In this document: in pieces, positions 1-64,000 of the stretch
How positions within the stretch are numbered: position 1 is the stretch's first letter
Layout of the letters: each line of letters opens with the position of its first letter
NCBI GenBank assembly: GCA_009845855.1
Contig: VXYT01000040.1
Location: forward strand, 24,367 to 88,366
DNA length: 64,000 bases
Direction of reading: 5' to 3'
Source of the DNA: Candidatus Palauibacter ramosifaciens
GTDB taxonomy: Bacteria; Gemmatimonadota; Gemmatimonadetes; Palauibacterales; Palauibacteraceae
Made by a program: the position numbers and the translations under genes
The notes under the pieces: generated by a model
Database searches by the model: none
The model's input: the letters and a program-made list of their open reading frames with translations, nothing else
What the model was told of the DNA's origin: nothing

Positions 1-1756
1 TCTCATCATGCAGTCGATCTTCCGGATGGGGGTCCCGGTGTCGGGGAAGAACGTCTTCCCCTCGAACATCCAGGGCCTCCCCACCTGGTACGAGATCCGC
101 GTGAACGGGTCGGGCCACGTCGCGCGCACGCCGGACTTCGACCTCATCGTGGCGATGAATCCGGAGACCTACGCCCGGGACATCGAGGAACTCGTCCCCG
201 GCGGCTGGCTGCTGTACGACTCGAGCTGGCCCATGGCGGACACGCTGCGGCGCGAGGAGGTGATCTTCCTCGGCGTCCCGCTGGCCGAGATGTGCGTGAA
301 GGCGTTCGACGGCGGCCGCACGCGCATCCTGATGAAGAACATCGCCTACACGGGCGCCCTTGCCGCCCTCCTCGACATCGACATGGCGGTGATCCGCGGA
401 CTGCTCGAGGAGACCTTCGGCGAGCAGAAGCGTCACCTCCTCGAAGCGAACTTCGAGGCGATCCGGCTCGGCTACGACTACGCGGCCGAGAACTTCGAAT
501 GTCCCCTGCCGATCCGGCTCGAGGGCATGGATGCCACCCGTGAGTCGATTCTGATCGATGGCAACACGGCGGCGGCGCTCGGCTGCGTCTATGCGGGCGC
601 GACGGTCGCGGCCTGGTATCCGATTACGCCCTCGACCTCGCTCGTTGACGCCTTCACGGCCTATTGCCGGCGGTTGCGCGTCGAGGAGGAGACCGGGCGG
701 AGCAGGGCGGCGATCCTGCAGGCGGAGGACGAACTCGCGGCGGCGGGCATCACGATCGGCGCGGGGTGGGCCGGAGCCCGGGCCTTCACGGCGACGAGCG
801 GGGCCGGGATCTCGCTCATGACGGAGTTCATTGGACTCGCGTACTATGCCGAAGTCCCCTGCGTGTTCTTCGACGTCGAGCGCGTCGGCCCATCGACCGG
901 GATGCCGACGCGCACCCAGCAGGGCGACATCCTCCTCTGCGCCTACGCCTCCCACGGGGACACGAAGCACGTCTGCCTCTACCCGAAGGATCCGGCGGAG
1001 TGCTTCGAGTTCAGCGTGCAGGCGTTCGATCTTGCGGAACGCTTCCAGACGCCCGTCTTCGTGCTCTCCGACCTCGACATCGGGATGAACGACTGGGTCG
1101 TGCCCCGCTTCCGGTGGGACGACGAGTACAGGCCGGATCGCGGGAAGGTGCTCGACGCCGAGGCGCTCGCGGAGATCGAGACCTTCTATCGCTACCTTGA
1201 CGTGGACCGGGACGGGATTCCATACCGGACGATTCCGGGCGAAGACCCGAAGGGGGCCTACTTTACGCGCGGCTCCGGCCACACGAAGTACGGCAAGTAC
1301 ACGGAGGACCCGGACGAATACCAGGAAGTCGTCGACCGCATCGCCGAGAAGATCGACCGTGCGGCGGAGGCGGTGCCTCGCCCCGAGATTCGCACGCGGC
1401 CGGACGCGCGATACGGACTCGTCACGCTGGGCGGCTGCGACGGCGCGGTGCGCGAGGCCATCGAGCGCATGGAAGCGGAGGACGGGATCCGGCTCGACTA
1501 CATGCGGATCCGCGGGTTCCCCTTCGCCCCCGAAGTCGGGGGCTTCATCGAGGCCCACGACCTCAACATCGTCATCGAACAGAACCGGGACGCCCAGTTG
1601 AAGTCGCTCCTCACGCTGGAGACGCCGGCCTCGAAGGAACGGCTGACCTCGGTCCTCCGCTACGGAGGGCTCCCGCTGAGTGCCCGCCACGTCATCGCGG
1701 GCGTCAAGGATCGTCTCGGCCTCGCGGCGGAGACCGCCGAAGGGGTGAGCGCATGA
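1..1756 (+). CDS. korA: 2-oxoacid:ferredoxin oxidoreductase alpha subunit (N-terminal gamma-like domain fused); 5' end lies before the window
   Basis: 582-aa ORF whose N-terminus resembles the gamma domain of pyruvate/2-oxoglutarate:ferredoxin oxidoreductases; ORF runs to the window edge; stop overlaps the next start (ATGA at 1753). Confidence 0.8.
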   Translation, partial: LIMQSIFRMGVPVSGKNVFPSNIQGLPTWYEIRVNGSGHVARTPDFDLIVAMNPETYARDIEELVPGGWLLYDSSWPMADTLRREEVIFLGVPLAEMCVKAFDGGRTRILMKNIAYTGALAALLDIDMAVIRGLLEETFGEQKRHLLEANFEAIRLGYDYAAENFECPLPIRLEGMDATRESILIDGNTAAALGCVYAGATVAAWYPITPSTSLVDAFTAYCRRLRVEEETGRSRAAILQAEDELAAAGITIGAGWAGARAFTATSGAGISLMTEFIGLAYYAEVPCVFFDVERVGPSTGMPTRTQQGDILLCAYASHGDTKHVCLYPKDPAECFEFSVQAFDLAERFQTPVFVLSDLDIGMNDWVVPRFRWDDEYRPDRGKVLDAEALAEIETFYRYLDVDRDGIPYRTIPGEDPKGAYFTRGSGHTKYGKYTEDPDEYQEVVDRIAEKIDRAAEAVPRPEIRTRPDARYGLVTLGGCDGAVREAIERMEAEDGIRLDYMRIRGFPFAPEVGGFIEAHDLNIVIEQNRDAQLKSLLTLETPASKERLTSVLRYGGLPLSARHVIAGVKDRLGLAAETAEGVSA

Positions 1757-2826
1757 CGTACATCGCCAAGCCGAGGGTCTTCCACCCGAGTCTGGACAAG
1801 AACGAACTGGGGCTCACGCGCCGCGACTACGAGGGCGTGATGTCCACGCTGTGCGCGGGGTGCGGCCACGATTCCGTCACGGCGGCGCTGATCGAGGCGG
1901 CGTGGGAACTCGCGATCCCCACGCACCGGGCCGCGAAGATGAGCGGGATCGGCTGCTCGTCCAAGACGACCGCCTACTTCATGTCCGAATCGCACGGCTT
2001 CAACAGCGTGCACGGGCGGATGCCGTCGGTGGCGAGCGGGGCGAACGCCGCGAACCGCGACCTCGTCTACATCGGCGTCTCCGGCGACGGGGACTCGCTC
2101 TCGATAGGACTCGGGCAACTGTGCCACGCGGTGCGGCGCAACCTCAATCTCCTCTATATCATCGAGAACAACGGGGTCTACGGCCTGACGAAGGGCCAGT
2201 TCTCGGCCTCGGCCGACATGGGCTCGAAGTCGAAGCGGGGCGTGCCGAACGAACAGCCTCCCATCGATCCCGCCCTGCTCGGACTTTCGATCGGCGCGAC
2301 CTTCGTGGCCCGCGGCTTCTCCGGCGACAAGAACCAGCTCGTCCCGATCATCAAGGCGGGGATCCGGCACCCGGGCCTCGCCCTCGTCGACGTCATCTCG
2401 CCTTGCGTGACCTTCAACGACCACGTGGGGTCGACGAAGAGCTACGCCTACACGCGCGAGCACTTCCGCGAGGCGGTCGAGGCCGCGTTCGTGGCCCCGA
2501 AGGACTTCGTCCCGCCGGCGGATGAGATCACGGCCGACATAAGATCCGCCGATGTGCGCGACGTCCCGATGCACGATGGCAGCGTGATCCGCTTCCGGCA
2601 GGTGGAGGGCGATTACGATGCGACCGACCGGGACGCCGTGTACGGCTATCTTCGCGAGCGGCAGAACGCGGGTGAGGTTCCGACCGGGCTCCTCTACGTG
2701 GACCCGGAGTCGAGGGACTTGCACGACGTGCTGGGGACGGTCGACCGGCCGCTGTGGAACCTCCCCTTCGAGGAGCTGTGTCCGGGAGCCGACGCGCTGG
2801 ACGCCCTGATGGAGAACTACCGATAG
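1753..2826 (+). CDS. korB: 2-oxoacid:ferredoxin oxidoreductase beta subunit (TPP-binding)
   Basis: 357 aa; TPP-binding motifs (GCGHD..., GDGD); ATGA overlap with korA. Confidence 0.85.
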   Translation: MTYIAKPRVFHPSLDKNELGLTRRDYEGVMSTLCAGCGHDSVTAALIEAAWELAIPTHRAAKMSGIGCSSKTTAYFMSESHGFNSVHGRMPSVASGANAANRDLVYIGVSGDGDSLSIGLGQLCHAVRRNLNLLYIIENNGVYGLTKGQFSASADMGSKSKRGVPNEQPPIDPALLGLSIGATFVARGFSGDKNQLVPIIKAGIRHPGLALVDVISPCVTFNDHVGSTKSYAYTREHFREAVEAAFVAPKDFVPPADEITADIRSADVRDVPMHDGSVIRFRQVEGDYDATDRDAVYGYLRERQNAGEVPTGLLYVDPESRDLHDVLGTVDRPLWNLPFEELCPGADALDALMENYR

Positions 2827-3257
2827 CCGCCGAGGAGCGGGCGGCCCGCCTCGAGGCGGTGCAGCCCGTGCTTCCCTCGCGGGACGTCGCCGCGGCGATC
2901 GGCTTCTACGTCGGACGGCTCGGCTTCGAACTCGCCTTCGCCGATTCGACGCGCGATCCGGGGTACGCCGGCGTGAGACGGGATGGGATCGAGTTGCACC
3001 TCCAGTGGCACGACGCCGAGGAGTGGTCCGGAGTCGAGCGGCCCATGCTCCGCTTCGTCGTGCCCGCGGTCGAGGACCTGTTCGAGGAATACCGGAACCT
3101 GGGGGTCTTCCACGAGCGCACGGCTCTGCGGCGGACCCCGTGGGGTACGCGCGAATTCGCCTTTTACGACCTCGACATGAACGGACTCACCTTCTACCGC
3201 GATCTCGCGGAGGACGAGACACCGGATCCGCCCGCGGACGAGGGCCTCTCCGACTGA
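2754..3257 (+). CDS. VOC/glyoxalase-bleomycin resistance family protein (true start probably near 2826-2850, non-ATG)
   Basis: C-terminal 140 aa have a glyoxalase-like fold signature (PSRDVAAAIGFYVGRLGFEL...); the ORF N-terminus overlaps the korB end. Confidence 0.5.
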   Translation: MEPPLRGAVSGSRRAGRPDGELPIAAEERAARLEAVQPVLPSRDVAAAIGFYVGRLGFELAFADSTRDPGYAGVRRDGIELHLQWHDAEEWSGVERPMLRFVVPAVEDLFEEYRNLGVFHERTALRRTPWGTREFAFYDLDMNGLTFYRDLAEDETPDPPADEGLSD

Positions 3258-3357
3258 CTGCGCGCTGATCGAAGGATAGGGCCGTCACACCGCAACCGCC
3301 CGAGCAGCGACGCACGATCTCGATCAATCATGGGAGTTCCACTACGCCTGCATCGGC

Positions 3358-3394
3358 TTAAGCCAATTCAAAATCCAATTTTCGATTGGCTTAA
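3358..3394. repeat. AT-rich nested palindrome/hairpin between convergent genes (possible bidirectional terminator or protein-binding site)
   Basis: TTAAGCCAAT (3358-3367) pairs with ATTGGCTTAA (3385-3394); inner AAAAT/ATTTT stem; AT-rich island in a 70% GC background. Confidence 0.45.
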
Positions 3395-3458
3395 CGCTTT
3401 ACAGGGACTTCCAACGATCTCCGCCCCACACCTCGGATTGCGCGCCCACATCTCGTTC

Positions 3459-4067
3459 CTACGGCGTGTCGCCGGGATCGCATACGTGTCTTGACAGGTG
3501 CGCGCCGATCAGGGTGCCGACGACCGGGCCCCAGACGTAGGGGAGGGAGAGGGACCCGACCCCGAGGGCGACCGCGGGGTTTAGCACCGCGTTCGATCCG
3601 TGCGCCGCCCAGGCGATCGCCACGACCAGGGATGCGCCGATGACGGCGCCGGTCAGCCGGACCGGGATCCGGCCCATGAAGACGGCCGCGATCGTGAAGG
3701 CGAGGAGTGCGGCTCCCAGCATCTCCGCGACGCCGGTGCCGATGGAAGTGTCCACGGGAAGCGGGATGCGGTCGGCGAACAGGACGTTTCCGAAAGCCAG
3801 GGCCAGTCCGGCTCCCGCCAACTGCGCCAGGATGAACGAGATCGCGTCCCTCGCCTCGATTCTGCCGATCGACCAGATGGAGAGTGTCACCGCCGGGTTG
3901 AGGAGACAGCCGGAGACGGGCCCGAGGAGGTGAACCAGCACGCCCAGCGTGAGTCCCGCCATCGCCGGCGCCGGAATGGCAAAATCCGGGTTGTTGACGG
4001 AGATCGATACGGACAGCGTGAGCGCGAACGTACCAACGACCTCGGCGGCCACAGCCCTCGGTCTCAT
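3459..4067 (-). CDS. aqpZ: aquaporin / MIP family channel
   Basis: 202 aa; two NPA boxes (LNPAVTL, LNPAVAL); hydrophobic 6-TM pattern. Confidence 0.85.
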   Translation of the reverse strand: MRPRAVAAEVVGTFALTLSVSISVNNPDFAIPAPAMAGLTLGVLVHLLGPVSGCLLNPAVTLSIWSIGRIEARDAISFILAQLAGAGLALAFGNVLFADRIPLPVDTSIGTGVAEMLGAALLAFTIAAVFMGRIPVRLTGAVIGASLVVAIAWAAHGSNAVLNPAVALGVGSLSLPYVWGPVVGTLIGAHLSRHVCDPGDTP

Positions 4068-4208
4068 GCCTTCTCCTGGAGCAAAGGACCGACGTGCGGC
4101 GCAGCGGGCCGCCCGCCGGAGCGGACTTCGGCAACGGGGCGTAAGATCAGCGACGCCAGCATACGATGATCCCGCCGCCGGGGGCCACCGTCACACCGAG
4201 GAGTTCAC

Positions 4209-5237
4209 ATGACCTGGACCGCGCCCGAACACTGGCTTCGCGTCGAGACGATCGACGCCCACACGGAGGGAGAACCGCTGCGGGTCATCGTGGCGGGCTT
4301 CCCGGAGTTGGCGGGAGACACCGTCCTCGCCCGCCGGCGTGTGGCCCGTTCGGACCATGACAAACTCCGCCGCGCGCTGATGTGGGAACCGCGGGGCCAT
4401 GCGGACATGTATGGTTGCCTCGTGATGCCTCCCGTGCGCCCCGGTTCCGATTTCGCGGTCCTGTTCATGCACAACGAAGGTTACTCGACGATGTGCGGTC
4501 ACGGGATCATCGGCGTGGCGAAGATCGCTGTCGAAGCCGGCTGGATCGATGGGGCGGGCGGAGAGCGGTCGGTGACGATCGACACGCCCGCCGGGCTCGT
4601 GCGCGCCACCGCGATCCTCGAAGGCGAGCGCGTGCGGGAGGTCCGGTTCCTCAACGTGCCTTCCTTCGCGCCCGCGCTGGGGCGGGCCCTGGAGGTCGAG
4701 GGGTTGGGGGCGGTGTCATACGACCTCGCCTTCGGCGGCGCCTTCTACGCCTACGTCGATGCGGACGCGCTCGGGCTCTCGCTCACTCCCGGCGGCGCGG
4801 CCGACCTCATCGACGCGGGGCGCCGGATTACGCGTGCGGTGTCCTCGTCCGCCCGCGGCGAAATCTCGCATCCGGATGATCCGGATCTCGGGTTTCTCTA
4901 CGGCACGGTGTTCACGGGCGCGGCGGTCGACGCCGCACACCACTCGCGGCACGTCTGCATCTTCGCGGACGGGGAACTCGACCGCAGTCCGACCGGGACC
5001 GCCGTGAGCGGCCGCCTCGCCATCCTTCACGCGCGCGGAGAGCACTCCGGGGATGCGGAGATCATCGTCGAGAGCATCATCGGCGGCCGGTTCAGCGGCC
5101 GCGTCGTGGACACGACGTCTGTCGGCGGGTACGCGGCCGTCGTGCCGGAGATCGGCGGCCGGGCCTGGGTCACGGGCCGCCACGAGTTCCTCGTCGATCC
5201 GGAGGACCCGTGGCGGGACGGCTTCCTCGTCCGCTGA
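4209..5237 (+). CDS. proline racemase family protein, Cys/Thr type (trans-3-hydroxy-L-proline dehydratase-like)
   Basis: SMCGHG first catalytic motif; second motif DRSPTGTA has Thr where epimerases/racemases have Cys. Confidence 0.8.
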   Translation: MTWTAPEHWLRVETIDAHTEGEPLRVIVAGFPELAGDTVLARRRVARSDHDKLRRALMWEPRGHADMYGCLVMPPVRPGSDFAVLFMHNEGYSTMCGHGIIGVAKIAVEAGWIDGAGGERSVTIDTPAGLVRATAILEGERVREVRFLNVPSFAPALGRALEVEGLGAVSYDLAFGGAFYAYVDADALGLSLTPGGAADLIDAGRRITRAVSSSARGEISHPDDPDLGFLYGTVFTGAAVDAAHHSRHVCIFADGELDRSPTGTAVSGRLAILHARGEHSGDAEIIVESIIGGRFSGRVVDTTSVGGYAAVVPEIGGRAWVTGRHEFLVDPEDPWRDGFLVR

Positions 5238-5297
5238 GGCGCCGGTCGCGCCGATGAGCCGATTCCCGCGCCGGACCCATCGTCTTCAGGAGGCGAA

Positions 5298-5867
5298 ATG
5301 CCGCATATCGACACGGTAGCTCCCGAGGAAGCAGAGGGGCTCGTCGCCCGCGAGTACGAGAAGGCCGTCCGCCGCGCGGGGCGCGTCTTCAACGTGATCT
5401 GCATCCAGAGTCTGAACCCGCCCGTCATGCGTGCCTCGATCCGGCTCTACGAGGCGCTGATGCTGGCGCCCGGACCGCTGGGGAGGGACGTGCGGGAGAT
5501 GCTCGCGACCGTGACCTCGCGCGAACTCGACTGCTTCTACTGAACGGAGGCGCACGGAGAGGATCTCCGTCAGGCGACCGGGGACGATGACCTGGCCCGC
5601 GCGATCCGGATCGACTATCGGACGGCGGGGCTCGACGCGAAGACGCGCCGGCTGATGGACTATGCGGTGGCGATCACGCGCGAGCCGACCTCCACGGCTC
5701 GGCCGGACATCGACGGGCTGCGGGAGGTCGGCTGGACCGACGCGCAGATCCTGACCGCGACGGAGGTCGTCGGCTTCTTCAACTACTACGTGCGCATGGT
5801 CGAGGCGCTCGGTGTAGAACCGGAGCCTGAGATGGAGCGGGACCCGGCCTTGTGGCCGGATCCCTGA
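5298..5867 (+). CDS. carboxymuconolactone decarboxylase (CMD/AhpD-like) family peroxidase-related selenoprotein; in-frame TGA (5541-5543) read as Sec
   Basis: ORFs 5298-5543 and 5655-5867 are in the same frame. Together they reconstitute one ~189-aa CMD-family protein. The TGA falls at the second Cys of the family C-x-x-C-x3-H motif (here C-F-Y-U-T-E-A-H). AGGAGG RBS 8 nt upstream of the ATG; hairpin 11 nt after the TGA. Confidence 0.7.
5554..5570 (+). promoter_or_regulatory. candidate bacterial SECIS hairpin for the CMD-family selenoprotein
   Basis: ACGGAGA/TCTCCGT 7-bp stem (or 5-bp stem with GAGGAUC loop), beginning 11 nt downstream of the in-frame UGA. Confidence 0.45.
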
Positions 5868-5888
5868 TCCCGGCCGCCCAGGCTGCTG

Positions 5889-8126
5889 CTAGCCTCCGGA
5901 CCGGCCTCGCGCGCGGGCGCCGCCGGTCGACCGCGAACTGCCGCCGGACCGGCGGACGGTGCCGCCGGACCGGGACCCGCCGCCGGATCGGCGGACCGCC
6001 CCGCCGGACCGGGACGCGCCGCCCGAACGGCTGACAGTGCCGCTCGACCTCGATGGCCCGGGGGGCCGCGCCGCCGGTCGCGATGACCGTGGGGCGGATG
6101 GCCGGGTCACGGGTCTCGTGGTGGACGGCGGGCGGCGAACGTCCGGCCGGGACGGCCTCGCCGCGGTGGGTCGCACGGGGGGCCTCGCCGGCACGGAGCG
6201 CACCGCCGGCCTCGCGGGATTCGACCTTGCCGTCGGCCGCGCCGTCGCGCCGCCCGTCCTCCGAACGGGCGGCGACTCCCGCGCCGTCCGCGGACGGACG
6301 ATCCGACGAACGCCCTCGTCGCCGGTCCGCGGGGCTGCGCGCTGTACGCCGCCGGAACCCGTCCGCGTCGCGGGTCGCACGGCCGGTCGTCTCGCGTCGT
6401 CGGGCACACCCCGCTCGCGCGCCGTGGGACGCCGGATCACCGGGCGAGCGCCGGTCCCCGATGCGGGCGGCGTTGCGCGCTGCACGCCGGATCGCTGCGT
6501 CGCCCGCTGCACACCGGGCCGCGCCGTCCTCGGCACGCCGGACCGCTCCGGCCGCAACGTACCGGCCTCCGGCGACCGTCTGGTCACCCGGACCGCCGGT
6601 GAGCCGGCCGTCCGCGAGGCACCGCTCGGCGCCCCGGCGGTCGCGTCGCGCGGGCGGGCCGACCGGCCATCGCGCCCTCGCAGCACGACGCGTTCGACCT
6701 CCCGCGGCAAGCCCGCGCCGCGATCGATGAAGCCGTCCGCATCGACCGCCGTTCTCCCGTCCCGCGAGACCGCGCGCCGCAGGCTCGCCAGCGTCTGCGC
6801 GGGTCGGCGCCGCGCCTCGCGCCCGAGCAGGCGGGAGTCCGTCAGCAGCACGCCGCGCTCGACCGCCTTCCGCCCGCGACCGAAGTCCGAACCGCCGACC
6901 GAGTAGAAGTGCTGTCGCCGGTGTCCGAGCCGGCCGTGCGGCAGGAATGTCCAGTGCCGATAGCGCCCGAAGCCGCCCCCGATGTGTCCGTAGACCCCGA
7001 AGTGGAAGCCCCAGCTGCTCCCGTAGTGGTTTCGGTAGTGGCGCCAGTAGTATCCCGAGGGAATCCAGCCCGCGTAGCTCGGGCCCCAGTACCAGTAGAC
7101 GTGCGCGACGGCGAAACGCCGGCCCGGGAACCAGACCCACCCCCAGCCGGGATCGAGGTCCCAGTACCCGTAGTGGTAGGGCACCCATCCCCATGGTTCG
7201 TACGAGACCCAGAACATTCCGCTGGGCGTGTGTCGCCAGCGCCCGTGCCGGTACGGAGCCCAGCCCGTTGAGACTCGCGGACGCCAGGCGACCCCCGCAT
7301 CGACGTGTACCCACGATCCGTGCCCGCGGAGCGAAGAGGCGGCGTAGTGGAGGTCCGGATCCAAATGGGCGGTGTACTCGCCGGACGCGTAGTCGCCGAC
7401 CCCCTGGCCCCACGCCTCCAGGCGATCGAGACCGGGGGCCGCCGCGAAGCGGAGCCGGTCCCCTCGCGCACCCTCGACGAAGAGGCTCTCCCCGCGGCGG
7501 ACCTCGGCGAGTTCCATCTCCGTCGTGACTTCCGCCACCCCCTCGCGCACGACGACCTCGCTCCGGCGCTCGTCGTCGACGACGATCAGGAAGGAACCGG
7601 CTCCCCGCGGCCGGATCGTCGCGTTAGGCGTGATGATGGAAGGCCACTCGGCCCCCGGTTGGTTCGGGGCCACCACGAGCTGCAGCGACCCGCGCGCGAT
7701 TTCGAGGATGGAGGCGGGATCGCTCGCATCCGCTGAGTTGGCGAGCGCGCGGAAGAGAAGCTCCGTCCGATCCCCGATCCGGACGAGGTTCCCGTCGGCG
7801 AGCGAAATCTCGATGCGGGATTCGCCGGACACGAAGATCCGGTCGCCGACGAGGACGGGCTCGTTCACCGCGAGCTGGATGCGATCCCGGGTGTCCCCCT
7901 GAATGAGCGTCGCTGACCCGTCCAGCGCCCGGAGGTATCCGTAGCTGCCGTCGATCCCGCTTTGCGCGACCGCGGCGTCATAATCGATCGGTGTCTCCGC
8001 CTCCTGGGCGGAGACCGGGGGCGCGACGAACGAGGTGCCCCACGCCACCCCGACCGCCCACACTCGCCGCCGGCCCCGCAACCACCGGGGCGCTCCGGAG
8101 TTTCCTCTCGCCTTTGCGAACCGCAT
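5889..8126 (-). CDS. FecR-domain secreted protein with W/Y/G-rich segment and basic RSGG/PR-rich C-terminal tail
   Basis: signal peptide (VAWGTSFVAPPVSAQ); FecR-like beta domain (aa 60-200); aromatic-rich aa 280-410; low-complexity tail with RSGG repeats; C-terminal extent uncertain. Confidence 0.5.
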   Translation of the reverse strand: MRFAKARGNSGAPRWLRGRRRVWAVGVAWGTSFVAPPVSAQEAETPIDYDAAVAQSGIDGSYGYLRALDGSATLIQGDTRDRIQLAVNEPVLVGDRIFVSGESRIEISLADGNLVRIGDRTELLFRALANSADASDPASILEIARGSLQLVVAPNQPGAEWPSIITPNATIRPRGAGSFLIVVDDERRSEVVVREGVAEVTTEMELAEVRRGESLFVEGARGDRLRFAAAPGLDRLEAWGQGVGDYASGEYTAHLDPDLHYAASSLRGHGSWVHVDAGVAWRPRVSTGWAPYRHGRWRHTPSGMFWVSYEPWGWVPYHYGYWDLDPGWGWVWFPGRRFAVAHVYWYWGPSYAGWIPSGYYWRHYRNHYGSSWGFHFGVYGHIGGGFGRYRHWTFLPHGRLGHRRQHFYSVGGSDFGRGRKAVERGVLLTDSRLLGREARRRPAQTLASLRRAVSRDGRTAVDADGFIDRGAGLPREVERVVLRGRDGRSARPRDATAGAPSGASRTAGSPAVRVTRRSPEAGTLRPERSGVPRTARPGVQRATQRSGVQRATPPASGTGARPVIRRPTARERGVPDDARRPAVRPATRTGSGGVQRAAPRTGDEGVRRIVRPRTARESPPVRRTGGATARPTARSNPARPAVRSVPARPPVRPTAARPSRPDVRRPPSTTRPVTRPSAPRSSRPAARPPGPSRSSGTVSRSGGASRSGGAVRRSGGGSRSGGTVRRSGGSSRSTGGARARGRSGG
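5930..6040 (-). repeat. tandem 12-20 nt GC-rich repeats (GCCGCCGGACCGG units) encoding the RSGG repeat tail
   Basis: visible direct repetition of ccgccggaccgg(g/c)... units on the + strand. Confidence 0.5.
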
Positions 8127-8250
8127 CCCAAGCTCCCGTGTCTTCCGATCCCCGCCCCGGGCGGCCGGTTCGCCGCCGGGACTGTCTTCAGAAACTAGAC
8201 GGTCCGCAGGCGAAGTCGGTCACCGAACCGGGTCTTGCCACGGAACGCCG

Positions 8251-9402
8251 CTAGGGAAGGTCGTCGATCCACTCGGCGATGAAGATGTTTGTGTTGCCCA
8301 GGTGGGATCCGTGCCGGTTCGATCCGAACACGAGATGACGGCCGTCCGGGCTGAACATCGGGAAGCTCTCGAACTCGTCGCTGAACGTCACCTGCTCCAG
8401 GCCCGTGCCGTCCAGGTTCACGAGGAAGAGATCGAAATTGCGGCTGCGGGGATCGCCCTCGTGCAGGTTCGAAGCGAAGATCACCTTCTCGCCGCTCGGG
8501 TGGAAGAAGGGGGCGAAGTTCGCGGCCTCGTTGTCCGTGAGACGCACCCGGTTCGAGCCGTCCACATTCATCACGTAGATGTCGAGCACGCCCGGCCGGA
8601 CGAGACCATCGGCCAGGAGCGCCTGGTAGTCCGCGAGTTCCTCTTCGCTCTCCGGGTACCTCGCCCGGTAGACGATCTTCGATCCATCCGGGGAGAAGAA
8701 GGGCCCGCCATCGTATCCGAGTTCGTTCGTTATCTGCCGGACGTCGGAGCCGTCGGGATTCATCGTGTAGATGTCCAGATCTCCGTTGCGCGTGGAGGTG
8801 AAGACGATCCGCGACCCGTCCGGGGCGAGGGTCGCCTCCGCGTCGTAGCCGGGACTCGAGAAGATCGGCTGGACGTCGGAACCGTCCGGGTTCGCCGTGT
8901 AGATGTCGAAGTCGTGGAGCGGCCACACGTACCCACGCCGCATGTCGGGCGGCGGAGGGCACTCGGGCGACACGTGATGCGTGGAACTGTACACGATCCG
9001 CGAATCGTCCGGGAAGAAGTAGGAGCACGTGGTCCGGCCGAGCCCCGTCGAAACGAGCTTGGGGTCGCCGCCCTCGACGCCGATCGTGAAGATCTGGTCG
9101 CATTCGTACTCGCCCTCGTGGCGGCGCTGGAAGATCAGCCGCTCTCCGTCCGCCGAGTAGTAGGCCTCGGCGTTCTCTCCCTCGAAGGTGAGTTGAGTCA
9201 GGCTGGCGAAGCGCCGCTCGTCCGGGAGCGGATCGCGGCTCACGGCGGCGTTCTCCGCGATATTCTCCCCGCCGTTCCCGCTGGTCGCGGCATCGGTCTC
9301 CTCTCCGGCGTTACCGGCGCAGGCCGTCGCGACGAAGGCTGTCGCGAGCGCGGCCGCGATGCAGGTCGGGGACGATACGGGTCCGAACTGTGCTGATTTC
9401 AA
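8251..9402 (-). CDS. TolB-like PD40 beta-propeller lipoprotein
   Basis: lipoprotein-type signal (…ATAFVATAC); repeated F/YSPDGSxIVF PD40 motifs. Confidence 0.75.
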   Translation of the reverse strand: MKSAQFGPVSSPTCIAAALATAFVATACAGNAGEETDAATSGNGGENIAENAAVSRDPLPDERRFASLTQLTFEGENAEAYYSADGERLIFQRRHEGEYECDQIFTIGVEGGDPKLVSTGLGRTTCSYFFPDDSRIVYSSTHHVSPECPPPPDMRRGYVWPLHDFDIYTANPDGSDVQPIFSSPGYDAEATLAPDGSRIVFTSTRNGDLDIYTMNPDGSDVRQITNELGYDGGPFFSPDGSKIVYRARYPESEEELADYQALLADGLVRPGVLDIYVMNVDGSNRVRLTDNEAANFAPFFHPSGEKVIFASNLHEGDPRSRNFDLFLVNLDGTGLEQVTFSDEFESFPMFSPDGRHLVFGSNRHGSHLGNTNIFIAEWIDDLP

Positions 9403-9611
9403 GAGAGCCTCGGTTCTGCCGATTCGATGTTCAACGGCGCGCCGGCCGCCGCAGTGTTCTGCAGGCCCGGGCGAGCCGCGGGCTCACAGGGTACGATTCA
9501 CGCGCTCGCGCGGCCAGTTCAGGAGCGTCCCGCTTTCACGGTTTCCGCGACGATACGTTCTAAGGGACGAGAACGAGCGTTGGCGAGCGGGGAAAGGCGG
9601 AGCCGGGGCGC

Positions 9612-10154
9612 ATGACCACAGGGACGGAGTCGGCGCATCGGGTGCGGAGCTGGTCGGAGCGGTACGGCCCCGAATTGCAGCGCCACGTGGCTGCGATGCT
9701 GGGTAGCGCGGATGAGGCCCGGGACATCGTGCAGGACCTGTGGGTGACGGCGCTCCGTGCCCGGCCCGAGAGGGTGGACGGCGCCAACATCCGTGCCTGG
9801 CTGTACCGCGTCGCGACGCGGCGGGCTCTCGACCACCTGTCCGCCCGCCGCCGGCGCTCGGACTTGCTCGCGGCCCACTCCGACGAACTGGAGCCGGGCC
9901 CCCTTCCCCCGGCCGACGCGGCGCTGGGTAGGCTCTCCGAAGCCGCCGCGGCGCGCGTCCGGGAGGGTGTCGCGGAACTCCCCCGGCGGCAGCGGGACGC
10001 CGTCTGGCTGCGCTGGATCGAGCAGTTGGACTACCCGACGATCGCGCGCCGGATGGATGTCTCCCCCGAGGCCGCGAGAGCCAACGTCTACCACGGGATG
10101 AAGAAGCTGCGCCGCGACCTCGCCGAGGTGTGGCGCGAGGAGGGGCCGATATGA
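9612..10154 (+). CDS. RNA polymerase ECF-type sigma-70 factor
   Basis: region 2 (DIVQDLWVTALR) and region 4 (DYPTIARRMDVSPEAARANVYHGMKKLR) signatures; 180 aa. Confidence 0.85.
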   Translation: MTTGTESAHRVRSWSERYGPELQRHVAAMLGSADEARDIVQDLWVTALRARPERVDGANIRAWLYRVATRRALDHLSARRRRSDLLAAHSDELEPGPLPPADAALGRLSEAAAARVREGVAELPRRQRDAVWLRWIEQLDYPTIARRMDVSPEAARANVYHGMKKLRRDLAEVWREEGPI

Positions 10155-10858
10155 CCCGACGTTGCACGACCTGTCGCGAAGAAGACGTACTTGCCTGGGT
10201 CCTGGGCGACCCGGATGCGGATGCCGCTCCCGAGCTCGCCGAACGCATGGCGGCGTGCCCCGCCTGCCGGGAGCGCGCGGTGGAATACGGGTTGCTGCAT
10301 CTCTCGGCGGAGAGCCTCCGAGACGGCCCGGCGATCCGCTGGCGCCGCTTCGGTTCGCCCTTCGGCGCCATGCGCATCGCCGCGGGTACGGGCGGCCTGG
10401 TCGCGCTTTCGTGGCAGGACGAGAGCGACGATGCGTTCGTCGCCGGCCTCGAGCGCCGGTACCCGTCGACGCCGGTGGTGTGCGATACCGACCGACTCGT
10501 CGCAGCGGAAGAGCAACTGACGGAGTACTTCGGTCGCCGGCGCCCGCGCTTCGATCTCCTCGTCGATCTCACGGAACTGGGCGACTTCCAGCGCGCCGTG
10601 CTGGACGCCGCCTCCGGACTCGATTTCGGCGAGACGGTGACGTACACGGAGATCGCCCGGCGCATCGGACGTCCGAAAGCGTCGCGCGCGGTGGGCAACG
10701 CGCTCGGCCGGAACCCGATACCGATCATCGTGCCGTGTCACCGGGTCGTCCGGGCCGACCGGACGCTGGGGGGATACACCGGCGGACTCCGTTACAAGCG
10801 CACGCTCCTCGACATCGAGGGCCGCACCGACCTCCTCCGCCCGCCCGCGATCAGATGA
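10151..10858 (+). CDS. zf-HC2 anti-sigma domain fused to methylated-DNA--protein-cysteine methyltransferase (MGMT/Ogt, N- and C-domains)
   Basis: ATGA overlap with the sigma gene; N-terminus C-TT-C...AERMAACPACRE matches the zf-HC2 anti-sigma pattern; C-terminus has IPCHRVV alkyl-acceptor site and helix-turn-helix YTEIARRIGRP. Confidence 0.75.
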   Translation: MTRRCTTCREEDVLAWVLGDPDADAAPELAERMAACPACRERAVEYGLLHLSAESLRDGPAIRWRRFGSPFGAMRIAAGTGGLVALSWQDESDDAFVAGLERRYPSTPVVCDTDRLVAAEEQLTEYFGRRRPRFDLLVDLTELGDFQRAVLDAASGLDFGETVTYTEIARRIGRPKASRAVGNALGRNPIPIIVPCHRVVRADRTLGGYTGGLRYKRTLLDIEGRTDLLRPPAIR

Positions 10859-10861
10859 GAA

Positions 10862-11881
10862 TCAACCTTCTTCGGCGACGGTGAACCGCATGAGACTTCC
10901 CGGGAACATCAGCCAGGCCGTGCCGTCGTCCAGGATGCGGCTGCTCCACGCCGCCTGGCGCCGCTGCGGGTCGCGCCACAGCACGGTGGCCCGGCCGTCC
11001 TCCTCGTAGGGCAGAAATACCCCGTCCACCGGATCAATCGCCGGGACGAGCCACACCCCCCGCTCGCCGGCCCGCATTTCCTTGAACCCCGGCGCGCTGA
11101 CGCCGGGGCGGCCCGCGACGCGCCGCTCCGTCTCCGCGCGCGTGCTCTCGACCAGCCATTCGGGTACCGCGATGCGGGAGATGCGAACAATCCTGGACGG
11201 ATCGTACTCCAGCTCGATTCGCCACAGGATCGTCCGCACCCCGTCGAGAAGGATCACCTCGCCCTTCCGTCCAACCGACATCACGACATGCTGCGCGCTT
11301 ATTCGGTCGACCGGTCCAAACGCCAACTCCTCGGGAAGCGGAACTTCGTTCGGGATGTTCAGGGGCCCATCCGCCAACCCGTACGCTGCAAGCAGAAAAC
11401 CCGGCTGTGCGCTGAGCCCGATGGCGCCGAGGACATGGTCGACCCCGAATCCAACGGCGGTCGCCATCGTCGCTCCCGGAAGCCGCGCCGTCTGCGGCTC
11501 TCCGCCTCCGGAAGGAAAGTGTATGAGCGCTGCCCGCCCGGGATCGCCTACCCAGAGTGAGCCATCGGGCGCGAACTGGACGCGCCACGGGGATTCGAGG
11601 ATCTCGGGATCCCCCGGCCCCGGAGGGCCGCCCAAGGTCGCGATATGCTCCCCCGACGAGCGGAACAACTGGACCCGCCCCGCCATGCGGTCCGCAACCG
11701 CGACCGTGTCCCCGAACAGATCGAACCCGCGCGCCGACTCGATAAAGATGTCGTCCGAAAGGAGGCCTGCGGGCGGCAGCTCCTGCACCAGCTCCCTCAC
11801 CGCGACCTGCGTGCTCGAATCAACATCAAGCGAGCGGTCGGCGCCGCCATCGCCGCACGCCCAAGTCGTCAACGCCGCCAT
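10862..11881 (-). CDS. secreted/lipoprotein-like beta-propeller family protein (paralog of the 29837 gene); start uncertain
   Basis: signal-like RRRLALVAMAALTTWAC; QELP motif and overall similarity to the low-GC paralog; the only nearby ATG gives a short signal peptide. Confidence 0.5.
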   Translation of the reverse strand: MAALTTWACGDGGADRSLDVDSSTQVAVRELVQELPPAGLLSDDIFIESARGFDLFGDTVAVADRMAGRVQLFRSSGEHIATLGGPPGPGDPEILESPWRVQFAPDGSLWVGDPGRAALIHFPSGGGEPQTARLPGATMATAVGFGVDHVLGAIGLSAQPGFLLAAYGLADGPLNIPNEVPLPEELAFGPVDRISAQHVVMSVGRKGEVILLDGVRTILWRIELEYDPSRIVRISRIAVPEWLVESTRAETERRVAGRPGVSAPGFKEMRAGERGVWLVPAIDPVDGVFLPYEEDGRATVLWRDPQRRQAAWSSRILDDGTAWLMFPGSLMRFTVAEEG

Positions 11882-11937
11882 CGCGACGAGCGCGAGCCGC
11901 CGGCGGACGACCGACGCGCCTGCTCCCCCGATGCCAC

Positions 11938-12441
11938 TCAACAGTGGTTCAACGAGCAGGGGTCTGGAGCGGGACCCTGAATTCTGATTGCCGAATTGCA
12001 ACCGCTGCTCGTCGAAAAATTCATCGTCGAGCCGTCGTGCATCTCGTACCAGCAGGAACAGACCTCGCAGGTTACGAAGCCCCAGGGGTCCATCGGGACG
12101 TCCGCACAAACGCCAAACGTGCGGACGCCACTAGCGGGGTTATGGGGGCCGCCCGAGATGTACGGGGGACAGCCGCCTTGGGCGGTCGCCGCTCCGTTCA
12201 CGCCTGATGCCGCCTTCGCTTCGATCGCGGGCACGTCGCCGACCTCGTGCTCGTCCTCCTCCGCGTGGACGTGTCCCATCGGTACGAATGGGGTCAGCAT
12301 CGTGAGGAGGAGGCCTGCGGCCACCCCTCGCCGCAACCGTCCTGCACCGAAGACGACCGAGCGGGCCGCCAGTACCGCGAGTACTTCTCCGATTGGTGAG
12401 GCGCCGGATGCGATGAAGGGGAAGAGCTTGAAGCTGGACAT
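11938..12441 (-). CDS. small membrane-anchored Cys/His-rich protein of unknown function
   Basis: GGGAGG RBS 5 nt upstream of the ATG; two N-terminal hydrophobic segments; HVHAEEDEHE; C-terminal domain with 8 Cys (CPPY...CADVP...CEVCSCW...CNS...CSLNHC). Confidence 0.45.
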   Translation of the reverse strand: MSSFKLFPFIASGASPIGEVLAVLAARSVVFGAGRLRRGVAAGLLLTMLTPFVPMGHVHAEEDEHEVGDVPAIEAKAASGVNGAATAQGGCPPYISGGPHNPASGVRTFGVCADVPMDPWGFVTCEVCSCWYEMHDGSTMNFSTSSGCNSAIRIQGPAPDPCSLNHC

Positions 12442-12547
12442 GCTTGCCTCCCGGGTGCGGGGTACTCGTTGCCCGGGACTCGCTTAAGGTTCCTAACGCC
12501 TAACCATACACTTGACAAGGCATTGTTCGGGGATCGGGGGCGTCGGG

Positions 12548-14305
12548 CTACGTGAACTCCTCGACGAGCTGGATCAGGCGGCGCAGGCCGAGGCCTTCGG
12601 GGCCGCCCACGCGGACGCGGAGCGCCCGGCGTTCGCGTTGGCCGAGGGCCGCGAGGTCCCCCAGCGCCTGCGCCCGGATCAGTTGGCGGAAGGTGAAGTC
12701 CGACTCGGGGACATGGACGTGCTCGCCGGCGTCGTCGACCAGCTGCAGAAATGCGCCGTTATCCGGCCCCCCCTTGTGCAGTTGTCCGGTCGAATGCAGG
12801 AAGCGGGGGCCATGGCCCAGCGTGGTCGCGGCGCCCGTGGCTCGGGCGAGGGCCGCGCGCAACGTCCCGAGCAGCCCCTCCTCCTCCTCGCCGCCCGCAA
12901 GAAACGCCTGCACGGCGACGTAGTCCGTCGGGGCCACCTCGGCCAGGAAGTCTCCCAGCCGCTCTCGGATGCCGTCCGGATCCGGCGGCACCGGCGTTCG
13001 GGGCGGGGCGTGTCCGAACTGCGGCAACTCCCAGACGAGGTCGATCTCATCCGCTTCGGAGAGCTGCGCGTCCTCCGCAGACTCGGCCTCCGCCGGCCCT
13101 CCGTCCGGCGCGCCCTCGGCCGCCATCGCCCGCCCCGCGAGGCGCTTGGCGAGCTGCACGTCCGGCTGGTTGAAGGGATGGATGCCGAGTGCGGCTGCGG
13201 CCATGGCCACGCCCACCTCCCAGACGAAGAAGAGCGCGCCGAGTTCCTCGGGCCGCTCGAGCCGGATCCGCAACGTCGGGTGGCCGGCCGCTTCGAGCGC
13301 GTCGACGAGGTCCGGCGTCTCATCGGCTTCTCCCCATTGTTCCGCTTCGCGCGCGGCGTCGCCGCCGAGGAGGAGGCCGACGAATACCCTGTCCCCGCCA
13401 TAGTCGCCCGGTGGCCGCGGGGGCTCGGCGACGACCGGGACGATGCCCCGGCCCTCCTTGCCGGTGCTCTCGGCGAGGAGCTGCTCCGCCCAGTCCGGAA
13501 ACGCGTCCCAGTCGGACGCCGCGATGAAGGTGACCTTGTCGCGCCCCGCGAGCGCGAATTCCCCCAGCGCGGCCCCGAGGAGGAAGCCCGGGTTGTCGTG
13601 GACTTCGTCCTTGCAGGTATCCGCCGCCTCAGCCGCCTCCTGGAGGAGTGTCGCGACATCGGCGCCCGCGAGCGCCGCCGGCGCCAAGCCGAACGGGCTC
13701 AGGGCCGAGAAGCGGCCCCCGACCTTGGGGGGCGCCTCGAACACGGCGCGGAATCCCCGCTCGCGGCCGAGTTCGGCGAGGAGAGAGCCGGGGTCCGTGA
13801 TCGCGATGAAGTGCGCGCCGGGGTCTTCCACGACCTCCGCGGTCCGCGACCAGAAGTGGCGGAAGAGCGAGAGCGTTTCGACGGTCGTGCCCGACTTGCT
13901 GGAGACGACGAAGATCGTGTTCGCCGGGCGCAGCCACTCGAGGTCGCGGAGCGCCCCCGGGTGCGTCGTATCGACGAGCGTGAGCGGCAGCCCCTCGCCC
14001 TGCATCGTCCGCGCGATCACTTCGGGCGCGAGGCTCGACCCCCCCATGCCGAGCAGCACGAGATCGGTGAACCAGAAGGGCACGCTCGCGCGCAGCTCCT
14101 CGAGCGGGCGGAGCGCGGCGGGAGACGTCTCCGGGAGGTCCAGCCAACCGAGCCGGTCGGCGAGTTCCGGGATGTCCGGGTCCGCGCTCCACAGCGTGGG
14201 ATCCCGCCGCCAGAGCCGCGCCACCGCGTCCTCGGCGGCCCATTCCCGGAGCCGGCGCTCGACGCCCTCCGTGTGGGGACCGGCGGAAAGATCGATCTCG
14301 ATCAT
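12548..14305 (-). CDS. pgi: glucose-6-phosphate isomerase
   Basis: 585 aa; SIS-domain motifs (LGMGGSSLAPEV, VVSSKSGTTVETL). Confidence 0.85.
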   Translation of the reverse strand: MIEIDLSAGPHTEGVERRLREWAAEDAVARLWRRDPTLWSADPDIPELADRLGWLDLPETSPAALRPLEELRASVPFWFTDLVLLGMGGSSLAPEVIARTMQGEGLPLTLVDTTHPGALRDLEWLRPANTIFVVSSKSGTTVETLSLFRHFWSRTAEVVEDPGAHFIAITDPGSLLAELGRERGFRAVFEAPPKVGGRFSALSPFGLAPAALAGADVATLLQEAAEAADTCKDEVHDNPGFLLGAALGEFALAGRDKVTFIAASDWDAFPDWAEQLLAESTGKEGRGIVPVVAEPPRPPGDYGGDRVFVGLLLGGDAAREAEQWGEADETPDLVDALEAAGHPTLRIRLERPEELGALFFVWEVGVAMAAAALGIHPFNQPDVQLAKRLAGRAMAAEGAPDGGPAEAESAEDAQLSEADEIDLVWELPQFGHAPPRTPVPPDPDGIRERLGDFLAEVAPTDYVAVQAFLAGGEEEEGLLGTLRAALARATGAATTLGHGPRFLHSTGQLHKGGPDNGAFLQLVDDAGEHVHVPESDFTFRQLIRAQALGDLAALGQRERRALRVRVGGPEGLGLRRLIQLVEEFT

Positions 14306-14326
14306 GGTCTCGGGGTCTCCGGCGGC

Positions 14327-16003
14327 TCAGAAGAGCCCGACCACGCTCCCGTCCTCGACGATCCGGATCCCCTCCGCGGCGGGCACGCGCGGGAGCCCCG
14401 GCATCGTCATGACGGTCCCCGCCCTGGCCACGACGAAGCCCGCCCCCGCCGAGGGACGCACGTCCTGAACCGTGATGCGGAAGCCGGTCGGCCGCCCCAG
14501 GCGCGCCGGGTCGTCGCTCAGACTGTTCGGCGTCTTCGCGATGCAGACGGGCGTATCCCCGAGCCCGGCCGTCTCGAGTTGGCGGATGTCCTTCGAGGCG
14601 CGCGCCGCATAGTCCACGCCGTCCGCTCCGTACACCTTCCGCGCGATCGCCTCGATCTTGTCCCGGATCGAAGCCTCCGCATCGTATTTCGGCGCGAAGG
14701 CGGCCGCCCCCTCGTCGAGCGCCGCCAGCACTGCGCGGGCCAGATCCTCGCAGCCGGCGCCACCCAGCGCGTGGCCATCGGAGCGGGCCCAGGGTGCGCC
14801 CAGATCCTCGCACGCCTCGGCCACCGCGGCGATCTCCTCGTCGGAGTCCGTCGCGAACACGTTGATCGCCACCACGGGCTCGATCCCGAAGCCGCGGATG
14901 TTCTCGACGTGCGCGCCCAGATTCGCGAGCCCGCCGCGGACCGCGTCGGGCTCCGGGGCCGAGAGCGCCGTGCGGTCGCCCCCGCCGTGCAGCTTGAGGG
15001 CGCGGATCGTGGCCACGAGCACGGTGGCTTCCGGGTTCAGCCCTCCCGTCCGGCACTTGATGTCGAAGAACTTCTCGGCGCCGAGGTCCGACCCGAAGCC
15101 CGCCTCCGTGATCACGACATCGCCGAAGGCCAGCCCGGCCCGCGTCGCCATGAGGGAATTGCAGCCGTGCGCGATGTTCGCGAAGGGTCCGCCGTGGACG
15201 AAGGCCGGCGTGCCCTCCAGCGTCTGAACGAGGTTCGGTCCGATCGCCTCCCGCAGCAGCAGGGTCATGGCGCCCGCCACGTTCAGTTCGCGCGCCCGCA
15301 CGGGCTCCCCGCCGTAGTCGTATCCCACGATGATGCTGCTCAGCCGCTCCTCCAGGTCCTCGAGGCTGGCGGCGAGGCAGAAGATCGCCATCACCTCCGA
15401 GGCGGCTGTGATCATGAACCCATCCTCGCGCGGCACTCCGTTGATCCGGCCTCCGAGCCCGACGACGATGTTCCTGAGCGCCCGGTCGTTCATGTCGACG
15501 GCGCGCCGCCAGGTGATCTGGCGCGGGTCGATCCCGAGCCGGTTCCCCTGCTGCAGGTGGTTGTCCAGTGCGGCCGAGAGGAGCGCGTGCGCCGACGTGA
15601 TCGCGTGCAGGTCCCCCGTGAAGTGGAGGTTGATGTCCGCCATCGGGATCACCTGCGAGTACCCTCCGCCGGCGGCGCCGCCCTTGACGCCGAACACCGG
15701 GCCCAGGCTCGGCTCGCGAATGCAGAGCACCGAGTTCGCTCCCACGCGGCGCAGTCCGTCGGCGAGCCCCACGGAGACGGTCGTCTTGCCCTCGCCCGCC
15801 GCCGTCGGAGTGATGCCGGTGACGAGGACGAGCCGGCCCGCTCCGGGCTCACGCGCGAAGATGGACTCCGGGCCAACTTTCGCCTTGAAGTGGCCGTAGG
15901 GCACGAGTTCATCGAGCCCCAGCCCGATCTTCTCCCCGATCTCCCCGATGGGCCGGGGCGTCGCGGCCTCGGCGATCTGTACGTCCGTGAGCATCCGTAT
16001 CAT
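14327..16003 (-). CDS. fhs: formate--tetrahydrofolate ligase
   Basis: 558 aa; PTAAGEGKTT P-loop signature of FTHFS. Confidence 0.9.
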   Translation of the reverse strand: MIRMLTDVQIAEAATPRPIGEIGEKIGLGLDELVPYGHFKAKVGPESIFAREPGAGRLVLVTGITPTAAGEGKTTVSVGLADGLRRVGANSVLCIREPSLGPVFGVKGGAAGGGYSQVIPMADINLHFTGDLHAITSAHALLSAALDNHLQQGNRLGIDPRQITWRRAVDMNDRALRNIVVGLGGRINGVPREDGFMITAASEVMAIFCLAASLEDLEERLSSIIVGYDYGGEPVRARELNVAGAMTLLLREAIGPNLVQTLEGTPAFVHGGPFANIAHGCNSLMATRAGLAFGDVVITEAGFGSDLGAEKFFDIKCRTGGLNPEATVLVATIRALKLHGGGDRTALSAPEPDAVRGGLANLGAHVENIRGFGIEPVVAINVFATDSDEEIAAVAEACEDLGAPWARSDGHALGGAGCEDLARAVLAALDEGAAAFAPKYDAEASIRDKIEAIARKVYGADGVDYAARASKDIRQLETAGLGDTPVCIAKTPNSLSDDPARLGRPTGFRITVQDVRPSAGAGFVVARAGTVMTMPGLPRVPAAEGIRIVEDGSVVGLF

Positions 16004-16138
16004 CCCGATGAGGTTCGATGAGGGCCGTCCCCCGAAAGGAATCCGGGGGTTGCATATGGCGCTTTTCCGAGCGGAGACTCTACCGCCCGCGCCGTCCGCT
16101 GAAAACCGTACCGCGTATCGTCCCCGCCCCGAAGCCCC

Positions 16139-17842
16139 TCAACCCGCGGTGGCGGCGGACCCTCCGGGCCCCTGCGGCTCCCGCCTGCGCAGGGCGAGGC
16201 CGACGGCAAGAACCGCCAGGGTTCCGACGACGTTGTACCACAGCCACGCGATCTCCGTGAAGCGCGACACGGCGAGCACGGCGAGCATGGCGGAGATCAG
16301 GCCGTAGAAGGCGCCCGCCGCGGTTGCCCGCTTCACCAGGAAGGCGAGGAGGAAGACACCGAGGAGCGCCCCGTAGAAGATCGAGCCGACTTCGTTGACT
16401 GCTTCGACGAGCGACCCCAACTGGCCTGCGTAGAGCGCGAAGAGCACGGCGAACCCGCCCCACCCCAGCGTGGCGAGCCGCGAGACGAGCAGATAGTGGG
16501 CGTCCGTCCCCTCCGGTTTCACGTACCTCCGATAGAAGTCAATCACCGTCGCGCTCGACAGGGCCGTGAGTTCGGAGTCCAGCGAGGACATCGCGGCCGC
16601 GAAGATGACGGCGATCAGCAGTCCCAGGATGCCGGCGGGGACATAGGAAATGAGATAGGACGGGAAGACGTAGTTCACATCGTTCGACGAAGACCCGCGC
16701 ACCTCGGACACGAGCGATTTCGACGCCTGCCTCAACTGCGCCAGTTCGTCATCATACCCGGCGATCCGCCGCTGCATCGCCCCGGGATCCTCGCCGGTGC
16801 GGCGCGCTTCCAGCACCGCGAGCGTGCTCTCCCGGCGCAGTTCGTGCGTGCGTTCGTGCTCGGCCTCCAGCGCGGCGAAGTCTCCGGCGCGGGGACTTTC
16901 CGCGACCATGGCGGCTTCCGCCGAATTGAAGACGAGCGGGGGACGCTCGAAGTGATAGAAGACATAGAGGAGGACGCCGATGGCGAGGATGAAGATCTGC
17001 ATCGGGACTTTGACGAAGGCGTTGAAGATGAGCGAAAGGCGGCTCTGGCGGAGCGAGCTTGCCGTCAGATAGCGCTGCACCTGGCTCTGGTCGGTCCCGA
17101 AGTAGCCCAGGGCGAGAAAGAGCCCTCCGATGAGTCCCGACCAGAGCGTGTAGCGATTCGTGGGGTCCCAGGAGAGGTCAATGCTGCGCCACATCTCGTG
17201 GATCCCGCCGATGTACGCCACATCGCCGACGCCCACCCCCTCCGGCAGCGTCGCGAACAGCACGGCGATCGCGATCCCGATGCCGGCGAACATGACAATC
17301 ATCTGCAGCACGTCCGTCCAGATGACGGCCGTGATGCCTCCCATGATCGTATAGGCCACGGTGATCAGGCCCATGACGAGAATCGTCACGCGCTCGTCCC
17401 AGCCCATGATGACGGAGAGGACGATGGCCGGGGCGTAGAGGACGATCCCTGCGGAGAGTCCGCGCGACACGAGAAAGAGAAAACTCGTCAGCGACCGGGT
17501 TCGGGGGTCGAAGCGGCGTTCGAGGTACTCGTAGGCGGTGAACACTTTCGAGCGATAGAAGAAGGGAACGAAGACCACGCAGAGAATGACCATGGCGATC
17601 GGCTGGCCCAGGTAGAACTGGACGAACTCCATGCCGTCGTCGAAGGCCTGTCCGGTCGTACCGATATACGTGATCGCGCTCGCCTGCGTCGCCATGACGG
17701 AGAGGCCGATGGCGCCCCAGCCCAGCCGGCGGTTGGCGAGAAAGAACCCCTCGACGCCGCGGTTCTTCCGGCTCTGTCGCCAGGCGAAGGCGACGACGGC
17801 GCCGAAATAGACCGCAAAGACGATCCAGTCGAGGCCGCTCAC
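16139..17842 (-). CDS. sodium:solute symporter family transporter with cytoplasmic coiled-coil insertion
   Basis: 567 aa, 13+ TM pattern typical of SSS; ~70-aa charged insertion (AESPRAGDFAALEAEHERTHELRRE...). Confidence 0.85.
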   Translation of the reverse strand: MSGLDWIVFAVYFGAVVAFAWRQSRKNRGVEGFFLANRRLGWGAIGLSVMATQASAITYIGTTGQAFDDGMEFVQFYLGQPIAMVILCVVFVPFFYRSKVFTAYEYLERRFDPRTRSLTSFLFLVSRGLSAGIVLYAPAIVLSVIMGWDERVTILVMGLITVAYTIMGGITAVIWTDVLQMIVMFAGIGIAIAVLFATLPEGVGVGDVAYIGGIHEMWRSIDLSWDPTNRYTLWSGLIGGLFLALGYFGTDQSQVQRYLTASSLRQSRLSLIFNAFVKVPMQIFILAIGVLLYVFYHFERPPLVFNSAEAAMVAESPRAGDFAALEAEHERTHELRRESTLAVLEARRTGEDPGAMQRRIAGYDDELAQLRQASKSLVSEVRGSSSNDVNYVFPSYLISYVPAGILGLLIAVIFAAAMSSLDSELTALSSATVIDFYRRYVKPEGTDAHYLLVSRLATLGWGGFAVLFALYAGQLGSLVEAVNEVGSIFYGALLGVFLLAFLVKRATAAGAFYGLISAMLAVLAVSRFTEIAWLWYNVVGTLAVLAVGLALRRREPQGPGGSAATAG

Positions 17843-17861
17843 GCGACTCCCTGGAGGCCGC

Positions 17862-18008
17862 TCACGGCACGCCGAAGTCGAGCAGACGGGTGACCATATA
17901 GAGGAGGAGGATGAGTCCGGCCGTATAGACGATCACCGACACGTACAGGGCGCGCCAGCTGCGGAAGGGTCCGATCCGGCCTTCCGTCTCGTCCCGTCGC
18001 TCCGTCAC
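17862..18008 (-). CDS. possible 48-aa single-TM small protein (SSS-associated small subunit?)
   Basis: GTG start overlaps the upstream stop (GTGA); C-terminal TM LYVSVIVYTAGLILLLYMV; sits immediately upstream of the symporter. Confidence 0.3.
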   Translation of the reverse strand: MTERRDETEGRIGPFRSWRALYVSVIVYTAGLILLLYMVTRLLDFGVP

Positions 18009-20695
18009 GGAGCGGCGATCTCGCGCCAGCGGCTCCCATCGAGAGAGAGCAGGTTGGCCCATAGACGAAAGGCGCCCGGCACGCCGGCGCGCAACTGCCG
18101 GAAGAAGGAGAGCGACGTGTGAATGTAGAGTCCGCGACCCACCGGGGCGGCGAGCAGGCCGCCGCGACTCGGCGGTTCTCCCGTGTCGGCCATCTCCAGT
18201 GGGGCCTGGTATCTCTCGTCCCACGCGTCGGGGAAGTACAGTCCGCGCTCCTGAACCCAGCCTTCGAAATCTCCCGGGCCGAGGCGGTTGGGCTCCATGA
18301 GCACCGGCGCAGTCGGGTCGGCGAGTGTAACGGGCGCGTCCTCCTCGGTGACGCGGGGCGCGGGGCGGCCGATCGCGATCGGGTACGGTGCGTACGCCCC
18401 CTGGTTGAACTCGTAGCGGTTGTACTGGACGACGACCGTGCCGCCGCGCTCCGCCCACGCGAGCAGCTCCGCGTTGGCCGCGATCAAGTCCTCGCGCACC
18501 TCGTAGGCCCGGATCCCGAGTACGATCGTGTCGAACCGGTCGAGCCTCCCGGCTTCCCAGTCTCCCGGTTCGATGAGTTCGACGTCGAGCCCGAGCTGTC
18601 GGATGGCTTCGGGTCCGTCGTCGCCGGAACCCATCACGTATCCGATGCGCCGGTTCGCGACCCGAACGGGGAAGCGCACGATCCGCACCGCCGCGTCGCC
18701 GGTCAGGAGCCGAGGCTCGATGTGCGGATAGTCGATCATGGTCGCGTGCGTGGCGGGCACCGCGGTTCCGGCGATCCGGATCCGCGGCCGCGCGAAGAAC
18801 TCCCCCTCCGTCTCTCCCGCCGCCGGCTCGACCGTGAAGCTGACGGTCTCAACCGCTCCTTCTCCCGCGAGTTCGAACGCCGCCGTCTCGGGTGCCGCGC
18901 GCCATCCGGGCGGCAGGTCGAGCCCGATCTCTCCGACCGTGGAGTCCCGGGCGAAACTCGAGACCCGGAAGGCGATGACGCGTGAACCCGGGCGGCCGCC
19001 GGGCCAGATCAGCGTAGGCGCCGTCGCCGTGACGGATACGCGCGGCGCCACCTGCAGCGGCCGCCAGCTTTCTCCCGTAACGCCATCCACGGCCCGATGG
19101 CGGACCGGATCGGCGACCTCGATGTCGAACCGTTCGCCCGCCGCCGACACGATCGCGGCCACGCGGCCGAGAAGGGGCGGAGGCCGGAACGGCAGTGCGC
19201 GAAGGTCTAGCGCCGCGGGCCATTGGTACAGGTCGCCGTCCCGCGGATGTTCAAGGAACCACGGGGAGGCCGGCGGCGCTTCCGCGGGCGCCGTGACGGC
19301 ATGGCGCCACAGCCCGAGTTGGCCCGGCTCGATTCGGGCCCGGGCCGACGGGTCGAGCACGACATCCGGCTGGCGGAAGAAACGGGCGAAAGGACCCGCA
19401 TCGTCGGGCTCTGTCTCGACGTCCGGGCCAATACCCTCCACCGACCAGCCGGGCGGCACCTCGATGACCGGCGGGTCGAGCTCCACCGTGGCCCCGGCGC
19501 CGCTCGAGATGCGCGCCTCGACGAGCACGGTCTGTCCCGGGACCAGGACGTCGTCCCGCGCCCGCAGTTCGATTCGCACCCCGGCCACCGCGAGGATCGC
19601 CCGCATCAGCAGTCGCGCGCGGCGGTCGAGTTCGCGCTGCAGCTCGCTCTCACCCGCGGGGCGAGCGGCGGTGCGGAGCCGCTCCAGTCGGCGAAGCGCC
19701 TCGGCGAGGAAGGGCAGGGCGGGCTCCGGCCCCGTCGCATTGAGCGAGCCGCGGGCGCGCCCGATCGCCGCCCGGTACGAACGGAGATCCGCCCGCGCGG
19801 TCTCGCCGAGATCTCCGGCCAGGCTGGCCAGCGTCGTGTCGACCCCGGCCAGCAGCGGATCCGTCGGCGAGCCGCCGACCCGCGAGGAAACGAGCGAGAG
19901 CCGGGTGGCCCGGGGACCGAGCGGCAGGGCCGTGCCGAAATCCTGCGAGCGGTGCTGGCTGCGGCTGTCCATCGCGACCTGGTGGTGCGTGAGGCCGAGC
20001 AGGGGATCGAGGGCGCCCGTCTCGATGTCGATCGCGGTGGCGCCCAGCTCGAAGAGGGGCCGGCGGTACAGTTTCATCGGCGCCCACGGCGCCGCGCCCG
20101 CCGCGACCTGGTCCGGGAAGCGCGTCGCGTCTCCGGCGGCGTCGAAGGCCTCTCGCGTGAGCAGACCGGATACCTGGTGGTGCCCGTGCCCATCCCGCTC
20201 CGTTCCGCTCCACATCGAGATGAGCACATGGGGGCGGAAGCGCCGGATGGTCCAAACCAGATCGGAGAGAACGCGCTCGCGCGGCCACTTCGAGAAGGTC
20301 TCGTCCGCCGTCTTCGAGTAGCCGAAGTCGAACGCGCGGCCAAAGAACTGCTGCGCCCCGTCGACCGTACGTGCGGCGAGAAGTTCGCCCGAGCGGATGA
20401 TGCCGAGTCCCTCGCCCAGCTCGGTGCCGATGAGGTTCTGGCCTCCCTCGCCTCGGGTGAACGAGAAGTAGGCGGCCTCGACACCCCATCCGCGCGCGAG
20501 CGTGGTCAACAGGGCGGTATCCTCGTCGTCCGGGTGCGCCGCGACGACGAGGACCCTCTTCACCCCATCGATCTGCCGGAGGATGAGTCCCGCTTCGATC
20601 GCGCCCGGGAGGCGCGACCCCTGCGCGTGCGCGAATGCCGGGAGCAGGCAAGACGCCAGGACAGCGATTGCGACGGTCATGGATCGAGGTTGCAT
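18005..20695 (-). CDS. secreted PIG-L/LmbE-family deacetylase with ThuA-like C-terminal domain
   Basis: signal peptide; AHPDDE motif (VVAAHPDDEDTALLT); C-terminal class-I amidotransferase-like region. Confidence 0.7.
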   Translation of the reverse strand: MQPRSMTVAIAVLASCLLPAFAHAQGSRLPGAIEAGLILRQIDGVKRVLVVAAHPDDEDTALLTTLARGWGVEAAYFSFTRGEGGQNLIGTELGEGLGIIRSGELLAARTVDGAQQFFGRAFDFGYSKTADETFSKWPRERVLSDLVWTIRRFRPHVLISMWSGTERDGHGHHQVSGLLTREAFDAAGDATRFPDQVAAGAAPWAPMKLYRRPLFELGATAIDIETGALDPLLGLTHHQVAMDSRSQHRSQDFGTALPLGPRATRLSLVSSRVGGSPTDPLLAGVDTTLASLAGDLGETARADLRSYRAAIGRARGSLNATGPEPALPFLAEALRRLERLRTAARPAGESELQRELDRRARLLMRAILAVAGVRIELRARDDVLVPGQTVLVEARISSGAGATVELDPPVIEVPPGWSVEGIGPDVETEPDDAGPFARFFRQPDVVLDPSARARIEPGQLGLWRHAVTAPAEAPPASPWFLEHPRDGDLYQWPAALDLRALPFRPPPLLGRVAAIVSAAGERFDIEVADPVRHRAVDGVTGESWRPLQVAPRVSVTATAPTLIWPGGRPGSRVIAFRVSSFARDSTVGEIGLDLPPGWRAAPETAAFELAGEGAVETVSFTVEPAAGETEGEFFARPRIRIAGTAVPATHATMIDYPHIEPRLLTGDAAVRIVRFPVRVANRRIGYVMGSGDDGPEAIRQLGLDVELIEPGDWEAGRLDRFDTIVLGIRAYEVREDLIAANAELLAWAERGGTVVVQYNRYEFNQGAYAPYPIAIGRPAPRVTEEDAPVTLADPTAPVLMEPNRLGPGDFEGWVQERGLYFPDAWDERYQAPLEMADTGEPPSRGGLLAAPVGRGLYIHTSLSFFRQLRAGVPGAFRLWANLLSLDGSRWREIAAP

Positions 20696-20739
20696 GGGCG
20701 GGAAGCTATGCCCGCGCGGGGGCCGCAGAAAGCGGGGGT

Positions 20740-20850
20740 CCGTACATCTATCGTCGGTCCTACAGTTGACGCGCAGTGCGCCGCGGGAGATTATGGTTCA
20801 TTCCACGCCGGAAACACGCGCCGGGCACATCTATCGTCCGGCATACCGCT
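20740..20850 (+). promoter_or_regulatory. promoter region flanked by 12-bp perfect direct repeats ACATCTATCGTC (20744-20755, 20827-20838)
   Basis: TTGACG (20766-71) - 17 nt - GATTAT (20789-94); repeats extend to 18/22 identities; lower GC than the flanks. Confidence 0.45.
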
Positions 20851-20867
20851 CCGCAGGAGGAGGCATA

Positions 20868-21545
20868 ATGAACAAGAACGTGATGGAATTCATAGAACTT
20901 GAGTTGACAAAGGACCCCGGGGTCTCGAACGCGACGCTCTTCGAAGGGGCGAAGCTCATAGACAAGACCATCGGGAAGCTGAATCCGAGGCAGTTCCACG
21001 CGAAGTACCCGCTGCAGGTCAAGCGCCGTCTGGCGGGGCACAGCTCGGGGCGCGCCGTTCGGGCGCCGGTCAGGCCGAAAGCGGCGCAGCGACCGCGTGC
21101 CCGGAAGGGAGATGCGGATGCGGTGCTGGCGTACGTGAAGCGCGTGCTCAAGAGAAACCCCGAGGTCACGAACGCGGAGTTGTTTTCGGGCGCCTGTGAG
21201 ATCGACGCTTCGGTCGCCGAGCTGTCGCCCCGACAGTTCCATGCAAAGTACCCGCTGCAGATCAAGCGTCGTCTGGCCGCCGCGGAGGCTCCGCGACGCG
21301 CCGCTCCGGCTCCGCGCCGCGCCGCGCCGGTGGTGGCGGAGCCCGCGCCGGCCGCAGCACCGCCGTCCGCGCCCGCGGTCGCCGCGGCCCCGGCGATGGG
21401 AGGCGGCGACGCGGCCGCCGTCCGCGGGCTGCTTCTCAGTCTGGTGAGAGAGCTGGCCAAGGCCGAGACGCAGGCCGAGACGATCGAGGTCATGGCGCGA
21501 CTGGACGGCTATGTGAACGACGTCATGCAGGCGGCTCGAAGCTGA
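20868..21545 (+). CDS. hypothetical protein with tandemly duplicated ~42-aa domain, Ala/Pro-rich linker and helical C-terminus
   Basis: AGGAGGAGG RBS; repeats: ...NATLFEGAKLIDKTIGKLNPRQFHAKYPLQVKRRLA / ...NAELFSGACEIDASVAELSPRQFHAKYPLQIKRRLA. Confidence 0.6.
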   Translation: MNKNVMEFIELELTKDPGVSNATLFEGAKLIDKTIGKLNPRQFHAKYPLQVKRRLAGHSSGRAVRAPVRPKAAQRPRARKGDADAVLAYVKRVLKRNPEVTNAELFSGACEIDASVAELSPRQFHAKYPLQIKRRLAAAEAPRRAAPAPRRAAPVVAEPAPAAAPPSAPAVAAAPAMGGGDAAAVRGLLLSLVRELAKAETQAETIEVMARLDGYVNDVMQAARS

Positions 21546-21616
21546 GCCCCGGCGACCGGCCGGCGCCGCGCCGGCGGTCCCCTTCGCCGCAGTCCCCGGG
21601 AGCCCGGCGTTCGCGC

Positions 21617-22456
21617 GTCGGGCTCTCGTGCGTTCTCGCCGGCGCCGTCGCCGTGGCGGTGGCGATTCCGGCGCAGGGGCAACTGAAGCGCGACGCCCTC
21701 GTGCAGCCCGTGGGAGGCGCTCGGTCCGGCGAGGCTCTGCTCGGCGTCGGCGTCTCGCGTACGGAGAACGCAGACTTCCCGCTCGCCGGGCTGGGAGGGG
21801 ACTTGACCGCCTTTCCCGACCTGCACGCCGCCTGGGCGATCGGGCCGCGCGTCGTGTTCGAACTGAAGGGGGCGGCGCGGAAGAGGCTCTCCATCGAGAG
21901 GCGCGATTCGGTCTCTTCCATCGATCTCGACCCTTCCCTCGCCGATGGCGCCTCCCGCGACGTGGGCGACTTCGAACTCGCTGTGTCGTTCGCGCCCATC
22001 GGCGGAGCCACGGGCTTCTCGGCGGGCGGACATCTGGGCGTCAAGCTCCCGAACTCCGACGAAATTCGGGGGATCGGACTCAACACGACGGACATCACGA
22101 TCGCGGCCCTCTTCTCATGGGGCTCGGCTCGCTGGCGCGCCACGGGCTGGCTCGGGGTCGGCATCCTGGAAGTCCCGATCGAGCCTTTCGAGCAGAACGA
22201 CGCGTTCGCCTACGCGTTCGAGGCGCTGTGGGACGCGGCCCCCGGCTGGCGGCTCTCCGTCGGGGCCTGCGGGCGGTCGAGCACAAGAAGCGTGTCGCCG
22301 CCGGGCACGGGCGACCTCGGCGAACTCCGGGCCACCGTGGAGTGGAGACGGGGACCGGTGTCCGTCGATGGCGGGTTCGGCCACGGAACCACCGAAATGA
22401 GCGGCGACTGGAATGTGCGCGCAGGCGTGGCCTGGACGCTTGCCGGGAATCGGTAG
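21617..22456 (+). CDS. secreted hypothetical protein (possible beta-barrel); non-ATG start
   Basis: signal-like VGLSCVLAGAVAVAVAIPAQGQ; alternating amphipathic strands; Gly/aromatic-rich. Confidence 0.45.
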   Translation, partial: VGLSCVLAGAVAVAVAIPAQGQLKRDALVQPVGGARSGEALLGVGVSRTENADFPLAGLGGDLTAFPDLHAAWAIGPRVVFELKGAARKRLSIERRDSVSSIDLDPSLADGASRDVGDFELAVSFAPIGGATGFSAGGHLGVKLPNSDEIRGIGLNTTDITIAALFSWGSARWRATGWLGVGILEVPIEPFEQNDAFAYAFEALWDAAPGWRLSVGACGRSSTRSVSPPGTGDLGELRATVEWRRGPVSVDGGFGHGTTEMSGDWNVRAGVAWTLAGNR

Positions 22457-22528
22457 GCGGCACATCGTCCGTCCCCCGAACAGGCCCGGTCTCGGAGTCC
22501 GGGAGCCAACCCGCAAGGAGGAAACGTC

Positions 22529-22909
22529 ATGAGCGAAGCGAAGCCCCGGCACTTCCGCTGGGAGGAATTGCCATGGGAGCGCGTGACCGGGCAGTTGGGC
22601 CGGCGCATGGTTACGGGAGACCGGGCCATGATCGCGCAGGTCCTGCTCGAGGAGGGCGCGGTCGTTCCCACGCACTCGCACGAAAACGAGCAGTTCACAT
22701 ACATCCTCGAGGGCGCGCTGCACTTCTGGCTGGGCGAAGACGGGCGCGACGAGGTCGTCGTACGGGCGGGCGAGATCCTCCATATTCCCTCCCGCGTCCC
22801 GCACAAGGCTATCGCGCTCGAAAAGACGCTGGATCTCGACATCTTTTGCCCTCCCCGCACGGACTGGCTCGATGGGACGGACTCCTACTTTCACGACACG
22901 GAGGACTGA
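22529..22909 (+). CDS. cupin domain protein
   Basis: 126 aa; cupin motifs (HSHENEQFTYILEG...HIPSRVPH). Confidence 0.75.
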   Translation: MSEAKPRHFRWEELPWERVTGQLGRRMVTGDRAMIAQVLLEEGAVVPTHSHENEQFTYILEGALHFWLGEDGRDEVVVRAGEILHIPSRVPHKAIALEKTLDLDIFCPPRTDWLDGTDSYFHDTED

Positions 22910-23700
22910 TGGACCTCGGGATTGCGGGCCGCGTCGCCCTGGTCGCCGCCTCCTCCAAGGGTCTCGGCCGGGCCGTGGCGGACGAGCTGGCGGCGGAAGG
23001 GGCGCACCTGTTGATGTGCGCGCGCGGGGAGGCGGCGCTCGCGACGGCCGCGGCCTCCGCCGACGCACGCGGGCCCGGCGACGTCGTCGGAATCCCGACC
23101 GATCTGTCGGATCCCGCGGAGGTGTCCAGCCTCGTGAAGGCGGCGATGTCCCGCTTCGGGCGCGTCGACATCCTCGTGAACAACGCGGGCGGGCCACCGG
23201 CCGGAACGTTCGAGGACCACGACCGGGCGGCCTGGAAGGCGGCCGTACGGCTCAACCTGGAGAGCGCACTCGATCTCACCCGCGCCGTCCTGCCCGGTAT
23301 GAAGGAGCGCGGCTGGGGGCGGATCCTGAACATCACTTCAGTTGCCGCGAAGGAACCGGAAGCTGATCTGATCCTCTCCAACAGCGTGAGGGCCGCCGTG
23401 ACGGGCTTCGCGAAGTCGCTCTCGAACGAGGTCGCCGCGTACGGCGTTACCGTGAACAATGTGCTCCCGGGCTTCACGCGCACTGCGAGGCTCGAGCAAC
23501 TGGCCGCCGTGCGCGCCGAAGCCGGGGGGATCTCGATGGAGGAAGTGGAAGCGGGGTGGCACGCCGCAATCCCCGCCGGACGTCTCGGCGACCCGCGCGA
23601 GTTCGCCGCGGTCGTGGCGTTCCTCGCCTCCGAGCGCGCCAGCTACGTGACGGGCGTTTCGATCGCCGTCGACGGGGGCCGCACGCGGGCCCTCCATTGA
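22909..23700 (+). CDS. SDR family oxidoreductase
   Basis: ATG overlaps the cupin stop (TGATG); N-terminal GxxxGxG-like AASSKGLGRA; NNAG; catalytic S...K. Confidence 0.85.
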   Translation: MDLGIAGRVALVAASSKGLGRAVADELAAEGAHLLMCARGEAALATAAASADARGPGDVVGIPTDLSDPAEVSSLVKAAMSRFGRVDILVNNAGGPPAGTFEDHDRAAWKAAVRLNLESALDLTRAVLPGMKERGWGRILNITSVAAKEPEADLILSNSVRAAVTGFAKSLSNEVAAYGVTVNNVLPGFTRTARLEQLAAVRAEAGGISMEEVEAGWHAAIPAGRLGDPREFAAVVAFLASERASYVTGVSIAVDGGRTRALH

Positions 23701-23702
23701 CC

Positions 23703-25934
23703 CCCGGGGCCCGCCGGTCGTCGGAGCGCGGCGCCATCGCGGCGGCCGCTGCGGCGCTGGGCGCCGCCGGGGCGCTGGGCGGAGCGCTCTGGCTGTGGTC
23801 GGGTTCGGCACCCCCGGGAATGTCGCCGTCAGAGGAGGCCTCTCCCTGCGCGCCCGGCGCGGAACAGGAGAGCGCGGCGAGTCCCGACCTGTACTGCATG
23901 GCCCTGTTCCCGACGCCCCGCGTCCCGGATGCGACCGGTACGGTGGAGTTGCGGCGCCCCCCGGGGCCATTCCCCATGGGGGTGACGCCGGACGGGCGGC
24001 TCCTCTACGACGCGGTGATCTCGACGGACCTTCCGGCCCCGTCCACGCTCGGTCCGTACGACCGCTACGTCGCCTGGGCGTCGACCCAGGTGCTTTGGCC
24101 CATCGAGCGGCTCGGGGAAGTCCCGGCGCGCGGCCGCGTCGAGGCGGGGCAGGTCGCGTTCAACAAGTTCCTCATCCTGGTCACGGCGGAATCCGGGGCG
24201 GAATCCGGGGCGGAACCCGGAGCGGCCGAGGAAGCGGGCGCGGAGCCGGCGGGTCCCTATGTGTTGCGGGCCCAATCGCCTTCCAGCCGCATGCAGCCGG
24301 CCGACTTCCTCGAGTTCGCGCTCGGCGCCTCGCGGACCCCTCCCGGCGGGATGGCGATGGACGACGCGTGGGGCGGCGTGCCGATGCCCGAAGGGGTCAT
24401 GATGCTCCCGTCGCTCATGGAGCTTCGGCCGGATGTGCAACCCTGGTTGCCGGGAGACGGATGGGAGGGTGAGATCGTCGACGCCCGCCCACGCGAGGTG
24501 TTCGAACTCGCCGACGGCGATTCGCTCGCCCTGGACGCCGTCTACGTGCGCCGCCGCATCGGGAGCCGCGAAATCCTCGGCTACGGCTTCAACGGACAGA
24601 TCCCCGGGCCCCTCCTCTGGGTTCCCGAGGACGCGACGGTCACCATCGACTTTACGAACCGGATCGACTGGCCGACCGCGATCCACTGGCACGGACTGCG
24701 GCTCGACAACCGCTTCGACGGCGTCCCGGGCCTGACGCAGGATGTCGTGGCCCCCGGCGAGAGCTTCCGCTACACGGTGTATTTCCCCGACCCCGGCCTC
24801 TACTGGTATCACCCGCACCACCGCGAGGACGTCCAGCAGGACCTGGGGCTGGCCGGCAACCTCATGGTCCGGTCTGAAGATCCCGATTACTTCAGCTCCG
24901 TCCACCGCGAAGAGGTCGTGATGCTCGACGACCTGCTCGTGGGCGAACACGGGGTCGTCCCCTTCGGTCTCGAGCGCGCCACGCACGCGCTCATGGGTCG
25001 CTTCGGCAACACCATGCTCGTGAACGGGGAGCCCGGCTACGCGCTGGACGTGGAGCGCGGTTCGGTCGTCCGTTTCCATTTCACCAACGCCTCCAATACG
25101 CGGACGTTCAACGTCTCCTTCGGCGGAGCGCCCATGAAGCTTGTGGGCGCCGACGTGGGCAACTTCGAGCGGGAGGAATGGATCGAGAGCGTGATCATCG
25201 CGCCTGCGGAGCGCTACATCGTGCACGTCGCCTTCCCCGAGAGCGGGAGCTACCCCTTCCTGAACCGGGTGCAGGGGATCGACCACATCGGCGGCAGCTT
25301 CTTCCCGGAGCAGGACACGCTGGGCGTCGTTCGCGTCGGCGCGGCCGACGCGACGCCGGATCTGAGCGCGGCCTTCGAGGCGCTGCGGGAGAACCGGCGC
25401 GCGCGCGACGAGATCGCGCCGTATCGCCCCCTCTTCGACCGGCCGGTGGACCTCACGCTGGAACTCGACATGTCGACGCGCGGCCTCCCGCTCGTCGTCG
25501 AGCGTCTCATGCAGGTGGACTCGGCGTACTTTCACCCGGTCGAGTGGTCGGGAACGATGCCGATGATGAACCTGATCTCGACGCCTGAAAACGTGTCGTG
25601 GACGCTGCGCGAACCCTCCACGGGGCTCGAGAACGAGGCGATTCGCTGGAACTTCCGCGTGGGCGACGTGGTCAAGCTGAGGATCCGGAGCCGCCGCGAG
25701 ACGCTGCACCAGATGCAGCATCCGATCCACATCCACGGCCAGCGCTTCCTCGTCCTCGCCACGAACGGTGTGGCGCACGACAACCTCGCCTGGAAGGACA
25801 TGGTGGTCGTCCCCGTGGGCGGTTCGGTCGACCTCCTGCTCGAACTCTCGAACCCCGGCCGCTGGATGCTGCACTGCCACATCGCCGAGCACCTCGAGGC
25901 GGGCATGCAGATGGTGTTCACGGTGGAACCGTAA
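23703..25934 (+). CDS. multicopper oxidase (Tat-like leader; start codon unresolved between 23556 and 23820)
   Basis: copper-site motifs HWHG, WYHPHH, HPIHIHG, HCHIAEH; leader RRSSERGAIAAAAAALGAAGALGGALWLW has no in-frame ATG. Confidence 0.8.
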   Translation, partial: PGARRSSERGAIAAAAAALGAAGALGGALWLWSGSAPPGMSPSEEASPCAPGAEQESAASPDLYCMALFPTPRVPDATGTVELRRPPGPFPMGVTPDGRLLYDAVISTDLPAPSTLGPYDRYVAWASTQVLWPIERLGEVPARGRVEAGQVAFNKFLILVTAESGAESGAEPGAAEEAGAEPAGPYVLRAQSPSSRMQPADFLEFALGASRTPPGGMAMDDAWGGVPMPEGVMMLPSLMELRPDVQPWLPGDGWEGEIVDARPREVFELADGDSLALDAVYVRRRIGSREILGYGFNGQIPGPLLWVPEDATVTIDFTNRIDWPTAIHWHGLRLDNRFDGVPGLTQDVVAPGESFRYTVYFPDPGLYWYHPHHREDVQQDLGLAGNLMVRSEDPDYFSSVHREEVVMLDDLLVGEHGVVPFGLERATHALMGRFGNTMLVNGEPGYALDVERGSVVRFHFTNASNTRTFNVSFGGAPMKLVGADVGNFEREEWIESVIIAPAERYIVHVAFPESGSYPFLNRVQGIDHIGGSFFPEQDTLGVVRVGAADATPDLSAAFEALRENRRARDEIAPYRPLFDRPVDLTLELDMSTRGLPLVVERLMQVDSAYFHPVEWSGTMPMMNLISTPENVSWTLREPSTGLENEAIRWNFRVGDVVKLRIRSRRETLHQMQHPIHIHGQRFLVLATNGVAHDNLAWKDMVVVPVGGSVDLLLELSNPGRWMLHCHIAEHLEAGMQMVFTVEP
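24186..24221 (+). repeat. 3 tandem copies of a 12-nt unit (GCGGAATCCGGG) encoding AESG repeats in the MCO linker
   Basis: direct tandem repetition seen in sequence. Confidence 0.6.
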
Positions 25935-25980
25935 CGCGGTACGTTTGCGGGTCCTGCACGGCTCAACACAGGAGTTTCCC

Positions 25981-27417
25981 ATGAGAAAGTTCATCGCGGC
26001 CCCCGCCGCGCTCGGGGCCCTTCTCGCTCCGGCTCACCTGCCCGCCCAGTCGGCGGCCGAACTCGGCGACGCGACCTCCGAATTCGTCTCCATCGCCGGC
26101 CCGGCGGTCGCCCTCACCGGCGTCAAGGTCATCGACGGGACCGGGGCCGGCGCCCGGACGAACCAGACCGTTGTGATCGAGGGGAACCGGATCGCCGCGG
26201 TGGGTCCGGCGGGCGCGGTGGAGATCCCGCCGGGCGCCGAGGTCCGTGATCTCCCGGGACACACCGTGATTCCGGGCATGATCGGACTCCACAACCACAT
26301 GTTCTTCATGGGGGCCGGGGGCCGGATGGCCCAGGGCAACATCTCCTCCCCGCGACTCTATCTCGCGGCGGGGGTCACGACGATCCGCACGACGGGCAGC
26401 GTCTCGCCCTACGCGGACCTCAACGTCAAGTCGAACATCGAGCGCGGGCTGGCGCCGGGACCGCGCATGCACGTCACCGCGCCATACGTCACGGGGCCCA
26501 ACCCGGCCCTGGGGGACATGGCGCAGGTGAACTCGCCCGAAGAGGCGCGCCGCTTCGTCCGTTACTGGGCCGGGGAGGGCGCCTCCTGGATCAAGGCGTA
26601 CACGACGATCCGGCGCGCCGAACTCGCCGCCGTCATCGAGGAGGCGCACGCGCAGGGCCTCAGGGTCACGGGGCACATCTGTTCGATCACCTTCCAGGAA
26701 GCCGTGGATATGGGGATGGACAACATCGAGCATGGCTTCGGGACGGCGACGGACTTCGATCCGCGCAAGGAGCCCGACGAGTGTCCGCCCAACTCGATGG
26801 TCACCGTCGGCGAGGAAGGGGATCCGACGGGCGAGATCGCCCGGTCGCTGATCCTCTCGATGGTCGAGAACGATGTGGGGATGACCTCGACGATGGCCGT
26901 GATCGAACCCATGACGAAGGGGCGGGCCGTCCTCGACGAGCGGACGCTCGAGGCGATGGCGCCCGAGGTGCGGGAGGATTACCTGGAGACCGTGGACGCG
27001 ATCGAGGCGAACCCGGATTGGCCGATGACGGAGGCGCACCTCCAGAAGCACATGGCGTTCGAACGCGGCTTCGTCGAGGCCGGGGGCGTGCTCGCGGCGG
27101 GCGTGGACCCGACGGGGATCGGGGGCGCCATCGCGGGCTTCGGAGACCAGCGCAACTATGAACTTCTCATCGAAGCGGGTTTCGACGCTTCCACCGTCGT
27201 CCGGATAGTGAGCGCGAACGGCGCCCGCATCATGGGCGTGGACGATGAGCTTGGAACGATCGAGACCGGAAAGCTCGCGGATCTCGTCGTGCTTGAAGGC
27301 GATCTCGAGTCGGACTCCGCGATCATCCGGAACGTGACCGTCGTGTTCAAAGATGGCGTGGGCTACGACTCGGAGAAGCTTATCGACTCCGTGAAGGGGA
27401 TGGTGGGGATTCGGTGA
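25981..27417 (+). CDS. secreted amidohydrolase family metal-dependent hydrolase (paralog 1)
   Basis: AGGAG RBS; signal peptide; GLHNHMFFMG metal-binding motif. Confidence 0.8.
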   Translation: MRKFIAAPAALGALLAPAHLPAQSAAELGDATSEFVSIAGPAVALTGVKVIDGTGAGARTNQTVVIEGNRIAAVGPAGAVEIPPGAEVRDLPGHTVIPGMIGLHNHMFFMGAGGRMAQGNISSPRLYLAAGVTTIRTTGSVSPYADLNVKSNIERGLAPGPRMHVTAPYVTGPNPALGDMAQVNSPEEARRFVRYWAGEGASWIKAYTTIRRAELAAVIEEAHAQGLRVTGHICSITFQEAVDMGMDNIEHGFGTATDFDPRKEPDECPPNSMVTVGEEGDPTGEIARSLILSMVENDVGMTSTMAVIEPMTKGRAVLDERTLEAMAPEVREDYLETVDAIEANPDWPMTEAHLQKHMAFERGFVEAGGVLAAGVDPTGIGGAIAGFGDQRNYELLIEAGFDASTVVRIVSANGARIMGVDDELGTIETGKLADLVVLEGDLESDSAIIRNVTVVFKDGVGYDSEKLIDSVKGMVGIR

Positions 27418-27478
27418 CCGGGGGATCCGATGAAATGGGACCCGCCGGGAAGGGATCCGTCGAGGGAGGAATGAAGGA

Positions 27479-28903
27479 ATGAAGATATCCAGAGTTCTCG
27501 TCGCCTTCGCGGCCATCGCGGCCGTGCTTGCCGACCCCGTGGTCGCGCAGAACTACGGTCGGCTGTCCGAGGAAACCCGCGCCTATGTCGCCGTGCAGGG
27601 GCCGACCGTGGCGCTCGAACACGTGCGCGTGATCGACGGCACCGGCGGCCCGGTCCTCGAGGACCAGACCGTGCTGCTGCGCGACGGGCGGATCGCCGCC
27701 GTGGGCCCCGCCTCGTCCGTCGACGTGCCGGAGGACGCTGATCGCCACGACCTGGGCGGCCACACCGTGATCCCCGGGATGGTCGGCATGCACGACCACC
27801 TGTTCTACACCTCCGTGGGCGGACGGCGCGTGCAGCTCGGCTTCAGCGCGCCGCGGCTCTACCTCGGCTCCGGCGTCACGACGATCCGCACGACCGGGAG
27901 CTTCACTCCCTACGCGGACGTCCACCTGAAGGACGCGATCGACCGCGGCGATTCGCCCGGCCCCCGCATCCACATCACGGCGCCGTACATCACCGGCTCG
28001 ACGGGCTCGCCGCACCAGGCCCGCATGACTTCCCCCGAACAGGCGCGGCGCTTCGTCGAGTACTGGGCGGAGGAGGGGGCGACGTGGGTGAAGGCGTACA
28101 CGTCGATCGGGAGCGCCGAACTCGGGGCGGCGATCGAGGAGGCGCACCGCCTGGGTCTCCGCGTCACCGGGCACCTGTGCTCGGTGAGTTTCCAGGAGGC
28201 CGTCGCGCTCGGGATCGACAACCTCGAGCACGGGATGCTCACGGCGTCCGATTTCGTGCCGGAGAAGGAGCCGGACCGCTGTCCCGGCAACATCATGCAG
28301 CGGGCCGGCGGCTCGGACCCCACGGGACCCATCGCGCGGGAGACGATCGAGGCGATGGTGGAGGCCGGAGTGGGGCTCACCGCCACGCTCTCGGTCTACG
28401 AGGCGTTCTTCCCGGATCGCGATGTCGTGGACGAGCGGACGCTCGAGTTGATGGCTCCGGACCTCCGGGAAGCCTACCTGGACGAGCGCGGGCGCATCCA
28501 GGAGATGGGACCCGATCCCGAGAACTTCCGGAACGAACTGCGCTTCGAGAAGGCGTTCGTCGACGCCGGCGGGCTGCTCGCCTCGGGCGTCGATCCCACG
28601 GGCAACGGCGGTGCGCTCCCCGGCTTCGGGAATCAGCGGAACTTCGAGCTTCTGCTCGAGGCCGGGCTCACGCCGGCGCAGGCCGTGCAGGTAGTGAGCG
28701 CCAACGGCGCGAAGATCCTCGGTGTCGATGACGAACTCGGCACCGTGGAGGCCGGGAAGCTCGCCGATCTCATCGTGCTGAACGGCGACCCCGGGAGCGA
28801 TCCGAGCGCAATTCGGGCCGTCCGCTGGGTGTTCAAGGACGGCGTGGGGTACGATTCCCGGGAGCTGATTCAGGCGACGCGGGGCCTCGTCGGCGTCCGC
28901 TGA
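27479..28903 (+). CDS. secreted amidohydrolase family metal-dependent hydrolase (paralog 2)
   Basis: colinear homolog of the upstream gene (GMHDHLFY...); signal peptide. Confidence 0.8.
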   Translation: MKISRVLVAFAAIAAVLADPVVAQNYGRLSEETRAYVAVQGPTVALEHVRVIDGTGGPVLEDQTVLLRDGRIAAVGPASSVDVPEDADRHDLGGHTVIPGMVGMHDHLFYTSVGGRRVQLGFSAPRLYLGSGVTTIRTTGSFTPYADVHLKDAIDRGDSPGPRIHITAPYITGSTGSPHQARMTSPEQARRFVEYWAEEGATWVKAYTSIGSAELGAAIEEAHRLGLRVTGHLCSVSFQEAVALGIDNLEHGMLTASDFVPEKEPDRCPGNIMQRAGGSDPTGPIARETIEAMVEAGVGLTATLSVYEAFFPDRDVVDERTLELMAPDLREAYLDERGRIQEMGPDPENFRNELRFEKAFVDAGGLLASGVDPTGNGGALPGFGNQRNFELLLEAGLTPAQAVQVVSANGAKILGVDDELGTVEAGKLADLIVLNGDPGSDPSAIRAVRWVFKDGVGYDSRELIQATRGLVGVR

Positions 28904-28954
28904 GCGTTGACCCTTGAGTCCCGCGTTTGATTCCATGACACTCGGGCCGATCCG

Positions 28955-29629
28955 ATGACGGACAGCGGAACGTACCGTCCCGTTCCGCTGGCGACGTTCA
29001 CGCGGCGCGCGGAGGAGGAGATGGTGCGTCGCGCGCGGGCCTTCCGCGACGAGGTGCGACGGCGCCGGACGGTCCGCGAATACTCCGATGAGCCCGTCCC
29101 CCCTCAGGTCATCGACGCCTGCATCGAGGCGGCGGGAACGGCCCCCAACGGCGCGAACCGGCAACCGTGGCACTTCGTCGTGGTGCGCGACCCCGAGGTG
29201 AAGCGCCGGATCCGCGTGGAAGCGGAGAAGGAGGAGCGGGACTTCTACGAGCATCGCGCGCCGGCCGCGTGGCTCGAGGCGCTCGCCCACCTCGGAACGG
29301 ACGAGCACAAACCCTTCCTGGAGACGGCGCCCGTCCTCATCGCGATCTTCGCGGAAAGCTACGAAATGCGCGGCGGGGAGAAGCTCAAGAACTACTACGT
29401 GACGGAGTCCGTCGGCATCGCCACCGGGATCCTCATCACGGCGCTACACCACGCGGGACTCGCTACCCTCACCCACACCCCGAGCCCCATGGGCTTCCTG
29501 AACGAGGTCCTCGACCGCCCCCGCAACGAGCGGCCCTTCCTGCTGCTCGTCGTGGGCTATCCCGCAGACGACGCGCTCGTCCCGGACATCACGAAGAAGC
29601 CGCTGGACCGCATCGCCTCCCGCCGCTAA
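28955..29629 (+). CDS. nitroreductase superfamily protein, iodotyrosine deiodinase (IYD)-like subfamily
   Basis: [13 protein letters not shown]...[15 protein letters not shown]...; E-x3-Y segment ([10 protein letters not shown]) typical of flavin dehalogenases. Confidence 0.7.
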
Positions 29630-29836
29630 GTGTGGATTACATGATGGCTTGGATGGAAGCCCATCCCGGAGGGTGGCGGAAGATCACCGCCCTATTCTTG
29701 TGTGCCATGTGACGCGACGTTAGCTCGAACCATATCGTTGCGGCTTGGATGGTGATCTCGGGTATTCTTCTTGTATCTGCGTCCAGTAGCGTTCTGCGGT
29801 CAGCCGAATCGGATCACGAAGACGGGGCAATGCTGC

Positions 29837-30977
29837 ATGCGATTGCAAACACTCCTGACCGGTTTGGTAGTTGCCCTCCATGTCGGCCTTCCACGCGCGG
29901 TGGCGGGGACTGGTGTGGCTCAGGAGTTGCCGTTCGCATATCGCGTCTCCGAAGAGCCACGGCTCCAGATCGGATCCATTGATGGTGACGACTCCGTCCT
30001 CTTCAGGATAACCGATGTGATTCGCCTGAGAGACGGTGGGATTCTTGTGGCGGATGGGGGAGCACGGACCCTGAAGTTCTTCGATTCGCGGGGCGCTTAC
30101 GTGGCGTCACTTGGCCGTGCGGGTGACGGACCGGGCGAGTTCAGGCGCTTGTACCGCGTCGCGGAACTTGAAGATGGCGGGTTGGCGGCGTTGGACCTCC
30201 TGCTGGGGCGTGTGACGTTATTCTCCCCTGATCGACGGCTCGTGCGGACGTACGATGTGTCGCGGGAGTTCCAAGCAGCGGGACGAAGGGTCCACCTATA
30301 CGGGTTTCTTGCGAACGGAACCTTGGTGGGTCTCGAGGAGATTAAGGGAGAGGGCGTTGAAGCACACTACGGAGATTATCCCAGCAGTGTGCTTACGTAC
30401 CGAGCACCGGTCGTGCAGCCGTTGCTAGTCGACACCGCTGGCCGAGCCGTTCCGTTTGGACGGCGGACACCGGGGAGCGAAAACCTCTATCAGATGCGAG
30501 TAGGTACGGGGGGTGAGAGCATACGCGTCGGTGGAGAGACCGTGTCGGCGCCCTTCCTTCGTACGGTTACAATTGCCGCGCGCGACAAATCGATTGCTTT
30601 GGGGCCAATCGAAGAACGAACGGGTCACCCGGTTTTCCCGCCGAACCGAGCGCCGCACATGGCGAGATCGGTACGAAGAGTTCGTAGCCTCCGTATCGGT
30701 GCCCATGACTCTTCCACCTTTCAAGGCGCTCGCGCTGCAAGAGGGCGGTAAGGTCTGGAGGGAGGTCTACGATTCGGCAATCGCTGAAGGTGCTCCAACG
30801 CGCTGGATCGTAACTGATCCGTCGATTCGTGGAGATTTCGGAGGTATCGTCGTTCTACCACAGGGCTTCCGTCCGTACGACATCGGACGCGATTACGTGC
30901 TAGGCGTTTGGAGCGACGAACTGGGCATCGAGTTCGTGCGCATGTACGATCTGATCGAAGCCTCGTCCGGCGGTTAG
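29837..30977 (+). pseudogene. frameshifted secreted beta-propeller family gene (paralog of 10862-11881) in a lower-GC segment
   Basis: ORF 29771-30751 (frame 2) and ORF 30513-30977 (frame 0) together match the full-length paralog; shift near the T4/C3 run at ~30630-30642. Confidence 0.5.
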
Positions 30978-30991
30978 CCTCAGCGGTTGGC

Positions 30992-32038
30992 CTACGTATC
31001 GAGGAACCGTCGGGCTCGCCGGCGGGCCGCGTGAAGCGGCGATTCTCCGGCGGCGGCCGCCTCCTCAAACAGCTCTCGCAGTGATGCCCCGATCTCGTCG
31101 ACGCGGGCCCGGAGCCGGGTCTCGTCGCGCTCGCCCCGGTGGATGGCGGCGAAGGCGACCGCCCCGCCGGCGTTGATCACGTAATCGGGAGCGTAGAGGA
31201 TCCCGCGCGCGCGCAGCCTGTCCGCGTCGGCCTCCGAAAGAAGCTGGTTGTTCGCGGAACCGGCGACGATCCCACACCGCAGGCGGGGGATCGTGTCTGG
31301 ATTGAGGGTCGCCCCGACGGCGCAGGGCGCGTACACGTCCGCCTCTACCTCCCACATGTCGTCAGCGGGGATGACCGTCCCCCCAAAGCGTGTCTGCGCC
31401 CGCCTTGCGGCCTCCTCGCGCAGATCCGTCAGGTGGAGGGTCGCCCCGGCCTCGGCCAGCATCCCGGCCAGGGGGAGGCCGACATCTCCGAGCCCCTGCA
31501 CGAGTACGGAGCGGGCGCCGAAATTTGCCTCGCCGAACCGGTGCTCGAGGGCGGCCCGGATCCCGGCGAAGACACCACGTGCGGTGTACGGCCCCGGGTC
31601 TCCCGGCTTCCCGTCCACGAGGCCGACGGCGTACCCGGAAATGGCGCCGATGCGGGCCATGTCCTCCGGGGTCGTGCCCATGTCGACGCCGGTCTGGAAG
31701 GCGCCGCGCAGCGAGACGAGACGCGCCGCGTATCGATCGATCAGGCCCGCGCGGGCTTCGTGGCCCAGGTCGTTCGGGATGGCGATGACCGCCTTGCCGC
31801 CGCCGAACCGAACGCCCACGCCCGCCCACTTCCAGGTCATGCCCTCGGCGAGACGCATGGCGTCGATCAGACCGTCCACGGGCGCCGGATACGACGCCAT
31901 CCGGGTGCCTCCGGCGGCCGGACCCAGCCGCGTATCGTGCAGGGCCACGAAGATCCAGGCCCCGGTAGCGGAGTCGAACGCGGTGACGACGGATTCGCCG
32001 TCCCACGCCTCCATGACCTCGAGAAAGCCGCGGGTCAT
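30992..32038 (-). CDS. Glu/Leu/Phe/Val dehydrogenase family (leucine dehydrogenase-like)
   Basis: GGGK motif (FGGGKAVI); NAD-binding GLGDVG. Confidence 0.85.
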   Translation of the reverse strand: MTRGFLEVMEAWDGESVVTAFDSATGAWIFVALHDTRLGPAAGGTRMASYPAPVDGLIDAMRLAEGMTWKWAGVGVRFGGGKAVIAIPNDLGHEARAGLIDRYAARLVSLRGAFQTGVDMGTTPEDMARIGAISGYAVGLVDGKPGDPGPYTARGVFAGIRAALEHRFGEANFGARSVLVQGLGDVGLPLAGMLAEAGATLHLTDLREEAARRAQTRFGGTVIPADDMWEVEADVYAPCAVGATLNPDTIPRLRCGIVAGSANNQLLSEADADRLRARGILYAPDYVINAGGAVAFAAIHRGERDETRLRARVDEIGASLRELFEEAAAAGESPLHAARRRARRFLDT

Positions 32039-32193
32039 ACCCTCTCCGTATTCGATTCGTGGGCTGCCGGGTGCGCGAGCGCGGTGAGACTATCGCGCGC
32101 TGCCCGCCCGGGCGACATTGGGAACATGCGGGGCGCGATCGCGTATCGGTGCTAGCGAGGTAACACGGCGGCGACCGACCGGGAGGCGATGGG

Positions 32194-32790
32194 ATGACGA
32201 CACTGTTCTTCGGAGACATGCTCCCCCCGTCGCCCGAAGCCGAAAAGCGCCGCGAACACGTCCTCGTCGGCACTGCCACCCCCCTCAAGCTCGATGTCCG
32301 GCCGATCGAGCACGACCTGACGCCCCGGGGCAGTATCTGCATCGGGACCTTTCACGAAGACAAGCCGATCGGGCGCTGCGCGATCCCCCGCGACAGCGTG
32401 CAGCACTTCCTCGAGATGGATCTCTTCGACCGGCCGGTCGCGCTCGCGCTGAACGTCCGGAAGGGCGGGCCCGGCATGGAGGGCAGCCTGCTCGCGCTCG
32501 TGCCGATGGACCGGGCGTCGCGGGGCGGATCCGAGCGGGATGAACCGTGGAGGGCCAGCGTACCGGGAGCGGCGTACGACGATGCGATCAAATCGGGCGG
32601 CGACGACTCCGGGTCCACTCAACTGGTCGGGATCTTCCTCGGCGAGGTCGTGCGTTTCGAGGGCGACCGGCGGGAACCGGCGTCGATGCTGCGCGAAGCC
32701 GCCGACATGCTGGCGTGCGTGATCCGCGGGCAGGTGGACAGCGTCGGCGGCCGAGTGCTCGAAGACCTGACCGCAAGCCCGGAAGGCTGA
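32194..32790 (+). CDS. hypothetical protein
   Basis: GGAGG RBS 9 nt upstream; no recognisable family; competing antisense ORF judged less likely. Confidence 0.4.
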   Translation: MTTLFFGDMLPPSPEAEKRREHVLVGTATPLKLDVRPIEHDLTPRGSICIGTFHEDKPIGRCAIPRDSVQHFLEMDLFDRPVALALNVRKGGPGMEGSLLALVPMDRASRGGSERDEPWRASVPGAAYDDAIKSGGDDSGSTQLVGIFLGEVVRFEGDRREPASMLREAADMLACVIRGQVDSVGGRVLEDLTASPEG

Positions 32791-32832
32791 CCGCAGCGGA
32801 GGCTTTGCCACGGGCTGCCAGGCACGCGAAGG

Positions 32833-33897
32833 TCAGGCGAGCGGCTCGCCGTTGAAGCAGACTTCGGTTCCCGGGCGGCACCGGCACGAGGTCCCGGGAG
32901 GCAGGGCTGGAACGTCGAGGCCCAGCGCCGCCAGCGCGAGGTCGGCCAGCACCTCGGCGAACGCTCCATCGTCGTGCGGCACACCGACGCGGCGAAACTC
33001 GAGGCCGAGTGCGTCGGCGTGCCGGGCGAGGTCCACATCCAGCTCCATCAGCGTCTCGGACTGCTCGTGCATGAAGCTGACGGGGTCGACGAGGACTCTT
33101 CCCACGCCCCGGAGGCGCTCCAGCGCCGTCTCGATGTCCGGCGGAGTCCATTCGATCCCTCGGTTCGTGTGGTTCTGGTAGCCGAGCGTCCACATGTCGA
33201 GGTCCAGCGCGCGCGCCTGGGTCGCGCACCACTCTTCGACGTATTCCACGTAGCGGCTGCCCGCTTCGATGTACCGCAGCGGGGTGCCGTGGGCGCTGAA
33301 CACGAGGCGGACCTCCGCGTCCGTCACGCTCCAGCCCGCCTCCCCGGCCGCGCGGCGGATCGCGTCGGCGCGAAGGCGTGCGTAGCGGGGATGGCGATGC
33401 CACCCGGTCACGCCGCGCACCTCCGGGCGCCATCCGATTCGCTCGAGCGCTTCCTCGACCTCGTCCAGCGCCGCAACGGTGGTCGAGGGGCCGCAAAGCG
33501 GGTACACGGGTAGGGCAACGACGGCCTCGGCGCCTGTCTCACGCAGGCGGCGCAGCGCCTCCTCGATCGACGGCTCGGTGAACTGCATCCCCACGGTCAC
33601 GCGCACCGGGTGGCCGCGGGCCCTCAGCGCCCGGTCGAGCGCCTTCGCCTGCGCCTGCGCCTGCGCGTGGAGCGGTGAGCCGCCGATCGTCTCGTAGACC
33701 TCGATCAAGCCGGGCGTCCGCCGCCGCGCGAGTTCGCGGCTCCGTGCACGGGCCGCCGCCGCGTCCATGTGCGGCTCCAGCCGCGCGTTGGCGAGGAAGA
33801 TCCGCTCCAGAAAGCGGGCGACGGCGCTCGGGTCCGTGCCTGTCGGTTCACCGAAGTTCAAGAGGAGGACGGCGGGTCGGGGTTGGGAGTTCGCCAT
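32833..33897 (-). CDS. hemH: ferrochelatase with C-terminal Cys cluster ([2Fe-2S]-type extension)
   Basis: 354 aa; ferrochelatase core; C-terminal ...CRCRPGTEVCFNGEP. Confidence 0.85.
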   Translation of the reverse strand: MANSQPRPAVLLLNFGEPTGTDPSAVARFLERIFLANARLEPHMDAAAARARSRELARRRTPGLIEVYETIGGSPLHAQAQAQAKALDRALRARGHPVRVTVGMQFTEPSIEEALRRLRETGAEAVVALPVYPLCGPSTTVAALDEVEEALERIGWRPEVRGVTGWHRHPRYARLRADAIRRAAGEAGWSVTDAEVRLVFSAHGTPLRYIEAGSRYVEYVEEWCATQARALDLDMWTLGYQNHTNRGIEWTPPDIETALERLRGVGRVLVDPVSFMHEQSETLMELDVDLARHADALGLEFRRVGVPHDDGAFAEVLADLALAALGLDVPALPPGTSCRCRPGTEVCFNGEPLA

Positions 33898-34027
33898 CGC
33901 CCGAACCTATCGGCGCCGTCCCCGGCTTGCCCGCGCCGGAAGGGTTCGGGACGTTGCCGCCTCCAGGTGTGGCGCCGCGGAAGCGCCTTGCCCCCTTCGA
34001 GCGGCGAGGCAGCCGGAGGGGGAAGGC

Positions 34028-35293
34028 ATGCGGGTCGGAATCATCGGCGGAGGGATCACGGGGCTGGCGCTCACGCACGCCCTGGCGCGGCGTGGCGTCG
34101 ACTCGATCCTGTTCGAGGGAGCGGATGACGTCGGGGGGGTCATCCGTACCAGCCGCGACGACGGCCGGGTCGTCGAACTCGGCCCCCAGCGGACGCGCCT
34201 CTCGCCTCCGGTGCGGCGGCTTGTCGATGAACTCGAGCTTCGAGGGGAGGTGCTGGAGGCGCGGCCCGGGTCGCGGCTGTTCGTCTGGGCCCGCGGCCGC
34301 CTGCGGGTCGTGCCGCACCGGCCGCGCGGGCTCCTGACGGGGGACCTGCTCTCGCCGGCGGGGCGCGCCCGCGCCGCCCTCGAACCGCTCACCAGAGGGA
34401 TTCGGCCGCGGGAGTCCGTGGCGCGCTACTTTCGACGCAAGGCCGGGAGTGAGGCGTACGAGCGGCTGTTCGGTCCCCTCATCTCCGCGACCTTCGGATC
34501 CGACCCGGAGACGATGCCGGCAGCACGCGTCCTTCCCATGCTGCTCGGCCCGCTCGGTGTGAAGCGCAGCCTCCTCGCCGCGGCGAGCCGCTGGCAGCCG
34601 GCCGCGTCGCCACCGGCGTTCACCTTTCGCGCGGGCATGGCCGCGCTGCCGAACGCCATCGCGCGCCGACACGCGGACCGGATCCGGGTCGCGGCGCCGG
34701 TCCACGAGTTGCGGCGCTCGCGCCGGCGGTTCGAGGTCGCCCACGGGGGCCGCCGGCCGGACTCCGAGTCCGTGGACCATGTGGTGATCGCGACGCCGGC
34801 GCGCGCCGCGGCGGATCTCCTGAGGACCATCGCACCCGCTGCGGCCGACCGCCTGGCCGGACTGCGGTATCACCGCGTGGCCGTAGTGCCGCTTCAGGTC
34901 GAGCGGGCGCCGGAGGGGTTCGGCTTCCAGGTCGCCCTGGGAGAACGGTGGCGTACGCGCGGTGTGACGTGGAACGCCTCGCTGTTCGGGCGCGACGGCC
35001 TCTGTACGGCCTATCTGGGCGGCGGTCTCGATCCCGGCGTTTCCGCCTGGGACGCGGCCCGACTCGAGCGGACCGCGGCCAGCGAGTACGAGGCGATCCA
35101 TGGGGCGGCGGCGACGGCAATCCGTTCGGCCCGACCGCGGCTCCCGGCATATGACGGCTCGTGGGCGGCGCTGGACGGGCTCGACCTTCCTCCCGGCATC
35201 ACGCTCGCCGCCGGCTACACCGGACGGCTCGGCATATCGAGCCGCGTCGCCGAAGCCGAGTCGGTAGCGGAGCGTCTCGCCGCGCGCGCATAG
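34028..35293 (+). CDS. hemY: protoporphyrinogen/coproporphyrinogen oxidase (HemY/CgoX family, FAD)
   Basis: MRVGIIGGGITGLA dinucleotide fold; amine-oxidase-like. Confidence 0.8.
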   Translation: MRVGIIGGGITGLALTHALARRGVDSILFEGADDVGGVIRTSRDDGRVVELGPQRTRLSPPVRRLVDELELRGEVLEARPGSRLFVWARGRLRVVPHRPRGLLTGDLLSPAGRARAALEPLTRGIRPRESVARYFRRKAGSEAYERLFGPLISATFGSDPETMPAARVLPMLLGPLGVKRSLLAAASRWQPAASPPAFTFRAGMAALPNAIARRHADRIRVAAPVHELRRSRRRFEVAHGGRRPDSESVDHVVIATPARAAADLLRTIAPAAADRLAGLRYHRVAVVPLQVERAPEGFGFQVALGERWRTRGVTWNASLFGRDGLCTAYLGGGLDPGVSAWDAARLERTAASEYEAIHGAAATAIRSARPRLPAYDGSWAALDGLDLPPGITLAAGYTGRLGISSRVAEAESVAERLAARA

Positions 35294-35330
35294 CCGCGCT
35301 CCGGCCGCCAGCGTTCCCGCGGGAACGTCC

Positions 35331-36353
35331 TCAGCGGTTCTCGCCCGGTGCCCTCCAGCGCCGCACCTCGTCGACAACGGCGCCGATCACCTCCGGGTCG
35401 GACTCCGGGTGCAGGCCGTGCCCCAGGTTGAAGATGTGGCCGGGACGCCCGCCGGCCCGCCGCAGGACTTCGCGCGTCCCCGCGCGTGCCGCCTCCTCGC
35501 CCGCCAGGATGCAGGCCGGATCGAGATTCCCCTGGATCGCCCGCTCCGGGCCGATGACGTCCCACGCCTCGTCGAGCGGCGTGCGCCAGTCGACGCCGAT
35601 CGCGTCGCCTCCCGCCTCCGCCACCGCGGCGTGCGTGGCGCCATAGTGCACGGTGGGAACTCCCTCCTCGCGGAGCCGCTCCAGCAGACGGCGCGAGTAG
35701 GGAAGCACACGCGTCCGGTACGAGTGAGGATCGAGGACGCTGCACCAGGAATCGAACACCTGGATCGCGCCGGCCCCGGCCTCGTACTGAGCGATCGCGA
35801 ACTCCGCGAGGTGATCGGCCCAGAACCCCGCGAGCCGGTCCCAGAGCGCCGGTGACCGGAGCATGAAGGCCCGCAGCTGGGCGAGCCGGCTGTCGCGCGT
35901 GCCGCGCGCGAGGTATGAGCACAGCGTGAAGGGGGCCCCCACGAAGCCGATGATGGGACGCGCCTCGTCCGCGGCGAGGAGACGGATCGCCTCGAGCACG
36001 AAGGCGAGGCGCTCGCGCGGCTCGAAGGGGCGCAGGCGTTCCACGTCGGCGAGTCCGCCCCAGGGGGGCAGGGGAACCGGCCCGACGCCTGCCCGCAGCT
36101 CGATCTCGATCCCGGCGGCCTCGAACGGCGTCGAGAGGTCCATGAAGAGGACGAGGGCGTCCACGTCGAAGTACTCGAGCGGGAGTCGCGTGACGCGGGC
36201 GGCCGCCTCCGGGTCGCGCACGAGTTCGAGGAACGCGCGCTCCCGGCGGAGGTCGCGATAGGCGGGAAGTGAGCGTCCCGCCTGGCGCATGAACCACACC
36301 GGCGTCCGCTCCACGGGTTGGCGCGCGAGGGCGCGCAGCAGGAGATCGTTCAT
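35331..36353 (-). CDS. hemE: uroporphyrinogen decarboxylase
   Basis: N-terminus TPVWFMRQAGR signature. Confidence 0.9.
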   Translation of the reverse strand: MNDLLLRALARQPVERTPVWFMRQAGRSLPAYRDLRRERAFLELVRDPEAAARVTRLPLEYFDVDALVLFMDLSTPFEAAGIEIELRAGVGPVPLPPWGGLADVERLRPFEPRERLAFVLEAIRLLAADEARPIIGFVGAPFTLCSYLARGTRDSRLAQLRAFMLRSPALWDRLAGFWADHLAEFAIAQYEAGAGAIQVFDSWCSVLDPHSYRTRVLPYSRRLLERLREEGVPTVHYGATHAAVAEAGGDAIGVDWRTPLDEAWDVIGPERAIQGNLDPACILAGEEAARAGTREVLRRAGGRPGHIFNLGHGLHPESDPEVIGAVVDEVRRWRAPGENR

Positions 36354-36478
36354 GACCCGCCGATCTTACCCCGTCGCCTGCGGTGCGCCAAACCGCACCG
36401 TTGGACCCGCGCGGGACCTTTCGTAGCTTGCAGTCCACGTGCGGCCACGACTTCGGATCTCTCACAGGGGAAGCGATC

Positions 36479-38200
36479 ATGAACCGCAGACTCCTTCGGG
36501 CGCTCCTTTTCGCCGCCGTCCTCGGATTCCCGCATGTTGCGACCGCGGCCGCTCAGGAACCGGCCTTCGATATCCTGCTGCGCGGCGGCCGCGTCCTGGA
36601 TGGCACGGGAAATCCATGGTTCCGCGCCGACGTGGGGATCCGCGGCGGGCGCATCGCCCGGGTCGGGGATCTGGCCGGCGCCGCCGCCGACCGCGTGATC
36701 GAACTCGCTGGCCGGTACGTCGTCCCCGGATTCATCGACATTCATTCGCACGCGGACCAGGGACTCGACGCGGAGGGAGACTCGGGAAGCGAAGGCGCGC
36801 GCCGCCGGGCCGCTCCCAACCTCGTGAGTCAGGGCATCACCACCGTCGTCATCAACCAGGACGGCGGGGGGCCGTGGCCGATCGCGGACCAGCGCGGGCG
36901 GCTCGAGTCCCGCGGGCACGGGCCCAACGCGGCACTCATGGTCGGGCACAACACGATCCGCCGCATGGCGCTCGGCAACGACTTCATGCGTCCGTCGACC
37001 CCGGCCGAGGTCGAGCGCATGACGGAGCTGGTGGAGCAGGGGATGGCCGAGGGCGCCTACGGCCTCAGCGCCGGGCTCGAGTACGTGCCGGGGATCTGGA
37101 GCGAGACATCCGAACTCTTTCCGCTCGTCGAGGCGGCGGGCCGGAGCGGCGGGATCTACATCGTGCACGAACGCAGTTCCGGCATGACGCCGATGTGGTT
37201 CTGGCCGAGCCAGGACGACCCCGGTCCTCCCACCATGATCCAGACCATCCTCGAGGATATCGAAGTCGCGGAGCGCACGGGCGTGACGACCGTAGCGACC
37301 CACATCAAGGCCCGGGGCGCGGACTTCTGGGGCGCAGGACGTGCCCTCGTGGACCTCATAGAACGGGCCCGCGCGCGCGGAGTCCCGATCTTCGCCGACC
37401 AGTACCCCTACAACACGACCGGGAGCGACGGGAACACCGTGCTCCTCCCCCGCTGGATCTTCCCCGGCGGCGGACCGGGCGCGCGTCCGGCCGGACAGGA
37501 AGCGGTCGACTACGCCGCCGTCCTGACGTACGTGCTTTCCGATCCCCAGCGCGGTGAACGCGTCCGCCTCGACATCGCGCACGAGATCAGCCGCCGCGGC
37601 GGGCCCGAGAACCTCGTCATCATGGACCACCCCGACGAGATGCTGGTGGGCAGGACGGTGGCGGAGCTGGCGGCCGAGTGGGATGCGTTCCCTGTCGAAG
37701 TTGCGATCCGGCTGCAATTGGAGGGCGACCGAGCGCGGCCCGGCGGGGCGCGCGTGCGCGGGTTCTCCCTCTCCGAGATCGATGTCGAGGAGTTTTCGGC
37801 CCATCCGTGGCTCGTGACAGCGTCCGATGCCGGCATCGCCCTCCCGGGCGACGGGCCGGTGCACGCGCGCTTCTACGGCACCTTCCCCCGCAAGATCAAG
37901 CGCTACGCGATGGATCTCGGCATCTTGTCCGCGGAGAGCGCGGTGCGCTCGATGACAAGTCTCCCGGCGCAGGTCATGGGGCTCCGCGACCGGGGTCTCA
38001 TCCGGGAAGGGCTGGTGGCGGACATCGCGGTGCTGGACCTGGGCGAACTCCAGGACAACGCGACCTTCTTCGAGCCGCACCAGTACCCGTCGGGTGTGGA
38101 CTACGTGCTGGTGGGCGGCACTTTTGTGGTCGACGACGGCGACTTGACGTGGGCACTGCCCGGCGCCGTCCTCACGCCGGAGGCGGATGATGAGAGCTGA
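36479..38200 (+). CDS. secreted N-acyl-D-amino-acid deacylase family (amidohydrolase 3)
   Basis: signal peptide; FDILLRGGRVLDGTG...VVPGFIDIHSHAD. Confidence 0.8.
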   Translation: MNRRLLRALLFAAVLGFPHVATAAAQEPAFDILLRGGRVLDGTGNPWFRADVGIRGGRIARVGDLAGAAADRVIELAGRYVVPGFIDIHSHADQGLDAEGDSGSEGARRRAAPNLVSQGITTVVINQDGGGPWPIADQRGRLESRGHGPNAALMVGHNTIRRMALGNDFMRPSTPAEVERMTELVEQGMAEGAYGLSAGLEYVPGIWSETSELFPLVEAAGRSGGIYIVHERSSGMTPMWFWPSQDDPGPPTMIQTILEDIEVAERTGVTTVATHIKARGADFWGAGRALVDLIERARARGVPIFADQYPYNTTGSDGNTVLLPRWIFPGGGPGARPAGQEAVDYAAVLTYVLSDPQRGERVRLDIAHEISRRGGPENLVIMDHPDEMLVGRTVAELAAEWDAFPVEVAIRLQLEGDRARPGGARVRGFSLSEIDVEEFSAHPWLVTASDAGIALPGDGPVHARFYGTFPRKIKRYAMDLGILSAESAVRSMTSLPAQVMGLRDRGLIREGLVADIAVLDLGELQDNATFFEPHQYPSGVDYVLVGGTFVVDDGDLTWALPGAVLTPEADDES

Positions 38201-38762
38201 ACGGATGGCGTGCGCGTCGAGTGTCGGCGCCCTCGTGGCGCTGATCGGGCTCGGGTGCGCCCCGGGCGACGATGCGTCCGCAGCGGCTGGCGGCTCGGCG
38301 GATCGCGACCCGGCCGCGAGCGGTGCCCCGGATGGGGTGCCCTCGGGGGCCAAGCCCGCGCCCGGCGACGCGTTTCGCACCCTGGACGGCGGCGAGGCCG
38401 GCTTTGAAGACCTGCGGGGCAACGTGGTCGTCGCGAACCTGTGGGGCACCTGGTGCCTCCCGTGCCGCGATGAGTTGCCGGAGCTCGTGGAGTTGGCCCG
38501 CATCTACGACGGCCGGCCGGTCGTCATCCTGGGACTCGCCGTCGATTCCGGCGACGTCGATGAGATCCGTGACTTCCTCGAGGATTTCGGCGTCGAATAC
38601 CCCAACTGGATGATCGGGATGGATGACGCCGTCGCCACCTTCGGGGCCGTCGGCTTCCCGACGACGGTGATGGTGGATCCGGAGGGCTGGATCCGAAAGG
38701 AACTCCTCGGCCCCCAGACCGCCGCATCCCTGACAGCCGAGATCGAAGCCCTCCTCCCCTGA
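38187..38762 (+). CDS. TlpA-like thiol:disulfide oxidoreductase (thioredoxin fold)
   Basis: WGTWCLPCRDELPEL CxxC motif; N-terminal signal/lipoprotein-like. Confidence 0.75.
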   Translation: MMRAERMACASSVGALVALIGLGCAPGDDASAAAGGSADRDPAASGAPDGVPSGAKPAPGDAFRTLDGGEAGFEDLRGNVVVANLWGTWCLPCRDELPELVELARIYDGRPVVILGLAVDSGDVDEIRDFLEDFGVEYPNWMIGMDDAVATFGAVGFPTTVMVDPEGWIRKELLGPQTAASLTAEIEALLP

Positions 38763-38805
38763 CGGCCCCGGTGCCGGCGTGCTGCGTACAGCGCGTCACG
38801 TGCGG

Positions 38806-40578
38806 CTAGGCGAGTTGCTGGCCCTCGTAGAGGCGGGCGTAGAGTTCGCAGCGATCGATGAGGGCGTCATGCGGACCGCTGTCCGCGAGCCGTCCCCGAT
38901 CCAGGACGAAGAGCCGGTCGGCGCGCCGCACCGTGCGCAGGCGGTGGGCGATGATGACGGTGGTCCGCCCGGCGGAGGCGAGTTGTAGCGCCTCTTCGAC
39001 CAGCGCCTCGCTCTCGGCGTCCAGGCCGCTCGTCGCCTCGTCCAGAATGAGGATCTCCGGTTCCTTGAGGAGGACACGGGCGATCGCGATCCGCTGACGC
39101 TGCCCGCCGGAGAGCCGGACTCCCCGCTCGCCGACCCGCGTGTCGTAGCCGTCCGGAAGCCGCTCGATGAACTCGCGCGCGTGTGCCGCCTCCGCCGCCG
39201 CCTCGATCGCCGGACGGTCCGCCCCCGCCCGTCCGTAGGCGATGTTCTCCGCGATCGTGCCGGCGAAGAGCGGGTGGTCCTGCGGCACGATGCCGACCTG
39301 CGATCGCAGCTCCGCCACGCCGCAGGCCCGTACGTCGGTCCCGCGCACGCGCACGCGTCCCTCGGTCGCATCCCAGAAGCGAGGGATGAGCGACGCGAAG
39401 GTCGTCTTTCCGGCGCCGCTCGGCCCGACGAGGGCGACCACCTCGCCCGGGGCGACCGTCACGTCGATCCCCTCCAGGGCCCACGGTTCGTCCTCGCCGT
39501 AGCGGAACGAGACGCCCTCGAAGGCGATCTCCGGCGGTCCCGCTCCCGCGAGGGATTCCGGGGTTTCGGGGTCCGTGATCTCGCTGTCCATGTCGAGGAG
39601 GTCGAACACCCGGCGCGCGGCGCCCTGTGCCTCCTGGTAGCTGCCCCACAGCGACGCGAGCGCCATGATCGCCGCCGCCACGGAGAAGGCGTAGAGGAGG
39701 AACGACACCAGCTGTCCGGCCGTGATCTGGGCCGCGAGCACGAGCCGCCCGCCCTGCCACAGGACGGCCACGATGCCGCCGAAGGCGACCACCGTGAGCA
39801 CGCCGAAGAGGACCGCCCGCACCACCGCCCGCGAGAGCGCCGCCTCGAGGGCCGCGGCGATGCCGGCCCGGTAGCGGGCCGCTTCCCACTCCTCCCGCAC
39901 GAATCCCTGCACGACCTCGATCTGGCCGAAAGCCTCGTCCGCGACCGCGTGCGCGGCGGCGAGACGGTCCTGCACCTCTGTGCTCCGCCGCCGCAGGAGG
40001 CGGCCGAGCGCGAAGCCGGCGAGGACGACCACGGGGGCGACGGTCAGCGTCGTCAGCATCAGCTGCCAGTGAAGCAGCGTGAGCAGGATCGCCGCGCCGA
40101 CGAGGAAGAGCACCTGCCGCACGAGCTCGGCGATCTGGTGCCCCATGATCTGCTGGAGCGTCGAGCAGTCGGAGGCCAGCCTCGACGTGAGTTCGCCGCT
40201 CGTGCGGCCCGCGTGGAAGCCTGGCGAGAGTCCGACCAGCCTGGAGAAGAGTTCGTCGCGCAATTGCGTTACGACCCGCTCGCCCGTCGCCCCCAGCCAG
40301 TACGTCTCTCCGAAGTTGAACACGCCCTGGAGGGCGAAGAGTCCCAGCAGTCCCAGGGCGATCGCACCCAGGAGGGCGGGGTCCCCCTCGCCGAAGGCCG
40401 CGTCCATCAGGTAGCGGACGATGAGGGGGAAGGCGAGCCCGATCGCGGTGCTGAAGAGCAGGCAGATCCCGGCCCCGACGAGCGCCGGCCTGTGGGCCCG
40501 CAGTCTGGGGGCGAGCCGCCGGAGGGCGAACATCGAAATGCGTGCTCCGGAGTCCGACATCGCGCTTGGCCTCTCCAC
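38806..40578 (-). CDS. ABC transporter permease/ATP-binding protein (MsbA-like exporter)
   Basis: 6-TM domain plus Walker A GPSGAGKTT, LSGGQRQR signature, Walker B ILILDEATS. Confidence 0.85.
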   Translation of the reverse strand: MERPSAMSDSGARISMFALRRLAPRLRAHRPALVGAGICLLFSTAIGLAFPLIVRYLMDAAFGEGDPALLGAIALGLLGLFALQGVFNFGETYWLGATGERVVTQLRDELFSRLVGLSPGFHAGRTSGELTSRLASDCSTLQQIMGHQIAELVRQVLFLVGAAILLTLLHWQLMLTTLTVAPVVVLAGFALGRLLRRRSTEVQDRLAAAHAVADEAFGQIEVVQGFVREEWEAARYRAGIAAALEAALSRAVVRAVLFGVLTVVAFGGIVAVLWQGGRLVLAAQITAGQLVSFLLYAFSVAAAIMALASLWGSYQEAQGAARRVFDLLDMDSEITDPETPESLAGAGPPEIAFEGVSFRYGEDEPWALEGIDVTVAPGEVVALVGPSGAGKTTFASLIPRFWDATEGRVRVRGTDVRACGVAELRSQVGIVPQDHPLFAGTIAENIAYGRAGADRPAIEAAAEAAHAREFIERLPDGYDTRVGERGVRLSGGQRQRIAIARVLLKEPEILILDEATSGLDAESEALVEEALQLASAGRTTVIIAHRLRTVRRADRLFVLDRGRLADSGPHDALIDRCELYARLYEGQQLA

Positions 40579-40672
40579 CGTCCCCGTCTATCTTCCGCGC
40601 CCCGGTGACTCCGGGAGGGACCGAAGTTCGCACGGATCGCGAAACCGGCGCAAACGCACCCCGGAACCCCTC

Positions 40673-41800
40673 ATGCCATCGCCTCCTCTCCAGAGCGAAT
40701 CGCGGCGCCACGCCCGGATCATCGCGGCCTGGCTCCTCCTCGGCTGCGCGCTCGTCGCGGCGACCCTCGTCGTCGGAGGCGTGACCCGCCTGACCGGATC
40801 AGGCCTCTCGATGGTCGACTGGGAGCCGGTGAGCGGCGTCGTTCCCCCGTTGAGCGCCGAGGAGTGGGAGCGCGAGTTCGCCGCTTATCGGGACTCGCCG
40901 GAATACCGACTCGTGAACCGCGGGATGTCGCTGGCCGAGTTCAAGCGCATCTTCTGGTTCGAGTACGCGCACCGGATGCTGGGGCGCGTGATCGGCCTCG
41001 TCTTCATCATCCCCTTCGCGGTCTTCCTCCTGCGGCGGATGATTCCCCGATCCCTTATCCCCCGCCTTCTGCTCCTGTTCGCGCTGGGTGGCGCGCAGGG
41101 GCTGCTCGGCTGGTGGATGGTGCGGAGCGGACTCGTCGACATCCCTCGCGTGAGCCCCTACCGGCTGACCGCGCACCTCGCGCTCGCCGTCCTCGTCTAC
41201 GCCCTCACGCTGTGGACCGCGCTCTCGTTGCTGCGCCCCGGCGTGGGAGACGGCGTGGGAGGCGGGGCGGGAGACGGCGACCCGGGATCCGGGCGGGGCG
41301 CCGGCCTTCGACGGGGGTCGGCCGTCGTGCTCGGGCTCGCCGCGCTCACCCTGCTGTCAGGGGGCTTCGTCGCGGGCCTGGACGCGGGGCTCATCTACAA
41401 CACGTTCCCGAAAATGGGGAACGGCTGGATTCCCCCCGACCTCTTCGGGGCGACCCCCTGGTGGCTGAGCCCCTTCGAGGACCGGACGACGGCGCAGTTC
41501 AACCACCGCATCCTCGCCATCGTACTGCTCGCGGGCGTCACGGCGCACTGGTGGGCCTGCGCTCGCCGCGCTCCGGCGCCCGCACGAACGTGGGCGCACG
41601 CGGGCTTCGCGGCGGCATGGGCGCAGGCCGCGCTCGGGGTCGCGACGCTGCTGCTCTTCGTCCCCATCTCGCTGGCGGCGCTCCACCAGGCGAACGCGCT
41701 CGTCCTCTTCACCGCGCTCCTGGGCGTGACCTTCGAACTCGGCGCTAAACCGCCTCGAGCAGCGCCACGTGGCCGAGGCCGCCCGCGGCGCACACGCTGA
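40673..41800 (+). CDS. ctaA: heme A synthase (COX15/CtaA family)
   Basis: multi-TM with conserved His; VDWEPVSGVVPPLSAEEW...FWFEYAHR. Confidence 0.75.
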   Translation: MPSPPLQSESRRHARIIAAWLLLGCALVAATLVVGGVTRLTGSGLSMVDWEPVSGVVPPLSAEEWEREFAAYRDSPEYRLVNRGMSLAEFKRIFWFEYAHRMLGRVIGLVFIIPFAVFLLRRMIPRSLIPRLLLLFALGGAQGLLGWWMVRSGLVDIPRVSPYRLTAHLALAVLVYALTLWTALSLLRPGVGDGVGGGAGDGDPGSGRGAGLRRGSAVVLGLAALTLLSGGFVAGLDAGLIYNTFPKMGNGWIPPDLFGATPWWLSPFEDRTTAQFNHRILAIVLLAGVTAHWWACARRAPAPARTWAHAGFAAAWAQAALGVATLLLFVPISLAALHQANALVLFTALLGVTFELGAKPPRAAPRGRGRPRRTR

Positions 41801-43043
41801 CGATCGCGCGGGTGCCTGCGGGGTGCCCCGCGAGTTCGAGTACCGCCTGGCAGAGGATGCGCGCTCCGGTGGCGCCGAAGGGGTGTCCGAGCGCGACGCT
41901 GCCGCCGTTGGGGTTGATCCGGTCGCGCGGGAAAGAGCCGAGACCGTCCTTCGCGGAGGAGCGCGCGGCGAGCCACTCCGGATCTTCGAGCGCCGCGATC
42001 GTGCACAGGACCTGCGCTGCGAACGCCTCGTGGAACTCCCACAGCCCGATGTCCTCGAGCGTCAGTCCATGGCGGTGCAGCAGTTCGGCGATCGCGAGGG
42101 CCGGGGCGATGAGGAGCCCCTCCCGGTCCGGGTCGATCGCGGCCTGCCGCCAGTCCAGCAGGCGCGCCCGGGGGAGGGAGTCGGGGAGCAGGGAGAGCCC
42201 GGCCGCGGACGCGACCCAGCACGCGGCGGCGCCGTCCGTGAGCGGGGTCGAGTTACCCGCCGTGAGCGTCCCCCCGGAGCGGGAGAAGGCGGGGCGGAGG
42301 CCCGCGAGCTTCTCCAGCGACGTGCCGGGGCGCGGGAGGGTGTCGCGGTCGATCGGGAAGGTGCCGGGCGTGACAAGCAGTGGCCGGAAGAAGGCTCCCT
42401 CATCCCGGGTGGCGCCTTCGTGACTCGCGAGCGCAAAGCGGTCCTGGGCCTCACGCGAGATGTCCCATTCACGGGCCATCTCCTCGGCGTGCCGTCCCAT
42501 CGTCTTTCCCGTCGTGCGCTCCTTCACCGCGGGGGCCGAGATGCGAAGGTCGCGGGGACGAATCCCCGCCAGCGTCCGCGCCATGCGCGGCGGGCTGCCC
42601 GCGCTCCCGGCGCGCCGGATGGTGCGGCTGAGTCCCGGCGAGAGTCCGATCTGCGTGTGGCTCATCGACTCCACGCCGCCGCAGAGCACGAGATCGGCCC
42701 GCCCTGCCGCAATCTGGCCCGCGCCGTGAGTGGCGGCGGCGAGCGAAGTGGCGCACGCCTGAACGATCCCCTGAGCCGGGACGCTCGCGTCGAGTCCCGC
42801 CTCGAACCAGACTTCCCGGCCCCAGTTGCTCACCGTGAGCGAGGGGATGACCGCGCCCCACAGGAAGAGGTCGATCCTGCCTGCCGCGTCCCGGCCCGGG
42901 CCCCCGTCGCCCGCGACTGTCTGCTGGATCACCGGGGCGGAAAGCGCCAGACCGTTGAAGCGCGACAGTTCCCGGTCGATCTTCGCGAACGGACTGCGGA
43001 GGCCGGGCAGGACGAAAGCGGATCCGGAGCTCATGCGTGGCAT
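41745..43043 (-). CDS. acetyl-CoA C-acyltransferase (thiolase)
   Basis: active-site CATSL, GHPFGATGAR, CAAGGLG. Confidence 0.85.
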   Translation of the reverse strand: MPRMSSGSAFVLPGLRSPFAKIDRELSRFNGLALSAPVIQQTVAGDGGPGRDAAGRIDLFLWGAVIPSLTVSNWGREVWFEAGLDASVPAQGIVQACATSLAAATHGAGQIAAGRADLVLCGGVESMSHTQIGLSPGLSRTIRRAGSAGSPPRMARTLAGIRPRDLRISAPAVKERTTGKTMGRHAEEMAREWDISREAQDRFALASHEGATRDEGAFFRPLLVTPGTFPIDRDTLPRPGTSLEKLAGLRPAFSRSGGTLTAGNSTPLTDGAAACWVASAAGLSLLPDSLPRARLLDWRQAAIDPDREGLLIAPALAIAELLHRHGLTLEDIGLWEFHEAFAAQVLCTIAALEDPEWLAARSSAKDGLGSFPRDRINPNGGSVALGHPFGATGARILCQAVLELAGHPAGTRAIVSVCAAGGLGHVALLEAV

Positions 43044-43147
43044 CCTATCGGTCGTCCATCCAAGATGGAACGATCCACGGCCTGCCCGGGCTTCGGCGCG
43101 CAGGGCGCGGAGAGTTCGGCGGTTTCTCCGAGGAAGAGGAGCGCAGA

Positions 43148-44623
43148 TTGACGGTACGGGTGCGGTTCGCCCCCAGTCCCACCGGTTTCCTGCACGTGGG
43201 CGGCGCGCGCACGGCGCTGTTCAACTGGCTGTATGCCCGCCGCGCGGGCGGGACATTCCTCCTGCGCGTGGAGGACACGGACCGGGCGCGTTCCCGCCCC
43301 GAGCACACGCGGGCCATCCTGGAGGGACTCGCATGGCTGGGGCTGGACGTGGACGAGGGGCCGGTCTTCCAGGCGGACGGCGTCGAGCGGCACCGCCGCG
43401 ATGCCCTGAACCTGCTCCGGCAGGGCGCCGCCTACCGGTGTTTCTGCACGGCAGAGGAACTGACGGCGCGCCGCGAGGAGGCGAAGCGGGCCGGGTCGGG
43501 GTACGGGTACGATGGCCGTTGCGGCCGCCTGGATCCCTCGGTTTCGCGGGCGCGGGCCGACGCCGGGGAGCCGTTCGCGCTCCGTGTACGGGTGCCGGAG
43601 GAGGCGATCGAGTGGGAGGACATGATCCACGGGCCGATGTCGTTCCCCACCGGTTCGATCGACGACTTCATCGTCCTTCGCTCCGACGAGACACCCGTCT
43701 ACAATCTCGCCGTGGTCTCCGATGATGCGGAGGCCGGGATTACGCACGTGATCCGCGGGGACGACCACCTCTCGAACACGCCGAAGCAGATCCTCCTCTA
43801 CCGGGCCCTCGGCCGACCGCTCCCCGTCTTCGGGCACGTGCCGCTGATCCTCGGGCCGGACGGCAAGCGGCTCTCGAAGCGCCATGGCGCGCTGTCGGTG
43901 CTCGCGTATCGCGACGACGGGTACCTGCCCGAGGGGATGGTGAACTTCCTCGCCCTCCTCGGCTGGTCGCCGGGGGATGACCGGGAGGTGTTCGATGCCG
44001 GAGGCCTGATCGAGGCGTTTTCCATCGGTCGCGTGCTGAAGAAGAGCGCGGTGTTCGACCTGGAAAAGCTCGGCTGGCTGAACGGGCGCCACATCGCCGA
44101 CGCTCCGGCGGCCGACCTGGCTGCGGCGGTGGTCGGGATTCTCGGCCGGGAGGCGCATGAGGAGGGGGGGGATCCGGCGGGCGACCACCCCGGACTCGAA
44201 GCCTCGCCGGAGCGTCTGGCGCGGATCATCGATCTCGTGAAGGGTCGCCCCCGAACGCTTCCCGCCCTTGCGCGGCAGGTGTCTCCCTTCTTCGCTGCGA
44301 GCGTCGCCTACGACGGAGACGCGGTGAAGCGTTTCTGGAAGCGCCCGGAGGAGACGGCGTTCCATCTGCGGCGCCTGGAGGAGCGTCTCGCCGGCGAGGC
44401 GGTCTTCCGCGACGTGGAGACACTGGAGTCCGAGGTGCGGGGTCTCGCGGCGGAACTCGAGGTCGGCGCGGGGCGGATCATCAACCCCCTCCGCGTCGCC
44501 CTCATGGGCCAGGGCGTGAGCCCCGGCATCTTCGACGTCCTCGAGGCGATGGGGCGGGAGCGGACCCTGACCCGGATTGGCGCGGCGGTGCGTTTTCTCG
44601 ATGCCCGGGTGATGACGGCGTGA
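43148..44623 (+). CDS. gltX: glutamate--tRNA ligase (TTG start)
   Basis: VRVRFAPSPTGFLHVGGART (HIGH region), LSKRHGA (KMSKS-like). Confidence 0.85.
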   Translation: MTVRVRFAPSPTGFLHVGGARTALFNWLYARRAGGTFLLRVEDTDRARSRPEHTRAILEGLAWLGLDVDEGPVFQADGVERHRRDALNLLRQGAAYRCFCTAEELTARREEAKRAGSGYGYDGRCGRLDPSVSRARADAGEPFALRVRVPEEAIEWEDMIHGPMSFPTGSIDDFIVLRSDETPVYNLAVVSDDAEAGITHVIRGDDHLSNTPKQILLYRALGRPLPVFGHVPLILGPDGKRLSKRHGALSVLAYRDDGYLPEGMVNFLALLGWSPGDDREVFDAGGLIEAFSIGRVLKKSAVFDLEKLGWLNGRHIADAPAADLAAAVVGILGREAHEEGGDPAGDHPGLEASPERLARIIDLVKGRPRTLPALARQVSPFFAASVAYDGDAVKRFWKRPEETAFHLRRLEERLAGEAVFRDVETLESEVRGLAAELEVGAGRIINPLRVALMGQGVSPGIFDVLEAMGRERTLTRIGAAVRFLDARVMTA

Positions 44624-45087
44624 ACTCGACGTGGCCGGCCGAGCACGAGGCGCCGATGCGGCGGGCGCTCGAACTCGCGGCCCTCGGGGGTGAGCGCGGA
44701 GAGGTGCCTGTCGGCGCCCTCGTCACGGACCCCGAGGGCGGGATCGTCGCGGAGGCGCACAACCGCACGCGCGCCGACGCCGACCCTACGTCCCACGCGG
44801 AGGTTCTGGCGTTGCGCGCCGCCGCCGCCCGCCTGGGGGACTGGCGCCTCGAGGGACACACCCTGTACGCGACGCTCGAGCCGTGCGCGATGTGCGCCGG
44901 TGCCGCGGTCCTCGCGCGCGTCCGCACCGTGGTGTTCGGGGCCGCCGACCCGAAGGCCGGGATGTGCGGGTCGGTCGAGAATCTCGTCTGCCACCCGCGG
45001 CTGAACCATCGGGTGGAACTCGTGAGCGGCGTGTTCGCCGACGAATCCGCGCGTCTCCTGCGGGACTTCTTCCGCCAGCGGCGCTAG
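44620..45087 (+). CDS. tadA: tRNA-specific adenosine deaminase
   Basis: HAEVLALR...PCAMCAGA zinc-binding CMP/dCMP deaminase motifs; GTGA overlap with gltX. Confidence 0.85.
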   Translation: MNSTWPAEHEAPMRRALELAALGGERGEVPVGALVTDPEGGIVAEAHNRTRADADPTSHAEVLALRAAAARLGDWRLEGHTLYATLEPCAMCAGAAVLARVRTVVFGAADPKAGMCGSVENLVCHPRLNHRVELVSGVFADESARLLRDFFRQRR

Positions 45088-45088
45088 C

Positions 45089-45532
45089 TCAGCCTCGCGG
45101 GGCCGCGGGCTCGTCGTCGTCGCACACCGCGCACGCGTTCGCGTCGGCCTGGCAGATACGGGCACCCTGCAGAAGAGCACCCGCGAGGACGAGGCTGCCG
45201 GCGGTCGACGTCGCAGTCTCGGGCAGCGGCTCGAGCCAGCCGGCGAGCGAGGTAGCCCAGAACGCGGCCCCTCCCGCAAAGGCAAGGATCACCGCCGCGT
45301 TCCTGCCGGCTGGGCCCAGGAAGAGCATGACTGCCCCGAGAACGACGGTCCCGACCAGAAACGCTCGTTCCACGCCTTCGGAGAGGGCGAGCGCGGGCGC
45401 CACCGCGACGAGAATCGGTGTCATTGCACAATGCACGCCACACCAGGCCGCGGCGCACCCCGCCAGGCGCGATCCGGAGACCAGATACCCGCCGGGCGGG
45501 ATGGCGGCAAAAGTTGCAATAGGGGTCTTCAT
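45089..45532 (-). CDS. membrane protein with paired-cysteine motifs
   Basis: 4 hydrophobic segments; GCAAAWCGVHC and CQADANACAVC. Confidence 0.45.
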   Translation of the reverse strand: MKTPIATFAAIPPGGYLVSGSRLAGCAAAWCGVHCAMTPILVAVAPALALSEGVERAFLVGTVVLGAVMLFLGPAGRNAAVILAFAGGAAFWATSLAGWLEPLPETATSTAGSLVLAGALLQGARICQADANACAVCDDDEPAAPRG

Positions 45533-45710
45533 GATTCCGAGTCAACGCCGGGAGCGAGAGTCAACGCCGGGAGCGAAGAGAGCAGAGCGTGAACGCCGAG
45601 GGCGTAATGATAATCGATTCTCACTTCCGTGTCACGAAAATCACGCGCGGCCTCGGGAGAACCACGCGCGGTCCCGGGATGATCCGGGCAGGCGCGAGAC
45701 GGCGGCGCGG

Positions 45711-47672
45711 TCACGTTCCCGCGGGAACGGGCCTCCCCACGAAGCGCAGCACCCCGATGACCACGCCGACGCCGAGCAGGTGCGCGATCCAGGGCGACAG
45801 TCCGTACGACGTCCCCACGTGGCCGAAGAGCATTGCCGCCGCAGCCACGACGAGCGCGTAGGGCAGTTGCGTCCGCACATGGTCCATGTGGTCGCACGCC
45901 GACGCCATCGAACTGAGCACCGTCGTGTCGGAGATGGGCGAGCAATGGTCCCCGAAGATGGAACCGGCGAGGACCGAACTGATCGAACTCACGAGCAGCT
46001 CGCCGCCTCCGGCCTCGAAACCGGCCGCGCCGCCGAGCGCGACGACGAGCGGGACCACGAGCGGCAGCAGGATGGTCATCGTGGCCCATGACGTGCCGGT
46101 GCAGAAGCTGACGACCGCGGCGGTCACGAAGGTGATGACCGGGATGAGTTCCGGCGCGAGGCTGCCTTCGAGGACCTGGGTCAGGTACTGGGCGGTTGCG
46201 AGCTGACTCGTCACCTCACCGAGCGACCACGCCAGGGTGAGGATCACGAACCCCATCGTCATGGCCCGGATCCCGGCGAGCCAGCCGTCGAGCGCCTGGC
46301 TCAGCGACAGGATGCGCTGGGTCGTGGCCAGCGCGATGGCGACCAGGCAGCCGGCGAGCGAACCCCACAGGATCGCCTTGAACGGATCCGCCGCGCCGAA
46401 CGTGTCCCAGAGCGAGGCCGGCCCCACGGCGCCGCGGCCGTCGAAGTACAGCCCCAGAAGGACCGTGGCGACGACCGTCAACACGGGGATCGCGGCATTG
46501 TACCAGCGCAGAGGCACGCCCTCCGGAGCGTCGAGACCGGTCTCCTCGGAGTTCACCATGAGCTGGGAGCCCGGCCGAAAGACGCCGCCGCCGGTGCGCG
46601 CCCGCATCTCCGCTCCGTGCATGGGGCCGAAATCCCGCTGCGAAACGATGACCGCGGCCACCATGAACAGGGCGAGGATGGGATAGAAGAGGTAAGGAAT
46701 GCTGCTCAGGAATACGGTGAAGGGGCTGGCGGAGGCGAGCGCCCCGGCCAGCGCGGGGTCCGCGGTCTGCTCGGCGGCGATACGAAGTCCGTCGCGGATC
46801 AGCGAGATCTCGAAGCCCACCCAGGTCGATACGAAGGCGATCGTGACGACGGGGGCGGCCGTCGAATCCACGAGGTAGGCCAGCTTCTCCCGCGACACCT
46901 TCAGCTTGTCCGTGACGGGGCGGAAGGTGTTTCCGACGATGAGGGTGTTCGCGTAGTCGTCGAAGAAGATGCCGACGCCCGCGAAGAAGGTGGCGAGCTG
47001 CGCGCGGCGCGGCGTGGTGGCCAGCGGCCGCACGGCTTCGACGATTCCGCGTGTGCCTCCCGAGCGCGAGATCACCCCCACCATGGCGCTCAGGAGCGCC
47101 GAGAACATGAGGATCGAGGCGTTGTCGCGATCGGCCAGGGAAGGCACGATGAACGTGTCCACCGTCCGCCCGAGCCCCGCCAGCGGGTCGAGGCCGGCGA
47201 TGAAGAACCCGCCCAGCCAGATTCCGAAGAAGAGCGACACGACGACGTGGCGGAAGATGAGCGCGAGGGCGATCGCGATGAGCGGCGGCAGCAGGCTGAT
47301 CCAGCCCGGGAACCGCGGCGGATCCACGCTCGCGCGCGCCGGTCCCTGGTCGGACTCCATCTCCACGGTCAGCGGGAGGTCCCCCGCCCCGGCCCGCAGC
47401 CCACCCACGGCCGTCTCCGAGCGGAGGGGCAGGGCGCCGGCGGCGAGTTCGCGTCCCGCGGCGGATGTCACGCGATAGCGGGCGTTCTCCCCGTCCTCCG
47501 TATGGAGCGTAAGGGAGAAGGGAACGCCGGTGAGGACGACGGCGGGTCCCTCCACGGCGAGCGAGGGGCCGTCCTGAGCCGAGGCCGCGCCGGGAAGGGA
47601 CGCGGGCAGGACGACCGCCGGCAGCAGAAGCCACCGTCCGGCGCGCCGGAAGACATCGGGTCGCATGCGCAT
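45711..47672 (-). CDS. NhaC-family Na+/H+ antiporter-like transporter with N-terminal secreted domain
   Basis: signal peptide MRMRPDVFRRAGRWLLLPAVVL; NhaC-like core (FFDDYANTLIVGNTFRPVTD...). Confidence 0.7.
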   Translation of the reverse strand: MRMRPDVFRRAGRWLLLPAVVLPASLPGAASAQDGPSLAVEGPAVVLTGVPFSLTLHTEDGENARYRVTSAAGRELAAGALPLRSETAVGGLRAGAGDLPLTVEMESDQGPARASVDPPRFPGWISLLPPLIAIALALIFRHVVVSLFFGIWLGGFFIAGLDPLAGLGRTVDTFIVPSLADRDNASILMFSALLSAMVGVISRSGGTRGIVEAVRPLATTPRRAQLATFFAGVGIFFDDYANTLIVGNTFRPVTDKLKVSREKLAYLVDSTAAPVVTIAFVSTWVGFEISLIRDGLRIAAEQTADPALAGALASASPFTVFLSSIPYLFYPILALFMVAAVIVSQRDFGPMHGAEMRARTGGGVFRPGSQLMVNSEETGLDAPEGVPLRWYNAAIPVLTVVATVLLGLYFDGRGAVGPASLWDTFGAADPFKAILWGSLAGCLVAIALATTQRILSLSQALDGWLAGIRAMTMGFVILTLAWSLGEVTSQLATAQYLTQVLEGSLAPELIPVITFVTAAVVSFCTGTSWATMTILLPLVVPLVVALGGAAGFEAGGGELLVSSISSVLAGSIFGDHCSPISDTTVLSSMASACDHMDHVRTQLPYALVVAAAAMLFGHVGTSYGLSPWIAHLLGVGVVIGVLRFVGRPVPAGT

Positions 47673-47780
47673 GCCCGAACCTACCGGGGCCGTCTCGCGA
47701 GGGTCAACGCGAGTCGCTATACTCCCGCCCGACCGGGGCCGCCCAAGCAGCCAGCCGCCCGCCACGGATCGAGCGAAGCC

Positions 47781-48341
47781 GACACGACACTGACGCACAA
47801 CGTTCTCGACGAGGCCGCTGCCCGAGGGCTCCTTGCCGAGCTTTCCGCGCAGCTTGACCGGGCGATCGAGCCCGAGGCCCGCCTCATCCTCATCGGCATC
47901 CACCGCCGCGGCGATTCGATCGCCGCCGAGATCGGTCGCCACCTCGAGCCGACGCGCGGCCCGATCCCCATCGGTTCGCTCGACATCACCCTCTATCGTG
48001 ACGATTTCGGGCAGATCGGCGCGCTCCCCACGGTCGGGATGACCCGGATTCCGGAGACCATCGAAGACGCCGATATCGTCATCGTGGACGACGTGCTCCA
48101 CACGGGACGAACGATCCGGGCCGCGCTCCAGGAGCTGTCGGATTTCGGGCGCGCCCGCCGGATCCAGCTCTGCGTCCTCGTGGATCGTGGAGGCCGCCAG
48201 CTCCCGATCCAGCCCGACTACGTGGGCCGTGTGATCGAGGTCGGACCCAACCAGGACGTGGCGGTGCGCGTCGCGGACATCGACGGCGGCTGGGGTGTCG
48301 ATATCGTCGCCCTCCGCGCTGTTCCCGAGGCCGGGGCATGA
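47781..48341 (+). CDS. pyrR: bifunctional pyr operon regulator / uracil phosphoribosyltransferase (start approximate, non-ATG)
   Basis: PRTase motif [13 protein letters not shown]; ATGA overlap with pyrB. Confidence 0.75.
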
Positions 48342-49312
48342 CGGCGCAGGGCCGGGAACTCGGTCTCGGAAAGGATCTCATCGGACTCGAATCCCTCACG
48401 GGGGAGCAGATCGAGGCGATTCTCGATACTGCGGAGCCCTTCAAGGAGATCAGCGAGCGGAAGATCAAGAAGGTGCCGGTCCTCCGCGGGCAGACCATCG
48501 TCAACCTCTTCCTCGAACCCTCCACCCGGACCCGCATCAGCTTCGAGTTCGCCGAGAAGCGGCTCTCCGCCGATACGGTGAACATCTCCTCCGTGGGCTC
48601 GTCCGTGCAGAAGGGCGAGACGCTCGTCGACACGGCGCGCAACCTCGAGGCGATGAGGATTCACATGGTCGTCGTGCGGCACGGATCGTCGGGAGCGGCG
48701 AAGTTCCTCGCGGACCGGATTCCCTCCAACGTCATCAACGCCGGCGATGGTCAGCACGAGCATCCGACGCAGGCCCTCCTCGACCTGTTGACGATCCGGG
48801 ACCGGTTCGGGGCCATCGCGGGCCGGCGCGTCTGCATCGTCGGCGACATCCTCCACTCGCGCGTCGCGCGTTCGAACATCTGGGGCCTTCTGAAGTGCGG
48901 GGCGGAGGTCGCGGTATGCGGGCCTCGCACCCTGATCCCGGCCGGGATCGAGGAGTTGGGCGTGCGACGGCTGCACTCGATCGAGGAGGCGATCGAGTGG
49001 TGCGATGTGCTCTACGTGCTGCGGCTTCAGCTGGAGCGGATGGAAGGCGGCTACGTCCCCTCGCTCCGCGAGTACAACCGCGTGTTCGGCGTCAGTTCGG
49101 AGCGCCTCGGTCACGCTGGCGACGGGATGATCGTCCTCCACCCCGGGCCCATGAATCGGGGCGTCGAGATCGACTCCGACGTGGCGGATGGGCCGCGCTC
49201 GGTGATCTTGCCGCAGGTGACGAACGGGGTCGCCGTGCGGATGGCCGTCCTCTATCTGCTCGCGGGCGGACGCCCGGAGCTGGCCGAAGATGCCAAGGCG
49301 GCGAGAACGTGA
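48338..49312 (+). CDS. pyrB: aspartate carbamoyltransferase catalytic subunit
   Basis: STRTR, HPTQ, HPGP motifs. Confidence 0.9.
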
Positions 49313-50613
49313 GCGAGTCGCTCCTTCTCGCCGGAGGTCGGGTGATCGATCCCTCCACGGGGATGGATGGGGTGCGGGATGTGCTCGTGCGGGATGGGCG
49401 CATCGAGACCATCGCGCGGGGCGTCGCGGGGCCGGAGGGGATCCCCCGGATCGACGCGCGCGGACTCGTCGTCGCCCCGGGGTTGATCGACGTGCACGTC
49501 CACCTCAGGGAACCGGGGGCCGAGCACAAGGAGACGATCCGCACGGGCGCCCGGTCGGCGGCGGCCGGCGGCTTCACGACGATCTGGGCGATGCCGAACA
49601 CGGATCCGCCGCTCGACGACCCCGCCGCGGTCGGCTTCGTGCGGGAAGAGGCGCGGCGCTGGGCCCGGAAGGGGGAGGGCGGCGCGCGCGTGAGTCCCGT
49701 GGCGGCCGCCTCCCTCGGCCTCGCCGGCAGGCAGATGACCGAGATCGGCGGCCTGGTCGAGGCGGGCGCCGTCGCGGTCACGGACGATGGACACCCGATC
49801 CACGATCCGGCGCTCATGCGGCGCCTGCTCGAGTACACGCAGTCCTTCGGGATCCCCGTCCTGCAGCATGCGGAGGACACGGCGCTCTCCGCCGGAGGGG
49901 TCATGAACGAAGGCGCCGTGGCGACCGCGCTCGGCCTGCGCGGGATCCCGAACGCCTCGGAGGCCACGGTCGTGGCGCGGGATATCTACCTGGCCGAACT
50001 CACGGGCGGGCACGTACACGTCCAGCACGTCTCCACCCGCGAGGCGGTCGAACTCATTCGCCTGGCGCGCGAGCGCGGAGTGCGGGTGAGCGGCGAGGCT
50101 TCGCCCCACCACATCGCGCTGACGGAGGAGGCCGTGCGCGGTTACCGCACCGAAGCCAAGATGAACCCGCCGCTCCGGTCCGAGGCGGATCGCCTGGCGG
50201 TCCGGCAGGGGCTCATCGACGGCGTGCTGGAGTGCGTGGCGACGGACCACGCGCCGCACCACTACGAGGAGAAGGAACGCGAGTTCGACGATGCGCCCTT
50301 CGGCATCGTCGGTCTCGAGACCGCGCTCGCCGTGTGCATCGGCGAACTCGTGACGCCGGGGGACCTCGCGCTCTTCGACCTCATCGAGCGGATGTCCACG
50401 GCGCCGGCCCGGCTGATGGGGATCGAGGGGGGCACGCTGCGCCCCGGCAGTCGTGCGGATCTCGTCCTCTTCGATCCCGAGGAGGTGTGGACGATCGACC
50501 CCGCGAACTTCCGCTCGAAGAGTCGGAACACGCCGTTCAGCGAGTGGGAAGTGACGGGACGCGTGAAGCGCACGGTTGTCGGTGGAGAGACCCGCTACGA
50601 GGCGGGTGGCTGA
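49309..50613 (+). CDS. pyrC: dihydroorotase
   Basis: GTGA overlap; [10 protein letters not shown] metal-binding motif; allantoinase-like architecture. Confidence 0.85.
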
Positions 50614-50618
50614 CGCCC

Positions 50619-50672
50619 GATTCGCTGGCGGGCCGTGGCAAGAATCCGCGTCACCGCCGAGAGCGGCGAATC
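50619..50672. terminator. candidate bidirectional terminator structure between convergent pyrC and rpsT
   Basis: GATTCGC...GCGAATC outer arms with inner GGCGG/CCGCC pairing. Confidence 0.3.
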
Positions 50673-50685
50673 GGTCGCCTGACTG

Positions 50686-50940
50686 CTAGCTCAAACTGTT
50701 GACGTGCCGCGCCGCACGCGCCTTCTGGCGAGCCGCGGCGTTCGCCTTGATGACGTTTCGACGGGTCGCCCGGTCGAGAACCCGATACAGTTCGGAGAGT
50801 GCCGGGGTCGCCTCCTCCGTCGATTCCGTCGCGAGAAGGTGCTTGGTCCGGGTCCGGAGCTCGGACCGCACCCGGCGGTTCCGGAGCCGCCTCGCACGCG
50901 ACTGGCGCAGGCGCTTCTTCTGACTCTCGTTATTCGGCAT
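50686..50940 (-). CDS. rpsT: 30S ribosomal protein S20
   Basis: 84 aa basic protein matching S20; A-rich leader with AAGGA RBS. Confidence 0.9.
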   Translation of the reverse strand: MPNNESQKKRLRQSRARRLRNRRVRSELRTRTKHLLATESTEEATPALSELYRVLDRATRRNVIKANAAARQKARAARHVNSLS

Positions 50941-51179
50941 TCCGTTCCTTCTTTTTTTGCTTCAAACGTGCGGCGGTTGGCGGGGGGCCGCGGGCCGACC
51001 CCCTCATCCGTCCGAAATTCAACAAAAGAACATACCAGACCTGGCGGATACCTCCAACCCGGCGCGTCGGCCGGCGTGGGTCGTCGGGGGTACTCGCCGC
51101 GGGTATGCCCGTGCTACATTGGGTGCCTACCGGCTGGCGGCCTTCCGTTTCCGCCGGCCCGAGCGTGCGGGGAGGTTCC

Positions 51180-51956
51180 TTGACGGCGGTGCCCAACCGA
51201 CTTCCGAGCCAGCGGACGGCGCAGCCGTTTCTCGTTGAACTCGACCGCTTTCAGGGCCCCCTGGATCTTCTCCTGCACCTCATTCGGTCGCAGGACATCG
51301 ATATCTTCGACATCCCGATCTCCACCATCACGCGGCAGTTCCAGGAGGCCCTGACCGACGACATCGACCGTCTGGAGCTCGATCGCGCCGGTGAGTTCCT
51401 GGAACTGGCCGCGACGCTGGTCCATATCAAGGCCCAACTCCTCCTGCCGGGGCGCAGCGATGCGGAATGGGAAGATGATCCGCGAGCCGAACTCGTGCGG
51501 CGGCTGCTGGAGTACGAGCTGTTTCAGGAGATCGCGAGGACGCTGGGCGCGGCCGAACTGGAACGGCGGCGACACATGTCGAAGGGCTTCCTGCCACCGC
51601 GACCTCCGCCCGAGGCCGATGGTCAGGAACTCTCGACGACATTCGACGATTTCCTCGCGGTCCTCGGCGATATCCGGGGCCCCGATCCCGTCACGACGCA
51701 CGTCGCCCCCATCCGCATCGTCCCGGTTGAAGACAAGATCGCCGTCATCCGGCGTTTGCTGGGCGAGCAGCGGCGAGTGCCGTTCAACCGGCTGTTCGAC
51801 TCGTGGCGGGAGCGCCCGCACGTCGTGGCCGCGCTGCTCGCCTGCCTGGAACTTGCCAGGCAACAGTTCGTGAGGCTGGAGCAGGTGAAGCGGTTCGGTG
51901 CGATCTGGCTGTTCGGACGCCGCTCGCGGGACGGCGGGGGAGAGGGGGTCGAGTGA
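51180..51956 (+). CDS. scpA: segregation and condensation protein A (TTG start with GGAGG RBS; alternative ATG at 51105)
   Basis: FQGPLDLLLHLIRSQDIDIFDIPI... ScpA signature. Confidence 0.8.
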   Translation: MTAVPNRLPSQRTAQPFLVELDRFQGPLDLLLHLIRSQDIDIFDIPISTITRQFQEALTDDIDRLELDRAGEFLELAATLVHIKAQLLLPGRSDAEWEDDPRAELVRRLLEYELFQEIARTLGAAELERRRHMSKGFLPPRPPPEADGQELSTTFDDFLAVLGDIRGPDPVTTHVAPIRIVPVEDKIAVIRRLLGEQRRVPFNRLFDSWRERPHVVAALLACLELARQQFVRLEQVKRFGAIWLFGRRSRDGGGEGVE

Positions 51957-52534
51957 GCCCGGAGCAGATCGTGGAAGCCGCGTTGTTCGCGAGTCAGACG
52001 CCGCTCACCGCCCGCGAACTGGCCCGGGCCGACGACGCGCTCGATGTGCGGCGGGTCCGCGAAGCGCTCGCCGCGTTACGCGAGCACTACGACACCGACG
52101 GACGAGCCTTCCAGGTCTATCAGCTCGGGGACGGGTTCCAGATCCTCACGCGCCCGGAATTCGTGCCGTACCTCGAGCGGTTCGACTCGGTGCCGCGACC
52201 GCCGACCCTTTCCCGGGCCGCGCTCGAGACGCTGGCGATCATCGCGTACCGGCAGCCGATCGGGCGGATCGAGGTGGAAGAGATCCGGGGTGTGGCGTCC
52301 ACCTCGGTGCTGCGAACGCTCCAGGACTGGGAACTGATCGAAGTCGTGGGGCGGGGAGAGGGGCTCGGGCGGCCCCTCCTCTACGGGACCACGCCTCGTT
52401 TCCTGGATCACTTCGCCCTGCAGTCGCTGGACGATCTCCCCGCGCCGGAGGATCTGTCGGTGGCGCTCGCTCGCGTCGAACCGGAGGCGTCCGCCGACGA
52501 CGTGGCGCCGCGGGAAGAGCCCGCCGCGGACTGA
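51953..52534 (+). CDS. scpB: segregation and condensation protein B
   Basis: GTGA overlap; winged-helix ScpB motifs (LETLAIIAYRQPI...). Confidence 0.85.
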   Translation: MSPEQIVEAALFASQTPLTARELARADDALDVRRVREALAALREHYDTDGRAFQVYQLGDGFQILTRPEFVPYLERFDSVPRPPTLSRAALETLAIIAYRQPIGRIEVEEIRGVASTSVLRTLQDWELIEVVGRGEGLGRPLLYGTTPRFLDHFALQSLDDLPAPEDLSVALARVEPEASADDVAPREEPAAD

Positions 52535-52539
52535 GGCCG

Positions 52540-53280
52540 ATGCGACTGCAGAAATACCTTGCCCGGGCCGGCGTCGCTTCCCGGCGCGCGAGCGAAGCAC
52601 TCATCGCCGCCGGCCGCGTCCGCGTGAACGGCGAAGTCGTGACGAAGCTCGGCGTGACGGTGGATCCGGACGCCGAGCGCGTCGACGTGGACGGCCGCCG
52701 CGTCCGCTTGAAGCCTCTGCTCTGGTTGGCGCTCAACAAACCGCCGGGGTACGCCTGCACCCGGCACGACCCCCGCCGTCGACCGATCATCTACGATCTG
52801 CTCCCCGCCGATGTGCGCCACCTGCCTCACGTCGGCCGGCTCGATTTCATGAGCGAGGGGCTCCTTCTCCTGTCGAATGAAGGGGATGTCGTACATCGGC
52901 TCCTGCACCCCGGGACCGGCATCGAGCGCGTGTACCACGCGAGCCTCCGCGGGCCCGTGGCGGCGGAGCTTCCGGACCGGCTGCAGGCGGGCGTGGCGCT
53001 CGAAGACGGACCCGCGCGCGCCCGCCGCGCGGGCTGGATTACGCCTCCGCATGCGTCGACCCCCACCGTCGAGATCGTCCTGGCCGAAGGAAGAAATCGG
53101 GAGATCCGGCGCATGCTCGCCTCGCTCGGCGTCACGCTGCGGAGACTTCGCAGGACCTCGTTCGGGCCGGTTCGACTGGGCGCGCTCGCAGCGGGAGCGG
53201 CCCGAGAGTTGTCTCCGAAGGAGCGGGCGGCGCTCCGGCGGGCGGCGGGTCCCGCTTGCTCCCGGGCGGTTACGGAGTGA
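52540..53280 (+). CDS. rluB: rRNA pseudouridine synthase (RluB/RsuA family)
   Basis: S4 domain (MRLQKYLARAGVASRR), catalytic HVGRLD. Confidence 0.85.
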   Translation: MRLQKYLARAGVASRRASEALIAAGRVRVNGEVVTKLGVTVDPDAERVDVDGRRVRLKPLLWLALNKPPGYACTRHDPRRRPIIYDLLPADVRHLPHVGRLDFMSEGLLLLSNEGDVVHRLLHPGTGIERVYHASLRGPVAAELPDRLQAGVALEDGPARARRAGWITPPHASTPTVEIVLAEGRNREIRRMLASLGVTLRRLRRTSFGPVRLGALAAGAARELSPKERAALRRAAGPACSRAVTE

Positions 53281-53329
53281 ACATCGGGCGGCTGACAGAC
53301 CGAACATCACCGCCACAGCGAGAGAACGC

Positions 53330-54348
<1,019 letters not shown>

Positions 54349-54352
<4 letters not shown>

Positions 54353-55281
54353 GGCTGCCCGACTTTCTATGGCGCCCCCGGCGACCGGTGCCGACGGCCG
54401 ACTCCACCTCCGCGTCGAAGGAGGTGCGCCGGTTGGAGCTGAAGAGCCGAAGGTTCATGGACAACCCGGCCCTGGGCCCCTATCCGTCGCTCTTCCGCGG
54501 GCACGGCATCGAGTTCTCCGAGGTCCGCGAGTATCAGCCGGGCGACCCGTTCCAGGCGATCGACTGGAAGGTGACCGCCCGCATGCGGCGCCCCTACGTG
54601 AAGCGCTTCGTGGAGGAACGGGAGCTTGCCGTCCTACTCGTCGTCGACGTATCCGCATCGAACGAGTTCGGTACGCGGCGATCGCTGAAGCGCGATCTCG
54701 TCGCGGAGGTGGCGAGCACCCTCGCGCTCGCGGCGATGCGCGCCGGAGATCCGGTGGGCATGCTGCTCTTCAGCGACCGGATCGAGCACTACGCACGGCC
54801 GGCTCGTGGCCGCAACCGGAACCTCCGTCTGCTGCACGAACTGGTGTCCGTCCGGCCGGAGGGGAAGGGGACGGACCTCGATCTCGCTCTCGCCACGGCG
54901 GCGCGCATGCTCACCGTCCGCTCCCTCGTGTTCGTGATCTCGGACTTCGTGGGCGCCGGCGACCTGGCTCGCCCGCTGCTTGGGCTTTCCGGCCGCCACG
55001 ACGTGGTCGCGCTCGCGGTCGACGACCCCGCGGAAACGACGATTCCGGCATCGGGCTGGGTAGAGGTCGTGAATCCCGAAACGGGGGACCGCGCCGTGGT
55101 CGACCTCGGAGATGCGGCGGTTCGGCAGCGGCTCGTGGAGCGCTCGACTGCGGGGGCCCGGGCGCTGGAGCGGCTGTGCGCGCACTGCCACATCGACCTC
55201 ATGCGGCTGGGTACCGACACCCCCTACGAGTCCCGGCTCGCCGGCTTCTTCGCCGCTCGCGGCCGGCGGAGGCTCCGGTGA
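54349..55281 (+). CDS. DUF58 protein (MoxR-associated)
   Basis: GTGA overlap; GHGIEFSEVREYQPGDPFQAIDWKVTAR DUF58 signature. Confidence 0.85.
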
Positions 55282-56240
55282 GGAGGTCGCGATGGCCGGT
55301 CCGGGCGGCTCTCTGTGCGGGGTTGGGACTCGCCCCGGGTCTGGCGGCCCAGTCCGCTGTCGACCTCGAGGCGACGGTGCTGCCGGAGTCCGTGCGGGTT
55401 GGCGAGGCGTTCACCGTCCGCCTCGTCGTCGGGCAGGAGAGAGCCGGAGAGGTTCGCTTTCCCGCGCTCATCGACGGGCCGGAGTCGATCGAGCAGACGG
55501 GGCCGGTGCAGATCCGATCCGTTGACGAGGGTCGGCGCTGGGAAGCGGAGTACACGATGCGCGCCTGGCGCGCGGATACGCTCGTCATCCCGCCGGTGGA
55601 GGTGGAACTGGCGGCCGCGGGCGGCGTGGTCCGTCGGCTGCAGCCGCCCGCGGTCCCCGTCGTGAGCGTGCTGCCCGCATCCGGTGACCCGCTCGAGTTG
55701 AGGGAGGCCCGGCCCCTCCTGAGCCTGCGGGGCCTGCCCTGGTGGCCGATCCTGCTCGCCGCGGCGCTTGCCGGGCTCGCCTGGTGGACCTGGGGCCGCG
55801 GCCGCGCCGCCGCGACCGCCGCCGATGTCCCCCTCGGCCCCGGCGATCTCGCGCTTCGCGACCTCGCGCGCCTCCGCGAAGGATGGGTTCGTCAGCAGGT
55901 GAGCGGCGACCGGTTCTACGACGGCTACGAGGAGACGCTTCGGCGCTACGCGAACGTGACGCGCGGGTGGGCGCCGTCGAAGGAACTCTTCGGGCTCGGA
56001 GGTTCCGATGCGGGGCTCGTCGCCGCTCTGCGCCACTCGATCCTGGCCCGTTTCGCGCGCCTGCGGACGCAGTGGGAAGATCCGCTCGGCGATGTGGAGG
56101 TCGGCGAGGCGTTCGTGCGCGCCGACATGGCGGAGTCGCTTCCGGCCGATGAATCAGGCGAGACGGGTGCCGCCGGGGAAGGCGCCGCTGGGGATGGCGC
56201 TGGCGGGGCCGGTCCCAGCGGGATCGGAGGCGGCGCGTGA
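55278..56240 (+). CDS. membrane protein of Bat-like operon (DUF4381/BatD-like?)
   Basis: GTGA overlap; signal peptide, central TM (WWPILLAAALAGLAWW), Gly/Ala-rich acidic tail. Confidence 0.5.
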   Translation: MRRSRWPVRAALCAGLGLAPGLAAQSAVDLEATVLPESVRVGEAFTVRLVVGQERAGEVRFPALIDGPESIEQTGPVQIRSVDEGRRWEAEYTMRAWRADTLVIPPVEVELAAAGGVVRRLQPPAVPVVSVLPASGDPLELREARPLLSLRGLPWWPILLAAALAGLAWWTWGRGRAAATAADVPLGPGDLALRDLARLREGWVRQQVSGDRFYDGYEETLRRYANVTRGWAPSKELFGLGGSDAGLVAALRHSILARFARLRTQWEDPLGDVEVGEAFVRADMAESLPADESGETGAAGEGAAGDGAGGAGPSGIGGGA

Positions 56241-57229
56241 GCGAATTCGCGCTCCCCGGATGGCCGTTCCTCCTTCTTCTGGTCCTGCTGCCGCTTGGCT
56301 GGGCCCTCATGGGCTCGGGGAGGATCCGTCTCCCGTATCCGGACATCGCCCGCCTTGCGAGCTCTCGCGGCCGGGGTCGGGGGCGGTTCTGGTGGTGGTT
56401 TCCCGCCGCCCTTCGCTCCCTCGCGCTCGCGCTCGTCATCATCACGCTCGTCAACCCCGTGCGGGTCTGGGAGCGCGTCGAATCGGAGCGTGAGGGCGTG
56501 GCGATCATGCTGGCGGTCGATATATCGAGTTCGATGCTGGCGGAGGACTTTCGTCCGGATAACCGCATCGAGGTCGCCAAGCGGGAGGTCATCCGCTTCG
56601 TGGAGGGACGGGAGTCGGACTGGATCGGTCTCGTCGCCTTCGCGGGGGAGGCCCTCACGATGGTCCCCGGGACCCTGGACCACGCCGTGGTGGAGAGTGC
56701 CGTGGAGCGGCTCGAGGCCGGGCAGCTTCGGGATGGAACGGCCATCGGCGTGGCGCTGGCCACGGCGGCGAACCGGCTCCGCGACCTGGAGCCCGAATCC
56801 CGAATCGTCGTCCTGCTCACCGATGGAGACAACAACAGCGGCGGCATCTCGCCGGAGGAGGCGACGGCCGCCGCCGCCTCGCTCGGCATCCGCGTCTACA
56901 CGATCGGCGTCGGCCGCGACGGGGTCGCCCCCGTGCCCGTGGCCCGGACCGCCTTCGGATACCAGTACGCCAATATCCGCGTCCATGTGAACGACGAACT
57001 CCTCGACCGCATGGCGACCCGCACCGGGGGGCTCTATTTCCGCGCCACCGATCCCGAGGGGCTGACGCGGATCTACGAGCGGATCAACGAACTCGAGACC
57101 ACGCCGATCAAGGAGGTGCGGACGGAAGAGCGGGTCGGGATGCGGCGGGAGCTTCTCATCGCGGCGCTCGCCCTCGTGCTGCTCGAACTTCTCGTGGCGG
57201 CGACGCGCTCCCGCCGGGTCTGGGTCTGA
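56237..57229 (+). CDS. vWA domain membrane protein (BatA-like)
   Basis: N- and C-terminal TMs; MIDAS DISSSM...TDGDNN. Confidence 0.85.
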   Translation: MSEFALPGWPFLLLLVLLPLGWALMGSGRIRLPYPDIARLASSRGRGRGRFWWWFPAALRSLALALVIITLVNPVRVWERVESEREGVAIMLAVDISSSMLAEDFRPDNRIEVAKREVIRFVEGRESDWIGLVAFAGEALTMVPGTLDHAVVESAVERLEAGQLRDGTAIGVALATAANRLRDLEPESRIVVLLTDGDNNSGGISPEEATAAAASLGIRVYTIGVGRDGVAPVPVARTAFGYQYANIRVHVNDELLDRMATRTGGLYFRATDPEGLTRIYERINELETTPIKEVRTEERVGMRRELLIAALALVLLELLVAATRSRRVWV

Positions 57230-57231
57230 CC

Positions 57232-58221
57232 GTGGCCCCCCTCCCGATCGCCCTCCTGCTCGGAGCCGTGGCCGTTGGGCTCAGGCTGCTCGCGTCGCGA
57301 CGGTCGGGCGCGGACCGCGAGAAACTCGCCGACAGCTCGCTGCTCGAGCGCTATGTGCGGCTGCCGGCGCACGCCCTTCCGCCCGTTCGCCTGGCGCTGC
57401 TCGGCGCGGGCGTCGTCGCGATCGCGCTCGCCTCCGGTTCGGGCGGGACGGAGGCACGGCGTCTCGATGAAGGCGGGGCGGAAACGATCCTGGTGCTGGA
57501 CGCGTCGAACTCGATGCTGGCGGGCGACGTCCAGCCGAGCCGGCTGGAGGTGCAGCGGCAGTTGGCCGCCCGTCTCGCGACGCAGACGCAGGGTCGGATG
57601 GGCGTCGTCTACTTCGCGGGCCGCGCGTACGTGCTGTCGCCGTTGACGACGGACATGAGCGCGATCGAGATGCTGGCGGAAGGCGTGCGGCCCGCCGCAG
57701 TGGGGCTGGGCGGATCCTCGCTCGCCTCCGGCCTCACGCAGGCGATCGATCTCCTCGCGGGCGGAGAGGAAGGCGCGCGCAAGTCGATCGTCGTCTTCTC
57801 CGATGGCGAGGAAACCGCCGGGGCGCCCCTCGGGGAGGCGATCGGGAGGGCCCGGGATGCGGGGATCGTCATCCATTCGGTGGGCATCGGAACCGAACTC
57901 GGAGGACAGATCCCCCTGACGCGGGAGGCGTCGCTGGACCCGACGATGGCCGCGCGACGCCGGGGCGGGGCTTCGGTGCTTCAGGGACCGGACGGCAGCC
58001 CGGTCATCACCCGGTTGAACGCCGCGCCGCTGCGGCAGATGTCTCTCGGCACGAGCGGGCACTACGTTGATGGTTCGGACGGCACCGACGCGATCGAGCG
58101 GGAACTGGCACAGGGCGGCCGGGAACCCCTTACATCGACCGACGACGTGGCCGTAGCGGCGTTGCTTCTGCTCGCCTTCGTCAGCCTCTGGGGAGAAGGG
58201 TTCCTGTTGCCACGTGGTTGA
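57232..58221 (+). CDS. vWA domain membrane protein (BatB-like)
   Basis: LDASNSM...SDGEETAG vWA motifs; TM flanks. Confidence 0.8.
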   Translation: MAPLPIALLLGAVAVGLRLLASRRSGADREKLADSSLLERYVRLPAHALPPVRLALLGAGVVAIALASGSGGTEARRLDEGGAETILVLDASNSMLAGDVQPSRLEVQRQLAARLATQTQGRMGVVYFAGRAYVLSPLTTDMSAIEMLAEGVRPAAVGLGGSSLASGLTQAIDLLAGGEEGARKSIVVFSDGEETAGAPLGEAIGRARDAGIVIHSVGIGTELGGQIPLTREASLDPTMAARRRGGASVLQGPDGSPVITRLNAAPLRQMSLGTSGHYVDGSDGTDAIERELAQGGREPLTSTDDVAVAALLLLAFVSLWGEGFLLPRG

Positions 58222-58924
58222 GTCGACGAGGAAGTGCGCGATCTTCGGGCTGGTGGCCGCGGCCGCCTCGCTTGCGGCGTTCGCCGGGGGTGAGCCGCAG
58301 GACCCCTCGGAGGAGGCGGCCGGTCAGGCCGGGGCCGCCGACCGGCAGGCGTCCGAATCCGAGACCGTCGCGCGCTACCGGGAACGAGCCGCTTCCTCCG
58401 ATCGGCCGATCGACCATTACAACTACGGGACCGCTCTGCTCCATGACGGGCAGGTGGGCGAGGCGCAGCCCCCCCTGGAACTTTCCATCGGCAGCGAGCG
58501 GGGCGAGGTGCGTGAGAGCGCCTTCTACAACCTCGGACTCAGCACGGCCCTCGACGGCCGCTTCGCTCAGAGCGACCCTTCCGCGCGGCGGGCTGCCCTC
58601 CAGTCGGCGCGCGAAGCCTTTCGCGAAGTCCTCCGCCGCCGCGTGGACGATGAGGATGCGCGCTGGAACCTCGAACTCGTCGAGCGCTGGCTCGAGGAGG
58701 AAGGGGAGAGCGGCGGTGACGAACAGCAGGGCGGGCAAGGACAGTCTCCGCAGGGGGCCGGCGCCGGGGCCGCGGCGGCCGCCGGCTCCGGCGAGATGGA
58801 GATGCTGTCGCCCGAACAGGCGGCGGCGCTTCTCGAACAGGCGGGCGACGCGGAGGCGGCGATCCGCGACCGCGTCATGGGCCGCAACCGTTTCCAGGAT
58901 CCGGTCGTGGAGCGGAACTGGTGA
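58214..58924 (+). CDS. TPR repeat protein (BatC-like)
   Basis: TPR-like helices (YNYGTALLHDGQ..., FYNLGLSTAL...). Confidence 0.65.
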   Translation: MVESTRKCAIFGLVAAAASLAAFAGGEPQDPSEEAAGQAGAADRQASESETVARYRERAASSDRPIDHYNYGTALLHDGQVGEAQPPLELSIGSERGEVRESAFYNLGLSTALDGRFAQSDPSARRAALQSAREAFREVLRRRVDDEDARWNLELVERWLEEEGESGGDEQQGGQGQSPQGAGAGAAAAAGSGEMEMLSPEQAAALLEQAGDAEAAIRDRVMGRNRFQDPVVERNW

Positions 58925-59982
58925 ACTCGCCTTCCGCCGAAGCGGCCCGCCTGACCCAGTACTCGCACGGGGCCGGCTGAGCGTGCAAGCTCGGCCCGGA
59001 GGATCTGGGCCGCATCCTGCAGCATGTTCCGCACTTTCCGGACGACCGGCTCCTCGTGGGACTCGAGGGCCCGGACGACGCCGCCGTGTATTTGCTCGAC
59101 GAGGGAGAGGCCATCGTCGCGAGCCTCGACTTCTTCACGCCGCTCGTCGACGATCCGGCCGACTTCGGAGCCATCGCGGCCGCGAACGCGCTCGGAGATC
59201 TGTACGCGATGCGGGCCCGCCCCCTGTTCGCGCTCAATATCCTGGCGATTCCCGCGGGGACCCTCTCGGATGAGACGGTCGGCGCGATCCTCCGCGGCGC
59301 GGGGGAAGTGTGTCGCGAGGCCGGCATCGCCGTGGCCGGGGGACACTCGATCGACGACGCGGAGCCGAAGTTCGGACTGGTGGCCATCGGGCTCGGCGAT
59401 CCCGACCGCCTGTGGAGAAAGGGCGGAGCGCGGCCGGGAGATGCGCTCGTGCTGGGCAAGGCGCTCGGAACAGGTGTCATCACGACCGGGCTCAAGCGCG
59501 GCGTGGCGGACCCGGCCGACCTCCTCGTCGCCGTCGATTCCATGCGGCAGCTCAACCGCGAGGCGGCGGCCGTCCTTGCCGGCTTCGACGTTCATGCCGC
59601 AACCGACGTCACGGGCTTCGGACTCCTGGGGCACCTGCTCGAGATGTGCCGCGCGTCGGACGCGAGCGCCCGGCTCCGGGCTTCGGCGCCCAGGCTTCTC
59701 CCCGGAGCGCTGCGCCTCGCCGGCGAGGGGTGCGTGCCGGGCGGCACGACGCGGAACCGGGACGCCTACGCGTCGCACGTGCAGTGGGCTGACGCCGTCC
59801 CCGACGACCTGCGCAACCTGATCCTGGACCCGCAGACTTCCGGCGGACTGTTGGCGGCCGTCCCTGCGGACGAGGCGTCGGCGGCCTCGTCCGCGCTCGC
59901 CGCGGCGGGCTATGCGGCCGCCGTGATCGGAGAGGTCATCGAGCGTGACGATCCGGCGGTCGGGATCGAGGTGTCGCCCTGA
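58921..59982 (+). CDS. selD: selenide, water dikinase (selenophosphate synthetase), itself a selenoprotein: in-frame TGA 58978-58980 read as Sec
   Basis: GTG start overlapping the BatC stop (GTGA). N-terminus MNSPSAEAARLTQYSHGAGUACKLGPEDL aligns with the SelD LTQYSHGAGCGCK motif, with TGA at the catalytic Cys/Sec position. The downstream 308 aa form a canonical AIR-synthase-like SelD body. Confidence 0.85.
58992..59012 (+). promoter_or_regulatory. candidate bacterial SECIS hairpin for selD
   Basis: CGGCCC/GGGCCG 6-bp stem with 9-nt loop GGAGGAUCU, starting 12 nt after the UGA. Confidence 0.45.
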
Positions 59983-60057
59983 TCGCGCGGCAGTCCCGCG
60001 GTCGTCTCCGGGGCGTTGGTGCCGAGCGCCGCCGCGCGTACGTTTCACGCTCCGTCC

Positions 60058-60131
60058 GGGCCCGTAGCTCAGCTGGTTAGAGCAGGGGACTCATAATCCC
60101 AAGGTCGCAGGTTCGAATCCTGCCGGGCCCA
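60058..60131 (+). tRNA. tRNA with anticodon CAU; acceptor-stem C4-G69/C5-G68 favours tRNA-Ile2 (lysidine) over elongator tRNA-Met
   Basis: cloverleaf: acceptor GGGCCCG/CGGGCCC, D-arm GCTC-AGCTGGTTA-GAGC, anticodon loop CUCAUAA, T-arm GCAGG-TTCGAAT-CCTGC; no encoded CCA. Confidence 0.85.
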
Positions 60132-60189
60132 TCCTCAGGATCCCCGAGTCCCGACGCCTGTATCCACCATCGAGAGCAAGGAGTCGTCC

Positions 60190-63100
60190 ATGCGGCCATG
60201 CCGGGTTCCGGTCTCCCGACGCGGGTCCCCCTTCCTGTTCGCCGTGCTCGCGCTGTGTTGCGCCGCGGCCTCGGACGCGGCCGCGCAGGCTCAGGCGACG
60301 ACCGGCGTCATCCGCGGGGTCGTCCGCGATCCGGTGGGGGCGCCGGTGGCCGAGGCCGCCGTCGTCATCGAGCATCGCGCGACCGGCTTCGCGACGACGG
60401 TCGTGACGGGCTCCAACGGGGCGTTCGTGCGCACGCTCCTGCCGCTGGGCGTCTATGACGTCACGGCCCGGGCGCTGGGGCAGTTCGGCGACGAGCGCAC
60501 CGAAGGGCTCGTCCTCCGCGTGGGAGAGGTCCTCGATCTCGTACTCGAGTTCAAGCCCGTCGCGGTGTCCGAGATCACCGTGACGGCCGACCGGACGCCG
60601 CTCGTCGACACCGGGGACCCGTCGAGTTCGCATCGGCTCGCCGAAGAGGTCGTCGACAACCTGCCCAACGACGGCCGCAACTTCCTCGACTACACGCTCC
60701 TCACGCCGGGCGTGTCCGTGTCGCAGGGTCCGGACGGCGAGGTCCTCAACATCGGGGGACAGCGGGGGATCTTCAACAACGTCTCCGTGGACGGAGCCGA
60801 CTTCAACAACCCCTTCTTCGGCGAGCAGCGCGGCGGCCAGCGTCCCGCCTTCACCTTCAGCCAGGACGCCATCGAAGAGATCGTCGTCGTGAGCCAGGGG
60901 GCGTCGGCGGAGTTCGGGCGCTCCGCGGGAGGCTTCGTGAACATCATCACGAAGTCGGGCACGAACGAGTTCACGGGCTCTGCGCACTACTTCGGCCAGT
61001 GGGATGCGATCTCCACCCCGTACCCAAGCGAGCGCGGGGGCGGAAAGCCCGAGTTCGGGCGGGGCCAGTTCGGCTTCACGCTCGGCGGCCCGATCGTGCG
61101 CGACAGGGCGTTTTTCTTCGTGGCCTACGACCAGCAGCAAGCGAGCGAGACGAAGCAGTTCACGCGCAACGTCGCGAACCGATCCGAACTCGAGAAGCTC
61201 GAGAACTTCCTCCAGACGCAGTGGCCCGGCCGGTTCGATGCCGAGTTCGGCCCGATCCGCCGCACCGACGACAACCGGGCGCTCGTGGCGAAGCTCGATT
61301 TCAACCTCAGCGACCGTCACCAGGCGTCTCTCAAGTACAACTACACCTGGTCCCAGCAGGTGAACGGTACATTCGACGTGGACTCCTGGGGTCTCAGCGC
61401 CAACGGTCTCGAGGAGGATTTCTCCCACGCGATCAACGCGAGCCTGAGGTCGCAGCTTTCCAACACCGTCTCCAACGAGTTTCGCGTCCAGTACGCGCGA
61501 GAGGATCGGCCCCGGGGATACGATGGACCCCTTATTCCGGGCTCCGCCCCGCCTCCGCAGCCGGCCTTCGGCACGGTCGGCGGCCGCCCGTTCCCGGACA
61601 TCGCGATGGACTTTGCGGACGGGTTCCGCATCGGGATGCCCTTCTTCCTCCCCATCGACCCGGCCTACGACCACCGGATCCAGCTCGTCGACAACCTCTC
61701 CTTCCTGGCGGGGGATCACCTGCTCAAGGTGGGCGTCGAATACAATCGGACGGGGGTCGGCCAGCAGTTCATCGGCTTCGCCAACGGCCTCTACAAGTTC
61801 TCCTCCGTCGACGGATTCATGAACTTCGTCACCCAGGGGAACCGATACGTCACCTGTTCCGACGGTTCCGACGGCGCGGAGGGCGTCTGTCCTCCGGGAA
61901 CCGCGATCACCGGCCCGGTCCTCCTCTACCTGCAGGCCCTCACGCTGGGAGATACTCCCGCCGGGCAGCTCGGACTGCAGGACTTCTCGATGCACGAACT
62001 CGGGCTTTTCGTTCAGGACACCTGGCGCCCGCGCGACAACCTGACTCTGAACCTCGGCGTGCGCTGGGAAGGGTCGTGGCACCCGGGGATGTTCATCGAG
62101 CCCGAGGACACCTTCTACGGGCCATGGATCGGGACGGCGGGGTTTCCGTCGGATGGGACGATTCCGGACGACCTCGACAACTTCCAGCCGCGCTTCGGCC
62201 TGGCCTGGGATCCCCGGGACGACGGGCGCACGCTCGTCCGCGTGAACGCGGGGTCCTACTTCTCGCGCATCCCGATGCTGGTGTTCGCGCAGCACCGCAC
62301 GACGAACGGGGCATTCCAGGGAACGCAGTTCGCGGCCAGCGACGCCACCTTCCTTCCGCCGCCTCCGCAGATCGGAGGATTCCTGACGCCGCCACCGCCG
62401 GGCACGCCGCCCTTCCAGCCCGGCGTGAACATCGCGGACCGCAACCTCGAACTGCCGCGGACGTGGTCGTTCAACGTTGCCGCAGAGCACGCGCTGAGCG
62501 GGAGCACCGCGGTGGAGCTTTCTCTCCAGCACGCCCGCACGGACAACCTGTTCCGCTTCGTGGACCGCAACGCAGCGGAACTCGGGGCGCCCTTCGCGGA
62601 CGGGGCCAGCGGACTGGGCACGCTCACCGTGACCGAGAGCAGCGCGCGCTCCCGCTACAACGCCGTCACCCTCGGATTGCGCGGGGACGGCGCGCTCGAT
62701 GGGAGACTGGCTTTCGAGGCGAACTACACGCTGAGCTTCGATCGGTCGGACGACGATAACGAACGTGATCCGTTCAACTTCTTCTATGCGACCGCAACCG
62801 ATTTCGAGCCCGAGTACAACTGGTCGATCCGGGACCGGCGGCACCAGATGACCGGCTTCATGCTCTTCGATCTCGGGCGCGGCGTCGTCCTCAACCACAT
62901 CTTCCGGTATCTCTCCGCGTCGCCGATGTCGGAGAGTTGCGGCCCGAGCGAGGCGAACCCTCTCGCCGCCCCGGCGGGCCAGCGCGCGGGCGCTCCGGCG
63001 GACCGCGTATGCGCCGATGGCTCGGTCCTCAAGCGCAACACGCTCCGGCGGGAGAACGACTTCTTCACCTGGGACCTGCGACTCTCGAAGGCCTTCGACA

Positions 63101-63270
63101 TCGGAGACGGGCGCACCGTCGAGCCGATCCTGGAGATCTTCAACCTGACGGGCGCCGACAACTTCCTCGACACCGCGCAGACCGGACTCCTGTTCAACTT
63201 CGACGGCACGATCCGGAGCGGCCTCGGAGACACGCGCCGCGCGCAACTCGGCGTCCGCGTCCGCTTCTAG
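60190..63270 (+). CDS. TonB-dependent outer membrane receptor with N-terminal carboxypeptidase-regulatory-like domain
   Basis: AAGGAG RBS; signal peptide; CarbopepD_reg-like start (TTGVIRGVVRDPVGAPVAEAAVV); plug and barrel; C-terminal Phe (…GVRVRF). Confidence 0.85.
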   Translation: MRPCRVPVSRRGSPFLFAVLALCCAAASDAAAQAQATTGVIRGVVRDPVGAPVAEAAVVIEHRATGFATTVVTGSNGAFVRTLLPLGVYDVTARALGQFGDERTEGLVLRVGEVLDLVLEFKPVAVSEITVTADRTPLVDTGDPSSSHRLAEEVVDNLPNDGRNFLDYTLLTPGVSVSQGPDGEVLNIGGQRGIFNNVSVDGADFNNPFFGEQRGGQRPAFTFSQDAIEEIVVVSQGASAEFGRSAGGFVNIITKSGTNEFTGSAHYFGQWDAISTPYPSERGGGKPEFGRGQFGFTLGGPIVRDRAFFFVAYDQQQASETKQFTRNVANRSELEKLENFLQTQWPGRFDAEFGPIRRTDDNRALVAKLDFNLSDRHQASLKYNYTWSQQVNGTFDVDSWGLSANGLEEDFSHAINASLRSQLSNTVSNEFRVQYAREDRPRGYDGPLIPGSAPPPQPAFGTVGGRPFPDIAMDFADGFRIGMPFFLPIDPAYDHRIQLVDNLSFLAGDHLLKVGVEYNRTGVGQQFIGFANGLYKFSSVDGFMNFVTQGNRYVTCSDGSDGAEGVCPPGTAITGPVLLYLQALTLGDTPAGQLGLQDFSMHELGLFVQDTWRPRDNLTLNLGVRWEGSWHPGMFIEPEDTFYGPWIGTAGFPSDGTIPDDLDNFQPRFGLAWDPRDDGRTLVRVNAGSYFSRIPMLVFAQHRTTNGAFQGTQFAASDATFLPPPPQIGGFLTPPPPGTPPFQPGVNIADRNLELPRTWSFNVAAEHALSGSTAVELSLQHARTDNLFRFVDRNAAELGAPFADGASGLGTLTVTESSARSRYNAVTLGLRGDGALDGRLAFEANYTLSFDRSDDDNERDPFNFFYATATDFEPEYNWSIRDRRHQMTGFMLFDLGRGVVLNHIFRYLSASPMSESCGPSEANPLAAPAGQRAGAPADRVCADGSVLKRNTLRRENDFFTWDLRLSKAFDIGDGRTVEPILEIFNLTGADNFLDTAQTGLLFNFDGTIRSGLGDTRRAQLGVRVRF

Positions 63271-63556
63271 CCCGGTATCGCCGACATCGTGGCTGTTCCG
63301 CTACAGCCGCCGATCGACCTCGTCGCACAGGGCGACATCTGCCGATTTGGCGGCCCCGGGCGGGCTTCCGCTCGCCGGAACGACAGCTCCCCCGCCCGCG
63401 CGCTGCAGCCGAGGCAGAAACACTCGGCCTCACAGGCGCGTCCTCCGGGCACGCAGCTTGCACCTCCCGTTCGGTGGTCGCGCCACGGGTGCCGTCCGGC
63501 ACGCCGCTGCGGGACCGAAGGCACAAACCGTTTACCGATTCGACGGAGGATATCCC

Positions 63557-63988
63557 ATGCTGCCGACCATCATTCACCGGACGCCGACCCGGCGCCGTGC
63601 GGACTTCGACTTCGATCGGCTGTTCAACGGCCTGCTGGATCTCGATCGCTCGAGCCGTCCCGTGGTGCCAGCGGATCTGTACGAAACCGAGGACGGTTAC
63701 GGCCTCGAACTCGAGCTTCCGGGATTCGCCGAAGCCGAGATCGAGATCACCGTGGATCGCGGTGTGCTCACGATTTCGGGGGTCCGAGCCGAGGAGGCAG
63801 ATGCGAACGGGCGCGTCTACCACGTGCGCGAGCGGCGGAACGCACAGTTCACGCGCAGCTTCTCGCTTCCCGCCTCGATCCGCGGCGAGGACGTCGCGGC
63901 TCACCTCGACGCGGGCGTGCTCACGGTCGAGCTTCCGAAGTCGCCGGAAGCGAAGCCGCACCGCGTCGCGGTCGGCGGCATGAAATAG
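63557..63988 (+). CDS. Hsp20/alpha-crystallin family small heat shock protein
   Basis: AGGAGGA RBS; alpha-crystallin domain (GVLTISG...LDAGVLTVELPK). Confidence 0.85.
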   Translation: MLPTIIHRTPTRRRADFDFDRLFNGLLDLDRSSRPVVPADLYETEDGYGLELELPGFAEAEIEITVDRGVLTISGVRAEEADANGRVYHVRERRNAQFTRSFSLPASIRGEDVAAHLDAGVLTVELPKSPEAKPHRVAVGGMK

Positions 63989-64000
63989 CCGCCTCCGCGC

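Follow-up and report, generated by a model that had tools for sequence, protein, structure and literature searches.

The window analyzed here is the whole stretch of 64,000 nucleotides from Candidatus Palauibacter ramosifaciens, with a GC content of 69.7%. Translation of positions 5298-5870 revealed that 5298-5867 of the + strand is one frame of 189 sense codons, interrupted only by a TGA at 5541-5543. The features of this locus are the following:

5288-5293, + strand: Shine-Dalgarno-like AGGAGG, 4 nt 5' of the ATG, read from the sequence
5298-5867, + strand: predicted AhpD-like (TIGR01926) selenoprotein gene, 189 codons including Sec82, with stop codon TGA at 5865-5867
5541-5543, + strand: in-frame TGA, predicted U82 of the motif C79-F-Y-U82-T-E-A-H86, aligned to Cys in homologs
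5554-5570, + strand: SECIS-like hairpin ACGGAGA-GGA-UCUCCGU, 7-bp stem, GGA triloop at 5561-5563, -9.0 kcal/mol

A mechanical ORF finder reported two ORFs in this one frame, 5298-5543 (81 aa) and 5655-5867 (70 aa), and the stretch between them (5544-5654) is stop-free in the frame of the gene. The sequence-only reading that preceded this analysis had described the same two ORFs as split by the TGA alone, which translation confirmed: the context of the TGA at 5541-5543 reads RELDCFY-stop-TEAHGEDLR, and also REMLATVTSRELDCFY-stop-TEAHGEDLRQ. Coding signal persists through the TGA, the GC3 being 0.83 on its 5' side and 0.89 on its 3' side. The downstream gene is convergent (5889-8126, - strand, 745 residues), with 22 nt between its 3' end and the stop codon of the AhpD-like gene. 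The C-terminal third of its product is repetitive and of low complexity, rich in Arg, Pro, Ser, Gly and Thr, and only one weak family match was obtained for it, Lsa33 adhesin-like, which at 36.6 bits stays below the cutoff of 420.

For family searches, the TGA at 5541-5543 was replaced by Cys in the product. The resulting protein matched the NCBIfam model TIGR01926 ("peroxidase-related enzyme") with 125.7 bits against a cutoff of 81.8, residues 5-178 covering positions 4-178 of the 178 of the profile, and Pfam CMD (PF02627) with 42 bits against a cutoff of 23, the latter giving superfamily placement only. These matches bear out the read-through product of about 189 aa of the CMD family that had been proposed from the sequence. 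Within the superfamily, a predicted redox centre of CxxU type favours the AhpD-like branch over a decarboxylase (PcaC). We also found matches to the solved family members 2PFX, 2OYO, 3C1L, 6K40 and 2PRR (E = 1e-18 to 1e-24, residues 14-181), a set of "uncharacterized peroxidase-related proteins" in which 6K40 was deposited as alkyl hydroperoxide reductase AhpD. The AhpD core-domain model TIGR00778 reached 21.0 bits, below its cutoff of 27.8. The model NF041238 (AhpD_rel_CFYUT) was considered for its identical CFYUT motif and was rejected, as the score was 42.5 bits against a cutoff of 175; it also fails on length, having 357 positions against 189 residues, with positions 218-341 alone being matched.

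The interruption of the frame could be taken at face value, UGA termination being dominant and the 81-residue fragment and/or a 70-residue peptide starting at ATG 5655 being the functional products. Both pieces are indeed called as genes in public records, and Sec insertion in bacteria is generally inefficient. However, neither fragment has a complete CMD/AhpD domain, and the alignments to the family HMM and to the solved structures run through the TGA without a break; in the alignments to 2PFX and 2OYO, the TGA column corresponds to the second Cys of CFYC and CLYC, respectively. Moreover, the stretch 5544-5654 shows conservation as coding sequence and includes His86 of the catalytic relay. 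We consider that dominant termination is highly improbable.

The column of the TGA was compared with that of Cys homologs. The CFY-U-TEAH of the window protein corresponds to CFYCTEAH in P0001, CFYCMEAH in P0002 and CEYCQLHH in P0011, and among solved structures to CFYCLVAH (2PFX) and CLYCAVSH (2OYO). Cys is found in each of them at the place where the sequence-only reading had put the TGA, which is that of the second redox Cys. Relatives in the protein database are of four kinds: Cys forms (P0001, P0002 and P0011), "W" forms (P0004-P0008), N-terminal pieces ending at CFY (P0010, P0012, P0018) or at CRY (P0017), and C-terminal pieces beginning just past the TGA (P0003, P0015) or further downstream (P0016); in P0009, P0013 and P0014, the region is skipped. 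The W of the database entries is a TGA in the DNA, translated by the gene caller under genetic code 4.

In order to cover the relatives at the DNA level, one genome per species was scanned, which gave 198 relatives, of which 80 loci were retained. Results showed a TGA at this column in all 80 retained loci, as well as in L001 and L002, and a Cys codon in none of the 80; the sampling was unbiased toward TGA, because the pattern used for the column was back-translated from C or W. The 80 loci belong to Gemmatimonadota, Acidobacteriota, Planctomycetota, Fidelibacterota, KSB1 and others, down to 45% identity, and the nearest orthologs are those of Candidatus Palauibacter species (Gemmatimonadota), with 88-94% protein identity. 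The protein alignment contains 24 invariant columns, 11 of them downstream of the TGA.

These data bear on two ways in which the TGA could be accidental. A pseudogene, created by a nonsense mutation in an ordinary Cys-form AhpD-like gene, would fit with the public annotation as two fragments without Pfam match and with the existence of Cys forms in the clade (P0001, P0002). But nonsense mutations arising at random would not strike the redox Cys again and again, and the part of the gene after the TGA would decay, whereas the TGA occupies the exact column in 80/80 loci of several phyla, and conservation and GC3 are as strong after it as before. We regard this explanation, of exceedingly low probability, as ruled out in practice because the TGA column is conserved and 11 of the 24 invariant columns lie after the TGA. 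The second is a sequencing or assembly error hiding a true TGC or TGT codon, which comes to mind since the source is a metagenome-assembled genome. Nevertheless, the TGA is present in every related genome, and the identical 570-nt gene, TGA included, was found in 3 further public records (ERZ23491842, ERZ23492297, SRR9841431); because of these records, we discount an error, to which practically no probability can be given. The public contig VXQX01000017.1 (GCA_009838765.1) agrees with the window, with 0 mismatches in 15,543 nt.

The hairpin at 5554-5570 begins 11 nt past the A of the TGA, and the spacing from the UGA to the loop is 17 nt. Bacterial SECIS elements have been described by a loop of 3-9 nt, a stem of 4-16 bp, a spacing of 16-37 nt, a G within the first two loop positions and an MFE of -7.5 or lower (PMC13188914). 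The hairpin falls within every one of these published limits, so that the SECIS geometry claimed at the outset (5554-5570, 11 nt downstream) held up (PMC13188914). Folding of the 19-mer gave z = -3.0 and folding of 60 nt gave z = -0.9. Upon synonymous recoding with the codon usage of the window, a stem of at least 7 bp appeared in 2.8% of trials (P = 0.028), and the MFE test by synonymous recoding was not significant at the AhpD-like site (P = 0.13-0.31, with 0.13 for 45 nt). The hairpin signal of the single sequence is modest, and the weight rests on the local stem (P = 0.028) and on conservation at the level of the family.

At the family level, the hairpin lies in the codons for H-G-E-D-L-R, which we counted in 75 distinct sequences. 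His is CAC in 74/75, Gly is GGR in 65/67, Glu is GAG in 65, Asp is GAU in 66/74, Leu is CUC in 67/71 and Arg is CGU in 65/75. Some of these are minority codons in the window, where, among the synonymous codons for the respective amino acid, GAU accounts for 26%, CGU for 7% and GGA for 15.5%; from window usage, the six hairpin codons have a joint probability of 1e-3. Moreover, a compensatory change was observed in 4 sequences, in which Gly GGR is replaced by Ala GCA together with a synonymous change of CUC to CUG, turning a G-C pair into a C-G pair. The sequences with HAEDLR instead of HGEDLR are L060, L063, L068 and L076 (KSB1, Calditrichaceae and an unclassified bin), and in them the fourth stem pair is maintained as C-G. 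For the hairpin helix, the share of paired cells is 90.2%, compared with 24-59% in slid controls, and RNAalifold recovered the same hairpin core. The family-level hairpin signal is strong, the hairpin sequence being held by synonymous-codon choice.

Two Cys-form homologs, L083 and L084, keep the hairpin sequence near-intact (CAC GGC/GGG GAG GAT CTC CGT), in the 63 nt after the Cys codon. This looks like a recent conversion from Sec to Cys in which a fossil SECIS remains. The hairpin overlaps a conserved peptide and these Cys forms keep its sequence, and because of this a clean negative control for the hairpin is absent. The contig of L083 carries the Cys-form gene of P0001 at 115-669 (+) and an AhpD-like paralog at 789-1382 (-) with its own in-frame TGA (NRCHY-stop-TESHAEFLRRL), called as two fragments; the pair suggests that a Sec form and a Cys form adjoin in one organism. 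Permissive Rfam scans around the AhpD-like hairpin and around that of selD, described below, gave no SECIS family match, and the bacterial SECIS models of Rfam evidently do not cover this hairpin type.

We also looked for other in-frame TGAs in the window. Two window scans for in-frame TGAs that have coding signal before and after them as well as a SECIS-like hairpin returned position 5541 alone, and as the sole full match of a window-wide scan it represents more than chance. The TGA flagged at 14329 (-) was rejected, as it has no SECIS-like hairpin and is the junction of two adjacent same-frame genes. In this region (12548-17932, - strand), three stop-to-stop ORFs abut in one frame with single stops between them, two of which are TGA, and they correspond to glucose-6-phosphate isomerase, formate-tetrahydrofolate ligase and a Na+/solute symporter; the region is not a case of read-through, because these are three separate genes and the junction at 14329 lacks a SECIS-like hairpin. 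A looser scan pointed to a TGA at 32788 (+) flanked by 208 open codons upstream and 240 downstream, both stretches having a coding-like GC3; no SECIS-like hairpin was found there, and this TGA coincides with the stop of the ORF 32164-32790. Finally, a ResA/TlpA-like thiol-disulfide oxidoreductase at 38148-38762 (+) gave a weak match to WAxxUGC_long and was set aside, as it has an ordinary WCLPC and no in-frame TGA.

The window also contains selD, as the sequence-only reading had noted, with a TGA and a hairpin of its own:

58921-59982, + strand: selD (selenophosphate synthetase), TIGR00476 353.8 bits, NF002098 345.4 bits
58978-58980, + strand: in-frame TGA of selD, in the context RLTQYSHGAG-U-ACKLGPEDL, at the catalytic Cys column
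58992-59012, + strand: SECIS-like hairpin of selD, 9-bp stem, GGA triloop at 59001-59003, -16.2 kcal/mol

The probable start codon of selD, GTG, shares nucleotides with the stop codon of the ORF upstream (GTGA), and the profile match starts directly past a stop codon. The TGA of selD aligns to the first Cys in the GAGCGCK motif of the E. coli protein (3U0O), a residue that we take to be the catalytic Cys17. In the selD hairpin, 20 nt separate the UGA from the loop, folding gave z = -3.5 and the MFE test by synonymous recoding gave P = 0.005-0.01; the core GAGGAUCU is common to the selD and AhpD-like hairpins. Judged by these features, selD is itself Sec-encoded and constitutes in-genome evidence for the Sec trait.

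Concerning the other components of the trait, no match to selA or selB was found among about 40 window ORFs (NCBIfam or Pfam), nor in 4.7 kb of extra flank, and a search with ARAGORN, which covered the 64-kb window, 60 related loci and the extended flank L085, yielded no tRNA-Sec. The Rfam gathering scan of the whole window returned tRNA-Met only. This tRNA-Met (CAT), at 60058-60131 (+), lies 75 nt 3' of selD and is the sole tRNA in the window.

The absence of selA, selB and tRNA-Sec from the 64 kb is one of the points that could be raised in favor of a UGA read as Trp, Gly or Cys, genome-wide or locally, with the hairpin as a mere stimulator of read-through; another is the W given by gene callers to the homologs under code 4. 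Against this, TGA is the commonest stop codon of the window, ending 19 of the 25 confident ORFs, and because of this TGA is not reassigned. In addition, Trp or Gly at the catalytic Cys of CxxC would destroy function, the gene for SelD, the enzyme devoted to selenium activation, combines in this genome a TGA at the catalytic Cys with a matching hairpin, and the family is already recognised as one of selenoproteins (PMC1088965, PMC13188914). A standard amino acid at this codon is in our opinion very unlikely.

Taking all evidence together, we propose that 5298-5867 very probably encodes a 189-residue AhpD-like (TIGR01926/COG2128, CMD-fold) thiol-selenol oxidoreductase, in which the UGA of codon 82 specifies Sec; actual Sec insertion and the binding of SelB are steps that we infer. 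During translation, the hairpin at 5554-5570 would function as a bacterial SECIS located inside the codons for His-Gly-Glu-Asp-Leu-Arg. SelB with Sec-tRNA(Sec) would bind it, and Sec would be delivered to the ribosome instead of release factor 2, the selenophosphate for Sec synthesis being presumably supplied by the SelD of the window itself.

Regarding catalysis, the proton relay of M. tuberculosis AhpD consists of Glu118, Cys130, His132, Cys133 and His137, and that of PA0269 of Glu36, Cys48, Tyr50, Cys51 and His55 (PMC3141380). The corresponding residues of the window protein are Glu67, Cys79, Tyr81, Sec82 and His86, with a spacing identical to that of the AhpD relay, and E67, C79, Y81 and H86 are invariant in the protein alignment. 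In the CxxC centre of AhpD, the second Cys is exposed and carries out the attack, and Sec82 would occupy its place. This attacking position is suggested because its counterpart in M. tuberculosis AhpD, Cys133, is exposed and cross-links AhpC through a disulfide (PMC6626918). The enzyme may then cycle between a selenol/thiol form and a Cys79-Sec82 selenenylsulfide, with a peroxide or an oxidised protein partner as the substrate to be reduced. No peroxiredoxin or ahpC was found among the window ORFs scanned, and an all-against-all clustering of the ORFs of the 80 loci showed no neighbour conserved beyond individual clades that would indicate a redox partner.

The main value of these results is for annotation. 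The sequence-only reading had anticipated that such a gene would by default be mis-annotated as two fragments, and in all public copies examined (L085-L092, for example VXQX01000017.1) we found indeed 81- and 70-residue genes without Pfam match, so that the gene is hidden as two short hypothetical proteins in every one of them. The family-specific SECIS signature ACGGRGA-GGA-UCUCCGU, given by the very tight conservation of the hairpin within a conserved peptide, could be used for re-annotating the AhpD-like family. Moreover, the AhpD-like gene and the Sec-encoded selD suggest that a Palauibacter-like Gemmatimonadota lineage uses selenocysteine; selenium is not mentioned in the Palauibacterales ecogenomics paper. 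The understanding of selenoproteins is unchanged, the family, the motif and the mechanism having been described in 2005-2008.

A more speculative idea, which we put forward tentatively and hold to be rather doubtful, is that the TIGR01926 clade with C-[FH]-Y-U-x-E-A-H-G-E-D-L-R depends obligately on Sec. It is suggested by the TGA in 80/80 species-representative genomes of at least 6 phyla, by a SECIS built into the invariant HGEDLR codons with almost no synonymous drift, and by the fact that the sole Cys forms seen appear to be recent conversions retaining the SECIS, one of them beside a Sec paralog. If this was true, Cys could not functionally replace Sec in this enzyme, the gene with its embedded SECIS would have spread between phyla as a unit, and Palauibacterales, which are widespread (marine sediment, sponge-associated), would depend on selenium.

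The two predicted selenoproteins of the window can be compared with known systems. SelD is among the commonest bacterial selenoproteins (PMC2398784), and the window selD resembles Sec-containing SelD in having a TGA at the catalytic Cys column and a downstream hairpin. With M. tuberculosis AhpD, partner of AhpC and of lipoamide-DlaT, the AhpD-like protein has in common the CMD fold family and the CxxC-type centre. It differs in having predicted Sec for Cys133 and Tyr for His132, the Tyr being as in PA0269, in its low overall sequence similarity, in a TIGR00778 score below cutoff and in the lack of a nearby ahpC or peroxiredoxin. The closest solved relatives are 2PFX (CFYCLVAHG), 2OYO (CLYCAVSHG), 3C1L, 2PRR and 6K40, which are all Cys forms, whereas the window protein is predicted to carry Sec. 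The family of NF041238, which is "hypothetical protein 1" of the Sargasso Sea study and an alkylhydroperoxidase-related (seleno)protein, shares C-F-Y-U-T with it and is also a CxxU selenoprotein (PMC13188914).

The nearest known system is the AhpD-like selenoprotein family itself (COG2128 YciW / TIGR01926; "AhpD-like 1" of Zhang and Gladyshev). That AhpD-like selenoproteins exist, as stated in the sequence-only reading, has been published since 2005 (PMC1088965, PMC2398784): in that year, a Sargasso Sea study introduced AhpD-like (COG2128) CxxU proteins, represented by 27 sequences, as a novel selenoprotein family (PMC1088965), and AhpD-like proteins with TIGR01926 and CxxU are listed in recent reviews (PMC9312934, and PMC13188914 of 2026). 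In GOS, AhpD-like CxxU ranked fourth in abundance among the selenoprotein families of prokaryotes, and this wider family counted 902 Cys homologs and 299 Sec forms (PMC2398784), whereas the Sec form is essentially universal in the clade sampled here (80/80). The CxxU, the downstream SECIS-like hairpin and the Cys-form homologs are common to the known family and to the window gene. By its sequence, the gene has every defining feature of the AhpD-like CxxU family and is a member of this already known family, with nothing essential different and with a Palauibacter-like Gemmatimonadota as the host.

Follow-up and report, generated by a model that had tools for sequence, protein, structure and literature searches.

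Genes and hairpins at the locus

The window (the whole stretch of DNA that was analysed, 64,000 nucleotides) contains two genes with an in-frame UGA at a selenocysteine (Sec) position, one for an AhpD-like protein of the CMD family and one for selenide, water dikinase (SelD). Each is accompanied by a predicted SECIS hairpin, and the two hairpins share the octamer GAGGAUCU, which on the forward strand is found as GAGGATCT at both places. The features are:

5298..5867, forward strand: selenoprotein gene of the AhpD-like / CMD family, 189 codons with Sec counted, motif C-F-Y-U, from the read-through translation
5541..5543, forward strand: Sec UGA of the CMD gene (CxxU), aligned with TGC in two Cys forms (L161, L162) and TGA in 80/80 metagenome loci
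5554..5570, forward strand: predicted CMD SECIS hairpin, 5' arm 5554-5560, GGA triloop 5561-5563, 3' arm 5564-5570
5559..5566, forward strand: shared octamer in the CMD gene, on the E-D-L codons
58921..59982, forward strand: selD, Sec form, from the read-through translation; its GTG start shares bases with the stop codon of the preceding ORF (GTGA)
58978..58980, forward strand: Sec UGA of selD (G-A-G-U-A-C-K), aligned with TGA or TGC in selD loci L001-L080
58992..59012, forward strand: predicted selD SECIS hairpin, 5' arm 58992-59000, GGA triloop 59001-59003, 3' arm 59004-59012
58999..59006, forward strand: shared octamer in selD; codon phase and structural role match those of the CMD copy

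Family assignments support both genes as selenoprotein genes. The CMD-gene protein matches the Pfam family CMD (PF02627) and scores 125.7 bits against TIGR01926, above the family cut-off of 81.8. In its motif C-F-Y-U, which is followed by xxxH, Sec occupies the redox position equivalent to that of CxxC, and the corresponding column in full-length homologs holds Cys or a TGA translated as W. The SelD protein scores 378 bits against NF002098 (cut-off 299) and 376 bits against TIGR00476 (cut-off 125), and it shares 88-92% identity with Candidatus Palauibacter selD loci across residues 1-353; its UGA falls on the catalytic Cys/Sec site of the G-x-G-[C/U]-x-C-K motif. With these two selenoprotein genes confirmed, it is of practical interest that both kinds are routinely broken by gene callers: almost all Gemmatimonadota SelD protein entries begin past the UGA, and AhpD-like entries are either split in two or carry W at the UGA.

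Four kinds of search through the window plus about 1.7 Mb of related loci (in-frame TGA with coding-like flanks, TGA linked to GAGGAYC, GGA-triloop hairpins, and generic bSECIS-like hairpins) revealed no selenoprotein genes other than selD and the CMD gene. A TGA at 14329 on the minus strand was rejected as an ordinary stop; the next gene continues in that frame, and the gene ending there is one that we take, from its translation alone, to be formate-tetrahydrofolate ligase-like. Also discarded was a third copy of GAGGATCT preceded by an in-frame TGA (11597); it is antisense to the real gene that occupies 10862-12109 on the minus strand.

Structure and position of the shared octamer

The octamer and both hairpins described in the first-pass annotation are present in the sequence, and each hairpin is the minimum-free-energy fold. 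The CMD hairpin, ACGGAGA-GGA-UCUCCGU, has a 7-bp stem and a folding energy of -8.4 kcal/mol (z = -3.0), while the selD hairpin, CGGCCCGGA-GGA-UCUGGGCCG, has a 9-bp stem and a folding energy of -15.7 kcal/mol (z = -4.0). In both genes the octamer is read as the codons GAG GAU CUN, and the read-through frames bear out the reported translation as Glu-Asp-Leu. The octamer had been described as a shared loop motif. The shared 8-mer stands, but the only bases predicted to be unpaired are GGA: the preceding GA forms the top two stem bases on the 5' side and UCU the top three on the 3' side, and because GA and UC(U) make up the top of the stem, the octamer is better described as a hairpin tip. The GGA triloop with its A-U closure is itself a thermodynamic prediction, and it may be the pentaloop AGGAU that acts as the functional loop. 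An internal Shine-Dalgarno-like role of GGAGGA was considered and rejected; no in-frame start codon stands at a suitable distance from it, and it is located past the recoding site.

The further claim that the octamer starts at the same offset of 17-18 nt in both genes did not survive measurement. The octamer begins 15 nt past the last base of the UGA in the CMD gene and 18 nt past it in selD, which corresponds to 18 and 21 nt when counted from the U. The distance from the UGA to the start of the loop is 17 nt in the CMD gene (5544-5560) and 20 nt in selD (58981-59000), a gap of exactly one codon.

Conservation of the two elements

The strongest evidence for constraint on the CMD element comes from 80 metagenomic loci (soil, peat and sediment) that were collected with a query alignment of 4 sequences and encode proteins with 48-92% identity to the window protein. 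The 18-nt element CACGG[A/G]GAGGATCTCCGT is exact in 78/80 of these homologs, and every wobble base in it is the base that the 7-bp stem with GGA triloop requires. Wobble identities at codons +4 to +9 are 1.0, A/G only, 1.0, 0.99, 1.0 and 0.97, compared with 0.54-0.76 at equally invariant residues elsewhere in the gene. The sole free wobble position, in GGR, alternates only between A and G, both of which can pair with U, and the frozen positions hold over 72 unique CMD sequences. Two Cys forms likewise contain the peptide HGEDLR, and in them the hairpin is kept as a fossil; no other Cys forms with HGEDLR were found. Distant Cys members of TIGR01926, retrieved by tblastn against plasmids at ~30-35% identity (closer plasmid matches were not obtained), lack E-D and read H-GAAV, H-KRYL, H-FAGL or H-AAIL.

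In selD, the stem varies in a manner that preserves pairing. Changes in the lower stem within the clade include C-G to U-A (L022, L168), C-G to U.G (L166), G.U to A-U (L011) and G-C to G.U (L169), whereas the tip RGA-GGA-UCU is invariant above this drifting lower stem. In a joint alignment of the elements 98.6% of the cells are paired, three pairs have changed on both sides and the two apical pairs are invariant; the covariation score was reached by 0/500 shuffles. Cys-encoding selD genes without E-D read APGVL, SAKEL or GSSEL at this place. The CMD wobble freezing and the compensatory changes in selD thus show structure conserved beyond the coding need, and together with the loss of E-D in distant Cys homologs of both families they uphold the earlier proposal of an RNA-level constraint on the octamer.

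These observations have to be set against the frequency of the octamer itself. The window contains 12 copies of GAGGATCT, where 2.9 are expected from dinucleotide-preserving shuffles, an approximately 4-fold excess, and 5/9 of its in-frame EDL tripeptides use this spelling; the excess arises because GAG-GAT-CTN is the favoured spelling of E-D-L there. Over-representation of GATC was rejected as its cause: this tetramer is 3.3-fold above the base-composition expectation in the window, but its count of 593 compares with 603 predicted by a second-order Markov model and holds no special signal. A high frequency in coding DNA would have made two hits unremarkable, but the in-frame rate without the two Sec sites is only 3 per 16,856 codons in the window, or ~1.8e-4 per codon, from which we calculate a chance of ~1e-3 per gene that the octamer falls somewhere in a stretch of six codons downstream of a given codon. 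The window has 10 hairpins that combine a GGA triloop with a stem of 6 bp or more, and of these only the CMD and selD ones have an open in-frame TGA upstream. In a search for TGA-linked motifs in 1.69 Mb of related loci, 110/114 sites with an in-frame TGA, 9-27 nt, GAGGAYC and open flanks belong to selD or CMD genes.

Distribution across lineages

The octamer had been proposed as a lineage-specific loop, a view that its distribution contradicts. The CMD hairpin is identical at the nucleotide level in a Terriglobia (Acidobacteriota) MAG, GCA_020072905.1, and in a contig of 38% GC (L163), in addition to the 78 metagenomic loci. A CMD paralog carries a similar hairpin with a GUU loop, ACGCAGA-GUU-UCUGCGU. 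For selD, GAGGAYCU with C at the variable position is present in other Gemmatimonadota, Marinimicrobia, Planctomycetota and Deltaproteobacteria.

Sec-encoding SelD proteins elsewhere (L012-L035, L047, L075) share the peptide K-[LIV]-x-x-E-D-L, mostly K-[LI]-G-P-E-D-L, with the window protein and have GAGGAYC at the matching codons. They differ in that Asp is encoded by GAC instead of GAU, and in their hairpin GGUCC-NGA-GGACC, the loop of which is one codon nearer to the UGA than in the window selD. Sister Gemmatimonadota have GAGGACCU in selD, folded in another register; as a consequence of the shifted register, equivalent selD bases take different structural roles in other loci. A GGA or NGA triloop is also found in selD loci of other Gemmatimonadota, Marinimicrobia and Deltaproteobacteria. 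The tops of further Sec-selD hairpins that look functional are different, namely C-GGA-G, A-GGAUU-U (in the Acidobacteriota locus L055) and GACGCAG-GUC-CUGCGUC. In the Gemmatimonadales, selD has an fdhF-like GGUC apex. In all, the Sec-selD genes of Gemmatimonadota use at least three apexes. In the Palauibacter clade the Asp codon of selD is GAU, against a genomic preference for GAC (73%).

Interpretation

The reading that we prefer, with a probability of roughly 0.8, is that each hairpin is a canonical bacterial SECIS element of a known family (TIGR01926 with CxxU for one, SelD for the other) and that the octamer reflects an RNA-level constraint, not a signature of the lineage. Both elements are an ordinary feature, correctly spotted in the first-pass annotation, of two long-known selenoprotein families. 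The octamer lies at the hairpin tip, where the SelB-binding loop of a SECIS element is expected; from this position we infer binding of SelB, and the constraint is almost certainly SelB-related.

The mRNA 3' of the Sec UGA would fold into a stem of 7 bp (CMD) or 9 bp (selD) topped by a GGA triloop, with A-U as the closing pair and G-C as the pair below it. If the process resembles that of E. coli and Moorella, the C-terminal winged-helix domain of SelB, loaded with Sec-tRNASec and GTP, would bind the G-G of the loop together with the upper end of the stem, and a loop 17-20 nt from the UGA would place the SelB complex at the A site, leading to the UGA being read as Sec. The shared A-GG-A-U tip is an instance of the generic loop consensus N1-G-[G/U]-N-N2, and E-D-L appears in both proteins because the tip is written in one codon phase (GAG GAU CUN). 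The CMD element is probably an old 18-nt segment under two constraints, the need of the subfamily for H-G-E-D-L-R and the pairing of each wobble base with a fixed first or second codon base; it would have stayed unchanged across phyla with its gene because these constraints overlap. The selD element is probably a clade-level remodelling of the older multi-phylum GAGGACCU SECIS by a wobble C-to-U change and new flanking arms.

The AhpD-like subfamily thereby offers an example of dual coding over six consecutive codons (H-G-E-D-L-R), where all positions are held fixed by the pairing of every wobble base with an invariant coding base. For the same reason the 18-nt string CACGGRGAGGATCTCCGT is a possible probe for the subfamily, to be used only in combination with the upstream C-x-x-TGA context: an exact 17-mer scan of viral contigs gave 7 matches, and these we attribute to chance since a preceding in-frame TGA or C-x-x-U was found in 0/7.

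Several points count against the preferred reading. The tip identity that remains beyond the G-G consensus (the A-U and G-C closing pairs, the third loop base A and the next 3' base U) would be, by our own estimate, a coincidence of about 1 in several hundred under random tips. The GAU codon in Palauibacter selD could reflect selection toward the CMD-type tip, and Palauibacter SelB may prefer the exact tip genome-wide, the sample here being the two selenoprotein genes of the lineage.

An alternative reading is a tip class R-G-A / G-[G/U]-N / U-C-U that spans phyla and is preferred for SelB binding in a wide range of bacteria, with SelB reading the loop plus the top two pairs and Palauibacterales selD having converged on it from GAGGACCU. 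The AGA...UCU top recurs in the HGEDLR subfamily of CMD genes, in the Palauibacter selD clade and in the CMD paralog with the GUU loop, the two apical pairs are those found invariant in the joint alignment, and selD departs from the preferred Asp codon by a single wobble substitution. However, the paralog is probably related to the CMD gene by common descent, the truly independent gene families number only two, the other functional-looking Sec-selD hairpins differ at the top, and the published consensus demands no specific closing pairs (PMC13188914). We regard such a class as unlikely, and equally doubtful is the more specific scenario in which the tip is a module favoured across phyla and the selD SECIS was rebuilt toward the AhpD-like tip by the GAC-to-GAU change, new arms and a loop shift of one codon. 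If true, the rebuilding of selD would represent SECIS convergence within a genome, driven by a single SelB; unless this convergence took place, the loci add nothing new to the biology of SelB.

It also appears improbable that GAGGAUCU is a lineage-specific SelB recognition loop, obligatory in all selenoprotein mRNAs of the organism. Such a loop would agree with the octamer, structural role and codon phase being common to both selenoprotein genes of the window, with GAU in Palauibacter-clade selD where sister clades have GAC, and with the clade tip remaining invariant as the lower selD stem drifts. It is at odds with the identical CMD hairpin in Acidobacteriota, in an organism of 38% GC and in diverse metagenomes, with the selD motif GAGGAYCU in at least four phyla, and with the C-GGA-G and GGUC-type apexes of other Gemmatimonadota; a third selenoprotein gene with the motif was not found in the 1.69 Mb of related loci.

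The idea that RNA structure is irrelevant, both proteins simply needing E-D-L in a common spelling, could draw on the 4-fold octamer excess, the favoured GAG-GAT-CTN codons and the presence of HGEDLR in two Cys forms, but it is hardly credible, being contradicted already by the wobble freezing in the CMD gene, the covariation in selD and the absence of E-D from distant Cys homologs, as well as by the fossil hairpin in those very Cys forms and the low background in-frame rate.

Comparison with known SECIS elements and selenoprotein families

AhpD-like proteins and SelD are both named as known selenoprotein families (PMC13188914; PMC2398784), the AhpD-like one being abundant in marine data. The GOS data set is described as containing 357 sequences of SelD and 299 of the family AhpD-like 1 (PMC2398784). 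The window protein belongs with the AhpD-like family (TIGR01926 / COG2128, CxxU) by its score above the TIGR01926 cut-off and its C-F-Y-U-T motif. Against NF041238 ('AhpD_rel_CFYUT') it scores 42.5 bits where the cut-off is 175, and it therefore falls outside that equivalog. In the selenoprotein literature passages that were searched by term we found no mention of the near-invariance of the 18-nt CMD SECIS across phyla. An Rfam scan of the window returned tRNA-Met only, and no match to a curated bacterial SECIS family.

The bSECISearch model of Zhang and Gladyshev, in its published summary, specifies a loop of 3-9 nt, an upper stem of 4-16 bp, an MFE of at most -7.5 kcal/mol, the loop consensus N1-G-[G/U]-N-N2 with N1 and N2 paired, and a UGA-loop spacing of 16-37 nt (PMC13188914). 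Both hairpins are part of the coding sequence, immediately follow the Sec UGA and stay within these limits, with 3-nt loops, stems of 7 (CMD) and 9 bp (selD), spacings of 17 and 20 nt and the MFE values given above; the tip A-GG-A-U in both corresponds to the loop consensus. No departure was seen in the properties compared, the triloops being near the lower size limit.

The E. coli fdhF element resembles the window hairpins in its apical mini-helix, in which an A-U pair closes a loop that opens with G-G. Its apex, GCA-GGUC-UGC at 18 nt past the UGA, was confirmed in 5,419/5,426 genomes. The G-U dinucleotide in the loop and a bulged U in the stem of fdhF are determinants for SelB in E. coli. 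The tip of fdhF reads CA-GGUC-UG as compared to GA-GGA-UC here, and the loop stands at 18 nt instead of 17 and 20 nt. Unlike fdhF, whose loop is the 4-nt GGUC and whose stem has the bulged U, the window hairpins have a GGA loop on perfectly paired stems of 7-9 bp without a bulge.

The two selenoprotein genes

Two genes in the window (69.7% G+C) are interrupted by an in-frame TGA, and each carries the octamer GAGGATCT, read as Glu-Asp-Leu, in a hairpin shortly downstream. The features are:

5298-5867, + strand, CMD gene (AhpD-like/CMD family), ORF of 189 codons
5541-5543, TGA, sole interruption of the CMD gene
5554-5570, CMD hairpin ACGGAGA-GGA-UCUCCGU, MFE -8.4 kcal/mol, z = -3.0
5559-5566, octamer in the CMD gene
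58921-59982, + strand, selD (selenide, water dikinase, Sec form)
58978-58980, TGA interrupting selD
58992-59012, selD hairpin CGGCCCGGA-GGA-UCUGGGCCG, MFE -15.7 kcal/mol, z = -4.0
58999-59006, octamer in selD

The TGA contexts are C-F-Y-U-T-E-A-H-G-E-D-L-R in the CMD gene and G-A-G-U-A-C-K-L-G-P-E-D-L in selD. The CMD protein matches TIGR01926 'peroxidase-related enzyme' (125.7 bits, cut-off 81.8) as well as Pfam CMD, and the selD product matches the SelD models NF002098 (378 bits) and TIGR00476 (376 bits); in its selD region the window encodes a protein 88-92% identical to those of Candidatus Palauibacter (Gemmatimonadota) genomes. Genes and elements alike belong to already known kinds, and little in them is new: the families recorded in PMC13188914 include 'AhpD-like protein, TIGR01926, CxxU' and SelD, and the counts for the Global Ocean Sampling data set in PMC2398784 include 357 SelD and 299 AhpD-like 1 sequences. 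No further selenoprotein gene and no tRNA-Sec were found in the window, and its Rfam matches were to tRNA-Met only.

Public gene calls systematically break both genes (protein entries P0019-P0138, P0003-P0018 and P0139-P0253). Nearly all of the 120 Gemmatimonadota SelD entries listed are 286-333 aa long and start after the UGA, P0044 being the only full-length Cys form among them; AhpD-like homologs are entered as halves of 81 and about 105 aa, as fragments beginning 'MEAHGEDLR...', or with the UGA translated as W.

A proline racemase-family gene (4209-5237, + strand, Pfam E = 3.5e-108) precedes the CMD gene on the same strand with a gap of 60 nt, and the two may be co-transcribed. The GTG start of selD overlaps the upstream stop as GTGA (58921-58924). 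In the Palauibacter-like clade (window 57232-63270; loci L165-L170) the gene order VWA-domain protein, protein of ca. 230 aa without Pfam match, selD is kept. Downstream of selD the window has tRNA-Met (60058-60131) and then a CarboxypepD_reg/TonB-dependent receptor, also present in L165; more distant clade members have a UPRTase gene at this place instead, and L168 a methyltransferase gene.

Constraint on the hairpins

The octamer and both hairpins reported by the first-pass annotation are present, each hairpin being the predicted minimum-energy fold, and the two SECIS elements had been correctly spotted. The octamer had been described as a loop motif at the same offset from both UGAs. In the predicted folds its GGA is indeed unpaired, but GA and UCU form the top of the stem; the octamer begins 15 nt after the UGA in the CMD gene and 18 nt in selD, one codon apart, so that the offsets differ (the loops begin at 17 and 20 nt).

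A metagenome scan gave 80 CMD loci (56-75% G+C) encoding homologs 48-92% identical to the window protein; over a core of 150 residues, ungapped identity among homologs drops to as little as 41%. TGA stands at the CxxU position in all 80, and 78/80 have exactly CACGG[A/G]GAGGATCTCCGT; of the two exceptions one ends in the codon CGC and the other reads GGC...GAC. Wobble positions were compared in 72 unique sequences, among them the window and three loci from exact-protein look-up (one of 38% G+C).

Wobble identity in 72 CMD sequences (positions relative to Sec)
His +4: 1.0, 1 distinct codon
Gly +5: 0.71, almost only A or G, 3 distinct codons
Glu +6: 1.0, 1 distinct codon
Asp +7: 0.99, 2 distinct codons
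Leu +8: 1.0, 1 distinct codon
Arg +9: 0.97, 2 distinct codons
Invariant residues elsewhere (R-19, R-16, E-15, L-13, A-12): 0.54-0.76, 2-5 codons

In the modelled fold the frozen wobbles would pair with bases fixed by the protein (CAC3-CGU2, CGU3-CAC2, CUC3-GGR2, GAU3-GAG2), GAG3 would be the first loop G, and GGR3, the sole variable wobble, would pair with the U of CUC, and varies only between A and G. The 18-nt element is thus invariant because of dual coding, H-G-E-D-L-R being overlaid on a 7-bp stem with a GGA loop, a neat but minor observation on AhpD-like SECIS elements. The one Sec-containing CMD homolog to depart from the frozen element, at locus L160 (Ga0080064_1001290), has CACGGCGAGGACCTCCGT, giving a C.U stem mismatch and an AGGAC pentaloop; this may reflect either a variant that is tolerated or decay of the gene.

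Among 80 named selD loci obtained by a genome scan, several SECIS types can be told apart. The clade with GAU (window, L001-L011, L014, L022 and look-up loci L165-L170; 70-92% identity to the window protein) has an invariant tip, R-G-A-GGA-U-C-U, and structure-preserving changes in the lower stem: C-G to U-A in L022 and L168 (Pro-to-Ser and Gly-to-Ser in the protein), C-G to U.G in L166 and L167, G.U to A-U in L011 and L166, and G-C to G.U in L169. In a joint alignment with the CMD hairpins 98.6% of cells are paired over 7 pairs, of which 3 change on both sides; the covariation score was reached by 0/500 shuffles, and slid controls gave at most 44% pairing. The proposed RNA-level constraint on the octamer is borne out by the frozen CMD wobbles and these selD changes.

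Frequency of the octamer

The octamer occurs 12 times in the window on both strands, vs 2.9 expected from dinucleotide shuffles, because it is a favoured spelling of in-frame E-D-L (5/9 EDL tripeptides). In rough gene calls of 16,856 codons GAT makes up 27% of Asp codons, and 36% where C is the next base. GATC is not enriched given trinucleotide composition (593 observed, 603 expected). With the two Sec sites left out, 3 in-frame octamers remain per 16,856 codons, so background frequency does not explain two octamers just 3' of two Sec codons. The window has 10 GGA-triloop hairpins with stems of at least 6 bp, and 2/10 (CMD, selD) lie downstream of an open in-frame TGA. In 1.69 Mb of related sequence, the pattern TGA-(9-27 nt, in frame)-GAGGAYC occurs 114 times with open flanks, 110 of them in selD or CMD genes.

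A third candidate, GAGGATCT placed 39 nt downstream of a TGA at 11597, was rejected, being antisense to a real minus-strand gene. On the minus strand at 6248-6274, within the Arg/Pro/Ser-rich C-terminal part of a FecR/DUF6600 ORF (5889-8126, - strand), CGCCGCCCGUUC-GGA-GGACGGGCGGCG forms a perfect 12-bp stem with GGA triloop (-24.5 kcal/mol, z = -3.7); the scan for open in-frame TGA codons 14-26 nt upstream of the loop gave none here. Tetranucleotide CTAG is strongly under-represented in the whole window (12 observed vs 35.8 expected from trinucleotide composition), and TCGA and TGCA are slightly over-represented (1.28-fold each).

Distribution across lineages and Cys forms

The octamer had been taken most probably for a lineage-specific SelB-binding loop, a restriction contradicted by both gene families. 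A third protein search, with a peat-type CMD homolog, matched NCBI entries under the names Acidobacteria, Acidobacteriia or Terriglobia bacterium; these are C-terminal fragments whose calls start directly after the UGA, with 'MEAHGEDLR...' as their first residues. The DNA of one acidobacterial assembly (GCA_020072905.1, L182) reads TGA ATC GAA GCT CAC GGG GAG GAT CTC CGT, and a 38% G+C contig (L163) has CACGGGGAGGATCTCCGC; gene and element therefore move together, over at least two phyla and a very broad span of G+C contents.

Conversely, selD has several different apexes within Gemmatimonadota. Other members (L012-L021) write G-P-E-D-L as GGU CCG GAG GAC CUG, predicted to fold as GGGUCC-GGA-GGACC(U), also with a GGA triloop; this loop lies one codon nearer the UGA, so that bases shared with the GAU clade would take different roles. 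Marinimicrobia, Planctomycetota and Deltaproteobacteria have the GAC form as well. Gemmatimonadales Sec-selD (K-L-G-M-S-E-L...) has GACGCAGGUCCUGCGUC instead, resembling the E. coli fdhF apex, and with this different downstream sequence the SECIS type changes within the phylum. Two hairpins, CUCGG-GAUGU-CCGAG and GACGCAG-GUC-CUGCGUC, are seen in these loci (L026-L030, L043, L051, L054, L060, L063). Acidobacteriota Sec-selD has GGGUCCAA-GGAUU-UUGGACUC or a GUAUU loop, and Cys-selD has APGVL, SAKEL or GSSEL at the E-D-L position.

Judged by its Cys members, the TIGR01926 family has no general protein requirement for E-D: distant forms encoded on Tsukamurella, Thermus, Aminobacter and Agrobacterium plasmids have CxxC-xxx-H-GAAV-R, H-KRYL-R, H-FAGL-K and H-AAIL-R. 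Only the Cys forms P0001 and P0002 have HGEDLR, and both keep the hairpin (intact in L162, one mismatch in L161) as a fossil SECIS, such as PMC1794560 reports for recent Sec-to-Cys conversions. L161, a Logan SRR22387839 contig of 1626 nt, carries two AhpD-like paralogs: on the plus strand the Cys form (CFYC) with its decaying fossil element (GGC mismatch), and on the - strand a Sec form (CHYU, H-A-E-F-L-R) with ACGCAGA-GUU-UCUGCGU, the same architecture with AGA/UCU top and GUU loop. A more distant Sec form (L164) has an unrelated hairpin.

Comparison with known SECIS elements

Conserved hairpins of correct geometry lie directly 3' of the Sec codons in two selenoprotein genes. The bacterial SECIS model, as given in PMC13188914, has a loop of 3-9 nt on a stem of 4-16 bp, G in the first two loop positions (mostly N1-G-[G/U]-N-N2 with N1:N2 paired), a UGA-to-loop distance of 16-37 nt and MFE <= -7.5 kcal/mol. 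Both hairpins agree with it on 4/4 requirements, A-GG-A-U being exactly the common pattern. The shared tip is thus explained partly by this generic consensus and partly by the age of each element, frozen within its own gene family; a wobble C-to-U change and new arms would have been all that the selD version needed to match the CMD tip exactly. With two genes to go by, we think it improbable that SelB has a preference for the AGA/UCU top on which selD then converged.

As is established for E. coli and Moorella, SelB binds the SECIS loop and upper stem through its C-terminal winged-helix domain. By analogy this domain would bind the same parts of the CMD and selD hairpins, and binding would tether SelB-GTP-Sec-tRNASec to the ribosome with UGA in the A site. 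The SECIS element of E. coli fdhF has the tip GCA-GGUC-UGC, 18 nt after the UGA, and was confirmed in 5,419/5,426 E. coli genomes. Its apex GCAGGUCUGC is closely similar to the second Gemmatimonadales selD hairpin (GACGCAG-GUC-CUGCGUC). With the CMD and selD hairpins it has the A-U closing pair and the G-G start in common, but unlike theirs its loop has 4 nt.

What the first reader, a model, noticed from the sequence alone, without database searches (positions are those of the whole stretch)
9612..10858. ECF sigma factor paired with an anti-sigma zinc-finger fused to a complete O6-alkylguanine-DNA alkyltransferase
The gene overlapping the ECF sigma stop (ATGA at 10151-10154) encodes an N-terminal zf-HC2 anti-sigma domain: a C-TT-C pair followed ~28 residues later by ...AERMAACPACRERAVEY, matching the C..C...HLxxCxxCR pattern of ZAS-type anti-sigma factors. 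Instead of a TM or periplasmic sensor, the rest is a full MGMT/Ogt: an N-terminal domain, a helix-turn-helix, and the IPCHRVV alkyl-acceptor cysteine. The sequence therefore points to a cytoplasmic sigma/anti-sigma switch whose sensor is a suicide DNA-repair enzyme. Irreversible alkyl transfer to the active-site Cys could release the sigma factor. That would be an Ada-like adaptive response wired through an ECF sigma. I do not recognise this architecture as characterised.
Basis: partly seen in the sequence, partly recalled or inferred. Interest (0 to 1): 0.8.

Follow-up and report, generated by a model that had tools for sequence, protein, structure and literature searches.

The report
Anti-sigma factor fused to MGMT

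Summary
An ECF sigma gene (9612-10154) overlaps by ATGA a 235-aa gene (10151-10858). That gene encodes a ~60-residue N-terminal anti-sigma domain followed by a full O6-alkylguanine-DNA alkyltransferase with every catalytic residue.

This protein itself gets no Pfam zf-HC2 hit, because the motif His is Arg and an extra Cys compensates. Orthologues, a family profile and the predicted fold all place the domain among class I/ZAS anti-sigma domains.

The sigma-fusion pair, its 4-nt overlap and an ECF-type promoter (TTTCAC-N16-CGTT, 9534-9559) recur in ten other Gemmatimonadota loci. Sigma-coupled, N-terminally extended MGMTs also occur in Actinomycetota, Chloroflexota and Methylomirabilota. In Actinomycetota the sigma-type promoter also precedes a second Ogt and a DNA-dealkylating oxygenase.

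Some close relatives have lost all zinc ligands but keep the MGMT site and the sigma coupling. This points to the MGMT domain, not the zinc site, as the sensor.

Best explanation (inferred, untested): alkyl transfer to Cys196 destabilises the anti-sigma factor, frees sigma, and re-induces the operon.

The only precedent I found is a survey remark that ECF122 sigmas neighbour MGMT genes, "mechanism unknown". I rate it a new variant of a known kind, interest about 0.7.

The parts
9534..9559 (+). ECF-type promoter TTTCAC-N16-CGTT, with -35 TTTCAC at 9534-9539 and -10 CGTT at 9556-9559, about 50 nt upstream of the sigma start codon
   Evidence: TTTCAC and CGTT are invariant columns in the alignment of seven upstream regions. 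This is the only match in the 64-kb window, where 0.07 are expected, and it is still the only match with one mismatch allowed. Each of nine related Gemmatimonadota loci scanned has exactly one match, upstream of its sigma gene; Longimicrobiales locus L007 has none. No sigma-70-type promoter is found in 9300-11200.
9612..10154 (+). ECF (group 4) sigma factor, 180 aa
   Evidence: Sigma70_r2 scores 7.3e-13 and Sigma70_r4_2 scores 8.2e-12. TIGR02937 scores 61.1 bits against a cut-off of 42.9. Orthologues lie directly upstream of the fusion gene in all ten related Gemmatimonadota loci examined.
10137..10154 (+). Translational coupling signal: Shine-Dalgarno-like GAGGAGGGG (10137-10145) and the ATGA start/stop overlap (10151-10154)
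   Evidence: Read from the sequence. The ATGA overlap is present in all 8 Gemmatimonadota loci checked. The same 4-nt overlap occurs in 38 of 48 sigma-MGMT loci from other phyla.
10151..10333 (+). N-terminal anti-sigma domain (ZAS-like, residues 1-61). Predicted helices are 10-17, 26-35 and 37-58. Putative Cys4 zinc ligands are C5 (10163-10165), C8 (10172-10174), C36 (10256-10258) and C39 (10265-10267). Arg32 (10244-10246) replaces the canonical His.
10334..10567 (+). MGMT N-terminal (ribonuclease-like) domain, residues 62-139
10583..10822 (+). MGMT C-terminal DNA-binding and alkyl-acceptor domain, residues 145-224, with the PCHR motif. The acceptor Cys196 is at 10736-10738.
10151..10858 (+). 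Complete anti-sigma-MGMT fusion gene, 235 aa
   Evidence: It is a single ORF. An identical protein is deposited from a Gemmatimonadales MAG and annotated only as methylated-DNA--protein-cysteine methyltransferase. The AF2 model has mean pLDDT 89.6 and pTM 0.77.

Best explanation
The region 9534-10858 is a self-contained, autoregulated two-gene operon. It encodes an ECF sigma factor and its cognate soluble anti-sigma factor.

The anti-sigma factor is a three-helix class I (ZAS-type) anti-sigma domain fused directly to a complete, catalytically competent O6-alkylguanine-DNA alkyltransferase (MGMT/Ogt).

Proposed cycle:
1. In unstressed cells the two proteins are made about 1:1 through translational coupling, and the fusion holds sigma inactive.
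2. The MGMT domain repairs an O6-alkylguanine or O4-alkylthymine lesion and is irreversibly alkylated on Cys196.
3. As in other alkyltransferases, this perturbs the interface between the N- and C-terminal MGMT domains and destabilises the protein.
4. The anti-sigma domain is attached directly to the MGMT N-domain, so sigma is released, either by conformational change or by proteolysis of the spent protein.
5. Free sigma transcribes from TTTCAC-N16-CGTT. This makes more sigma and fresh fusion protein, which both repairs DNA and re-sequesters sigma.

The result would be a demand-matched replenishment loop for a single-use enzyme. It is functionally analogous to the Ada adaptive response but uses negative logic: unmodified protein inhibits, whereas methylated Ada activates.

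Shown here: gene structure, domain identities, conservation of the pair, its coupling and its promoter, and an intact catalytic site.

Inferred: sigma binding, alkylation as the releasing signal, autoregulation, and the fate of the alkylated protein.
For: Domains:
- Sigma regions 2 and 4.
- MGMT N and C domains with all catalytic residues invariant in 117/117 homologues.
- N-terminus homologous to anti-sigma domains by family Pfam hits in 25/33 homologues, by profile search of the PDB, by exhaustive profile search and by fold.

Genetic linkage:
- The ATGA-type coupling is found in the window and nine other Gemmatimonadota loci, including homologues at about 50% identity. In Longimicrobiales L007 the fusion probably starts at a GTG 3 nt after the sigma stop.
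- Flanking genes downstream vary, so the conserved unit is the pair.

Promoter: an ECF-type motif is invariant upstream of sigma. It is unique in the window and occurs once in each of nine related loci (none in L007).

Link to alkylation repair in other phyla:
- 52 of 79 high-scoring MGMT loci, mostly Actinomycetota, have an ECF sigma immediately upstream. In 38 of 48 the overlap is 4 nt.
- Their sigma-proximal motif CTCAC[AG]-N15/16-xCGT[CT] recurs in front of a stand-alone Ogt paralogue, which Pfam confirms in L008, L010, L020 and L057.
- The same motif precedes a PF09859 oxygenase for alkylated DNA in L050 (1.4e-81).
- Chloroflexota L019 and L056 carry zf-HC2 + MGMT fusions behind a sigma gene.
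- In L058 and L070 the sigma partner is MGMT plus Ada_Zn_binding.

Sensor assignment: 13 close relatives and P0120 have lost every zinc ligand. They retain the full MGMT site, and one of them (P0031, locus L097) was checked and is still ATGA-coupled to sigma. The actinomycete partners have no Cys motif at all.

Literature:
- Groups that mix zinc and non-zinc anti-sigma domains are read as evidence that the zinc is structural (PMC7406223).
Against: - No interaction, alkyl-transfer or induction data exist. A sigma + fusion co-fold could not be run.
- The window protein itself fails Pfam zf-HC2.
- Only three helices precede the MGMT fold. Canonical class I domains use a fourth helix for most sigma2 contacts (PMC7406223), so how sigma2 would be blocked is unknown.
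- No target other than the operon's own promoter was found in 64 kb or in the flanks of related loci. A wider repair regulon in Gemmatimonadota is therefore unproven.
- Degradation of alkylated alkyltransferase has not been established in bacteria. PMC10779285 says the extent in other organisms is not established.
- The actinomycete N-terminal extension is not detectably homologous to the ZAS domain. Evidence from that phylum supports the theme, not this exact mechanism.
Confidence: 0.55

Rival explanations
1. The zinc-thiolate site of the ZAS domain is the sensor, as in RsrA. Oxidants or electrophiles, including methylating agents attacking the zinc-bound cysteines directly, would eject zinc and release sigma. 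The MGMT domain would be a co-delivered effector, not the sensor.
For: Most family members have the canonical C...H-x3-C-x2-C motif, and the window clade keeps four Cys through a compensating change. Soluble anti-sigma domains are enriched for zinc motifs and often sense redox state (PMC7406223). From general knowledge, zinc-thiolates are good methyl acceptors, as in N-Ada Cys38. In L058 and L070 an Ada_Zn_binding domain accompanies the MGMT.
Against: Thirteen relatives at 81-84% identity and P0120 have lost all ligands. They retain the domain, and the one checked (L097) keeps the sigma coupling. Actinomycete sigma-coupled MGMTs have no Cys motif. Mixed zinc and non-zinc groups are interpreted as having structural zinc (PMC7406223). 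This rival does not explain why MGMT is the one constant partner across phyla.
Confidence: 0.15
2. The fusion is an anti-sigma factor that senses nothing. It gives constitutive negative feedback that fixes the sigma:MGMT ratio, and induction comes from elsewhere, for example transcription of the operon by another regulator or general proteolysis.
For: Only the operon's own promoter carries the motif. Many ECF systems are controlled transcriptionally (PMC8999054).
Against: No sigma-70-type promoter is detectable upstream. This rival does not explain the independent recruitment of different N-terminal modules onto MGMT next to sigma genes in at least four phyla. It also does not explain the absolute conservation of the suicide site.
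Confidence: 0.15
3. It is an ordinary Ogt with a lineage-specific N-terminal zinc-binding extension, for example for stability or DNA binding, as currently annotated. The sigma adjacency would have no regulatory meaning.
For: Public records name it only methylated-DNA--protein-cysteine methyltransferase. Human AGT has a structural zinc site in its N-terminal domain (general knowledge). The window protein gets no zf-HC2 hit.
Against: The N-terminus matches anti-sigma domains specifically, by profile and by fold. The 4-nt translational coupling to an ECF sigma is conserved from about 50% to 90% identity and across phyla. An ECF promoter is conserved upstream.
Confidence: 0.05

Closest known systems
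ECF122 group of ECF sigma factors (Casas-Pastor et al. 2021, as summarised in PMC8999054; example WP_057211282.1, Cellulomonas sp. Root930)
   Same: An ECF sigma with a 6-O-methylguanine DNA methyltransferase conserved in its neighbourhood. The actinomycete loci found here show the same sigma-ATGA-MGMT arrangement and a related promoter, TCAC ... CGT.
   Different: ECF122 is listed as lacking an anti-sigma factor and as having an unknown mechanism. The actinomycete partners carry only a 25-45-aa helical extension (LxRLHxRLxxxA) with no Cys motif, and it does not align to the ZAS domain. The window protein has a recognisable anti-sigma domain, which supplies the missing physical link. Whether the window sigma falls in ECF122 by sequence could not be tested.
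ZAS / class I anti-sigma factors with their ECF sigmas (RsrA-SigR, RslA-SigL, ChrR-SigE, RsiW-SigW)
   Same: An N-terminal helical bundle with a C...H-x3-C-x2-C zinc motif in the family consensus. The gene lies immediately downstream of its sigma and is co-transcribed with it. The protein is soluble, like RsrA and ChrR. ChrR is the nearest architectural analogue: an anti-sigma domain plus a C-terminal cytoplasmic sensor domain (a cupin).
   Different: The C-terminal partner is a suicide DNA-repair enzyme. Only three helices are present before the partner domain, so helix 4 is not evident. In the window protein His is replaced by Arg with an added Cys. Zinc ligands are dispensable in close relatives.
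Ada adaptive response (E. coli Ada)
   Different: There is no N-Ada zinc methylphosphotriester domain and no AraC helix-turn-helix (no hits). The output runs through sequestration and release of a sigma factor rather than activation of a DNA-binding activator. The proposed signal is the O6-alkylguanine site (Cys196), not the phosphotriester site.
Ogt/MGMT O6-alkylguanine-DNA alkyltransferases (M. tuberculosis OGT 4bhb/4wxd, human AGT 1eh6)
   Same: A two-domain fold, the PCHR acceptor site, the Arg finger, the Asn hinge, and the Tyr and Glu of the catalytic network.
   Different: A 61-residue anti-sigma domain is fused at the N-terminus, and the gene is translationally coupled to a sigma factor. 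A 2023 review of the AGT family lists endonuclease V and histone-like fusions but no sigma-linked form (PMC10779285).

Membership tests
ECF (group 4) sigma-70 factors | Only regions sigma2 and sigma4, about 170-200 aa, scoring above the family cut-off | tested here: met
   Sigma70_r2 7.3e-13 and Sigma70_r4_2 8.2e-12. TIGR02937 scores 61.1 bits against a cut-off of 42.9. The protein is 180 aa.
ZAS / zf-HC2 class I anti-sigma domain | H-x3-C-x2-C motif plus an upstream Cys/His ligand | tested here: not met
   The window protein has R32-x3-C36-x2-C39 with C5 and C8, so the literal motif is absent. The family consensus is H-x3-C-x2-C. Arg32 always co-occurs with the extra Cys8 (10/10), consistent with a Cys4 site.
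ZAS / zf-HC2 class I anti-sigma domain | Significant match to Pfam PF13490 | tested here: not met
   There is no hit for the window protein, even at E<=10 on residues 1-61. The feature is met by relatives: 25/33 at E<=0.1 (best 3.3e-7), the P0040 N-terminus at 23.9 bits and the L007 fusion at 29.2 bits, against a gathering score of 22.2.
ZAS / zf-HC2 class I anti-sigma domain | Homology and fold of the three-helix sigma4-binding bundle | tested here: met
ZAS / zf-HC2 class I anti-sigma domain | Fourth helix that binds sigma2 | tested here: inconclusive
   The AF2 model shows helices 10-17, 26-35 and 37-58, and then the MGMT beta-sheet starts at residue 62. No separate helix 4 is seen. The MGMT N-domain or the end of helix 3 may substitute for it.
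ZAS / zf-HC2 class I anti-sigma domain | Encoded next to, and co-transcribed with, an ECF sigma | tested here: met
   The ATGA overlap is present here and in nine other Gemmatimonadota loci, and in L007 the fusion start lies 3 nt after the sigma stop.
ZAS / zf-HC2 class I anti-sigma domain | Binds and inhibits its sigma | not testable with these tools
This needs two-hybrid, pull-down or in vitro transcription experiments.
O6-alkylguanine-DNA alkyltransferase (Ogt/MGMT/Ada-C) | PCHR acceptor motif, Arg finger, Asn hinge, Tyr/Glu catalytic network | tested here: met
   Y165, R179, N188, P195-C196-H197-R198, Y209 and E223 are present, and all except P195 were tallied as invariant in 117/117 homologues (P195 is invariant in the 33-sequence alignment).
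O6-alkylguanine-DNA alkyltransferase (Ogt/MGMT/Ada-C) | Two-domain fold (ribonuclease-like N domain plus helix-turn-helix C domain) | tested here: met
O6-alkylguanine-DNA alkyltransferase (Ogt/MGMT/Ada-C) | Stoichiometric alkyl transfer from DNA | not testable with these tools
   This needs a biochemical assay.
ECF122 | MGMT gene conserved in the sigma's neighbourhood | tested here: met
   MGMT lies directly downstream at position +1 here and in all related loci.
ECF122 | Sigma sequence assigned to the group by the ECF classification models | not testable with these tools
   The ECF Hub models and the paper's supplement are not available. phmmer similarity to MGMT-linked actinomycete sigmas (1e-10 to 1e-20) is no better than to an unlinked ECF in L021 (7e-10). 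The promoters are similar: TTTCAC-N16-CGTT against CTCAC-N17-CGTC.
Ada (bifunctional regulator/methyltransferase) | N-terminal Zn(Cys)4 methylphosphotriester domain (PF02805) and AraC-type helix-turn-helix | tested here: not met
   The window protein matches neither domain. NF011964 matches only its C-terminal half and scores far below the cut-off, 84.9 against 345.

The most novel reading that the evidence does not exclude
A suicide DNA-repair enzyme acts as the consumable anti-sigma factor of its own operon. Each repaired O6-alkylguanine would irreversibly use up one inhibitor molecule and free one sigma molecule. Transcription would then count lesions stoichiometrically and replace exactly the enzyme that was consumed. 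This would be an Ada-independent adaptive response to alkylation. It appears to have been assembled repeatedly from an ECF sigma and MGMT with different N-terminal adaptor modules: a ZAS domain in Gemmatimonadota and Chloroflexota, a short helix in Actinomycetota (ECF122), and MGMT plus the Ada zinc domain in Methylomirabilota-type genomes. It would also explain the unknown mechanism of ECF122.
Probability: 0.45. Interest if true: 0.85.

Novelty: new variant of a known kind. Interest (0 to 1): 0.72.

Why it matters
The only well-understood bacterial adaptive response to alkylation is Ada, in which a methylated repair protein becomes an activator.

A sigma/anti-sigma version would be a second, mechanistically distinct way to turn an irreversible repair event into gene expression. 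It would also be the first anti-sigma factor whose input is a covalent modification acquired while repairing DNA.

It would give a concrete, testable mechanism for an ECF group (ECF122) now listed as "no anti-sigma factor, mechanism unknown". That matters for many Actinomycetota, including environmental mycobacteria, Rhodococcus, Amycolatopsis and Streptosporangium.

MGMT reacts specifically and irreversibly with O6-benzylguanine derivatives (the SNAP-tag chemistry). A sigma factor released by that reaction could therefore serve as an orthogonal, small-molecule-triggered transcription switch.

The H-to-R plus added-Cys swap, and the zinc-free sister clade, also offer a natural experiment on whether zinc in anti-sigma domains is structural or sensory.

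Tried and rejected
1. Pfam on the window protein and on residues 1-61 alone gave no zf-HC2 hit. I did not treat this as refuting the domain, because orthologues, profile searches and the fold all agree on it.

2. Scanning genome contigs with the N-terminal alignment A3 failed, because no stretch was conserved enough. The full-length alignment A1 was used instead. It returned mostly plain or actinomycete MGMTs, which turned out to be informative.

No complex model exists.

4. hhalign of the Gemmatimonadota fusions against the actinomycete sigma-coupled MGMTs aligned only the MGMT part. I therefore rejected the idea that the actinomycete N-terminal helix is a remnant of the ZAS domain.

5. I looked for further regulon members with the promoter motif in the window, with 0 and 1 mismatch, and in about 12-kb flanks of related loci. 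Only the operon's own promoter was found. A scan of metagenome contigs with the motif was not run: it has too few specified bases, so chance matches would dominate.

6. Literature searches for ECF or anti-sigma together with methylguanine, alkyltransferase or alkylating agents found only the ECF122 remark. The supplement of the ECF classification paper is not held. The main text of that paper and its preprint do not mention MGMT.

7. I considered whether the upstream FecR-domain protein (5889-8126, minus strand) might be the sigma's real regulator. I rejected this: the protein begins with a signal-peptide-like sequence, then FecR and DUF6600, with no N-terminal anti-sigma domain, and it is absent from locus L001, which still has the pair.

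8. The GTG at 10130 was considered as the fusion's start. I rejected it in favour of ATG 10151, which has a Shine-Dalgarno-like run and matches the conserved MT... N-terminus of homologues.
Full report
**1. What is in the sequence**

- Two same-strand ORFs fill 9612-10858.
- The first (9612-10154, 180 aa) has sigma-70 regions 2 and 4 only. It passes the ECF superfamily model TIGR02937 (61.1 bits, cut-off 42.9).
- The second starts at ATG 10151, inside the ATGA that ends the sigma gene, and runs to 10858 (235 aa). A GAGGAGGGG run lies 5 nt upstream of that ATG.
- Pfam and NCBIfam find a complete alkyltransferase: DNA_binding_1 at 8.7e-32 (residues 145-224), TIGR00589 ogt at 108 bits, and a weak Methyltransf_1N match at residues 63-139.
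- An identical protein is deposited from a Gemmatimonadales MAG. It and its relatives (Candidatus Palauibacter and other Gemmatimonadota) are annotated only as methylated-DNA--protein-cysteine methyltransferase.

**2. Is the N-terminus an anti-sigma domain?**

There is no zf-HC2 hit, even for residues 1-61 at E<=10.

The family resolves the question.
- In an alignment of 33 homologues at 48-87% identity, the consensus is C...VLAWVLGD...LAEHLAxCPxCRERAxEY. This is the canonical H-x3-C-x2-C with an upstream Cys.
- 25 of the 33 hit PF13490, best 3.3e-7.
- The N-terminus of a 69%-identical orthologue scores 23.9 bits, above the gathering score.
- A 61-position profile of the domain finds, as its six best PDB matches, RslA (4.8e-5), DdvA, ChrR twice, a CHAT-domain protein and RsiW.
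- The same kind of profile was run against 1.84 billion representative proteins. After the family itself, it finds proteins that are zf-HC2 anti-sigma factors in 8 of 8 cases tested.
- The AlphaFold model (pLDDT 89.6, pTM 0.77) has three helices (10-17, 26-35, 37-58) before the MGMT sheet starts at residue 62.

In the window protein and its nearest relatives the His is Arg32 and a second Cys appears at position 8. Arg32 is accompanied by Cys8 in 10 of 10 sequences. This is the pattern expected for a ligand swap to a Cys4 site.

**3. Is the MGMT part functional?**

- Y165, R179, N188, C196-H197-R198, Y209 and E223 correspond to the lesion-binding Tyr, Arg finger, Asn hinge, acceptor motif, and the Tyr and Glu of the catalytic network in M. 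tuberculosis OGT and human AGT.
- All are invariant in 117 of 117 homologues.
- Nothing suggests a degenerate, ATL-like domain.

**4. Conservation of the unit**

- The sigma gene directly precedes the fusion in ten other Gemmatimonadota loci, spanning about 46-90% identity.
- Nine of the ten, like the window, have the 4-nt start/stop overlap. In the Longimicrobiales locus L007 the fusion probably starts at a GTG 3 nt after the sigma stop.
- Downstream genes differ and are mostly convergent, so the operon is just these two genes.
- Alignment of the upstream regions shows two invariant blocks, TTTCAC and CGTT, 16 nt apart. This is the layout of an ECF promoter.
- In the window the motif lies at 9534-9559. 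It is the only match in 64 kb (0.07 expected), and still the only match with one mismatch allowed.
- Each of the nine related loci scanned with this motif has exactly one match, upstream of its sigma gene; L007 has none.
- No sigma-70-type promoter is detectable nearby.
- Autoregulation is therefore likely, though inferred.

**5. The wider picture**

A scan of one genome per species with the MGMT motifs returned 80 loci.
- In 52 of the 79 that are not close relatives, mostly Actinomycetota, an ECF sigma ORF lies immediately upstream.
- In 38 of 48 with an assignable start, the MGMT start overlaps the sigma stop by 4 nt.
- These partners carry a 25-45-aa N-terminal extension with the motif LxRLHxRLxxxA and no Cys pair. 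It does not align to the ZAS domain in a profile-profile comparison.
- This matches the published remark that ECF122 sigmas have conserved 6-O-methylguanine DNA methyltransferase neighbours, no anti-sigma factor and an unknown mechanism (PMC8999054).
- Their sigma genes are preceded, often leaderlessly, by CTCAC[AG]-N15/16-xCGT[CT].
- The same motif recurs about 0.5 kb upstream in front of a second, unextended Ogt paralogue. By N-terminal sequence this is seen in about 14 loci, and Pfam confirms it in L008, L010, L020 and L057.
- In L050 the motif precedes a PF09859 "oxygenase catalysing oxidative demethylation of damaged DNA" (1.4e-81), and in L020 a SnoaL protein.
- Chloroflexota loci L019 and L056 have zf-HC2 + Methyltransf_1N + DNA_binding_1 fusions behind a sigma gene.
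- In L058 and L070 (Methylomirabilota and Rokuibacteriota) the sigma partner is an extended MGMT C-domain followed by Ada's zinc methyl-acceptor domain.

Across at least four phyla, then, the constant partner of this kind of sigma is an alkyl-acceptor protein. Where the regulon can be glimpsed, it is alkylation repair.

**6. Which part senses?**

- Thirteen relatives at 81-84% identity to the window protein, and P0120, have lost every zinc ligand. They keep the rest of the N-terminal helices and the whole MGMT site.
- One of them was checked and is still ATGA-coupled to its sigma gene (L097).
- Mixed zinc and non-zinc groups of anti-sigma domains have been interpreted as having structural zinc (PMC7406223).
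- Together with the Cys-free actinomycete partners, this argues that the zinc site is not the general signal input. That leaves the MGMT domain.
- Published structures and mutants show that alkylation of the active-site Cys disrupts the connection between the N- and C-terminal domains. It destabilises AGTs and leads to degradation in human, yeast and archaeal cells (PMC4605297, PMC10779285).
- Here the anti-sigma helices are joined directly to the MGMT N-domain, with no linker.
- The canonical fourth, sigma2-binding helix (PMC7406223) is not evident. The MGMT body may itself help occlude sigma. That last step is speculation.

**7. Mechanism proposed**

1. Sigma and fusion are made 1:1, and the fusion holds sigma inactive.
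2. Alkyl transfer to Cys196 destabilises the fusion.
3. Sigma is released.
4. Transcription from TTTCAC-N16-CGTT makes more sigma and fresh MGMT/anti-sigma protein.
5. The system shuts off when unalkylated protein again exceeds sigma.

This is Ada-like in purpose and opposite in logic. The anatomy and its conservation are shown. Binding, release, autoregulation and proteolysis are inferred. My confidence is about 0.85 that this is a sigma/anti-sigma pair and about 0.55 for the full mechanism.

**8. Rivals**

- The zinc site is the sensor and MGMT is cargo (0.15).
- The fusion is a non-sensing feedback brake (0.15).
- It is an ordinary Ogt with an unrelated extension (0.05).

The evidence for and against each is given in the rival-explanations section of this report.

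**9. Novelty**

- Searches of the held literature found no experimental or structural work on any sigma-linked MGMT.
- A 2023 review of the alkyltransferase family lists endonuclease V and histone-like fusions but nothing involving sigma factors.
- The neighbourhood association was recorded for ECF122. The ZAS-MGMT fusion, the shared promoter logic, the second-Ogt and oxygenase targets, and the zinc-free sister clade are, as far as I could find, undescribed.
- I file it as a new variant of a known kind (ECF sigma with a class I anti-sigma factor), using an unprecedented sensor module.

**10. Limits**

- All homologues of the ZAS form come from metagenome-assembled genomes.
- No complex model could be computed.
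- ECF122 membership of this sigma could not be tested.
- The Gemmatimonadota regulon beyond the operon is unknown.

Noticed in passing
L008 3832-4424; L020 2917-3527; L010 3772-4363 (-); L057 3418-4058; also L009, L014, L015, L026, L030, L060, L066, L067, L078, L079: In Actinomycetota, a second, unextended Ogt paralogue lies about 0.5 kb upstream of the sigma-MGMT pair. It is preceded by the same CTCAC[AG]-N15/16-xCGT[CT] motif as the sigma gene. The module there is P-ogt, then P-sigma-MGMT(extended).
   Followed up: partly
L050 5808-6555; L020 3545-4074: Further copies of the actinomycete promoter motif precede a PF09859 oxygenase for alkylated DNA (Amycolatopsis, 1.4e-81) and a SnoaL-like protein.
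   Followed up: partly
L058 4345-5522; L070 4298-5477: In Methylomirabilota and Rokuibacteriota MAGs an ECF sigma is followed by a 235-aa protein. It has an N-terminal extension (~100 residues before the first Pfam match; its start looks helical), an MGMT C-domain and a C-terminal Ada_Zn_binding domain (PF02805). This is a different domain order from Ada, and it has no AraC helix-turn-helix.
   Followed up: partly
P0014-P0034 (13 proteins), P0120; locus L097 3001-3723: A sister clade at 81-84% identity to the window protein has replaced every zinc-ligand residue of the anti-sigma domain (for example AEDLAASPDLRERA). The helices and the MGMT site are unchanged, and in the one member checked (L097) so is the sigma coupling.
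   Followed up: yes
window 5889-8126 (-): A 745-aa protein with a signal-peptide-like start, a FecR domain and DUF6600, and a long Arg/Pro/Ser/Gly-rich repetitive tail (...RSGGGSRSGGTVRRSGG...). It is syntenic with the sigma operon in most Palauibacter-type loci but absent from L001. It lacks an N-terminal anti-sigma domain.
   Followed up: partly
window 8251-9402 (-): A PD40/TolB-like beta-propeller protein (4 PD40 repeats, 4e-46) is transcribed divergently from the sigma gene. This neighbour is conserved in nine of the ten related Gemmatimonadota loci (those whose upstream gene calls are on record). The shared 209-bp intergenic region holds the ECF promoter on the sigma side only.
   Followed up: partly
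window 10862-12109 (-): A 415-aa ORF with no Pfam match converges on the fusion gene. Its stop codon lies 3 nt from the fusion's stop, and no terminator-like hairpin lies between them.
   Followed up: no
L001 3065-3345: In this more distant locus the conserved promoter lies about 255-480 nt upstream of the sigma start, depending on which start is real. A 45-aa called ORF (3155-3292) sits in between, so there may be a long leader or a small upstream gene.
   Followed up: no

Follow-up and report, generated by a model that had tools for sequence, protein, structure and literature searches.

Proteins with which the product of the gene described here can be compared belong to several families. H-NS, MvaT, Lsr2 and Rok combine an oligomerisation domain with a flexible linker and a small DNA-binding domain, and autoregulation has been described for proteins of this type. 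The presence of both chromosomal and mobile-element copies is typical of nucleoid-associated proteins (H-NS/Sfh, MvaT/Pmr, HU). Histone-H1-like proteins, namely Hc1/Hc2 of Chlamydia and AlgP of Pseudomonas, have in common with eukaryotic H1 a small folded helical domain joined to a disordered basic region rich in Lys, Ala, Pro and Arg. The phasins with histone-like tails PhaF and PhaM carry a helical domain and an Ala/Pro/Lys-rich low-complexity region. Excisionases, such as lambda Xis and Tn916 Xis, are small, basic proteins of the helix-turn-helix or winged-helix type; they bind direct repeats, and their genes usually lie beside int. Gemmatimonadota, the phylum to which the present locus belongs, are widespread and rarely cultured, and no description of their chromatin proteins was found in the literature searched.

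The gene studied here (20868–21545 of the window, which is the whole 64-kb stretch of DNA that was analysed; forward strand, ATG at 20868, TGA at 21545) codes for a protein of 225 aa (24.0 kDa, pI 10.3) identical to hypothetical protein F4164_09585 from a Gemmatimonadales metagenome-assembled genome. The protein is built of five segments, all given here with their positions on the forward strand. Module 1 (aa 3–58; 20874–21041), predicted to form five short helices and ending with RQFHAKYPLQVKRRLA, is followed by the basic, disordered linker 1 (aa 59–82; 21042–21113), whose 24 residues SSGRAVRAPVRPKAAQRPRARKGD include eight Lys/Arg and have a pI of 12 (pLDDT <50). Module 2 (aa 83–138; 21114–21281) leads into the Ala/Pro-rich, disordered linker 2 (aa 139–179; 21282–21404), which varies in length and sequence among homologs, and the protein closes with a conserved acidic helical hairpin (aa 180–225; 21405–21542; helices at 182–198 and 202–224; pLDDT 83–94). 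The pI of the modules is 9.4–9.8 and that of the carboxyl terminus domain 4.7. Modules 1 and 2 are identical at 29 of 56 positions (52%), and module 2 modelled alone is a confidently predicted compact five-helix domain (pLDDT 93.5) in which residue conservation is strongest at a basic helix pair, RQFHAKYPLQVKRR. The repeat is also visible in the DNA, where 20977–21034 matches 21220–21277 (83% over 58 nt) and 20914–33 matches 21157–76 (90%), both pairs being offset by 243 nt, equivalent to 81 aa. An earlier note on this DNA had described two consecutive modules of ~42 aa, a Pro/Ala-rich linker and a carboxyl terminus segment. The tandem homology, the linker and the terminal segment are all found, while the modules measure ~52–56 aa and are set apart by linker 1 rather than consecutive.

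The gene belongs to a protein family that is undescribed and almost exclusive to Gemmatimonadota, and of which it is the chromosomal copy. The family comprises 459 unannotated clusters at 50% identity and is not described in the literature on Palauibacter or on nucleoid-associated proteins of Gemmatimonadota. The short module alignment, used as a profile against a word-indexed database, reached short proteins only. The commonest form has a single module (signature L..RQFHA(K/R)YPLQVKRR), a Lys/Arg-rich linker and the carboxyl terminus domain. In the 109 representatives with both module and carboxyl terminus domain the linker is 33 aa long at the median, with 32% Lys/Arg and 3% Asp/Glu; some relatives (P0200, P0214, P0221) carry AAKK-type tracts like those of histone-H1-like proteins. 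The number of modules is one, two or three across the family, as expected for an additive binding unit. The ancestral protein would have consisted of a ~55-aa amino terminus helical module, a disordered linker rich in Lys, Arg, Ala and Pro, and a ~45-aa acidic helical hairpin at the carboxyl terminus. Duplication of the module in the Palauibacter/Longimicrobiales lineage would then have given the order module 1, basic linker, module 2, Ala/Pro linker and carboxyl terminus domain. The tree of module identities built to date this event has no clean resolution because module 1 of the mobile-element copies diverged fast.

Scans of the protein and its relatives with Pfam, NCBIfam, PHROGs and PADLOC gave no match; the one hit in Pfam up to an E-value of 10, to DeaD_C (E 0.64), was spurious. 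Neither H-NS (PF00816), Lsr2 (PF11774) nor HU-IHF (PF00216) was matched in Pfam, NCBIfam or PDB sequences. Searches of PDB sequences by the protein sequence alone and by a profile of the module, Foldseek comparisons of the full model and of the module with PDB and of the full model with the BFVD viral structures, and tblastn against phages yielded no match or none of significance. The likeness to H-NS, MvaT, Lsr2 and Rok lies in the combination of parts, one of them a putative DNA-binding domain, and in the existence of mobile-element paralogs beside a chromosomal copy. The order of the parts is reversed here, with putative DNA-binding modules at the amino terminus and a putative dimerisation hairpin at the carboxyl terminus, no similarity in sequence or fold was found, and the binding module can be doubled or tripled.

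The resemblance to histone-H1-like proteins, besides the pairing of a helical domain with a basic disordered region, extends to small size, high pI and the AAKK-type tracts of some relatives. A distant relative, P0264, has a tail that gives an HC2 match below threshold (tail only, 20.4 bits against a cutoff of 40 bits). The window protein itself has no homology to Hc1 (PF07432), HC2 (PF07382) or Linker_histone (PF00538). Its module consists of five short helices and lacks a wing, its basic region is internal and precedes the conserved acidic helical hairpin, and its tail is rich in Ala/Pro and not in Lys. PhaF and PhaM differ from it in domain order and motifs; a phasin domain (Phasin/Phasin_2; PF05597, PF09361) was not matched, and no genes for PHA synthesis lie nearby. 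In Pfam the module matches neither phasin nor histone-like families, abundant classes to which a match would, by the earlier note, have refuted its reading. The top-ranked Foldseek neighbours of the module are helix-turn-helix domains (Lrp/AsnC, FapR, BlaI, POU/homeodomain; E >=2.9) and those of the full model are paired-type bipartite domains (Pax, CENP-B, SETMAR; E >=0.49). These matches are not significant, with a TM-score of at most 0.57, and the known domains have no counterpart of the signature helix pair. The amino terminus pattern V-L-x-Y-V-x-x-x-L-x-x-N-P-x-V-T-N-A-E-L resembles the start of many winged helix-turn-helix domains.

The build of the protein suggests an architectural, nucleoid-type role in DNA binding. 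The reading that we prefer, to which we give a probability of roughly 45%, is that of a new DNA-binding protein, nucleoid-associated and of linker-histone-like type, whose feedback control would run through two DNA boxes at its promoter. It would be an abundant architectural DNA binder whose basic modules and basic linker contact DNA. The carboxyl terminus hairpin, a candidate dimerisation domain, would pair or oligomerise chains, and a dimer with four DNA-contacting modules could bend or bridge DNA. The protein is small and basic, as nucleoid-associated proteins are, and the strong basicity of the family linkers agrees with this assignment. Several observations count against it: no DNA-binding family is significantly similar in sequence or structure, linker 2 of the window protein is close to neutral where single-module relatives have strongly basic linkers, and the codon usage of the gene is not clearly of the high-expression type and does not discriminate. 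The proposal of a nucleic-acid- or nucleoid-associated protein made in the earlier note is consistent with the basic composition, the Lys/Arg-rich family linker, the small helical module, its weak helix-turn-helix fold neighbours and the division of the family into a chromosomal ortholog and mobile-element paralogs, and lacks a significant match to a DNA-binding family.

The 172-nt intergenic region upstream of the gene has a GC content of 65.1%, falling to 60.4% in 20740–20840, against 69.7% for the window. A sigma-70-type promoter, TTGACG-17-GATTAT (20766–20794, forward strand), with the extended -35 element ACAGTTGAC, is the sole sigma-70-like match in 20400–21900 (expected 0.0). Among 19 orthologous upstream regions the -35 element does not vary, and most of them retain the -10 element (GATyATGG). 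The Shine-Dalgarno sequence AGGAGGAGG (20855–20863, forward strand), 4 nt before the ATG, has the form GAGGAGG in close orthologs. Expression would be driven by this promoter, which is strong and conserved, and by a Shine-Dalgarno sequence that is close to perfect; both are indirect signals of the abundance expected of nucleoid-associated proteins.

The promoter is flanked by two copies of the 12-nt sequence ACATCTATCGTC on the forward strand. Box 1 (20744–20755) lies 10 nt upstream of the -35 element (roughly -57 to -46 relative to the inferred start of transcription), and its core is kept in orthologs as (G)TAC(A/G)TCTAT, (G)TACATCTAT. Box 2 (20827–20838) is located in the 5' UTR, starting 41 nt before the ATG (about +26 to +37), and has the form GCATCTATCGTC in most orthologs. 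The match between the boxes extends to 18 of 22 positions, and the 12-nt sequence is found nowhere else in the 64 kb, even when one mismatch is allowed (expected 0.21). The promoter, the very strong ribosome binding site, the lower GC content and the direct repeats with their extended match had all been reported from the first reading of the sequence and are confirmed. Frequent occurrence of the motif, which the earlier note had named as a refutation, was not seen in the 64 kb. An exact direct repeat of at least 12 nt arises in 0.3% of dinucleotide shuffles of the intergenic region and in 17 of the 743 real 172-nt segments of the 64-kb stretch. Taken alone, the repeat is only modestly unusual.

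It is the conservation in orthologs that places the repeat beyond chance. Both boxes persist in orthologs, and the promoter spacer and the sequence farther upstream diverge. They are found at both positions in ~14 orthologs with a near-constant spacing of 81–84 nt, and a distant single-module ortholog (L081) has the motif three times upstream. Upstream of orthologs the motif [CT][AG]TCTAT reaches ~100 times its background density, an enrichment that overstates the independent support because the close orthologs sharing the boxes are related. This conservation supports the boxes being functional sites on either side of a real promoter. Boxes were not found upstream of the mobile-element paralogs or of the distant orthologs L075–L080, L083 and L088, and autoregulation through this motif is therefore not family-wide. 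A candidate second box upstream of the paralog promoters (CCATCGGCGG) was rejected, as it occurs in a subset only and resembles the GC-rich terminator of the upstream gene.

In the nucleoid-type reading, feedback would probably make use of the C(A/G)TCTAT boxes, which lie near -52 and +31 relative to the inferred start of transcription. The 83 bp between them correspond to ~8 helical turns and would place them on the same face of the DNA. Either the protein itself or a dedicated regulator could be the factor that binds them. Feedback by way of sites flanking the promoter would fit the autoregulation of H-NS-type proteins. For the regulator binding on both sides of the promoter that the earlier note had envisaged, the sites gain weight from their conservation and enrichment, and the binder is putative.

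The same boxes can be read as the operators of a sequence-specific transcription factor, most likely an autorepressor, whose helix-turn-helix-like modules would each read one C(A/G)TCTAT half-site. Dimerisation through the carboxyl terminus would loop the 83 bp between the boxes and shut off its own promoter, perhaps together with that of the divergent gene coding a PIG-L domain protein. The correspondence of two homologous modules with two direct-repeat boxes agrees with this, as do the conserved positions and spacing in orthologs, the three boxes of the distant ortholog, the transcription factor helix-turn-helix domains among the weak fold neighbours, and the location of box 1 in the intergenic region common to the PIG-L-domain gene. 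We nonetheless consider this explanation unlikely. Most family members have a single module with a long Lys/Arg-rich tail, more typical of binders of low specificity, and several single-module orthologs lack the motif altogether. Its restriction to this site in 64 kb leaves no visible regulon, and linker 1 could not reach across 83 bp unless looping occurred.

The position of box 2 in the transcribed region makes a role at the RNA level conceivable. The box is spanned by the loop ACAUCUAUC of a predicted 5'-UTR hairpin (20820–20842, forward strand; stem GCCGGGC/GUCCGGC), which folds alike in most orthologs, and a conserved hairpin (TCCGCG-yCCAyCGGG-CGCGGA) occupies the corresponding place in the UTR of the paralogs. 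These features could belong to a protein that does not bind DNA at all, namely a factor that binds RNA or associates with ribosomes, or a disordered scaffold with protein-binding helical modules. Box 2 would then be a hairpin-loop RNA element controlling translation or mRNA stability, and box 1 an unrelated AT-rich, UP-like element. The location of box 1 in UP-element territory, AT-rich for a genome of 70% GC, and the failure of the searches to find DNA-binding homology are in line with this account. The hairpin stabilities, on the other hand, are not statistically different from those of shuffled sequence (z -1.9 to +1.3), the stem is backed by one compensatory change only, and no Rfam covariance model matched 20600–21000 at E up to 1. 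Two unrelated functions would hardly explain why many orthologs have the same 7–12-mer at the two sites, and the tight association of the paralogs with integrase genes points to a role at the DNA level. A function away from DNA is judged improbable.

The chromosomal locus is conserved. The gene is divergent from one coding an 896-aa protein with a PIG-L domain (18005–20695, reverse strand), and this pairing is kept in all core orthologs, including those with a single module. Each genome has one syntenic ortholog adjoining the PIG-L-domain gene; in distant genomes the single-module orthologs occupy the same position, next to a PIG-L-domain neighbour that is only 54–60% identical. No integrase was found near this locus across distant Gemmatimonadota. 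The paralogs (~50% identical) are organized differently: they reside in multi-copy units of 4.7–10 kb, and at 32 paralog loci an ORF for a tyrosine integrase follows on the same strand at a median gap of 388 nt. Long inverted repeats, sought in connection with the candidate idea that these paralogs belong to invertible restriction-modification shufflons, are present at one locus only (L029), where they look IS-like, and are absent from L007, L039, L055 and L064; the idea is not supported.

The repeated linkage to integrase genes raises the question of whether the family is at root an accessory of mobile elements, acting as a directionality factor of the excisionase kind or as an architectural cofactor to the adjoining tyrosine recombinase, with the window gene as a domesticated copy. 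As with lambda Xis and Tn916 Xis, the paralogs are small, basic, helical and encoded directly upstream of a tyrosine integrase gene, and short direct DNA repeats accompany the window gene. The window gene differs in being a conserved core gene that has no integrase neighbour, such adjacency being confined to the ~50% identical paralogs. Its product is much larger than these excisionases, has an extra conserved carboxyl terminus domain and, like its relatives, no match to Xis/excisionase families in Pfam or PHROG. No tRNA-gene integration sites or att-type features were found beside the paralog units in 12 loci. The two-module form, which is derived, is common to all mobile-element copies and suggests that they were captured from the chromosome. 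An origin as a recombination accessory is very unlikely.

The nucleoid-type reading can be extended into a bolder proposal, held only tentatively and on balance doubtful. The family would represent a chromatin protein found throughout Gemmatimonadota, with a DNA-binding fold unrelated to that of known nucleoid proteins and a module number set by internal duplication and recombination (one to three). It would control itself through C(A/G)TCTAT operators flanking its promoter, and would have been captured repeatedly by multi-copy integrase-bearing elements in sponge symbionts, where it could serve as the nucleoid protein of the element or as a recombination cofactor. If correct, the few types of bacterial nucleoid protein would be joined by a phylum-specific family of architectural DNA-binding proteins without detectable relatives in fold, and hundreds of proteins now annotated as hypothetical would gain names. 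Its capture by such elements would extend the idea of element-borne nucleoid proteins. A homolog with one module is encoded by the cultured Gemmatirosa kalamazoonensis KBS708, on plasmid 1 near position 1,064,100, which makes the hypothesis directly testable.

Downstream, the conserved gene for a 267-aa hypothetical protein (21653–22456, forward strand), which has no Pfam match, helps to define the syntenic core locus. Between the two genes, 52 nt past the stop codon, a GC-rich hairpin with a 14-bp stem (21597–21628, forward strand) followed by a U-poor tail is a possible, non-canonical terminator.

The ORF at 20868-21545 (+ strand, ATG start, 225 aa) codes for a putative architectural DNA-binding protein, nucleoid-associated or linker-histone-like. 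Five lines of evidence agree on this reading, to which we give a probability of roughly 0.45: structure, module number, expression signals, synteny of the core locus and copies carried by mobile elements. An internal duplication is present both in DNA, where 20977-21034 matches 21220-21277 (83% over 58 nt) and 20914-33 matches 21157-76 (90%), each pair spaced by 243 nt or 81 aa, and in protein, where aa 3-58 and 83-138 are 52% identical. The earlier note had recognized this duplication but described it as consecutive 42-aa modules; the repeat unit is ~55 aa and a strongly basic linker of 24 aa stands between the copies. The AlphaFold2 model of the full protein, built on a 36-sequence alignment, predicts two five-helix modules (aa 3-57 and 81-140, pLDDT ~77-90), disordered linkers (aa 59-80 and 141-179) and, confidently, a C-terminal helical hairpin (aa 182-224, pLDDT 83-94), while module 2 alone, modelled with 59 diverse homologs, reaches a pLDDT of 93.5. 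Compact basic helical modules combined with a Lys/Arg-rich disordered linker, a trait of the whole family, would be suited to architectural DNA binding, and the separate conserved C-terminal hairpin to pairing chains. The overall logic is shared with H-NS, Lsr2 and MvaT-type proteins, although the domain order is reversed relative to the H-NS type, and with histone-H1-like proteins; all tests of homology to the H-NS/Lsr2/MvaT-type and histone-H1-like families failed. The protein has no match in Pfam, NCBIfam, PHROGs, PADLOC or PDB sequences, and Foldseek found no significant structural neighbour in the PDB or in a viral structure library. Its non-significant top ranks are mostly helix-turn-helix DNA-binding domains (Lrp/AsnC, FapR, BlaI, homeodomain/POU), joined in the full-model search by those of SETMAR, CENP-B and Pax, which are bipartite; such ranks make the helix-turn-helix resemblance a lead rather than a classification. 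The protein would then be a variant of a known functional kind, and the libraries and literature searched contain no description of its sequence family.

The 241 homologs found with the full protein are all labelled hypothetical, and those that are named belong to metagenome-assembled genomes of Gemmatimonadales or Candidatus Palauibacter; a single one, in GCA_009838765.1, is 100% identical. Searching 1.84 billion representative proteins with a profile of the module alone retrieves 459 clusters at E <=1e-3 (207 at E <=1e-10), typically proteins of 120-205 aa with a single module at residues ~6-60, while a full-length single-module profile yields 918 clusters at 90% identity whose only names are Palauibacter, Palauibacterales and Gemmatimonadales. 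The number of modules in the family ranges from one to three. Among the 150 matches listed, the 148 new representatives (P0121-P0268) include 98 proteins with one module and the C-terminal domain, 9 with two modules and this domain, and 2 with three modules and this domain; P0121 (376 aa) and P0123 (334 aa) carry three modules. The linker preceding the C-terminal domain in the matches listed has a median of 33 aa with 32% Lys/Arg and 3% Asp/Glu, and some members feature histone-H1-like AAKK tracts. Note that the inter-module linkers of P0121 are acidic and Ala/Glu-rich, not basic. None of the representatives checked has a Pfam domain or name. This dark family is real, large and confined to one phylum, and the hypothesis about it is testable, as a cultured host exists: tblastn against plasmids identified a single-module homolog (~166 aa) on the 1.1-Mb plasmid 1 of Gemmatirosa kalamazoonensis KBS708 (locus L089, NZ_CP007129.1 ~1,064,080-1,064,580), whose PLSDB record has no annotation.

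The family gene is found as a single syntenic core copy per genome. In the window and in orthologs at >=54% identity it is preceded on the minus strand by genes coding FTHFS, an SSF transporter and a PIG-L-domain protein, and followed on the plus strand by a gene for a hypothetical protein of 238-297 aa and those for a cupin, a short-chain dehydrogenase and a multicopper oxidase. The ~135 aa single-module orthologs of more distant Gemmatimonadota occupy the same neighbourhood, beside PIG-L-domain proteins only 54-60% identical to that of the window, a gene order which argues that the window gene is an old core gene and that its module was duplicated within the Palauibacter/Longimicrobiales lineage. 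The ortholog of Candidatus Palauibacter irciniicola (L070 6001-6414) has one hybrid module, composed of the amino-terminal half of module 1 and the carboxyl-terminal half of module 2, generated either by recombination between the internal repeats or by assembly collapse. A GC-rich 14-bp hairpin without a canonical U-tract lies 3' of the window gene stop codon (21597-21628) and may terminate transcription ahead of the conserved downstream gene (267 aa).

Strong, conserved expression signals precede the gene. All the upstream elements reported in the earlier note were recovered: the ribosome-binding site AGGAGGAGG (20855-63, + strand), the sigma70-like promoter TTGACG-17-GATTAT (20766-94, + strand), which is the sole promoter-like match in 1.5 kb, the lower GC content (~60-65% versus 69.7% for the whole window) and the 12-mer direct repeat ACATCTATCGTC (20744-55 and 20827-38), which is not frequent, having no further copies in the 64 kb. 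Direct repeats that are exact over at least 12 nt arise in 0.3% of shuffles of the 172-nt intergenic region and in 2.3% of windows of that length taken from the real sequence, so that the 12-mer repeat by itself is just suggestive. In the background survey, 172-nt windows at ~5849-6100, 24081-24340 and 45409-45670 also contained exact direct repeats, 15-19 nt long. When 19 orthologous upstream regions are aligned, ACAGTTGAC, with the -35 element inside it, is invariant; the -10 element GATyATGG is retained in most regions, the Shine-Dalgarno GAGGAGG is conserved, box 1 (G)TACATCTAT lies immediately 5' of the -35 element, box 2 GCATCTATCGTC begins 41 nt upstream of the ATG, and the promoter spacer and the DNA farther upstream diverge. 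The motif [CT][AG]TCTAT reaches 7.4 per kb within 150 nt upstream of orthologs, versus 0.076 per kb per strand in the remainder of those loci; because most of these genomes are related, the enrichment counts as a phylogenetic footprint rather than as independent replication. Two distant single-module orthologs carry boxes: L081 has three C(G/A)TCTAT copies (CCGTCTATAG, ACGTCTATCA, ACATCTATGC) within 60 nt at ~5890-5985 and L086 two TCTATCA copies at ~5900-5985. The motif was not found upstream of several other distant orthologs nor of any mobile-element paralog. The KBS708 plasmid homolog is preceded by TGTGGCAC direct repeats in place of CATCTAT boxes, and two more C[AG]TCTAT heptamers are found in the window on the minus strand, 136 nt apart, at 17931 and 18067, at and just past the 3' end of the PIG-L-domain gene.

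Assuming a transcription start ~7 nt past the -10 element, box 1 spans ~-57 to -46 and box 2 ~+26 to +37, their spacing of 83 bp corresponding to ~7.9 helical turns. The conserved boxes on either side of the promoter are most simply putative operators for feedback control, which could be bound by the window protein itself or by another factor. That the protein would be a sequence-specific autoregulator whose modules read the direct repeats is rather unlikely. Most orthologs are also predicted to form a hairpin with box 2 in its loop, as a non-DNA role of the protein with box 2 acting in the mRNA would have it; the stems are no more stable than shuffled sequence and show one compensatory change only, the leader region has no Rfam match, and we consider such a role doubtful.

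A second clade of ~50% identical paralogs, always with two modules, is multi-copy (up to six per genome). In 32 loci a tyrosine integrase ORF (~400 aa) lies downstream of the paralog on the same strand at a median gap of 388 nt. Paralogs just 5' of such an integrase gene are seen at L007 6001-8237, L009 8001-10161, L078 3630-8292, L064 3287-8729 and ~30 further loci; as called in L007 and L009 the integrase has 386 aa and the Pfam domain Phage_integrase. These copies sit in units of 4.7-10 kb that recur at 94-100% identity, both inside single genomes and across different Longimicrobiales/Palauibacter genomes, amid restriction-modification (Type ISP/MmeI), toxin-antitoxin, DUF433/DUF5615, PemK and IS genes; no tRNA genes adjoining them were found. 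Diverged copies on integrase-linked repeated elements would be expected of a recombination cofactor of mobile elements that was domesticated later, an explanation rendered quite improbable by the deep chromosomal synteny and by the derived two-module form of the mobile copies. In many units the gene directly upstream of the paralog (L055 4857-5834, L008 6480-7463, L029 4549-5919; ~325-456 aa) is conserved, ends ...DHWRYFR, has no Pfam or PADLOC match and could represent a third gene of the element's core. Perfect 1370-nt inverted repeats flank the L029 paralog locus (2378-3747 and 11259-12628), each likely an IS copy in a composite-transposon-like arrangement; repeats of this type were not found in the four other loci checked. 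Contig titles give the short paralog contigs L072, L073 and L087 a coverage of ~964-1285x, 2.5-3 times the 392x of the core contig L023, which comes from the same bin as L073 and, like L072 and L087, from the assembly RHO1; the higher coverage is consistent with multi-copy elements. Mis-binning probably explains why a few contigs with the paralog are assigned to Bryobacterales or Gammaproteobacteria. The paralogs are preceded by a conserved promoter of their own, GACATTGAC-N17-GAGTATTC, and also carry a hairpin at the equivalent UTR position.
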